A DNA stretch of 33,158 nucleotides from NCBI GenBank assembly GCA_000182565.2, contig KQ257458.1. One strand, written 5' to 3'. The position numbers and the translations under genes are program-made. Of the stretch, positions 1 to 33,158 are shown in pieces. Each line of letters starts with the position of its first letter. Within the stretch, counting starts at the first letter, position 1. This DNA comes from Spizellomyces punctatus DAOM BR117. Lineage: Eukaryota. The notes beneath the pieces were generated by a model. It made no database searches. It worked only from the letters and a program-made list of their open reading frames with translations, and had not been told where the DNA came from.

Positions 1-618
1 TATTTTGGATCATTACACTCCGAAGATAAATACAAACAAGTTTAAAATTTAAGTCTCTGTGCATGATCTGTATTTGCATATATTAAATATATTCTTGTCT
101 CAAAGTAAAAGAATTTGATTATCATCGACGCAAGCTGTAGACTCTGTGGAGGTGTTTACGTGAGTGGGAGTGGGGTGGACGTCAATTTCATGCAACGTCA
201 CCAATCAGATCTATTTCACACGGACTTTGCGAACATATCAATTGAACAATCATATTGGTGCTAGACTCTTTTTTCCTCCTGCCTTTCAGTCATTTACTTG
301 CAACGGCGGGCAAAAGGAAAACATTAGAAACATTCACACTCATTGGGACAAGTCAATATTCACCTGTCAAGCGGGTTGAATTGAATTATAGGTATGAAGC
401 GGAGGTATGTGATTCACCTTAAATCGACGATAAACCTGATGACTCGGTTTCAATTGATGAAAGAGATGGGTCAAATGACACTGTCTCACTTGGTGAGGGC
501 TTGGTACTCCTGGCTGAACGATTATATATTGTCGCTGGACTCTTTCCTCTTCCTCGCCTTTCAATCATCTGTCATTAGACTCTTTTTCTTCTTCCTGCCT
601 TCTCAATCATTTATTTAT

Positions 619-1170
619 ATGGCATCAGAATCATAATCAGAATCTGAACCATTTCGTTTCTGGGACTCACCAGCTGGCCAGCGACAGAGGTTCTCAGCAG
701 GCAGAGGAAGGATGTGTATGAATGTCATCCAGACGGCCAAACTTGTTTGATTCTCATATTTCCATTTCATAAAACAGCCAGACGGCGTGCAACCGCCGGA
801 TCAACCATCGGAATCGTGCCGAGCAAGGTATGTTCCAGCATAATGTTTGTCCACTGAGTGAGTTGACATTTGGGTTTGTTTCATGTCACCAGCTATATTG
901 ACGGAAATCCGCAACCAAACGGGCCGGGAGGGGAAATGGTACCCAAAGCCGCTTTTCAAGCTGTTCGGCAAATAGCTGAACAGCGGAGGGGTCAACCTCC
1001 AAATACCAAACACCGTTCTTGAGGTAAAGCATCATTGTGACATGACATGCATTGTATGGCGTTTTGGTTCCCTAAACTTTTTGTATTTTTGGATCATTGT
1101 GCACAGACGCTTCAGCTGATGAGCGAAGGCTTTATGGTGGCCTTCTTGGAAACTCGAACCTCCTCGCCCT
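619..1170 (+). pseudogene. Divergent histone H3-like gene copy 1 (frameshifted, early stop)
   Basis: Splicing GT-AG introns 828-892 and 1024-1106 and allowing small frameshifts gives RINHRNRAEQ/AILTEIRNQTGREG.MVPKAAFQAVRQIAEQRR.VNLQIPNTVLE/TLQLMSEGFMVAFLE.SNLLAL, colinear with H3 [76 protein letters not shown]. The putative ATG at 619 is followed by an in-frame TAA, so the 5' boundary is uncertain. Confidence 0.7.
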
Positions 1171-1171
1171 G

Positions 1172-1450
1172 CCCTATCGAGAATCCGCAACCGGAAGGGC
1201 GAGAAGGGGAAAGCAGCGATCCCGAAAGCTGCCTTCGAGAGCGTTTGCCGGGGAGGTCTTAACGTAAGTACCATTGTGAATTGAATGAAAGCTTTTGTAT
1301 GGCTTTTGGTATCCTAAAATTTGTATTTTTGGATCATTGTGCACAGGGGCTTCAACTGAGCGAGGGATTTATGGTCGTAATTTCTGGGAGGTTCAAATTT
1401 GCTCGCTGAACACTGTCGCTGCCGGACGATACAGCATCGGAAGGATGATA
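1172..1450 (+). pseudogene. Divergent histone H3-like gene copy 2 (internally deleted, frameshifted)
   Basis: RIRNRKGEKGKAAIPKAAFESVCR, intron 1264-1346 (homologous to 1024-1106), then GLQL-SEGFMVV.FLGGSNLLAEHCRCRTIQHRKD, resembling H3 alpha2-L2-alpha3 ([33 protein letters not shown]). Confidence 0.65.
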
Positions 1451-1455
1451 AATCA

Positions 1456-1524
1456 TCATTCTTTCGCTTGCTCTACAGTTCGGCGGCGACAGTGTTCGGC
1501 GAGGATATATGCATCTGTAAATTG
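1456..1524 (-). pseudogene. Inverted histone H3-like C-terminal fragment running into the gap
   Basis: Minus strand reads QFTDAYILAEHCRRRTVEQAKE*, homologous to LLAEHCRCRTIQ (copy 2) and [15 protein letters not shown] (2073-2361). Confidence 0.6.
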
Positions 1525-1525
1525 T

Positions 1526-2070
1526 NNNNNNNNNNNNNNNNNNNNNNNNNNNNNNNNNNNNNNNNNNNNNNNNNNNNNNNNNNNNNNNNNNNNNNNNNNN
1601 NNNNNNNNNNNNNNNNNNNNNNNNNNNNNNNNNNNNNNNNNNNNNNNNNNNNNNNNNNNNNNNNNNNNNNNNNNNNNNNNNNNNNNNNNNNNNNNNNNNN
1701 NNNNNNNNNNNNNNNNNNNNNNNNNNNNNNNNNNNNNNNNNNNNNNNNNNNNNNNNNNNNNNNNNNNNNNNNNNNNNNNNNNNNNNNNNNNNNNNNNNNN
1801 NNNNNNNNNNNNNNNNNNNNNNNNNNNNNNNNNNNNNNNNNNNNNNNNNNNNNNNNNNNNNNNNNNNNNNNNNNNNNNNNNNNNNNNNNNNNNNNNNNNN
1901 NNNNNNNNNNNNNNNNNNNNNNNNNNNNNNNNNNNNNNNNNNNNNNNNNNNNNNNNNNNNNNNNNNNNNNNNNNNNNNNNNNNNNNNNNNNNNNNNNNNN
2001 NNNNNNNNNNNNNNNNNNNNNNNNNNNNNNNNNNNNNNNNNNNNNNNNNNNNNNNNNNNNNNNNNNNNNN
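1526..2070. other. Assembly gap
   Basis: Run of N. Confidence 1.
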
Positions 2071-2072
2071 GA

Positions 2073-2361
2073 AACGTTTGTCGGGAGATCTTTGAGCAAC
2101 AAGGAGGAGCTGACCTCGATATTCAACAAAGCGCTTTCGACGTACGTAGTCATGTGTGAATTTGAATGAAAAGCTTTTGTATGGCTTTTTTGGTATCCTA
2201 AAATGTTGTATTTTTGGTATCATTGTGCACAGGCCCTTCAGTTAGCGGGCGAGGCCGTTGTGGTTGGATTCATTAAAGATGCGTATATGCTTGCCCAGCA
2301 TTGTCGCGACCGCACTGAACAGCAGCCGGAGGGTGGGGACAGTGGTGAAGCTAATGAATGA
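2073..2361 (+). CDS. Divergent histone H3-like protein, 3' part (exons 2073-2141, 2233-2361; 5' end in gap)
   Basis: Spliced frame is uninterrupted: [65 protein letters not shown]. Phase-0 intron GTACGT(2142)...CACAG(2232) at the same position as in the other copies. May also be a pseudogene since alpha3 looks degenerate. Confidence 0.7.
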
Positions 2362-3527
2362 TTGTGAGGAAATTTAAACATCTGCTAATGATATGCATAT
2401 GTATATACGATGTGTATTTTTGTTTCGAAGTAAAAGAATTGATTTGCTATCGCTTTGTGATTTGGAAACGTGTGGTTTCGAGTATTTATGTGGGAGGCAA
2501 CCCTCACCCTCGGGGCAAAATTTTAACTCTGTCCATTGAACGGGGCGGTAATGTTAAGTGACAAACTCTTTTTGTTCCAATTGTGAGGGCCCCGACGCAT
2601 AACCCGATTCCGCAAAGATTCAAATCCACATACCAGTCAGACATGAACTTTCTTTAAAACATCATTTTCAAAATGAATCGAACATCTTGATTGTCAATAA
2701 TAACTTTTGCGACCTTGTCACCATAGCTCGTCATCATCACTCTATAACCTGAGCATACAAGTCGTTAATTAAACAAGCCAGACCAAGCCAAATGGAATGA
2801 AAACTCACTCCGAAAAGTCAATAATACGATTCTCCTGCATCACGTTACAGTACATCCTATCTAGCTCCCTGGTTTACTAGAGAAGCACCAATTCCAGAAA
2901 TGTTTACGCCGCTTGTAATGACAGTCCCATTTGCCCTTTGTTAACACCATTCATGACACAGGCACGGAGAATCTTTGTCGCTCAAATGACGATTTTCAAC
3001 CAGGTATTTTGAATAATTCGTCCTGAAAGTATAGCAACGTCACGGCATTTGAGGTGTAGTAACCACATAACCCATCGTGAAAACCCTGCTGATAACACGG
3101 CATGGTGTCAATCGTTGTAACATGCAACGGTAGTAAGTTGCCGAATCTCCTAATGCGCGTACCACCAACTTCAAGTTCCCCGATGAGGTTTTACTTTCCT
3201 TTCCAGGCAATCTTGGACTTGACTACAGTAGTAACACGGTCATACTTTCAGAAAAGATGTGCGTTGGCAGTATAATGAGGATGGAGGGGGTTTAATGTAC
3301 ACTACAAGGTTGTTATCTGGGAGTTTTGTTCTTGCGCCTGTAACCCTGGATATTAGATAACGATCATTCCATTTGATAAACAGGTTCTGTGAATTGAATC
3401 CCAAGTGACGATCTTGGTTTTTTCTGATCGGTATGACAATTCCAGTACTGTCCCAAATACGTTCAACAGAGGACACCGCAAATTACTGTATCAAGTAATG
3501 AAGTACAGTGGCAGTAACGAAAACAAC

Positions 3528-3599
3528 GGCTCAGTGGTTTAGTGGTATAATACCCGCTTAGGGTGCGGGTGGTCCCGGGTTCGATTCCCGGCTGAGCCC
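3528..3599 (+). tRNA. tRNA-Pro (anticodon AGG)
   Basis: Acceptor stem GGCTCAG/CTGAGCC, anticodon arm CCCGC-TTAGGGT-GCGGG, T arm CCGGG-TTCGATT-CCCGG, oligo-T Pol III terminator at ~3621; no intron. Confidence 0.97.
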
Positions 3600-4019
3600 C
3601 TATGCACTCGATATGCTTTATTTTTTTTCTCCAACACTATACCTGAATTTTTTTTTTGTACATTCCCATCATCTTGTCAATATCAAACATTTGTTTTTTG
3701 ACGTTGGTACTGGTTGTGAATGTGGTTTTCTTTCGTTTTTTTTTACGAGACGAGGGTTTTATTTTTTTGGTGGGTTGTTTTTTGGATGTGGAGGTTTTTT
3801 GGGGTGCGGGTATCAGGGTCGATTGGCGGGTAGTGGTAGCATGCGTTGGTTTTTAAAAGGGGGGTGTATGTCAAAACTGATATACATTTTAAGAATAACA
3901 TGGAACCTTTTGGGGTTCACGGGTGCTTTTTTTATGATGCAAAAGTGGGCCAGAGGGCATTGCAGTTGTTACAGATATCTAAATAGAACTATTCTGGCGA
4001 TACAGATTATTCTTTCCTT

Positions 4020-5330
4020 TTTTGACTCGCATTTTGAATTGTTCGAGGTGTTGCGCTGGGGCTGCCTTCCATCGCTGAATCGCTGTCATTTTCTGATGGC
4101 CGTTTTGGGAGGCATTGCCGCGACGTTTGCGGTAGGCACTGCAAAAGTATGCAACTCTAGAGAGGGATTGAGTGCTGGTATTGGGTCGAGAGAGAGTGGC
4201 TTTTGGAAAGCGCTCCTGCCTTTTCCGGGAGAGATATTCAAACCTCGACGTAGTTCTTTCGCGTTGGGCGATGGGTCTTGGGGGTTGGGAGAAAGCAAGC
4301 TGATATTACTAGGGTGACAAGTCCCCCCTCCCCTCGTTAGTGGATATATCGTCTCGAGCCTACTGCCCAGGATAGGGTTTTACCCACCCTGCGGGGCAGG
4401 CGGGTGTAAATTGTTGAGCAATATGTGCTGTGCGCAAAAGTTTGTGCGTGCGCAGAGTTTTTATCGATAATGACATCTGCGAGAGTGCATGGTCACTAAA
4501 TCTCAAGTCCAAGGGGGGCTCGCAATTGGAAGAATTCGGATTTGTACCAACACTAGAGCGAAATTAAACGGCTTTACAAGGTTTTTGCTGAGTGTTAGGG
4601 AGCTCCCCTGTCCTTTAACTATCATGAGTAGCAAACGATTCGTAAATTGATAGAGCGGTTTTTTTGCGTTGGGCGATGGGTCTGGGGGGTGGGGGGAAAA
4701 CAAACTGATTGTTGCTCGGGTGACAAGTCCCACCTAGGTGTACGTATCGCTCTGGTACGGTCTCGGGTGGGTTAAACCCAACCCTGTATAGCCATCATCG
4801 CCCACTAGTGGGCGGCATCGGCATCTGAAGATAGGTAGTAGAGGCGGAGAGGAAGTAGGAAAAGATGACATGTACAATCGTGGCCAACCTAGTTTTAAGT
4901 TGTTTTAAAAAAAAAAGGATATCAAGCAATAGTAAATAAATGTTGGTAAAAACTCGTTTACCTTTTTGACTCGCTTTTTGGTTGTCCGAGGTGCACGGGT
5001 TGAATCGCTTGTCATTTTTCTGATGGTGATCGGCTCTAGCTTTTATTACTTGTAAAGAGGGAAGGGTCGATCAACAGGCGGAGGATCTCTGATGTTAGTG
5101 TGTGGTAGTGTGTGGAAGAATTCGGATTGTCCAATGGCCACAAGGTTTGCGGAAAGAGGCGAGAAGATCCAGTCTTTTCAACATGTCACGATTCAACGCA
5201 TCAATAAGCTTGACGTACAGCGCGTTGGGCGACGGGTCGTTCCCCTTCTTGTTGACGGGCATGACACGAGAGAGAGACCGAGTAGGGTGGGGAAAGCAAG
5301 TTGATGTTGGTCGGGTGTTTCCCCGCTTTG
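4020..5330. repeat. Decayed direct-repeat family (2-3 copies of several modules)
   Basis: GCGTTGGGCGA(T/C)GGGTC...GGGTG module at ~4260-4328, ~4666-4731, ~5222-5324; TTTGACTCGC...GAATCGCT..CATTTTCTGATGG at ~4021-4099 and ~4965-5026; TGGAAGAATTCGGATT at ~4528 and ~5113. Confidence 0.7.
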
Positions 5331-6817
5331 GTGTAAGTAGTGCCCTGGGTCTACGTGCCCAGAGTGGGGTTAGGGGGGGTTTTTTTTAAAATAGACGAAA
5401 TGTGTTGCTTAAGGTTATTTGCGTCGTGTTATACAATTTGATGGGATGGTTAAACTATAAATTTATAAATAGTTGCGGTTGTTTTTTCTGTCTGTTGCAA
5501 AGATATGGAAAACACTGGTAAAATAGAAGGATGAAAAACCACATGGACAAATTATACATTTTGTTTTTATATTTTAATAATTAATGGTGGAAATCTAGGT
5601 ATTTCATTTCGACGTCTAATCATTCAGTTTACGCTTTTGAATGAATGATATGGATTTTTATAATGTGTAAACCTCGATCCAAGGGAAAAAAAGTCTTGAC
5701 CCATTATTTTTCAAAAGATTTGGTTTTATTTTGATATTAACTGGGTTTTTTATATAAACCAATAAAGAGCGGCAAGTTCAATATAAGAACCACAAAAAAA
5801 CCAAAACCAGCAAAAACGAACAAAAAAAACACACACACACAAATAGGCTCGTCTGTCCATTTTGGCCCCTCTTTTATGGCATTCAACCTTTACAAAACGA
5901 GTGTATGTCAATACCATATAACAGTCCCTCCATGACTGACATTCCCTTCTCCAAGTTGACTATGACAAAAGTTTTCATGGATAACAAGGATCTATGACCA
6001 CTCTCGACAAGTTCTTATTCGACTTGTAAGTTACGAAATTGGATGACGAGAAAGAGTTTGACTCATCGGACTGGGTTCCAAAGATGGTCCTTACGGGCTG
6101 TAAACGCACACAAGTTTCCGCACGTCAGATCTATACTACCGAGGAAATGTTTTATTTGAATTGGTTACTGCCCAATTGATTCGTTTAAAAGGGATATATT
6201 CACAAGATTAGTTTTCGAATTTTTGGGAAATGGTTCCTCCAAGTGCGAAAATACAATGACGTATCCAACAAAAATGGGGGATACAAACATAATCATTAAC
6301 AAAAAGTTTCTGGTACCCATATTAGGATTCTGGATTTCAAAAAAAAAAGGTACAAGGGACTTAGAGTGGATGTTGCTGCGGTGCTAGGAACTTGGGAATC
6401 CGATGTTGATTCGCGGAACGAGTGGATGCGGGTGTGTTGTCGGGATGGGGATGTTGAGGTTTGGTTAAATTTGCAAAGGTGTAGTGTTTGGGGTGTGTGT
6501 GTATCGTTTTATCGAGGGTGGAGAGTTGAGAGCGCGGTGGTTTTTGTTGATTTGGAATGGTGGAAAAGTGGTGTGCCATGTTGTACAGTTGATTCCCTTA
6601 TGAGTTATCATGTCCAGGTGTACTGTACACTGCATAATGGAAAAAACATATTGCATTCATGCGCCTTGGAATGCATCGCAGTCGAGAGCGAGTTGCAAAA
6701 CGTGTAATACGTATATTAAAAAAAAAGTAAAACAAAAAAAGCATAATGCAAAACCTCAACTAACATCCCCATAAATACATTCAAGAACCGAAAGAGGGGG
6801 AACCAGCCTCCAAGTTT

Positions 6818-9101
6818 CTATTCTTTAGCAAACCAAACCACAACAGACATGCCCAACACCGCCGAAACAATCGTACCAATCAGTGCGATAATGCCTTTTG
6901 TCTCAAATTTGCCAGAAAGGTTATGCGGTCCATCAGGGGCACCCGTTAAATCCAACCCCTGTTTACCAGCAGCGTTTCCAGAGATGGGTTTCCCCAAAGC
7001 AGCACACTGAGATCCAACATACGATGGTGGGGTGATTGTTTTCTGCATTTCAAGGGGAGCTTCAATGAGTGTTGCGACGAGACCGACTTCCATGTGCCAT
7101 TGAATGTGGCAGTGGAAGAGCCAGACGCCGGGGTTATCGGATCGGAAGCGGATAACGGCTGAACCGAATGCGGGGATTTGGACCGTGTCGCGTCGGATGG
7201 GGTTGGGTTGGTCTGGGATGGGTTGGGTGGGGTCGTAGCGTTGCTCGCTTCTATAAACGATTTGGAAGCGGTGTCCGTGGAGGTGGACTGAACGGTAAAA
7301 TTGAGTCACGAGTTCCACATGCAAGAACAAAACAAGTAGTGACAACTTACAGGGGTGAGACCCGCCATCATCGTTATTCACCACCAACTGAATCATCTTG
7401 TTGTGCTCCAATACAATGGCATTGGTTTGCTTGCCGTAAATAGCGGGGTTCGTAGCGTCCTGTCCCGTCGTCAGAGCGGAAAGCATGGTCGGTGTAAGGG
7501 GTGCGACATAGGTATTGTTGTTGAACTGGCCGTGGTTGATACCGTCGTCGAGGACACCGAGGAACACGTTTAGATCGTGGGACACGTCGGGGGCGACAGA
7601 GGCCTCTTTGACGAGGGGGGCAATGGTCAAGTCGTCGAGGACCTCGGTGGAGGGTGGTGGAGCGTCGGATGTGGGGGCGGTGGGAGAGTACTCGATGAGA
7701 GCCGTCAAGTCTAGAAAATGTGGGTTTTAGTATTTGTTGGTTGCGAGTACCACACATGGTATTTACTCACTCAGATTCAGTGTAGGAGGAATCAGAGCAA
7801 ACATGCTATCATCCATCTTGATGGCCACATTATAATTCATATCGGTCGCGTTTTTCGCCTTGACCAACACCGAGTACCTCTGCGCAACGCCAATCTCAAT
7901 GTTTGACGCCGTCTTGGGTTCCGTGTCTACGCCATCGACTTCAATCACCTCCATCTCATGCCCGCCAATGCCCATGGTAAACATTGGGAAACCCGCCATG
8001 TTGATGACGCGGATGCGGTATGTTTTGTTGGGGATAAACGTCATTTTGGGGACATAGTCGGTTCCGTTCATGATGTGGACGATGCCAGAGTTGGGTGGGG
8101 GTTCGACGCCGCGGACGTTGAAGATGCCTCCATAGTCTTTCATGACCGTGTCATATTCATCGTGGTACCAGTCTGGCAAATGCACAGGTGAGTTGGGTTA
8201 GCTGAGAGTGCAAGCGAGATGTGTACGTGTGATGTATGCCCAACCAGAAATCTCATCGCACCGACATGCATGAATTTCCATGCATTCCCAGCCGAACACC
8301 AACCAGTGATATCCAAACGCCTGCAAGACAAACAATATCCCTGTCCCAACGAGTAAGGCGGCGCACGCCCACACTGCGATTTCCCTTGCGCGATTCTCCC
8401 AACCATCATCCAACTCTTCACGAAATTCCCTGGGCGATTCTCCCAACCATGATCTCACTCTCTCCCCCGTCATGACCACACACACGCCTACCCACCATGA
8501 AGGATAAGAGTGTATTCGTGATCGTATTTGGCGAGTTGGGCGGTTGGCGGAGGGTTGATAATGAGCGCACCGCGGAAACCATCGAGGTACTGTCCTCGAA
8601 CGTGAGCATGGTACCAATAGGTTCCCCACTGTTGCAGAGGGATTTCGTAGGTAAAGTTTGATCCTGGTGGAATTCCACTAGTTTCAATATTAGCATGTGA
8701 TTCTTGAAAAGAAACCGTAAGTCTTTATTACCATTGAGTGACGCCAGCAGCACCGTCAAAGTAGTTTGTCTTGTTGAAAAACATGCCGTGAGAGTGGAGT
8801 GCCGTGGGCACATCCAACGAATTGCGCTTGGAAAACATACTTAGCAACACTTTGGAGAATATCAAATGCTACACGGTTAACATACCACATTGATGACCAA
8901 AGTATCGTTGTAGTTTGCAATGAGTTTTGGTGGAGGCCATTTCCCATTGACACCAATGACCCTACGAGCAAAGTGACCGTCTGCATTCACGTTCTGAATG
9001 TATCCAATATCCAGATCATAGCGAACAATGGCTGCTGATGCCGTTGAAATCAGTAGTAGCAGCAGACATGATAGTGAAGATAATGAAGATGGCAGATGCA
9101 T
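6818..9101 (-). CDS. FET3: Multicopper ferroxidase (Fet3/FetC-like), 6 exons, 574 aa
   Basis: Exons 9101-8886, 8826-8732, 8677-8496, 8172-7771, 7710-7351, 7287-6818, all GT-AG and in phase. Signal peptide; Cu motifs HSHG, WYHAH, HPFHLHGH, WLFHCHIQWHMEVGL; Fet3-like acidic sites (GVEPPP, MDDSMF, DGGSHP); C-terminal TM helix; head-to-head with FTR1. Confidence 0.95.
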
Positions 9102-9771
9102 CGTGCCGAGTGTGTGTGTGTGCAAGTGTGAAAGAGCGAGTGTGAAAATGCGTGAGATCTCTATTTAAAAACCTTTAAAAAATAAAAAAAATAAAAAGCG
9201 GGAATGTCCATCCAAACAAAAACAAGAGAGAGATGTAGTAAAAAGTAAAAAGCTTAAACTTTCACTCCGTTCCGAACACTCGTAGTAATAAAGGAATAGA
9301 AATGATTGGATAACCCATTCCGATCAACTATAACATGACTGTGCCATAAGAGATGAAAGTGACACATTACGAGTCATTTCTGTGTATGGGAAAAGGGAGA
9401 GTGTATGTAGGGAATAAGAACCCTATGGGGGGATAAGAACCCTATGGGGAAGAGAGAGAGAGAGAGAGAGATCTCACACACACACACAACAGAGAGAGAG
9501 AGATTTCCCTTTTAGTTTCTTCTTCTCTCCTCTGCAATGACTCACTCTCTCTTTCCATAAAAGGAAATTTACTCTTAAGGAATTCACATCCAATCACATT
9601 TCATTCTCTCTCTCCCCGTCTGTTCCGCTTTGACTTTGAGTTTTAACTCTCTCCCGATCTCTCTTTATTTTTTTTTATTATTTCTTGTTTTATTATTTAT
9701 AGATAACTCTGTTGGATTTCCCCTCCTCTTCCTTCTCCTACCTACCTTCCTTCTTGACTCTTTCAACAACG
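9102..9771. promoter_or_regulatory. Bidirectional promoter region of FET3/FTR1
   Basis: 670 bp between divergent ATGs; (GA)n/(CA)n tracts ~9451-9502; exact 17-bp direct repeat ATAAGAACCCTATGGGG at 9414-9430 and 9433-9449; CCAAT on both strands. No binding site is established. Confidence 0.7.
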
Positions 9772-10971
9772 ATGGGATCAGTGTTTTCAGTTCCCACCTT
9801 TTTTGTTCTCTTTCGAGAGACAACAGAGGCTGCTCTCATCATTTCAGTCTTGCTGACATTCTGCAAGCAAATGTTTGGAGATGATCCTCTCATGCTCAAG
9901 CGATTAAACAAGCAGGTAAGAGTTTTATGTACATGTGTTTTTGCTACTGCTTGCTGACCTTGTTTGCACCACCAGATCTGGATGGGAACGGGTCTGGGCT
10001 TGCTCGTTAGTATTGCGATCGCGGCCGGCATCATTGGTGCATGGTACGCCATCTCGGAAAACCTTTGGGAGTCGCGCGAACTCGTCTGGGAAGGCACACT
10101 GGCCATCATTGCCTGTGTCATCATCACCATTGTCGGCATCACCATGCTCAAATCCTCTCGCAAGGGGCATCAGGAGAAATGGAGGAGAAAACTACTAAAG
10201 GAAATGGCTAGGCATAATCAGGCTCCTCAGGACACGGATTCGGAAGGTCTCTCGACCAATGCAACATCCCAAGCAACCCTTCAACCACTACCACAAGAAC
10301 AACAACAACGACCAGCTTCCACTCACTGGTTTGCTCGCATTGCCCCCAAAGCCTACGAAAAGCTCTCGTCAGAAAAGTACGCCCTCTTTCTCATTCCCTT
10401 TATTACCATCCTCCGTGAAGGCATTGAGGCAATCATTTTCATGGGCGGCGTCGGTCTCACCGAACCCGGCAAATCCATTCCTCTCCCCGCCATCACGGGC
10501 ATCCTTGTTGGGGCTCTTGTCGGGTTCATTACCTACCGCACGGGTTCCCGCGCCTCCCTCCAATGGTTCTTTATCGTCTCGACGTGTCTCTTGTTTCTCA
10601 TTGCCGCTGGATTACTGGCACGTGGTATCCTCTCGTTTGAAACCAATGCTTGGATGAAAAAAGTCTTGTACAATACCGGTGGAGGCGACGAGGGTGGACC
10701 CATTCCTATTGATTTGCGCGACAATGTATGGTATTTGAACTGTTGCGGCGCCAAAGAAAATGGCTGGACCATTTTCAATGCGATTGCAGGGTGGTCCAAT
10801 ATCGCCACAAAGGGGAGCATTACCGGGTATTGCTTGTATTGGATCGTGGTCAGTGGGTGGTTGATTAGTGTCAAGACGAGGGAGCAAAAGCTGGCCAAGC
10901 GGGGCGATGTCGATGAAATCAAAGTGACGACGACAGGGTCCCAAAAGGGGAGCCGAGTCGACATTGAGTGA
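9772..10971 (+). CDS. FTR1: High-affinity iron permease (Ftr1 family), 2 exons, 379 aa
   Basis: Exon 1 9772-9915 (MGSVFSVPTFFVLFRETTEAALII, first RExxE), intron 9916-9975 (GTAAGA...GCTGAC...CAG), exon 2 9976-10971 with ELVWEG, second RExxE (LREGIEA) and multiple TM segments. Confidence 0.96.
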
Positions 10972-11596
10972 GGGGAGCCGAGTGGAGTGAGGAAATCTAC
11001 GAGAACGCTTCTAGTGCTAGCACTGCAGGCGAGGACAAAGTGCACACACCGCTTGTAAACGGGAGGCGTTGCATGCAACTGCAAAAACTACACACACACA
11101 CGAATTTCCTTTTTTTTTTTTTTTGTTCTTTTAATAATATCTATATATATATGCGTTTTTGTATATATTCAACAACAAGCAACCGCCTTTTGCACATGCT
11201 CACTCATTAAACAGTTTGTTTTTGGGTATTCCGCACCATTGAGGGCATGGAAATTCATCCAATAAAATGTGTATACACATCGTGGATGCACGTAAGAATT
11301 GGTGATGGTAAACTGTGTTTTGATGCAAGAGTGTATTTTGCAATGCAGTATGGCGGTAGTTCTTGAAAGGTGGCAGGGTGGGTCAATTGGTTCCTTTTTT
11401 GAAAGTCGAATACCTGGATATTTTTGTGGATTCCATGATAAAACAGGCGCAACTTGCAAAAAATATCGAATACCCGTATCGAACATTTTTTGGAATTCCG
11501 TTTTCACCATCTACTCCCCCACCAAGAGTGTAACCATCCCCATCTATCAACATATGTGCATATGTTTTGCCGACACTACTCACTCTTGCCTCACCT

Positions 11597-12018
11597 CATC
11601 TTCCTCCCACTCTCCCACAAACTCTTCTTCATCCCTTAATAACCCTCGTAGCTCTTCTACACGGCCTTCTAGATCCCTCCATATTCTTAATCGCTGGGTA
11701 ATGAGGTTGGAGAGAACTTGTACGTAGGTATCTATATCTCCATTTGGCTGTGTTACGGTCGAGATTAGGTGGTTGGTGCATGTCCCATTGTTGAGTTGAA
11801 TTATTGTGTATATTTGTTTCTATTTACTCGTTCTGATTCCCCGCGTCATCTTGTTCCCACTCTCCCACAAACTCTTCTTCATCCCTTAATAACCCTCGTA
11901 ACTCTTCTACACGGCCTTCTAGATCCCTCCATATTCTTAATCGCTGGGTAATCAGATTGGAGAGACCTTGTACGTAGGTGTCTATATCTCCATTTGGCTG
12001 TGTTACGGTCGAGATTAG
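11597..12018. repeat. ~170-bp direct duplication of the kinesin 3' coding end (11597-11768 vs 11847-12018)
   Basis: Near-identical copies offset by 250 bp. Confidence 0.95.
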
Positions 12019-14071
12019 AGTGTGGTCGATCCGAGTTAGGGAGGCATTGAGTGCCATTGCCGAGAGATGGCATTGGAGGAGGGATTCGTGGGTTGTTAGA
12101 ATGTGGGTTATGGATGTGATGTGGTGGGAGGTGGGTGGAGGTGTTGCGCGGAGGAGGTGGGCGAGGTCGGGGTTTGTGTGTATTGTGGGCGAGGGGGAGG
12201 GAGAGGGGAGGGAGGGTTGAAGGGGGGTTGTGAGGACAGGGGGTGGGATGGTGGGAAAGGAGGGTAAAGTAGGGAGATGGTCATCAACGTGATCCCATTC
12301 CTCTTCATCATCGTTATCGTCTTGCTCGTCTCCTTCTTGTTTATCTTCTGGTTCCTCTTCTCTATCTACACCAACAGATCGCCCTCGATCTTCGCCACCA
12401 CCACCCCCTTTCCTCCGCAACTCTTTAACCCGATCAGCATACCTCAACGTATTCAACGAATGATCCACCGAATTCGACCCAGGACTCACAGTAGCAATCA
12501 TGACAGTCTGCGATCTAGCCCCAACAAACGAATCCCTCAAAATCTGCGTCAATTTCGAAGCCCGAAACGGTATATGCTGTTTCATCGACTGTGATGAACG
12601 AGACCGATAAAGAGCTCGTATACATTCTTTTAAAGCCAATAAGGATTTATTAATCTCGGCACCTTCGAATCGTTCCCGTTTGCCTACATTGCCCCGTTCC
12701 ACACCGCGTTCACTCCCTGCTAAATCCACCACTGAAAACTTTCCAATCACTTTATGGTTTTTGCGTAACCGGATTTGAAATACGGCGTGTGAGCGGGATG
12801 AATCTGGGTTCGCTTCTGTTGATCCCGTTGTTCGAGTGTTTGTCCCCATTTTAACAAGGTCCAGTAAATGTTTTAGAGTTGTTACTGGTATTTCTTTTAA
12901 GCCTTGTATACGGACCATTCCGTGGGCGTCTTCTAGGAGGTGGACGCGGGTTCGAGAGGAGAGGAGGTCATATGCTTGTCCACTGTAGATTTCGAAAAAA
13001 CAAATGTGGAGAGAAAGGCTATGAGAGTCGGGGTGGGTTGTGTAGTGTTGGAAAATGTCTCGACAGGCGTATTCGTATAATCCGATTGTGTCCTCCCCGT
13101 TTCCAAAGACTGTATGTGTTTTTCCACTACCTTTAAAAGATTCGAATCATATTGTTAATTCACATAACCTGCCTCAGAAGCAAGCTAGTAAAGGAGTTTT
13201 GGCTTACCAGTCTGCCCATACGCAAATACCGTCCCTCTACCCCCATCAAACATACTCTTGACCATCCCCAAAACCGTCCGCTCATACACACCCCGATTCC
13301 CAACAAACTCATCAAATACACCATCAAATGCAAAGGAATGGGTTTCAATCGTTTTTGTCAGGTCCATTCGGGTTTTGGGTTCGTGTAGGTGCAGTGTTGT
13401 CTTTGTGGGTGTTAATGTGTCGAATAGGGTTGATATTCCTTGTTCTAACACCCGCAAACAAAATGAGCAAGTGGCGGTATTGGACCTTTTAGGTTAAATG
13501 ATTCTCACCTCGATAATTTAATGGTCGTTTACGAACAAACACTCTTATCCTCGCATCCCCCTTCTCACAAACCACTTCATCTTTATCCACATTATCCCGA
13601 AATACCTGAATGGCCCGTTTGAATCCCATTATGTCTCGTTCGGAACTATCCAGACCGGCTTGAGCGGCTCGAAGTTCGTTTTGGTGGGTGCGTCGGTGTG
13701 TGCGGGCTTGTGCGAGGTTTTGGATTGTTAAGAGGGTTTTGGATTTTGGTGGGAGGGCTTTTGGTGGTGTGCTCTGTGGTTGGGTTTGGGTGTGAGGTGG
13801 CGTGTGTGGGGGTTCTTGGGTTGGTTCGGGTGGGGTGGGATCAATGGGTTTAAGAGGCATGGAATGCATACTTGCTGCATTTGCATTCCGGTCTTGCATC
13901 TGTTGTCGAATACGTGCTTGTCTCGCCAACGACGCCTAAACATCCTTTTTAGCTCTTTTTTTTGGTTGGCTTGGGGTTTGGACGAACCTCTCACGAATGA
14001 AAACGCACCTGTACAAACGCAGCTGGGGGCTTAAATGCACCCATTTCATCACTATGAAGTTCTTCTTCCAT
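11824..14071 (-). CDS. Kinesin-13 family (KIF2/MCAK/KIF24-like) microtubule depolymerase, 4 exons, 677 aa
   Basis: Exons 14071-14009, 13935-13509, 13444-13208, 13130-11824 join in frame. Internal motor: IRVFVRKRPLN, loop-2 HEPKTRMDLTK, AYGQTG/SGKT, NPDSSRSHA, DLAGSERG, INKSLLALKECIRAL (KEC motif), HIPFRASKLTQILRDSF. Confidence 0.93.
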
Positions 14072-14850
14072 TTTGTATGTTTTGTGTGGGGTAATATCTC
14101 GTCTAGTACGAACAGTGTTGTGTGTGCACATTTCGGTGGGTGTGATTCAGTACCCTTTATTGATGATGTGAGTTTGGTATAACGTAAACAGTGCTTAGCT
14201 ATGCGTTTACCACATATTGCACATACGAGTGGATTTTAAATACTACTTACCATAGGAGCGTAGATGCATTTAAAGGCACATTCGTACAAAAGTAGAGTAC
14301 ATCCATCCAAGAACCCTCTCCAAATACAAAAATCCTAAATTTGGAACAACTTGAACATTCTGGGGAAGAATGCATACGTCAAAAACCAGATCTGGATCAA
14401 GTTTTTGCAGAGTGGAAGGGGATTTTGTCGAATGGATGATGAACCGATCCGAAATTAATGGGATTCGTTTTGAGTGTAAAACTAAATCGCATTCGTACCC
14501 GTACACACTGTTACGAGTTATGGTGGAATTTGGGGGTTTACTTACTGTTGTATTGGATGTTCATAGTCTACCAGCGTGACATACCAACACCGCAGATTTC
14601 AGAAGCCATCCCACAAAGTTGTACAGTTATAGCAGTCCCCTGCCTATATATACGACGAGTTGGGGTTTGCTGAAGCTTTCAATCACTAACAAAAGTTCAA
14701 GCAAAAATCTTTTGGGACCGGGCGTGAAACTATATTCCAACTCTTTTACCGAACCCCGAATTTGAGGCCGCCGGGTCCAAACAAACCTCAAACCTCAATC
14801 GAACTATATGGGTTGATGCAACTCTGCAAAGTCATTGCTCTAGGTCGCTC

Positions 14851-15077
14851 GAGGACGTGTTACAGCTAAGGTTTAATGCCTGTGTAAGTCTTGTAACAAT
14901 CTTTTTCGTTCTTTGCTAAATTGTACTTGTATGGCTTATATGGTAGATTTGGTCTTGGACGAAAAAGACAGATCCGTTGAGGACTGTGTGCAGTTGAAGT
15001 TTAATGCATATCTAAGTCTTTCAACAATCTTTTCGTTCTTTGCTCAACTATACTTAAATAGCTTCTATGGTATATTT
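14851..15077. repeat. Degenerate tandem duplication, period ~128 bp
   Basis: GAGGAC...TTTAATGC...AAGTCTT..AACAATCTTTT.CGTTCTTTGCT...TATGGTA.ATTT at ~14851-14950 and ~14979-15077. Confidence 0.75.
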
Positions 15078-15978
15078 GCTTCAACGCTAGATAATTTGCA
15101 TATTTAGTGCAGATAGACTTACTGTATAGTAACAGAATATATTTTGGTGTACTTTGTGACATCGACTACATGTCCCGAACCGTATTGTATATAAATGGAC
15201 GACGGGGGTTTCCCACGGTTTAGCTAAAGATTGATTACCAAGATGAAGAACAATGCCTTGCGAGAAACTGGGCCATTTTTTTTTTACGGACACTGGCCAA
15301 CAAACGTTGGATAGTTTTCTGAATTGGTACAAATGAAAATGGGTAGGAACTATATGCGACTGTTCGTTTTTTTTTATCCTGCTAACGAGTAGCGTGGCAC
15401 TACAATCACCGCAAGTTGCCCAGATGACAGCACGTTTTAGCATTCTGCCAAAAATTATTTTTGACTAGGACGCAAATACTATTTGGGTGTCGGCTGGTAG
15501 CAAAAACCGTCAATGACGTAAAACCCAAAAACGAGGAGAAGCAAACCATCTTGACTCGACCTATTTTTGTTCAGCTCACGAATACACTCAACGTTTGTCA
15601 AACCAGTGTCGAACTTGTAATGGGTTGGTATAATGAAATCAAACATGGCAGCTGAGCGAAACGCAAGACCAAGTAGTTTCTTGACTCGGATGAGACAGTG
15701 CTATTTGCCCCGAAACCTACGCGGTTGGGCTTCCCTTAGTAAACTACAGAAATCGGCTCTTACATCATGATTGCTCTGGATGCAGGTCATCAGCATTAAC
15801 CAGCCCTAATTACATTTGGATCGACTATCACGAAAAATCGTAAAAATTAGGAAACTACACATATAATGAAAAATAACAAAGGATTATTATTCTTCAAATT
15901 AGTTTGATTGCATTTTGTTGCCGGTAAATTAAAACTGCGTAGTACATTATATAATTTGAATTGTAAAGTTTATCCTTT

Positions 15979-16068
15979 ACCAAAAGCGCATGGTAGTGCG
16001 GAGCCGATGGGTATTGGCACTAGCACCCGCACCAGGAATTGAACCGGCGACAACCAGTTCGGATAAGC
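15979..16068 (-). ncRNA. Fanzor omegaRNA (scaffold 16068-15994 plus flank-derived guide from 15993)
   Basis: Minus strand GCTTATCCGAACTGGTTGTCGCCGGTTCAATTCCTGGTGCGGGTGCTAGTGCCAATACCCATCGGCTCCGCACTA|CCATGCGCTTTTGGT, starting 13 nt after the Fanzor stop; stems GAACTGG/CCGGTTC and GTGCGG/CCGCAC. Resembles the SpuFz1 scaffold as I recall it. Exact ends are inferred. Confidence 0.85.
15994..16023. repeat. Terminal inverted repeat (omegaRNA end)
   Basis: TAGTGCGGAGCCGATGGGTATTGGCACTAG, exact reverse complement of 31886-31915. Confidence 0.97.
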
Positions 16069-16081
16069 TAATCTAACCAAT

Positions 16082-16233
16082 CTACGCTACGGCTGGAACA
16101 CCCCTGCTGAACACCTCTGGTCTACCGTGCCCATCCAACATTGATTGCACGATTGTCAGCATATTACAGGTTGCCAGCATATCTCGGTTCCAGTAGCGCA
16201 TCGTCCAGGCTTGCTGCAAACAGTTAGGGTTGG
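16082..16233 (-). pseudogene. Fz1: Fanzor1 C-terminal fragment (end of Zn-finger region and RuvC-III)
   Basis: Not in the ORF track. Reads NPNCLQQAWTMRYWNRDMLATCNMLTIVQSMLDGHGRPEVFSRGVPAVA*; WNRD...N is the TnpB/Fanzor RuvC-III motif and ...GRP..F.R is the typical Fanzor1 tail. Confidence 0.9.
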
Positions 16234-16805
16234 TGTAACGGATTTTTTGTTGGTAGACTACGGTAAAGACAACTTGGGTCTCCTAGCAGGTTGTGTGGGT
16301 GTCCGTACTAGGAATCGTAGTCTCCAAATCCTTTCTTTGGGCGTCGGTAGCGACTTGAGGGCGAGAGGCAAGGAGAGTCGGTTAGTTGTGAACCGAGCAG
16401 GATTTAGAGGCTTCAGTGTGGGTGATCAGGCCGTTGAAGCACTCTGTTAGGTTCCTGTTAACCTAGGATTGGGGTTGAGAAGCTAGTTGTGGGGATTCTT
16501 TGTCACTACGGCTTCTGGCCGCCGACTTATTTTATTGAATTCCTCTTTTTATACAAGAATATGCTATGGTAACATCTACACTAGTTTCCGTAGCCTTCAT
16601 TAGGGTGGCGGCGTCCGATCTTCCCATCTCAGACCATCGCCATGATCGATCATGGCTGCGTAACGTATCCTTCACACTGCGCTGGTGTAGCCCAGAACCG
16701 AGCTTGATCTTAGGGGTTTTGAAGCTTAGGTTACAATTGCGGAAACCTCAATCGTGGTCACCTGATGCCTTTGAGCGAACCGGTTTATCAGAGTCGTTCA
16801 CTACA
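16234..16805 (-). repeat. 3' LTR of element 1 (type A)
   Basis: TGTAAC...CTACA termini; near-identical to 30916-31487; PPT adjacent. Confidence 0.95.
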
Positions 16806-16813
16806 TCCCCCCT
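16806..16813 (-). other. Polypurine tract
   Basis: AAGGGGGA immediately precedes the TG of the 3' LTR on the minus strand. Confidence 0.8.
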
Positions 16814-16862
16814 TCGAAAAAGAAGGTTCGGCGACTCGTCTGTGAGTGCCCGAACCTCGCTT

Positions 16863-18159
16863 CTACCATGACGCAACTGGATAGTCGTCGTCAGCTTCAA
16901 GGCTGTCTTCGTTGATCGTCCAGATTATGGTAGTGCACCCCATGACGTTCGCGCAGAACCAAATTTGGTCAGTGGCTTCTGGAGCCGGGGCTCCAGGTGT
17001 CCTGGAACCGTTGGCTCGGGTTACGTAGAGGGCTGTGAACGTCTCTGTGGCCCTTTTCAAGTTAACCGCTCGAAAGTGGTAATAGGCATGCTCCCAATGT
17101 TTGGGATGGAGCTGCTCTTCTGTGGTTTCAGCTGCATTGGCTAGCTTTAACAACACTGCTCTCGTGGCTTCGATGGCTATGTCCACAAAATCGTGGGCCT
17201 CGCAATCGGGCCAGAGGGTGAAGCGGGCCATTTTGGGGTTTCCGGCCGCATGTTGAGGGACCCCAGCGTCAAGCCAGGCAGCGCAGGGTACGTCCTGTAA
17301 TCTCTTGCCTATCTTTTTTGCATCAGTGATGATACCGACAGCAGCTTGACCGCCGTCGGAAGCCCTACTGTAGGGCTCCGCGATATGCATCGTGAGGGGC
17401 TGGCTCATGGCGTAAGGTTTCGAAGCCCCGTCAACCACCCAATCTTCACCACGATAGTGTTCAAGGGTTTTGTTTGGGTCTTTGTACAACTCATGAATCC
17501 AAACTTTGACCCAGGTGGCCATGGCTGCTCCGAGCCGCTCGATAGAGTTCTTGGCAGCGAAGGCATCGCTTACTTCTGACCAGGGATAGCCTTCCTCAAG
17601 GGTAGAGAGGATGCTGACTCCTTGTTGTCCTCGGATATTGGTGGTCATGGTGTTGGAAACGAAAGCTTTTGTTTCGGTGTCGATAGAAAGGGTTTGCGAA
17701 GCAGAGTGAGTGTGTAAGGGAAGTAGTTTGTTGGTAGTTGAAGAAGAAAAAAGAGGGGGGGCGAGCAGGGGCGCCCTTTTAAGGTTGTCGCCGGCTGATT
17801 TTGACAGCTCGGATGTGCGTAAGCGTGATCGGGAGGCTTGGTGTGGCGTTCTTGACTGGTGAGGTAAGCCACGCGAAACTGGTTTTCTTTCTGGTGAGAG
17901 GGCGTGATTATCACGTGAGCTATCATCCGGATAAACCGCGAAGCATTGGTGGTCGGAAGTGTAAGCCGTATCTTCCGGGGCGTCGCCTGCAAGGCTGACT
18001 ACCAAAGAGTCCTCTACTAGCGCGCTAGTGGGGGCTCTGGATCTCCAGTACTCTTCTAAGGCTTCGGAAGCCTCTGTTAGGGCTTCCTCTGGTTCCCAGG
18101 TATCCTCATGGGGTGGGTATCCAGACCAACGTATTCGAAATTGACGTTTTCCGCGCCTG
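16863..18159 (-). CDS. Distal part of element 1 pol: second half of chromodomain, linker and in-frame unknown domain (possible separate 261-aa ORF from ATG 17648)
   Basis: RRGKRQFRIRWSGYPPHEDTWEPEEAL continues GEFEVEAIVDHRT from 24575; frame is open to TAG at 16863, 50 bp before the PPT. Confidence 0.8.
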
Positions 18160-18759
18160 TGTAACGATGAGGACGTCTTCGAGAGATCGCGAGTAAGCCC
18201 AAATCGGACGCGGGAAGCACGAATCGCGTGACCAACTCCACCGATTGGGTTACCGCGACCGAAAGAACCGGTTCGGAGAATGGCAATTGGCGCATTAGAT
18301 TTCAGCGTGCCTCGTACAACCTGTGGAGGCCCGAGCCAGTGCGGAAAAGGAAGAGATCGGTACCGCCACCAATAAATCAGTTGCGGTGCAGCGACACCCA
18401 TTAGTTTAGTTTAGTTTAACAGTTTATCCAAGAATCTTGTATAAAAAGGATGTATTCAATAAAATAAGTCGGGGGCAGAAGCCGTAGCGACAAAAAATCC
18501 CCACAACTAGCTTCTCAACCCCAATCCTAGGTTAACAGGAACCTAACAGAGCGCTTCAATGGCCTGATCACCCGCACTGAAGCCTCTAAATCCTGCTCGG
18601 TTCACAACTAACTGACTCTCCTTGCCTCTCGCCCTCAAGTCGCTACCGATGCCCAAAGAAAGGATTTGGAGACTACGATTCCTAGTACGGACACCCACAC
18701 AACCTGCTAGGAGACCCAAGTTGTCTTTACCGTAGTCTACCAACAAAAAATCCGCTACA
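18160..18759 (+). repeat. 5' LTR of element 2 (type B, different U3)
   Basis: 600 bp, TG...CA, followed by PBS; from ~18436 (TCTTGTATAAAA) onward it matches type A LTR, upstream it does not. Confidence 0.88.
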
Positions 18760-18774
18760 TGGTGGAGAAGCGCG
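18760..18774 (+). other. Primer-binding site (probably tRNA-Ala)
   Basis: TGGTGGAGAAGCGCG directly after the LTR CA; complementary to a ...CUCCACCA tRNA 3' end. The tRNA identity is inferred. Confidence 0.75.
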
Positions 18775-18913
18775 ACGAACTGCCTTCCCCTCTCAAATTC
18801 AGCTGAAAACCTTATTTGGTCGTACCGAAACTCTTGCGCAAACCGAGATCTGCTCAGGTAGCTACTCGGAAACCTTTTCTCTCGTTTCGGAAACAGACTT
18901 CATGAAACCGAGA

Positions 18914-21718
18914 ATGATGCCGGTTGAACGCTCTCCAACGCGAGGCCGCTCACATGTGATCCAGACTCGTAGTCAGGGTCCTGCGGAGGACGTCAAAGTC
19001 CCTCCCGCAACACGCCCAAGGCGTTCAGGGACCACTTCCGTTGAACCGGAAGCCCCTAACTTGGCCACGATGGCCTCTGAAGTGGCAGCGTTAAAAGAAG
19101 ACATTGCCCACTCGACTGCTGCAATGCAGTTGGCAACTCAAAATCTTACGGAACAGCTTCATAGGCTTTCCGAACGTCAGACAGCGGCGGATGAGCGCCT
19201 CGCACGAGCCTTAGAAGCCCTAGCGCATCACCCGCTGCCTGAACAACCTCTCATAGCATGAGCTACAAGAGAACGGTCCGCAACCCCGTGGGAAACGTCG
19301 GACACACCAAGGGAGCATACCGAACCAAGTTTTTCAGGTCCGGTGCCTCCAATCCAAGTGCCAGCGGCCCCGTGGGCCAGCGACACCAAGGTCGATTCCT
19401 TGAAAGCAAAGGACGTACCCGAGTTTACGGGCAAAAGAAACCAAGACGTTGAAGAATGGCTCAACAAAGTCCAACTTCTTCAAAACGTTAGCGCAACGTC
19501 GGATGCCAGGATGGTACAGCTCCTACCAGCCATGATAGCCGAGAAAACCCCTGCCAACGCTTGGTTTTACACTCTGGAAGCCCAGGAAACTTGCTCGTGG
19601 ACCTGGAAAAGGTGGAAAGAAGAACTGCTTCGAGAGTTCCGAGATCCCCTAACCAAGTCCAAGCGCAAAACCGAATATGTGCGCTGCCACGCGAACCCCA
19701 AAGAATTTCGCAGCTTTCTCGTGTTCATTGACCACAAAACTCATCTCTGGCGCCTCGCATACGGCGACCGGGCAAACATAGAATGTCCCGCTGACCAGCA
19801 TTTCGACCTAATAGTCGAACAATTGCCCAGCGACATCCAAATCATGGTCAAATCCTGTAACGTCATGAACCTGACCAAATTAAAAGACTTCCTGCGCCTT
19901 TATTTTGGCTCTGATGACACCAGAAAACGAGACCCTTGCTACAGCGGTGCTGCTGAAGCTCAGAAGAAGTCACAAAAGACCGGAATCGACAAAGGCCCTA
20001 AGCAGACGGCTCAACATAAAACCAGAAACCCCGAAAAGGGTCGCGACGGCCCTCAGAAGATGGTTCCGGACCCCAACACGGAACCACCGGCACCCTGCAA
20101 ATTCTGTCAGAAAAAGCATTGGAATGTTTTCTGCTGGCAGAACCCGAACCGAAAAGATCCTGAAGATGGAAAGAAGGGACCATACGGAGCACCCATGCCC
20201 GCAGGTTGGAAACCCAAACAGGAGTCCAAGAAGTCGTACATAGTGGAGCTGGACTCGATGTCCGCTACCACCGAGACTCTTTTTTCGGCTTCGGAACTGG
20301 AAAGAACGGAAGCCGCTAATCAAGGATTCCACACCATCGGATTCTTTCATTCACCCGAGCACTCGGAATCAACAATTTTGATGACCGCACCTCTTTCCGA
20401 GGTCACGGTGACCAAGGAAGAGGACCCCCGCACGCCCACGCAGGGCTGGGACCAAGTCTGGGACAACATAGCCATCATCTGGGGCACCCCGCAAGTGGCT
20501 CTGATGATGGGCAACAACCCCCGCGCGCTCAGCTTCTTCGCCAAAGAACCGAAGCGAGGCGCCGGGCACCTCGGGAACGACCCCTACGCAGTCGCGTGGA
20601 GTTCCCACCACCTCTACATCGCTGCCGCAGCCGAAGCTGACAAGGATCGAATCCTGCGAAAAGTCTGAGAAGACGGTACCCCTCGTTTGATCCTCCTTGC
20701 CTGGATAAGGCTCGACGAGCGTGAGAAATTCTTGATGTGGAGCTCCGAAGATCCTGTTATCTTTGATTCTTACGCCAACCTGCAACTGGTGGCATTTCTC
20801 CTGACAGGCAATATCGTTCGCTCAGACTATTATTATCGTCGCGGAAACCCCAAATTTCTGCACGTTAAAGACCATCCACGTCTCCAAAGACACGAAGAGA
20901 GCGAATGGACGTGTATAGTCATGCTGGCTATCGAACAAGTTGCTCGCCAGAATAAAACAACAAAACCACAAAACGACAAATCTAGAGAGCACTTTGAGAG
21001 TGCAATCAAGGCTACGGAAGCAACAATTAATGACATCGCGCCCCATTTCGAGGTCGCGGTGCCTTCCATCAACGCCTTCTACTCGGTAGATTTAGGCGAT
21101 GTACTCAAAAGCCAGACCAAGACCCAAACGCAGCCTTGCTGGACGCTAGCCGTCATCGCTCAGCTCTGGGCACCTGTGGTGCTAGACACAGGAGCCTGCA
21201 AGTCTCTGGTTTCCGACACGTACCAGGGCCTTCTGTTCTCCGAAACCGATTTGCAGGATGCGGAAACGATGGCTTTCAAAGGCATTGGTGGACGTATCTC
21301 ATCTACCAAGACAGTATGCCTCGAAACTTCCCTCAGAGGCCGCGGAGGAGAATACCTGACTTTCCGCGCCTATTTCCGAGTCATTGCATACGGGAAACCT
21401 CTCATCATCCTAGCCAACGACATTCTGGGACATTTGAAACTCCAAACCTTGGTTCAGGAACCCCCGTTACCCAGTTTCGCGGTGACGCTCAAGAATCCGG
21501 ACATCCTTATCCCTTGCTCCATAACGGATGAGCTGGACACCGATCACATGCGCGGCACGCCATACAAGACCAAGCAGGGTGAATTCATGAAGGATGTGTC
21601 AATGCCACGGCTGACCAAAGCCAAAGCTCAGAAGTCTAGATTAACCATGTTAATCACGGGACAGACGCGCGTGGCAGCCCAAACTTTTCTCATCGAAAAC
21701 CCTCTTGAGGCCACCGCT
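18914..21718 (+). pseudogene. gag-protease of element 2, truncated before RT
   Basis: Near-identical to 30761-27958; CGA>TGA stops at 19259 and 20666; capsid-like VPEFTG...WL, CKFCQKKHWNVFC knuckle, VLDTGA protease. Confidence 0.92.
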
Positions 21719-22020
21719 TGCTGCAAGTGGTCACAGAACGGCGCAGAACGGAAGCTCTTGCTACATGTTCTCCCTACATAGCATTTTTATGAGAAAAAGG
21801 GGGGGACACAAAATACACTCCATGATTTTTGGGAAAAAAGCTGTATAAATTTGGTTCAATTGATGAAAAAGATAGAACTAAATAGAAATATCGACATGCC
21901 TGAGCCGGCATTGGCACTCCGTGCCGGCATGTTTAAATGGCCTCGTTGGTTTCCTGCTGAAAAACTGGTTGCATATTTCATGTAGGCAACTCAGGCGTCA
22001 GAACTCATCCCATCTCAACA

Positions 22021-23181
22021 TTACCTTCGAGGCATACCAGCCGGGATTGGCCGCTCCGCGCCCGGCATCTTCCGCCGCGGGATTTCTATGTGCGAAAATG
22101 TACCCTTCGGACGAACTTTTAACTTTTTCTGCTGCGCACGAGTACGAGCGGGCTGGATTCGGACAGGTATCAAGTCTTCAAGTTCTCTTGCTGCCTGCTT
22201 TTGCAAACGATCCCTTTTTTGTAATGCGGCCGCAACTTTGATTGTAACTGGTTCCTCGGTTTTGATGAGTTCATTATAGTTGAAAATTCGATCGGGAATC
22301 CCCTCTACCACATATCTATATGACCGCAGTTTGTCGAATGGTTTAATGACTTTCCCAATCCGATAAACATTGCTAGAGAAATTTTCTCGATGTGCCTTTT
22401 TGAACACATTGCCTTCATGTTTGACACGAACATGATCACCGATGGAGAATATTTCAGGTTCTTTCTGATGCATCTTCTCCCAGTATCTTTCCAAGTTTAT
22501 CAATGCCTTATACGGTTTCTCGATTGCTTCATGGGGAGACATCCCAATACCGCGATGTTCTCGCCTGTTAATCATTGATNNNNNNNNNNNNNNNNNNNNN
22601 NNNNNNNNNNNNNNNNNNNNNNNNNNNNNNNNNNNNNNNNNNNNNNNNNNNNNNNNNNNNNNNNNNNNNNNNNNNNNNNNNNNNNNNNNNNNNNNNNNNN
22701 NNNNNNNNNNNNNNNNNNNNNNNNNNNNNNNNAATCCCCCTGACATGTATGCTCCACCAGCGTCAGTAACGATTTTGTTGGGTCTCATTTTATAAGTCTT
22801 TAGCGAACGATCGAGAATATATCGCATTGCGGAACATACGGAAGTCTCGTCCAATTTCTTCAATGGTTGTGTAAATACCATCTTTGAAAACTTGTCCACG
22901 CATACCAAAATATGAGAACATCCTTTATTCTGACGAGGATAAGCGTCCGATCCTAAAGCGAGACAATCGCTTTCCCAAACATCAAATGGTGCATATGTAC
23001 GCTGAACGTTCAGGTTCAGCCTCTTCTTTTTTCGATGTATTTGATGAGTACGTTCTTTCTCCAGAAATGACTTTATGTCTTTCAAGGACAAGTCTGTCCC
23101 TTGTCTCTTCAGCATATTCTTCAAGCCGGATGCTCCTACCGGAGCTCCAGGCGTGTAATACAACTTCCGGAGTTCCTCCAT
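22021..23181 (-). CDS. Polinton/Maverick-type retroviral-like (rve) integrase
   Basis: LRKLYY...G N-terminus, WESD, ILVCVDKFSK, IVTDAG, N...HRGIGMSP, FSIGDHVRV...FKK....FS..VYRI; standalone, intronless, no HHCC or RT context. Catalytic E region lies in gap 22580-22732. Confidence 0.82.
   Translation of the reverse strand: MEELRKLYYTPGAPVGASGLKNMLKRQGTDLSLKDIKSFLEKERTHQIHRKKKRLNLNVQRTYAPFDVWESDCLALGSDAYPRQNKGCSHILVCVDKFSKMVFTQPLKKLDETSVCSAMRYILDRSLKTYKMRPNKIVTDAGGAYMSGGXXXXXXXXXXXXXXXXXXXXXXXXXXXXXXXXXXXXXXXXXXXXXXXXXXXXSMINRREHRGIGMSPHEAIEKPYKALINLERYWEKMHQKEPEIFSIGDHVRVKHEGNVFKKAHRENFSSNVYRIGKVIKPFDKLRSYRYVVEGIPDRIFNYNELIKTEEPVTIKVAAALQKRDRLQKQAARELEDLIPVRIQPARTRAQQKKLKVRPKGTFSHIEIPRRKMPGAERPIPAGMPRR
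22580..22732. other. Assembly gap
   Basis: Run of N inside the integrase ORF. Confidence 1.
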
Positions 23182-23201
23182 ATTTGTATGTAACGCTTAA
23201 T

Positions 23202-23936
23202 TTATTTCATATAGAATTGTTTTACAGCATCGTTCGTTCTTTTTTGTTTTCGTCTATTCTCTGAAATGTCTAATGGTGCAAGATTTTCATAGTGATTTGA
23301 TCCGCCTTGGGATTCAGGCATTATGTGATCGATTTCAAAGTTCCATCGGTAGTCATTCCATGACATGCCCTTAAGATCTTTCGACTTTTTGAGCAGTTCT
23401 TGGATGTATGACAAGAATTCTTCAAAAGTGCAACCTTCAACCCATGAGAGAGAGGTCCTCAGTTGCGCCATCCAAGCGGGATCCTCCATCTGGTTTCTAA
23501 GTGAAATAGAGGAGAATGATATAAATTTGCTGTGCTTTGCCCGAGACACTGCTGTATATAACATTCTCTTCGACATCTTCTCTACCTCGTGGATGGTGAA
23601 CGGTCTGTTAAATGTTTGCCCTTGTGCCTTGTGTACTGTGGTACAATAACCAGAAAGAAAAAACTTTTGAAATTTGTTCCTGGGTACAGTGCATTTCATT
23701 ATACCATCGGATAAATCCTCTTTTTCACAAATGACCTTTGTGTCATTCCAACTGGAAATACGCCATCGGGTTCCCTTGATCACTCCTTGATTGCGCATTG
23801 GCTTTCTAGAAACCACAGGGGATCCCTTGATGAAAATACAATCTTGCGTTTTTGAATCTTTGGGGATTCTTGGGCACTTTAGGATCCTTGCTTTGTTCCT
23901 CTCCAATTGTTCATCTCGTTTCATGTTAAGATCATT
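23202..23936 (-). CDS. 5'-truncated SF1B (RecD/Pif1-like) helicase C-terminus fused to an HNH endonuclease domain
   Basis: GYCTTVHKAQGQT and MLYTAVSRA (motifs V/VI), then EIDHIMPESQGGSNHYENLAPLDISENRRK. Walker A/B absent because the frame is cut by an LTR fragment at 23937. Confidence 0.85.
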   Translation of the reverse strand, partial: NDLNMKRDEQLERNKARILKCPRIPKDSKTQDCIFIKGSPVVSRKPMRNQGVIKGTRWRISSWNDTKVICEKEDLSDGIMKCTVPRNKFQKFFLSGYCTTVHKAQGQTFNRPFTIHEVEKMSKRMLYTAVSRAKHSKFISFSSISLRNQMEDPAWMAQLRTSLSWVEGCTFEEFLSYIQELLKKSKDLKGMSWNDYRWNFEIDHIMPESQGGSNHYENLAPLDISENRRKQKRTNDAVKQFYMK

Positions 23937-24349
23937 CCGAGCAGGATTTAGAGGCTTCAGTGCGGGTGATCAGGCCGTTGAAGCGCTCTGTTAGGTTCCT
24001 GTTAACCTAGGATTGGGGTTGAGAAGCTAGTTGTGGGGATTCTTTGTCGCTACGGCTTCTGGCCGCCGACTTATTTTATTGAATTCCTCTTTTTATACAA
24101 GAATATGCTACGGTAACGTCTACACTAGTTTCCGTAGCCTTCATTAGGGTGGCGGCGTCCGATCTTCCCATCTCGGACCATCGCCATGATCGATCATGGC
24201 TGCGTAACATATCCTTCACGCTGCGCTGGTGTAGCCCAGAACCGAGCTTGATCTTAGGGGTTTCGAAGCTTAGGTTACAATTGCGGAAACCTCAATCGTG
24301 GTCACCTGATGCCTTTGAGCGAACCGGTTTATCAGAGTCGTTCGCTACA
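23937..24349 (-). repeat. Truncated type A LTR (third insertion) abutting the 3' LTR remnant of element 2
   Basis: Matches 31075-31487; intact CTACA end at 24349. Confidence 0.92.
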
Positions 24350-24574
24350 ACAGGAACCTAACAGAGTGCTTCAACGGCCTGATCACCTGCACTGAAGCCT
24401 CTAAATCCTGCTCGGTTCACAACTAACCGACTCTCCTTGCCTCTCGCCCTCAAGTCGCTACCGACGCCCAAAGAAAGGATTTGGAGACTACGATTCCTAG
24501 TACGGACACCCACACAACCTGCTAGGAGACCCAAGTTGTCTTTACCGTAGTCTACCAACAAAAAATCCGTTACA
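24350..24574 (+). repeat. Remnant (last 225 bp) of the 3' LTR of element 2
   Basis: Matches 18535-18759; ends CCGTTACA followed by CCTG. Confidence 0.92.
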
Positions 24575-27500
24575 CCTGGTTCGATGGTCTACTATCGCTT
24601 CCACTTCAAACTCGCCCTCTGAAGCGTCAGAATCCTCCGCTTGTGCTTCCGCGACCTTTTCCTCAGTTTTGGCGTCGACAGGCTTCTGGTACGGACGTAA
24701 TTTCGATATGTGAAACCATGGATGAAGTCGTCTCATCTTGTCTGGCAGTTTTAACTCATAGTTGTCGTGGAGAGGGTTACAGTTGGTCACCGTGACTGGT
24801 CCCAGCCATTTCGGAGCAATCTTGGACTCATACCCTGCTAGGTTTTTTGTGCTCAGAAGCACCTTATCTCCTCTCCGGAACTCCAGATGTCGTCGTGATA
24901 AATCGTAATATCTTTTCTGCGAGTCCTGGGCCTCGATCATCAGATCCCGGATAAGGATGTTTAGGTCTCCGAGATGTTTACAGAGCTCTTCCGCGTCTGC
25001 ATTTCTGGTTTCTGACGGCCTTTCAACGATGTCCGCCAGTGGATTGTGGGGCTCATAGCCTAGGTCCATCTTGAACCGCGTCATTTTTGTCGCCTCGTGT
25101 ACCGTATCGTTGATAATGAATTCCACAACCGGAAGAAAGGTGTCCCAGTCGTCTAATCGGGTGTTGACCATTGTGGTAAGGACCTGCAAGACCGTTGCGT
25201 TGTCTCTCTCTGATTGTCCATCACCTTGAGGGTNNNNNNNNNNNNNNNNNNNNNNNNNNNNNNNNNNNNNNNNNNNNNNNNNNNNNNNNNNNNNNNNNNN
25301 NNNNNNNNNNNNNNNNNNNNNNNNNNNNNNNNNNNNNNNNNNNNNNNNNNNNNNNNNNNNNNNNNNNNNNNNNNNNNNNNNNNNNNNNNNNNNNNNNNNN
25401 NNNNNNNNNNNNNNNNNNNNNNNNNNNNNNNNNNNNNNNNNNNNNNNNNNNNNNNNNNNNNNNNNNNNNNNNNNNNNNNNNNNNNNNNNNNNNNNNNNNN
25501 NNNNNNNNNNNNNNNNNNNNNNNNNNNNNNNNGGTGGTATGGGTTTCAACAACCCCGGAATCAGTTGCGGTACCCTTTTTGAGCGTTGGCAGGTTTCACA
25601 TCCTGCGCAATGTTTTCTGAAATCTTGTGCCATCTTTGGCCACCAGACTTGTGCTGTGGCTCTGGCGTAGGTTCTTTCGAATCCGAAGTGTCCTCCCCCC
25701 TCGTGAAAAAGCTTGCGCACCTTGGGGGTGCAAGCAGGGGGCACGTAGAGGCACCAAAGGTCTTCGGAGACTGAAAAACGGTGCCACAGCAGGTTATCTG
25801 CACATTGCCAGTCCTGAAGAAAGTGCGCATCGGCTGTAGTGTAGGTGTTGGGGCTGGTCTCCCATAGGAGCGTGCGGGGCCTGTTGGGCTATGGGGTGGA
25901 GCTGGCCGGTGAGGCCAGCGCGGATGGCGGCAATGAGTGCAGGCTGTAAGGCCAGACGAAAGACGGCATCTGCCAGTGTCGAGGAAGGTGCGAGAGCAGC
26001 TGGTGTGGTGCGCAGCCGTCGTCTTCCGCGTTTCGACACCCATATTTGGGTCGCGGTGGAGCAGAGTAGGGTTTCCGCTCCTAGTAGCCGTGAAAGTGTA
26101 TCAGCGACAATGTGAAAACGTCCTGGTTTGTGAACGATTGTCATCCATTCGGACCAGTAACTAAGATCGAGGGCCCAGCGGAGAAGCTTACGGTTCTCGC
26201 CTTTGTATTTAGCGAGCCACAAAAGAGCTCGGTGATCAGTAATGACCGTGAAAGGCAGGCCTTCGAGGTATGGGTGGAGTTTTCCGAGGCCCCAAATGAG
26301 GCATCCGGCCTCGAGTTCGACAGGGGGGGCCTTCTTTTCCGAGGTGGTGGTGCCTCGGGAATGGTAGCACAGCGGGCATTTAGAAGCATCCGGCTGTAAC
26401 TGTTCGAGCGTGACATTAAACGCTGTGTAGGAAGCGTCACTGTGAAGGGTGTAGGGGAACCCTTTTCTGGGTGCCGCAAGCACTGGAGCTGTTGTCAGAG
26501 CCTGCTTGGCAGCTGCGAAGGCAGAGTTTCAGGAATCGGTCCATGAAACTTCACGCTTCGCGATAAATCTGCGCAGACCTTGGTCGGGGCACTTGCGAGC
26601 AAGGCGTCCGACACAAAAGGGGTCAATGGGCAAGTCCACCAATGATGATTGGCGTAGATTGACTGCCGGTAGGTCTGAGGAGCTAGATTTTGGATGTTGT
26701 GAAACCTCAAATCGGGCTCCAGTGGCTGTGATTGTAGGGGCCACCGCCATGTCGAGCATGGATGGTGAATTGAGCTTTTCAGCGCCTTTCTTTAGGTCAG
26801 CGCGACCCTTTTTAAGGTCTTGGTATTCACGAACACCCTCTTGGATAGCGTCTTGCAGGGGTCGGATGAGTTCCACGTAGCGGGGGATGAATTGGGCGTA
26901 GAACCCTAGGAGACCCATGAAGGACCATAGGTCACCTATGAATTTGGGTCATGGCCAATCGACTATGGTTGCGACCTTGTCTGGATCGGTAGCGAGACCC
27001 TGAGAGGAGGCAACGAAACCGAGAGCCGTGAGCTGGTGAAAGAGCCATTGACACTTGTCGAGTCTTAGGGTGAGTTTGGCTCTGGAAAAGCAGTCGAGCC
27101 AGTCCGCGATGGCATCTAGGGCTTCCGCGGCTGTCTCCGCTCGTGTGTGGATATCGTCGACAAAGTTGTTGATATTTCGCCATTTGGAGGGACCCAAGGT
27201 GTCGTCCATCACCTGACAGAAGTGCGAAGGGGCAGTCTTGGGTCCGAAGGGCATAAAGAGTGGTTCATAGATGCCGTCATGGAGTCTGATCGCGAGCCAT
27301 TTGTGTACCGACGCATCGGTGATGGCAATTTGGTAAAATCCTTTGTTTGCATCACCTCCCAATATGTATCGGAATGGGACTGTGACGATCCAGTTCAGGA
27401 TGTCGAGCATGATGGGAAAGGGATATGGGTCCCAGGCCATGCAGTTGTTGGCTCGGCGATAGTCGAAGGCTACCCGCAGGGGTTTGTCTGCATAGCGAAT

Positions 27501-30500
27501 GATAACAGGATCGCTGGCGAAGGTTACTTTGGTGGTTCATTTCCACCTCTGAAGCCCCATCATGGTGTCTCGCTCCATCTCGAGGGCTGTCCGCTCCAAC
27601 GGAGAGTACGACCGTGGCCTCGAAAGGGGTGGCGGAGCCGAGATAAATCGAGGCGCATAAGGAATCTTGGTGTAGTTCCCTATGAGATGACCCTCATAGC
27701 TGAAGGCTTGATGGAAGTGTTGTAGAATGTTGATTAGGGCCCAGACCACGGGTTTGGGTCACTTGAGATCAACGTGGAAACGTTCCGCATCTTTTAATTG
27801 GGCTTCGAAGGCCCCTGGAGCCCTCTCCGTAGAGTCGAGGTTCCATTTGTTCTGAAGTGTCTGCCATTCTTCTTTGGAAATGTTCTCTTCGGGGTCCACA
27901 ACCGAATTATGGGTCGCGGTGGACAGTTTGAGGCCTAACGGGGCTGTTGAGCTAGCAGCGGTGGCCTCAAGAGGGTTTTCGATGAGAAAAGTTTGGGCTG
28001 CCACGCGCATCTGTCCCATGATTAACATGGTTAATCTAGACTTCTGAGCTTTGGCTTTGGTCAGCCGTGGCATTGACACATCCTTCATGAATTCACCCTG
28101 CTTGGTCTTGTATGGCATGCCGCGCATGTGATCGGTGTCCAGCTCATCCGTTATGGAGCAAGGGATAAGGATGTCCGGATTCTTGAGTGTCACCGCGAAA
28201 CTGGGTAACGGGGGTTCCTGAACCAAGGTTTGGAGTTTCAAATGTCCCAGAACGTCGTTGGCTAGGATGATGAGAGGTTTCCCATATGCAATGACTCGGA
28301 AATAGGCGCGGAAAGTCAGGTATTCTCCTCCGCGGCCTCTGAGGGAAGTTTCGAGGCATACTGTCTTGGTAGATGAGATACGTCCACCAATGCCTTTGAA
28401 AGCCATTGTTTCCGCATCCTGCAAATTGGTTTTGGAGAACAGAAGGCCCTGGTACATGTCGGAAACCAGAGACTTGCAGGCTCCTGTGTCTAGTACCACA
28501 GGTGCCCAGAGCTGAGCAATGACAGCTAGCATCCAGCAAGGCTGCGTTTGGGTCTTGGTCTGGCTTTTGAGTACATCACCTAAATCTACCGAGTAGAAGG
28601 CGTTGATGGAAGGCACCGCAACCTCGAAATGGGGCGCGATGTCGTTAATTGTTGCTTCCGTAGCCTTGATCGCACTCTCAAAGTGCTCTCTAGATTTGTC
28701 GTTTTGTGGTTTTGTTGTTTTATTCTGGCGAGCAACTTGTTCGATAGCCAGCATGACTATACACGTCCGTTCGCTCTCTTCGTGTCTTTGGAGATGTGGA
28801 TGGTCTTTAACGTGCAGAAATTTGGGGTTTCCGCAACGATAATAATAGTCTGAGCGAACGATATTGCCTGTCAGGAGAAATGCCACCAGTTGCAGGTTGG
28901 CGTAAGAATCAAAGATAACAGGATCTTCGGAGCTCCACATCAAGAATTTCTCACGCTCATCGAGCCTTATCCAGGCAAGGAGGATCAAACGAGGGGTACC
29001 GTCTTCTCGGACTTTTCGCAGGATTCGATCCTTGTCAGCTTCGGCTGTGGCAGCGATGTAGAGGTGGTGGGAACTCCACGCGACTGCGTAGGGGTCATTC
29101 CCGAGGTGCCCGGTGCCTCGCTTCGGTTCTTTGGCGAAGAAGCTGAGCGCGCGGGGGTTGTTGCCCATCATCAGAGCCACTTGCGGGGTGCCCCAGATGA
29201 TGGCTATGTTGTCCCAGACTTGGTCCCAGCCCTGCGTGGGCGTGCGGGGGTCCTCTTCCTTAGTCTCCGTGACCTCGGAAAGAGGTGCGGTCATCAAAAT
29301 TGTTGATTCCGAGTGCTTGGGTGAATGAAAGAATCCGATGGTGTGGAATCCTTGATTAGCAGCGGCTGTCCTTTCCAGTTCCGAAGCCGAAAAAAGAGTC
29401 TCGGTGGTAGCAGACGTCGAGTCCAGCTCCACTATGTACGACTTCTTGGACTCCTGTTTGGGTTTCCAACCTGCGGGCATGGGTGCTCCATATGGTCCCT
29501 TCTTTCCATCTTCAGGATCTTTTCGGTTCGGGTTCTGCCAGCAGAAAACATTCCAATGCTTTTTCTGACAGAATTTGCAGGGTGCCGGTGGTTCCGTGTT
29601 GGGGTCCGGAACCATCTTCTGAGGGCCGTCGCGACCCTTTTCGGGGTTTCCGGTTTTATGTTGAGCCGTCTGCTTAGGGCCTTTGTCGATTCCGGTCTTT
29701 TGTGACTTCTTCTGAGCTTCAGCAGCACCGCTGTAGCAAGGGTCTCGTTTTCTGGTGTCATCAGAGCCGAAATAAAGGCGCAGGAAGTCTTTTAATTTGG
29801 TCAGGTTCGTGACGTTACAGGATTTGACCATGATTTGGATGTCGCTGGGCAATTGTTCGACTATTAGGTCGAAATGCTGGTCAGCGGGACATTCTATGTT
29901 TGCCTGGTCACCATATGCGAGGCGCCGGAGATGAGTTTTGTGGTCAATGAACGCGAGAAAGCTGCGAAATTCTTTGGGGTTCGCGTGGCAGTGCACATAT
30001 TCAGTTTTGCACTTGGACTCGGTTAGGGGATCTCGGAACTCTCGAAGCAGTTCTTCTTTCCACCTTTTCCAGGTCCACGAGTGAGTTTCCTGGGCTTCCA
30101 GAGTGTAAAACCAAGCATCGGCAGGGGTTTTCTCGGCTATCATGGCTGGTAGGAGCTGTACCATCCTGGCATCCGACGTTGCGCTAATGTTTTGAAGAAG
30201 TTGGACTTTGTTGAGCCATTCTTCAACATCTTGGTTTCTTTTGCCCGTAAACTCGGGTACGTCCTTTGCTTTCAAGGAATCGACCTTGGTGTCGCTGGCC
30301 CACGGGGCTGCTGGCACTTGGATTGGAGGCACCAGACCTGAAAAACTTGGTTCGGTATGCTCCCTTGGTGTGTCCGACGTTTCCCATGGGGTTGCGGACC
30401 GTTCTCTTGTAGCTCGTGCTATGAGAGGTTGTTCAGGCAGCGGGCGATGTGCTAGGGCTTCTAAGGCTCGTGCGAGGCGCTCATCCGCCGCTGTCTGACG

Positions 30501-30761
30501 TTCGGAAAGCCTATGAAGCTGTTCCGTAAGATTTTGAGTTGCCAACTGCATTGCAGCAGTCGAGCGGGCAATGTCTTCTTTTAATGCTGCCACTTCAGAG
30601 GCCATCGTGGCCAAGTTAGGGGCTTCCGGTTCGACGGAAGTGGTCCCTGAACGCCTTGGGCGTGTTGCGGGAGGGACTTCGACGTCCTCCGCAGGACCCT
30701 GACTACGAGTCTGGATCACAGGTGAGCGGCCTCGCGTTGGAGAGCGTTCGACCGGCATCAT
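24575..30761 (-). pseudogene. gag-pol of element 1 (several premature stops, a frameshift near 25.85-25.9 kb)
   Basis: gag, Zn knuckle, VLDTGA protease, RT (DPYPFP, DANKGFYQI, MPFGPKTAP, FVDD), RNase H (LHSDAS, ELEA, VITDHRAL, VADTLSR), integrase (H-GGGH...C..C, PQGDGQSER, KWLGP), start of chromodomain; gap 25234-25532. Confidence 0.95.
25234..25532. other. Assembly gap
   Basis: Run of N inside the gypsy integrase. Confidence 1.
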
Positions 30762-30900
30762 TCTCGGTTTCGTGAAGTCTGTTTCTGAAACAAGAGAAAA
30801 GGTTTCCGAGTAGCTACCTGAGCGGATCTTGGTTTGCGCAAGAGTTTTGGTATGACCGAATAAGGTTTTCAGCTGAATTTGAGAGGGGAAGGCAGTTCGT

Positions 30901-30915
30901 CGCGCTTCTCCACCA
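30901..30915 (-). other. Primer-binding site of element 1
   Basis: TGGTGGAGAAGCGCG on the minus strand directly after the 5' LTR. Confidence 0.8.
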
Positions 30916-31487
30916 TGTAACGGATTTTTTGTTGGTAGACTATGGTAAAGACAACTTGGGTCTCCTAGCAGGTTGTGTGGGTGTCCGTACTAGGAATCAT
31001 AGTCTCCAAATCCTTTCTTTGGGCGTCGGTAGCGACTTGAGGGCGAGAGGCAAGGAGAGTCGGTTAGTTGTGAACCGAGCAGGATTTAGAGGCTTCAGTG
31101 TGGGTGATCAGGCCGTTGAAGCACTCTGTTAGGTTCCTGTTAACCTAGGATTGGGGTTGAGAAGCTAGTTGTGGGGATTCTTTGTCGCTACGGCTTCTGG
31201 CCGCCGACTTATTTTATTGAATTCCTCTTTTTATACAAGAATATGCTACGGTAACATCTACACTAGTTTCCGTAGCCTTCATTAGGGTGGCGGCGTCCGA
31301 TCTTCCCATCTCGGACCATCGCCATGATCGATCATGGCTGCATAACGTATCCTTCACGCTGCGCTGGTGTAGCCCAGAACCGAGCTTGATCTTAGGGGTT
31401 TCGAAGCTTAGGTTACAATTGCGGAAACCTCAATTGTGGTCACCTGATGCCTTTGAGCGAACCGGTTTATCAGAGTCGTTCGCTACA
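30916..31487 (-). repeat. 5' LTR of element 1 (type A)
   Basis: 572 bp, TG...CA, followed by PBS and gag. Confidence 0.95.
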
Positions 31488-31754
31488 CTCCCCCTTGTTG
31501 AGAAGATAGAGAATTGCTTCGATTGTATCTTCATTTACCGTGGGAAAGGTTGGTGCATATAGGATGTAGAATTTGAGAGCGTGGGAAGCATGGTCAGCAA
31601 GTTGATGGATGATGGTGATGTAATCTAGAAGACGCTGCCAGTAGGTCTCATCAGGCAAGAAAGCCTTTGTGAAGGACGTCTTGTTGCAGGTATGTAAGGT
31701 GGGTTTGTCAAGTTTTTCGAGCCTTTCGAGCTTTTGCTTTTTCTTTGGTGGCAT
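31488..31754 (-). pseudogene. Fz1: Fanzor1 N-terminal fragment (~89 codons), cut by the LTR
   Basis: MPPKKKQKLERLEKLDKPTLHTCNKTSFTKAFLPDETYWQRLLDYITIIHQLADHASHALKFYIL...EDTIEAILYLLNKGE; SV40-like NLS (PKKKQK); closely matches the SpuFz1 N-terminus as recalled. Confidence 0.88.
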
Positions 31755-31885
31755 GATGATATCTGTAGAAAAAGATGAAAGCCTGGGAAAATGGACGATG
31801 ACTTATATAGGATTTTGTGGATCAAACCATAGTTCATGAGTCTAAATCGAGTAAAATTATGATTAAATTGGTTGGAATCTTTGTA

Positions 31886-31915
31886 CTAGTGCCAATACCC
31901 ATCGGCTCCGCACTA
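31886..31915. repeat. Terminal inverted repeat (5'/TAM end)
   Basis: CTAGTGCCAATACCCATCGGCTCCGCACTA; minus strand outside reads ...TTTA-CATA|GTGCGG. Confidence 0.97.
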
Positions 31916-32319
31916 TGTAAATGGATGACTGGGGTTTCCCACGGTTTGCTAAAGCTTTCATTTCAGAAGTTTAAAGTAAGAAATAATGATTGAAAGAAAA
32001 ACATTGAAAAACGATTTTCATTTCGATCAACTCTCGCACTACGTATACCGTGTATCCATTCGAAATCTTGGGGCACGAACTCTATATATTCGAAATTCGT
32101 ATCCTCAAAGAACACAAGTCGGGCGTAAACGACCAATGAACAAAGAGGTAAGTGACCAAAAAGCCAAAAATGCTCGTCTTGTTCCAGAAATGGCATCCCA
32201 GAATTTATGCTATTTAAGCATGTCTTGGAGTGGATTAACTGATGGGATACAATTTTGAAAAAATACCGCTGGTTATGAGGGGCATGCACCGATTGAGACC
32301 TTTGTGGGTAGTTGTTACT

Positions 32320-33145
32320 GCGTTCCAAGTTTATCATTTCCTCTAATTTTCGGGCTAATAGCAATCAATATTCCATCAAGATAGAAAAGCAACCATTCTC
32401 TGAGGCGACATTACTGGACGATCATTTCTAGAATCCGGGCAACTTGTCAATTCCTCGAGCAAGTATTATTGCGTTGTGAGCACATTATGATTCCTCTAAT
32501 TTTTTGGCAATTATCGCTTCATCAAAGCTTTTTCGCGAAAACACAACCTTCTCTGCCAACTTGGGCAACCCACCCGCGTTTTGAATACCAGGGTCGCCAG
32601 GCAAACTGCCGATAAAGTTAAGGCGTACATTTTCGGCCGGTAACCGATCGAAATCTTTGGGGGGTAAGTGTTGTTTGCGTTTGTACGCAAGTTCATCATT
32701 CCTCTACTGTTAGGGCCAATATGAATCGTCTCTCCATCAGGAAGTACCTGTATGTTAAAGTCATCATTTCCTCTAATGTTAGGGCCAACAGGAACCATCT
32801 CTCCATCAACGCGTCAAATGGATATTGAAAGACCTGGCCAAGTACAACAAGCCCACTCCTGTGCCAGTGATATGCTGTCCCTATCAAGCAAGACAAGCAG
32901 CAGATATCAGTGGTTATAGGCGAATTATGTGTAGCTTAGCGGCTTTGCTTCCTATATATACCACAGTTTTGGAGTTCCCACGGGTTTCTGAAGCTTTATC
33001 TCTTTGCGAAAAAACCAAACCATTCTCTGAGGCCCCCGATTTTGGACAGATGTCCCCAGAGGAACCGGTAAGTTTTTACTGCTAGTGGGCAAGTTTATCA
33101 TATCTAATTTTTCTGGTCAATAGCAATGATTGTCTCCACCAAGGC
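32320..33145. repeat. Degenerate ~50-bp module repeated four times
   Basis: AAGT..ATCAT...CTA....GG..AA....TCCA at ~32327, ~32689, ~32758, ~33091; AACCATTCTCTGAGGC at 32391 and ~33018. Confidence 0.6.
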
Positions 33146-33158
33146 GAAAGGACTGCCG

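Follow-up and report, generated by a model that had tools for sequence, protein, structure and literature searches.

What are the short histone H3-like segments on a Spizellomyces punctatus DAOM BR117 contig (KQ257458.1), and do they belong to working genes? In the 33,158-nt stretch of this contig that we analysed (the window) we identified at least five related H3-like units within positions 1–2520: copies A, B and D on the plus strand, the inverted copy C, and a left-edge remnant, here called Z (Table 1). With the exception of C the units are arranged head-to-tail, and once their GT-AG introns are spliced out, their alignment to histone H3 runs in order from the alphaN helix to loop 2 (L2). 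A preliminary description of this DNA had listed at least four segments, three on the plus strand and one inverted; these are real, as all of the peptides it quoted were found at their places in the sequence, and the remnant at 1–180 is a fifth unit that was absent from it. The description was also correct in that the cluster is invisible in an ORF list, since no piece reaches 75 codons between stops and so none appears there, and in that the copies diverge strongly from one another (50–69% exon identity).

Layout of the array

No intact copy of the unit is visible in the window; a search of the remaining 30 kb of the 33-kb window found no further copies, and an Rfam search of positions 1–3700 gave no match inside the cluster. 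Unit Z has lost its last exon (about 115 nt) by deletion, and its 45–115 region pairs with 2370–2440 at 75% identity (repeat family D3); as Z lies at the very start of the window, the array continues beyond that edge. Of the three pyrimidine-rich motifs between Z and copy A, the third (582–601) is just upstream of the copy A ATG, and these motifs probably arose by duplication of promoter or 5' leader sequence. The frameshifts described below sit in a draft assembly beside a gap, and may in part be sequence errors. Among the sequencing runs listed for this DNA none was of RNA; three runs with small shares of it gave zero cover of 1–3150, with cover only at the tRNA and at 3170–4500.

Table 1. 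Positions of the H3-like units and adjoining features in the window.
Feature	Position	Strand	Description
Unit Z (left-edge remnant)	1..180	+	3' end of last intron, then 3' flank directly; aligned with 2208–2520
Pyrimidine-rich leader-like motif, three copies	255..618	+	266–285, 540–559 and 582–601; repeat family D5
Copy A exon 1	619..713	+	ATG at 619; tail Ser/Glu-rich, then Arg-rich
Copy A exon 2	779..827	+	Tail end and alphaN start; start at 778 by phase
Copy A intron	828..892	+	GTATGT..CAG
Copy A exon 3	893..1023	+	alphaN, alpha1, L1
Copy A last intron	1024..1106	+	GTAAAG..CAG; 3' half conserved among A, B and D
Copy A last exon	1107..1170	+	alpha2; cut off near L2 codons, where B begins
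Copy B, whole	1166..1452	+	Intron at 1264–1346
Copy B partial exon 3	1171..1263	+	Begins inside alphaN; alpha1 present; repeat family D6
Copy B last intron	1264..1346	+	GTAAGT..CAG; 90% identity to D intron
Copy B last exon	1347..1452	+	alpha2-L2; 3' end adjoins inverted copy C; inverted repeat I1
Copy C	1453..1524	-	alpha2 end, L2, short tail; read from 1524 to 1456, the rest in gap
Assembly gap	1526..2070	.	545 N; covers 5' parts of copies C and D
Copy D exon 3, visible part	2071..2141	+	alpha1 end and L1; no defect visible
Copy D last intron	2142..2232	+	GTACGT..CAG
Copy D last exon	2233..2361	+	alpha2, L2, 14-residue acidic tail, stop at 2359–2361; no alpha3
3' flank of copy D	2362..2520	+	About 70–75% identity to window 40–180

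Resemblance to histone H3 and to CenH3

The spliced peptides were scored with a home-built canonical-H3 HMM (from 17 distinct H3 ORFs on IMG/VR contigs), alongside all 1557 six-frame pieces of the window, and this check upheld the H3 homology after splicing that the preliminary description had proposed. The best of the 1557 pieces was the last exon of copy D (E 0.0097), the next best having an E-value of 2; when spliced, D scored 19.9 bits (5.3e-5 at Z=1557) over H3 positions 72–118, which none of 2000 shuffles reached (best shuffle 5.8 bits). For copy A, translated across its breaks with an X placed at each, the score was 14.1 bits, again above all of 2000 shuffles (best 11.2), and this match covers H3 positions 37–107 in one domain, with the H3-specific alphaN followed by alpha1, L1, alpha2 and L2 in order. 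Of the residues aligned to the H3 consensus, 20/47 are identical in D and 20/68 in A. A profile of four alpha2-L2 pieces searched against PDB gave 157 sequences at E≤10, with H3, Cse4 and CENP-A chains from E 0.014; all of the 60 matches listed were to H3, CENP-A or Cse4 except four (the designed repeat protein 6xr1_A, the zinc finger 5ion_A, 2ly8_A, which is named Scm3, and 7on1_e, which carries a locus name only), and the H3-family matches always fell at alpha2-L2. An Atlas look-up with the D last exon listed only Histone clusters as neighbours, although with a best score of 0.87 this is a lead only, and the copy C piece matched positions 95–112 of the 122 in the Pfam Histone profile PF00125 with an E-value of 0.03, below the 26.4-bit cut-off. 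Judged by sequence comparison, the homology of the cluster to histone H3 is confirmed.

The order alphaN, alpha1, L1, alpha2, L2 is common to canonical H3 and the cluster copies, but unlike canonical H3, B, C and D lack alpha3 and the C-terminal end and the readable copies are broken by stops and frameshifts. Two further differences had been put forward earlier: the lack of an ARTKQ-type tail, which holds for copy A, the only copy with a visible N-terminus (in the other copies the tail is either missing or within the gap), and a loop 1 longer by one residue, which D shows as a single residue inserted where alpha1 passes into L1. Among the traits by which CenH3 is diagnosed are a unique tail, a lengthened L1 and a DAY motif, and the cluster resembles CENP-A, Cse4 and other CenH3 proteins in the divergent tail of A, the additional L1 residue of D, and a DAY motif, which lies at the end of alpha2 in the last exon of D and aligned to CENP-A-derived chains in the PDB search with that exon. 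CenH3 proteins, in contrast to the cluster copies, include alpha3 in a complete fold and also have a C-terminal tail. In the four-piece profile search Cse4 was nominally the best natural match at 18.3 bits (E 0.014), with H3.3C at 17.6 bits and canonical H3 at about 15.1–15.5 bits; the margin of Cse4 over H3.3 (17.6 bits) is meaningless, and the cluster may stem from either CenH3 or H3.

Defects, truncation and tests for constraint

Copy A has an in-frame TAA at 634–636 in its first exon, the putative donor GT of which is placed at 714 by reading phase only, and splicing of 779–827 to 893–1023 yields the alphaN-like stretch. Its third exon has two indels, near 937–941 and near 985–990, with the alpha1 codons out of frame, and the original frame meets a TAG at 973–975; as its last exon is by hand count 1 nt shorter than that of D over the same 19 codons, a third frameshift is present, bringing the defects of A to one stop codon and three frameshifts in total. 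Copy B duplicates only part of the unit and, as its sequence reads, has both an internal deletion and a frameshift: it has no N-terminus and no codons for L1 and the start of alpha2, and its last exon is 1 nt longer than that of D over the same 19 codons, the frameshift being near 1379–1381. With these defects A, B and the left-edge remnant are pseudogenes. Copy C has two stop codons at 1453–1458. Copy D is free of defects across its 198 visible coding bases, its 5' part being inside the gap, and could be intact.

In copies B, C and D the sequence stops at TGA-rich sites that are homologous among the three and lie no more than 17 codons past the 'RT' of L2, and thus helix alpha3 is absent; these three copies do not encode a complete histone fold, and pieces within 1–3600 gave no credible match to H3 profile positions 119–136 (alpha3 and the C-terminal end). 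As this truncation is common to B, C and D, it is older than their divergence.

Intron positions are conserved among the copies, and the introns are similar in style to that of a bona fide local gene, the FTR1 gene of the window (about 60 nt, GTAAGA..CAG). Conservation is higher in the last intron than at the neighbouring third codon positions and in the surrounding exons, a pattern that simple neutral decay of whole units does not predict. That this intron has outlasted the exons could reflect gene conversion confined to it or a functional element within it; a consensus fold of the three last introns (-3.0 kcal/mol) gave no convincing structure. Identities at codon positions 1, 2 and 3 were 27/42, 29/42 and 24/42 for A and B (p 0.33) and 22/35, 26/35 and 17/35 for B and D (p 0.057), and the corresponding test for C and D gave p 0.12, so that protein constraint, as far as these counts can register it, leaves no significant signal. 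In the 9-codon L2 block common to B, C and D, the differences are mostly silent third-position changes, a hint of past or present protein constraint. Transitions and transversions numbered 40:30, 35:46 and 29:35 at a GC content of 0.46–0.48, and the cluster has no RIP-like substitution bias.

Relics, a living family or a captured fragment

We think it probable that the cluster consists of relics of a lineage-specific gene, truncated and derived from H3, that was duplicated locally. The ancestral unit would have carried a leader of its own, an Arg-rich tail of non-canonical type and three short GT-AG introns, and would have coded for alphaN, alpha1, an L1 one residue longer than that of H3, alpha2 and L2, with a stop soon after and no alpha3. 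Its array may then have grown and been rearranged by unequal or illegitimate recombination, a mode of duplication that we infer; such recombination is suggested by the start of B in alphaN where A ends, by B and C meeting tail-to-tail, and by the exon loss at the left edge. If this is correct, the whole cluster would be a relic making no working histone, and C and D would be non-functional as well. The birth-and-death family of the preliminary description is borne out in its several diverged copies and in the gene death seen in A, B and the remnant, but not by any intact copy visible in the window or any relative found by our searches.

As an alternative, it is possible but rather unlikely that the cluster belongs to a living family of fast-evolving H3-like or CenH3-derived proteins without alpha3, with D, C or copies elsewhere being expressed. 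The broken copies would then be the 'death' side of a birth-and-death turnover, and a product without alpha3 could use alpha2 to pair with H4 or a histone chaperone, acting not as a nucleosome subunit but as a regulator or decoy. Consistent with this, D is open across its visible part and is the best H3 match, the truncation predates the divergence of three copies, silent changes prevail in the L2 block and the B–D comparison approaches a codon-position bias, and the tail, L1 and DAY motif are CenH3-like; however, no intact copy was seen and the codon-position tests were not significant. In addition, we know of no stable histone fold without alpha3, which counts against a living family, as does the lack of relatives among the proteins searched. 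When the last exon of D (42 aa) was compared exhaustively by HMMER with 1.84 billion representatives, no relative was found, such a short query having little power, and of the 32 and 247 candidates from two word-seeded searches of longer proteins, none reached E≤10. The longer-protein collection includes proteins of the sister species Spizellomyces sp. 'palustris', to one of which the FTR1 ORF in the window has 92% identity, in agreement with the chytrid host named in the preliminary description. Among the 1.84 billion representatives, two matches at E≤1e-3 were rejected, being repeat proteins of unrelated Pfam families. In metagenome contigs the conserved intron motif had 0 matches and a protein pattern had 597, none of which was confirmed. 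A search of literature listings found no account of such an H3-derived family in chytrids. We are more doubtful still about a fuller version, in which Spizellomyces would have a living, diversifying family of short H3-derived proteins, lacking alpha3 and a canonical tail, with D or unseen paralogues expressed, serving as a partner or decoy for H4 or a histone chaperone or representing a CenH3 offshoot, and with a conserved regulatory element in the last intron that would account for its better preservation.

Capture and multiplication of an H3 fragment by a transposon (transduplication), the cluster being nested or rearranged copies of the element, seems improbable, and the preliminary description's suggestion that the family might be repeat-borne found no support in the window. 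The idea has a precedent in Dothideomycetes, where 90% of 784 H3-like copies are truncated to 71–100 residues inside hAT elements (PMC6710886); these copies are, like those of the cluster, multiple, truncated, degenerate, unannotated and fungal. The window is also rich in mobile elements, with Ty3/gypsy-type integrase and chromodomain ORFs at 16.8–25.9 kb. However, the captured transcript in the Dothideomycete case was intronless and RIP-mutated, whereas the cluster keeps introns at conserved places, its transitions are not above its transversions, and its copies are in tandem or inverted rather than dispersed within the window, in a chytrid and not an ascomycete host. No terminal inverted repeats were found in 1–3600 (the left border of the array being beyond the window), no transposase was seen in the one ORF of 2.4–6.8 kb that was scanned (3562–4317, without a Pfam family), and the other 30 kb of the window holds no further copy.

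The least probable explanation, a chance resemblance in which low-complexity or repeat DNA yields H3-like words on translation, is disfavoured: although the D last exon by itself matched H3 and CENP-A chains in PDB only at E 1.1–1.6, a phmmer search of PDB with the copy C piece gave three matches (a designed repeat protein, CENP-T and a zinc finger) and none to H3, seven of eight single pieces had no Pfam match (three of the eight, 1103–1260, 888–972 and 1346–1409, being in an unintended frame) and exon 3 of copy B had no family in the Atlas, the segments follow one another in H3 order on one strand across canonical GT-AG introns, the spliced scores are far above all shuffles, the D exon ranks top among all six-frame pieces, and the four-piece profile matches almost solely H3-family chains at a single place in the fold.

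If the units are no more than relics, the finding adds a modest point of annotation: a chytrid genome would contain an unannotated graveyard of an H3 offshoot specific to its lineage, and ORF-based views would be seen to miss histone-like genes whose exons are short. Spizellomyces is genetically tractable, and tagging and localisation of a product are feasible. If one copy were alive, a tail-less and alpha3-less H3 derivative would have been kept and duplicated, and the histone fold put to an unusual use.

Arrangement of the H3-like copies

Our reading of positions 1–3600, together with every stop-to-stop frame, recovered all of the H3-like peptides in the preliminary description. Its three forward segments and one inverted segment correspond to copies A, B, D and C, respectively, and the array proved larger by a fifth remnant, unit Z, whose presence at the left edge indicates that the array therefore extends leftward past the window start. 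The start of copy B is the exact point at which the last exon of copy A is cut off. The four visible introns are 65–91 nt long with GT..CAG ends in each, similar to the GTAAGA..CAG intron of the neighboring FTR1 gene, and no further H3-like copy was found in the remaining 30 kb of the window.

Features of the H3-like array and of the rest of the window
Feature	Position	Strand	Remarks
Unit Z	1-180	+	aligns with D intron end and D 3' flank; without last exon
Copy A start	ATG 619	+	in-frame TAA 634-636
Copy A first intron borders	donor 714; next exon from 778	+	donor inferred
Copy A intron	828-892	+	between exon ending 827 and exon 893-1023
Copy A last intron	1024-1106	+	last exon from 1107
Copy B	1171-1452	+	intron 1264-1346; starts inside alphaN
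Copy C	1524-1453	-	inverted; its 3' end adjoins the 3' end of B (inverted repeat I1)
Assembly gap	1526-2070		545 N; hides rest of copy C
Copy D	visible from 2071	+	intron 2142-2232; stop 2359-2361
tRNA-Pro(AGG)	3528-3600		
Multicopper oxidase	6818-8840	-	
FTR1 iron permease	9772-10968	+	one intron, ~60 nt
Ty3/gypsy-type chromodomain ORF	16863-18410		
Ty3/gypsy-type integrase ORFs	22021-23196, 24542-25888		
1076-codon open frame	27759-30989	-	

Relationship to histone H3

Taken individually, the pieces are too short to settle whether they are H3. When eight were searched against Pfam (three of them in an unintended frame), only copy C matched Histone PF00125 (E 0.03, 15 bits, profile positions 95–112 of 122), and the same piece alone retrieved no H3 chain from PDB. 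The last exon of copy D matched six PDB sequences at E≤10, of which five, with the alignment at alpha2-L2, are CENP-A or H3/CENP-A chimeras (E 1.1–1.6); its listed Atlas neighbors were Histone clusters throughout, the best score of just 0.87 making this a lead only. We also searched with an H3 HMM built from a degenerate motif scan of IMG/VR (35 loci, yielding 20 complete H3 ORFs, of which 17 were distinct), against which the last exon of D ranked first among 1557 six-frame pieces of the window (E 0.0097; runner-up E 2). Spliced copy D reached 19.9 bits (E 5.3e-5, Z=1557) over H3 positions 72–118, with one residue inserted where alpha1 meets L1, and copy A, translated across its breaks with X in their place, reached 14.1 bits over positions 37–107; both exceed the maxima of 2000 shuffles (5.8 bits for D, 11.2 bits for A), and identities to the H3 consensus were 20/47 and 20/68, respectively. 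A profile of alignment A4, comprising four alpha2-L2 pieces, retrieved 157 PDB sequences at E≤10; the 60 listed were H3, CENP-A or Cse4 chains matched at alpha2-L2, save four (a designed repeat protein, a zinc finger, an Scm3-named chain and a chain with only a locus name). Judged by these sequence comparisons the homology to H3 is solid, and the observation of an H3-like cluster is confirmed.

Three CenH3-like traits occur in the cluster (its unique tail, a lengthened L1 and the DAY motif), but the PDB profile scores do not separate the two classes (Cse4 18.3 bits, H3.3 17.6 bits), and CenH3 has the alpha3 helix, whereas copies B, C and D lack it.

Truncation, decay and a conserved intron

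Copies B, C and D end at homologous TGA-rich sites, at most 17 codons past the 'RT' of L2, and no credible match to H3 profile positions 119–136 was found within 1–3600; their common ancestor therefore already lacked alpha3. Two indels throw the alpha1 codons of copy A out of frame, the original frame meeting a TAG at 973–975, and copy B has neither L1 codons nor anything upstream of alphaN. A hand count across 19 corresponding last-exon codons put A one base below D and B one base above it.

A living H3-like family without alpha3 is the strongest competing explanation, although we consider it unlikely. Copy D is open across its 198 visible coding bases, and silent changes are in the majority in a short L2 block common to B, C and D. 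Identities at codon positions 1/2/3 were 27/42, 29/42 and 24/42 for A-B (p 0.33), 22/35, 26/35 and 17/35 for B-D (p 0.057), and 15/19, 15/19 and 11/19 for C-D (p 0.12), giving no significant sign of protein-level constraint in these pairs.

The last intron, which precedes the alpha2-L2 exon, is conserved above its flanking exons: intron identity against third codon positions was 63/80 versus 24/42 for A-B (Fisher p 0.02), 59/83 versus 18/39 for A-D (p 0.0095) and 76/84 versus 17/35 for B-D (p 1.8e-6), with 53/54 positions identical in the 3' half of the B-D intron. It had no Rfam match, no stable consensus fold and no occurrence of its motif elsewhere in the window; candidate causes are gene conversion confined to the intron or an intronic functional element.

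Genomic setting and origin of the array

Also encoded in the window are a multicopper oxidase, a kinesin, Ty3/gypsy-type integrase and chromodomain ORFs, and an FTR1 permease with 92% identity to a Spizellomyces sp. 'palustris' protein and 55% to a Powellomyces hirtus protein. The host is a Spizellomyces chytrid. Lying divergently, the oxidase and FTR1 make up the pair typical of high-affinity iron uptake in fungi. Minus-strand frames at 4086–4379, 4503–4733 and 5095–5385 share a similar short peptide word ending DPSPNA, pointing to a dispersed repeat or a decayed element in the stretch from the tRNA gene to the oxidase gene. Just downstream of copy D, sub-threshold C/D-box snoRNA matches at 2635–2728 (-) (snR69 24.7 bits, gathering 50; SNORD37 23.1 bits, gathering 45) are probably chance. 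Four pieces with equal H3-HMM scores (16286–16381(-), 18612–18707(+), 24427–24522(+), 30968–31063(-)) suggest repeated LTR-like segments across 16286–31144; the 1076-codon frame, which matched no Pfam family at E≤0.001, may be the gag-pol portion of a retroelement or a gene of another kind. Contigs of a rhizosphere metagenome run were near-identical to 3725–4010 and 4385–4484, so that sample may contain this organism, or one closely related to it, at low depth.

Relatives of the family were absent from two word-seeded protein searches and from metagenome contigs, an exhaustive search gave two matches, both unrelated, and no contig from three sequencing runs lay over the cluster. In literature listings, no family of this kind was found described for chytrids. 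The nearest published case found (PMC6710886) is in Dothideomycetes, where truncated H3-like copies amplified by hAT are described as intronless, RIP-mutated and inside transposons. In contrast to that account, the cluster copies retain introns, their transitions do not exceed transversions (GC 0.46–0.48), and no element borders were seen around them within 1–3600, all of which makes a transposon-borne H3 fragment improbable here. Chance resemblance to H3 is hardly credible, as none of the 2000 shuffles reached the score of spliced D or read-through A. We consider it probable, and the likeliest reading, that the cluster is a local array of a lineage-specific H3 offshoot, which would have been truncated previously and would now be decaying.

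What the first reader, a model, noticed from the sequence alone, without database searches (positions are those of the whole stretch)
15994..31915. Hidden Fanzor (eukaryotic RNA-guided nuclease) transposon whose two halves lie 15 kb apart
Seen: a perfect 30-bp inverted repeat brackets the whole TE nest. Just inside one end is an NLS-bearing ORF start (31754-31488); just inside the other, same strand, is a WNRD RuvC-III fragment with stop (16233-16082). Established: Fanzors are TnpB-related OMEGA nucleases, and S. punctatus SpuFz1 sits in a TIR element with TA duplication. Inference: this is a disabled Spu-1-like copy that ORF-based searches would miss, since neither fragment is long and the C-terminal one has no start codon. 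The system class is known; this locus may not be annotated.
Basis: partly seen in the sequence, partly recalled or inferred. Interest (0 to 1): 0.9.

Follow-up and report, generated by a model that had tools for sequence, protein, structure and literature searches.

The report
Fanzor transposon copy gutted by retrotransposons
This is a dead copy of the known Spu-1 transposon of the fungus Spizellomyces punctatus, whose RNA-guided nuclease gene (Fanzor1) was split and mostly lost when retrotransposons landed in it; broken copies of this kind are already in print, so it is ordinary.

Summary
A perfect 30-nt inverted repeat (15994-16023 / 31886-31915) brackets 15,922 bp. Just inside one end, on the minus strand, lie codons 1-89 of a Fanzor1 gene (31754-31488). 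Just inside the other lie its last 50 codons, with the WNRD RuvC-III motif and the stop (16234-16082). Both match solved SpuFz1 (E 1.9e-45 and 5.4e-26) and about 20 Spizellomyces punctatus paralogs at up to 97-98% identity.

Both breaks sit exactly at the ends of two 572-bp LTRs of one Ty3/gypsy chromovirus family. The roughly 467 middle codons, including RuvC-I and RuvC-II, appear nowhere in the window. The sequences flanking the two LTRs do not match, so I infer two insertions followed by recombination between the elements.

The transposon ends are intact: the CA+TA motif (TAM CATA) and a 75-nt omegaRNA scaffold that folds as published. Its one private base change is at C32, where the paper names only a backbone contact.

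Saito et al. 2023 already report 42 Fz loci in this genome, 11 of them with extra genes such as Gypsy/Ty3 between the repeats, some in the Fz gene. The finding is real but already known. The nest crosses two assembly gaps.

The parts
15979..15993 (-). Predicted omegaRNA guide: the 15 nt of host flank just beyond the right-end IR (CCAUGCGCUUUUGGU as RNA)
   Evidence: Position inferred from Saito 2023, where transcripts extend 14-15 nt beyond the 75-nt scaffold. Sequence. Not shown to be transcribed at this locus.
15994..16023 (.). Right-end (3') inverted repeat of the Spu-1 element, 30 nt, beginning with TA
15994..16068 (-). omegaRNA scaffold, 75 nt: stem-loop 1, 6-nt linker, long stem 2 with an 8-nt loop
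   Evidence: Fold at -29 kcal/mol, z -2.95, 2 of 200 shuffles as good. Nucleotides named in the paper match from position 29 to 75, except U for C at 32. 16037 is private to this locus.
16082..16234 (-). Fanzor1 C-terminal fragment: 50 codons (TNPNC...WNRD...VPAVA) plus the stop at 16084-16082. It holds the RuvC-III Asp (D606 of SpuFz1) and has no start codon.
   Evidence: E 5.4e-26 to 8gkh, chain residues 980-1032. (98% to P0004 aa 556-605).
16234..16805 (-). 572-bp LTR (TG...CA), the 3' LTR of the minus-strand composite chromovirus. A polypurine tract lies just inside it.
16806..30915 (-). Interior of the nest. Minus strand: gag-protease ORF 30989-27759, RT 27536-26949, RNase H 26528-25794, integrase 25888-24542, chromodomain ORF 18410-16863. 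Interrupting pieces: an inverted partial copy at 18435-21722, an unrelated stretch at 21723-23936, and LTR pieces at 23937-24576. Two N gaps.
30916..31487 (-). 572-bp LTR, the 5' LTR of the composite chromovirus, followed inward by a TGG... primer-binding site
   Evidence: 98.1% identical to 16234-16811 over 579 nt
31488..31754 (-). Fanzor1 N-terminal fragment: codons 1-89 with the PPKKKQK basic stretch and H21/T22/K25. The frame then runs 5 codons into the LTR and stops.
   Evidence: E 1.9e-45 to 8gkh. (97% to P0002, 91% to P0004).
31755..31885 (-). 5' untranslated and promoter stretch of the Spu-1 element between the left IR and the ATG
   Evidence: Conserved in another copy: P0020 aa 1-29 match 31837-31754 at 86%
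31886..31915 (.). Left-end (5') inverted repeat, 30 nt
31916..31917 (-). CA just upstream of the left IR. With the TA that opens the IR it makes the CATA TAM of SpuFz1.
   Evidence: Sequence. Motif from Saito 2023.

Best explanation
The span 15994-31915 is one copy of the Spu-1 transposon of Spizellomyces punctatus, the TIR element that carries the Fanzor1 RNA-guided nuclease SpuFz1 and its omegaRNA. It lies on the minus strand.

Ty3/gypsy chromovirus elements of one family integrated into its nuclease gene. Only codons 1-89 and the last 50 codons remain. About 467 codons are gone, including RuvC-I, RuvC-II, REC and most of the zinc finger, so the nuclease is dead.

Both breaks are exact LTR termini and the flanks of the two LTRs do not match. 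The most likely history (inferred, about 55%) is therefore two integrations of the same family at two sites in the gene, followed by recombination between the two elements that removed the gene's middle. Further fragments then nested inside.

The transposon's cis parts survive: both 30-nt IRs, the CA+TA TAM context and a 75-nt omegaRNA scaffold of the canonical type. If transcribed (not shown), this RNA could load onto Fanzor protein made by intact paralogs and direct it to the CATA-flanked empty site, as published for the gene-less ghost loci.
For: Shown:
- IR pair confirmed.
- The N fragment matches SpuFz1 chain residues 396-486, which are SpuFz1 residues 2-92 after the MBP tag (E 1.9e-45).
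- The C fragment matches the last 53 residues, including WNRD (E 5.4e-26).
- 22 of 22 listed homologues are Fanzor paralogs: 20 named S. punctatus DAOM BR117, 1 Spizellomyces sp. 'palustris' and 1 unnamed.
- tblastn of these 22 paralogs against the window finds only the two end pieces, apart from one 24-aa retroelement match of P0020.
- Among the 8 paralogs that matched both ends, P0004 and P0007 are closest to both fragments (N 91% and 90%, C 98% and 96%). This fits one element.
- Breaks lie at LTR termini. The LTRs are 98.1% alike. The flanks are gttgg and ctccc, so there is no shared target duplication.
- Chromovirus domains lie on the same strand.
- Independent DNA reads (X22): 51 reads run on past 16234 into letters that encode GLLGC, the uninterrupted gene of the paralogs. 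Flank depth is 0.2-4 against 107-344 per direction inside the element. The locus's own A at 16037 is carried by 13 of 388 reads.
- The scaffold fold matches the published two stems, 6-nt linker and 8-nt stem-2 loop (passages).

From print: 42 Fz loci, 11 of them with embedded genes including Gypsy/Ty3 in the Fz gene; 30-nt IR; CA; CATA (Saito 2023, section 7). SPu-1 is about 2.1 kb with 33-bp TIRs and TA duplications (Bao and Jurka 2013, passage).
Against: - The interior crosses two N gaps, and no read or contig shown bridges either Fanzor/LTR junction. Linkage of the two halves therefore rests on the scaffold.
- TA and CATA are common to all copies, so they cannot prove that the two ends belong together.
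- No paralog DNA could be fetched. The ends and the omegaRNA were compared only with nucleotides named in a paper and with read variants.
- The 5' part of the scaffold is one position out of register with the paper's numbering (U6 C7 C8 here against U5 C6 C7).
- At most 1 of 56 RNA reads over 16037 can come from this locus, so its transcription is unknown.
- The two-insertion history is inference. A single insertion followed by a deletion is not excluded.
Confidence: 0.9

Rival explanations
1. One chromovirus integrated once into the Fanzor gene, and a later deletion removed the 1.4 kb of gene sequence next to it. Only one integration is needed.
For: It requires one insertion rather than two. 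The nest shows other rearrangements: an inverted partial copy at 18435-21722 and a head-to-head LTR junction at 24349.
Against: Both junctions lie exactly at LTR termini (TG at 16234, CA at 31487). A deletion would have to end precisely at an LTR tip. The flanks gttgg and ctccc show no remnant of a shared target duplication.
Confidence: 0.2
2. The two halves come from two different truncated Spu-1 copies, each invaded by the same chromovirus family. They were brought together by mis-scaffolding through the repeats or by a real rearrangement.
For: Two N gaps lie inside the nest. The genome has dozens of Spu-1 copies and many LTR copies (depths). At least one other Fanzor gene model runs into this retroelement (P0020). 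TA and CATA cannot tell copies apart.
Against: Order, strand and facing IRs are exactly those of one element. The two LTRs are in direct orientation, with coding domains in the right order between them. Both fragments are closest to the same two full-length paralogs.
Confidence: 0.07
3. The gene is still functional and the 15-kb nest is removed as an intron or by trans-splicing.
For: None beyond the two fragments lying on the same strand.
Against: The fragments cover only 139 of about 605 codons. The RuvC-I Asp and RuvC-II Glu (D383 and E541 in SpuFz1) lie in the part that is absent from the whole window. The N fragment's frame hits stops 5 codons into the LTR.
Confidence: 0.01

Closest known systems
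Spu-1 element carrying SpuFz1 (Fanzor1) of Spizellomyces punctatus DAOM BR117 (Bao and Jurka 2013, PMC3627910; Saito et al. 2023, PMC10432273; PDB 8gkh)
   Same: 30-nt IRs (33 with one mismatch), TA at both ends, CA before the 5' IR. N- and C-terminal protein sequence 87-98% identical to paralogs. [quoted passage not shown]
   Different: 15.9 kb instead of about 2.1 kb. Only 139 of about 605-638 codons are left, and two of the three RuvC catalytic residues are missing. One private change in the omegaRNA linker (U for C32).
Fz loci with Gypsy/Ty3 inserted in the Fz gene (11 loci with embedded genes; Saito et al. 2023, section 7)
   Same: The same genome and element, and the same kind of invader between the IRs.
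   Different: The main text gives no coordinates, so identity with one of the 11 could not be checked (supplements closed). Here the middle of the gene is also lost.
Ghost Spu-1 loci (134 gene-less IR-flanked omegaRNA loci; Saito et al. 2023)
   Same: No working nuclease gene, yet IRs, the CA motif and an omegaRNA scaffold are kept. Any action would need Fanzor supplied in trans.
   Different: Ghosts are a conserved family of about 550 nt whose IRs differ at 7 positions and whose stem 2 has a 3-nt bulge. This locus has the canonical 8-nt loop and still holds gene fragments, so it is a recently broken autonomous copy and not a ghost-family member.
Ty3/gypsy chromoviruses (the invader)
   Same: TG...CA LTRs, a TGG primer-binding site, a polypurine tract, the order gag-PR-RT-RH-INT and a chromodomain after the integrase.
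   Different: Its gag-protease ORF (1076 aa) has no Pfam match at E < 0.01. About 390 further residues follow the chromodomain.

Membership tests
Spu-1 transposon (Fanzor1 carrier, S. punctatus) | 30-33-bp terminal inverted repeats | tested here: met
   30 of 30 identical, 32 of 33
Spu-1 transposon (Fanzor1 carrier, S. punctatus) | TA at both ends and CA upstream of the 5' IR (CATA TAM) | tested here: met
   31917-31916 read CA on the minus strand and both IRs open with TA. Motif.
Spu-1 transposon (Fanzor1 carrier, S. punctatus) | One uninterrupted ORF of about 600-638 aa within a locus of about 2.1 kb | tested here: not met
   Only aa 1-89 and the last 50 are present, and the span is 15,922 bp. 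This is a broken member.
Spu-1 transposon (Fanzor1 carrier, S. punctatus) | [quoted passage not shown] | tested here: met
   Fold. A29, C34, U35, G37, C40, G70, A72 and A75 agree with the paper's numbering, and C32 is U here. The canonical sequence itself was not available. No Rfam family matched.
Fanzor1 / TnpB-like RuvC nuclease | Sequence homology to a characterised Fanzor1 | tested here: met
   E 1.9e-45 and 5.4e-26 to SpuFz1 8gkh. The C fragment also matches Parasitella Fanzor1 9cf0 at E 0.043.
Fanzor1 / TnpB-like RuvC nuclease | Complete RuvC triad (D383, E541, D606 in SpuFz1) | tested here: not met
   Only the D606 equivalent (WNRD) is present. The stretch that would hold D383 and E541 is absent from the window.
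Fanzor1 / TnpB-like RuvC nuclease | Zinc finger of the NUC domain | tested here: not met
   Judged from the paralog alignment, the break removes CPRC and the first Cys of GCTNPNC. Only the last Cys is left.
Ghost Spu-1 loci | Conserved gene-less element of about 550 nt, with variant IRs and a 3-nt bulge in stem 2 | tested here: not met
   Gene fragments are present and stem 2 has the 8-nt loop of the canonical type. The IR variant positions could not be compared (figure and supplement not available).
Ty3/gypsy chromovirus (the nest) | LTRs with TG...CA, PBS, PPT, RT-RH-INT order and a chromodomain | tested here: met
   RVT_1 4.3e-11, RT_RNaseH 2.4e-22, Integrase_H2C2 2.4e-18, Chromo 2.8e-10, all on the minus strand. 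LTR ends, PBS and PPT. LDTGA protease motif (regex motif recalled).

The most novel reading that the evidence does not exclude
The wreck is not inert. With both IRs, the CATA context and an intact canonical omegaRNA, it behaves as a 15.9-kb ghost. Its omegaRNA might be transcribed by read-through from the 3' LTR that now sits 150 bp upstream of it. It would be loaded by Fanzor from intact paralogs and would direct cutting of the empty allele. The retrotransposon nest would then be maintained, or even copied, as cargo of an RNA-guided homing element. The repeated invasion of Spu-1 copies by one chromovirus family would reflect chromodomain targeting of silenced Fanzor elements.
Probability: 0.12. 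Interest if true: 0.4.

Novelty: already known. Interest (0 to 1): 0.15.

Why it matters
It also gives a worked anatomy of how a Fanzor1 copy dies: retrotransposon hits remove the nuclease while sparing the IRs and the guide-RNA module.

It adds little to biology. The family, the organism, the copy census and the existence of Ty3-invaded copies are all published. The only modest open point is whether such wrecks still supply guides in trans, as the ghost loci do.

Tried and rejected
- Whole-genome search for the TIR and for intact copies: no genome is held.
- Exact scan of metagenome contigs with a 23-nt IR pattern: 0 hits.
- Protein-seeded scan of the same collection with P0004: 179 pattern matches, none confirmed. 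No paralog DNA was obtained, so no end alignment or covariation test of the omegaRNA was possible.
- Pfam on the two fragments: 0 families. The local Pfam copy lacks PF26935, the family precomputed for the paralogs, and gave nothing for full-length P0006 either.
- Rfam on 15800-16400: 0 matches.
- Search for the canonical omegaRNA letters in the main texts of two papers: not printed there.
- RNA. No RNA holder was listed by the run search. The laid RNA run (X21) gives reads over the Spu-1 3' end, but they come from the whole family: 55 of 56 reads over 16037 carry the family's base. The library's strand convention could not be calibrated on this stretch. Nothing can therefore be said about expression of this locus or the sense of the family's transcripts.
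- No read or contig listed bridges 16233/16234, so the junction is not independently confirmed (129 contig pieces and 147 loose ends were not shown).
- The frame beginning at 16233 for the C fragment has stops; the frame one base off is the right one.
- A 10-mismatch IR-like hit at 32710-32739 was rejected as chance (0.12 expected).
- Earlier scan notes: none for this genome or for look-alike sequence.
Full report
**Observation.** The repeat finder gives arms 15994-16026 and 31883-31915, 33 nt with one mismatch. The outer 30 nt are identical. The 28-nt core occurs only at these two places even with 3 mismatches allowed, and 0 of 100 shuffles gave a match.

On the minus strand, 31754-31488 reads MPPKKKQKLERLEKLDKPTLHTCNK... 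for 89 codons. The frame beginning at 16233 contains stops. The neighbouring frame (codons 16234-16085, stop 16084-16082) reads TNPNCLQQAWTMRYWNRDMLATCNML...VPAVA*.

**Identity.** Against the sequences of solved structures, the N fragment matches chain residues 396-486 of MBP-tagged SpuFz1 (8gkh), which are SpuFz1 residues 2-92, at E 1.9e-45. The C fragment matches the chain's last 53 residues at E 5.4e-26, and more weakly the C-terminus of Parasitella Fanzor1 (E 0.043).

A search for longer proteins returned 22 hits. Twenty are named from Spizellomyces punctatus DAOM BR117, one from Spizellomyces sp. 'palustris', and one is unnamed. Identity to the N fragment reaches 96%. P0006 (638 aa, SPPG_07727) has the N-terminal sequence of the solved protein.

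The window is therefore S. punctatus or a very close relative. This is inferred from paralog identity. Contigs of runs labelled with one organism also match 15600-16022 with 0 differences. Pfam gave nothing for the fragments or for full-length P0006. The local copy lacks PF26935, which is precomputed on the paralogs.

**What is missing.**
- tblastn of the 22 paralogs against the whole window finds only residues 1 to about 89 and, for those with a C-terminus, about 556-605 in P0004 numbering. In SpuFz1 numbering these are 1-91 and 587-638.
- The only other hit is a 24-residue match of P0020 to retroelement sequence.
- About 467 codons (1.4 kb) are therefore absent. The paper names D383, E541 and D606 as metal-binding catalytic residues (passage). 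Only the D606 equivalent, in WNRD, is left.
- The N fragment keeps H21, T22 and K25, which the paper names as WED contacts.
- Among the 8 paralogs that matched both ends, P0004 and P0007 are closest to both fragments: N 91% and 90%, C 98% and 96%. This fits a single source element but does not prove one.

**Why it is broken.**
- Self-comparison shows a direct repeat, 16234-16811 against 30916-31494, at 98.1% identity. The shorter copy at 23937-24349 sets the repeat's end at 16805 / 31487.
- The unit is 572 bp, TGTAACGG...GCTACA on the plus strand.
- On the minus strand the right copy is followed by TGGTGGAGAAGC, which looks like a primer-binding site. The left copy is preceded by AAGGGGGGA, a polypurine tract.
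- Between them, all on the minus strand, lie:
  - a 1076-aa ORF with a knuckle-like CKFCQKKHWNVFC and an LDTGA protease motif (motifs recalled);
  - RVT_1 (4.3e-11);
  - RT_RNaseH (2.4e-22);
  - Integrase_H2C2 (2.4e-18) and SH3_Tf2-1;
  - a chromodomain (2.8e-10).
- This is a Ty3/gypsy chromovirus. Its body is interrupted by an inverted partial copy (18435-21722, 97.3% to 31240-27954), by LTR pieces meeting head to head at 24349, and by an unrelated stretch at 21723-23936.
- The two Fanzor fragments end exactly at the outer LTR tips. The five bases outside the tips, gttgg and ctccc, do not match, so this is not one simple integration.
- I infer two integrations of the same family into the gene, then recombination between the two elements that removed everything between them. 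One integration plus a deletion is the main alternative. It needs a deletion ending precisely at an LTR tip.

**Independent reads.**
- In a DNA run of 2026 with the same species label (X22, 38-nt reads), the host flank has 0.2-4 reads per direction and bin. The element has 107-344, so this is a multi-copy family.
- 51 reads match up to 16234 and then run on with ACAACCCA. Two contigs extend this to ACAACCCAGCAATCC, whose complement encodes GLLGC, the residues that precede TNPNC in intact paralogs. This fixes the break to within one base.
- At 16037 the window's A is carried by 13 of 388 DNA reads and the rest have G. The locus's own variant therefore exists in independent data, at about the share expected of one copy among some thirty.
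- No listed read or contig bridges either Fanzor/LTR junction. The nest also contains two N runs. Linkage of the halves rests on the scaffold.

**The ends and the guide RNA.**
- Saito et al. 2023 (section 7 read whole; other passages) report the following:
  - Spu-1 loci of about 2.1 kb with 30-nt IRs, and CA upstream of the 5' IR;
  - a CATA TAM;
- Here the minus-strand 5' flank ends in CA (31917-31916) and both IRs open with TA.
- The 75 nt at 16068-15994 fold into a short stem-loop, a single-stranded linker and a long second stem with an 8-nt loop (-29 kcal/mol, z -2.95, 2 of 200 shuffles as good). The paper describes the 8-nt loop as the canonical form, not the ghost form.
- Counting from 16068, positions A29, C34, U35, G37, C40, G70, A72 and A75 carry the bases the paper names. 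Position 32 is U where the paper has C. That is the private 16037 change, and the paper names only backbone contacts for C32.
- Near the 5' end the register is off by one: U6 C7 C8 here against U5 C6 C7. I could not resolve this without the canonical sequence, which is not in the main texts.
- The predicted guide is the 15 nt beyond the IR (15993-15979). At the filled site these are preceded by ACTA, not CATA. By the published TAM dependence, only an empty site (CA, TA, then this flank) would be a target. This last step is inference.

**Comparison and novelty.**
- Bao and Jurka 2013 (passage) described SPu-1 with 33-bp TIRs, TA duplications and 17 full-length copies.
- Saito et al. count 42 loci with full or partial Fz genes and 134 ghost loci. 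[quoted passage not shown]
- The kind of locus is therefore in print, for this genome. Their locus lists are in supplements that I could not open.
- No protein model of this locus is in the protein collection. The best matches are 96-97% identical and the exact 94-aa ORF is absent.
- It is not a ghost-family member, because it keeps gene fragments and has the canonical stem 2.

**What led nowhere.** No genome is held. Two metagenome scans found nothing. Rfam gave no match. The RNA reads cannot be assigned to this locus or to a strand. Earlier scan notes hold nothing for this genome. A word search returned eight notes on Fanzor remnants and guide RNAs in other genomes, six of them marked giant-virus, and these bear on this locus only by analogy.

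**Verdict.** This is a real, correctly read and well-preserved wreck of a known element. Confidence in its identity is 0.9 and in the two-insertion history about 0.55. Interest is low.

Noticed in passing
window 31488-31496 and 16806-16814: The Fanzor codons next to the 5' LTR (AAGGGGGAG on the minus strand, N-K-G-E) closely resemble the retroelement's own polypurine tract next to its 3' LTR (AAGGGGGGA). This is why the LTR self-match runs 6-7 nt past the LTR end. It may be chance or a sign of microhomology at the junction.
   Followed up: partly
window 18157-18228 (+): The last 24 residues of an annotated S. punctatus protein (P0020, SPPG_02589) are 100% identical to the antisense strand of this chromovirus. 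Its first ~220 residues are mostly Fanzor N-terminal sequence. So a second Spu-1 copy elsewhere is invaded by the same family, and its gene model is a chimera.
   Followed up: partly
window 27759-30989 (-): The 1076-aa gag-protease ORF of the chromovirus has no Pfam match at E < 0.01. Only a knuckle-like motif and LDTGA identify it. A second copy, 97% alike and broken by stops, lies inverted at 18435-21722.
   Followed up: partly
window 16863-18410 (-): The chromodomain (residues 85-123 of this 515-aa frame) is followed by about 390 further residues with no family match before the polypurine tract. That is an unusually long tail for a chromovirus integrase.
   Followed up: no
window 21723-23969 (-): Inside the nest are two ORFs. 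One has a UvrD_C_2 helicase C-terminal domain plus an HNH nuclease motif. The other has a weak integrase-core match (E 8.8e-5, below Pfam's cut-off) and is interrupted by an N gap. Both lie downstream of an LTR truncated at 23937. The Atlas's nearest clusters are UvrD_C_2 hypotheticals. Possibly a fragment of another mobile element.
   Followed up: partly
window 23937-24576: An LTR piece and an inverted LTR piece meet head to head at 24349 and share a 67-nt palindromic overlap. This is either a real rearrangement or an assembly artefact near a gap.
   Followed up: no
window 16260-16800: RNA reads over the LTR switch library strand abruptly near 16480-16520: depth 130-476 on one side and 20-30 on the other strand beyond it. 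This would fit divergent transcription from a promoter inside the LTR. The strand convention of the library is unknown.
   Followed up: no
window 6818-13146: Host genes lie in the left flank: a multicopper oxidase (6818-7726, -) and an FTR1 iron permease (9958-10971, +) arranged divergently, and a kinesin motor (11824-13146, -). The element therefore sits in gene-bearing DNA, about 2.8 kb from the kinesin.
   Followed up: no
window 11589-12018: Two 180-nt direct repeats, 94% alike and spaced 250 nt apart, lie at or just past one end of the kinesin frame.
   Followed up: no
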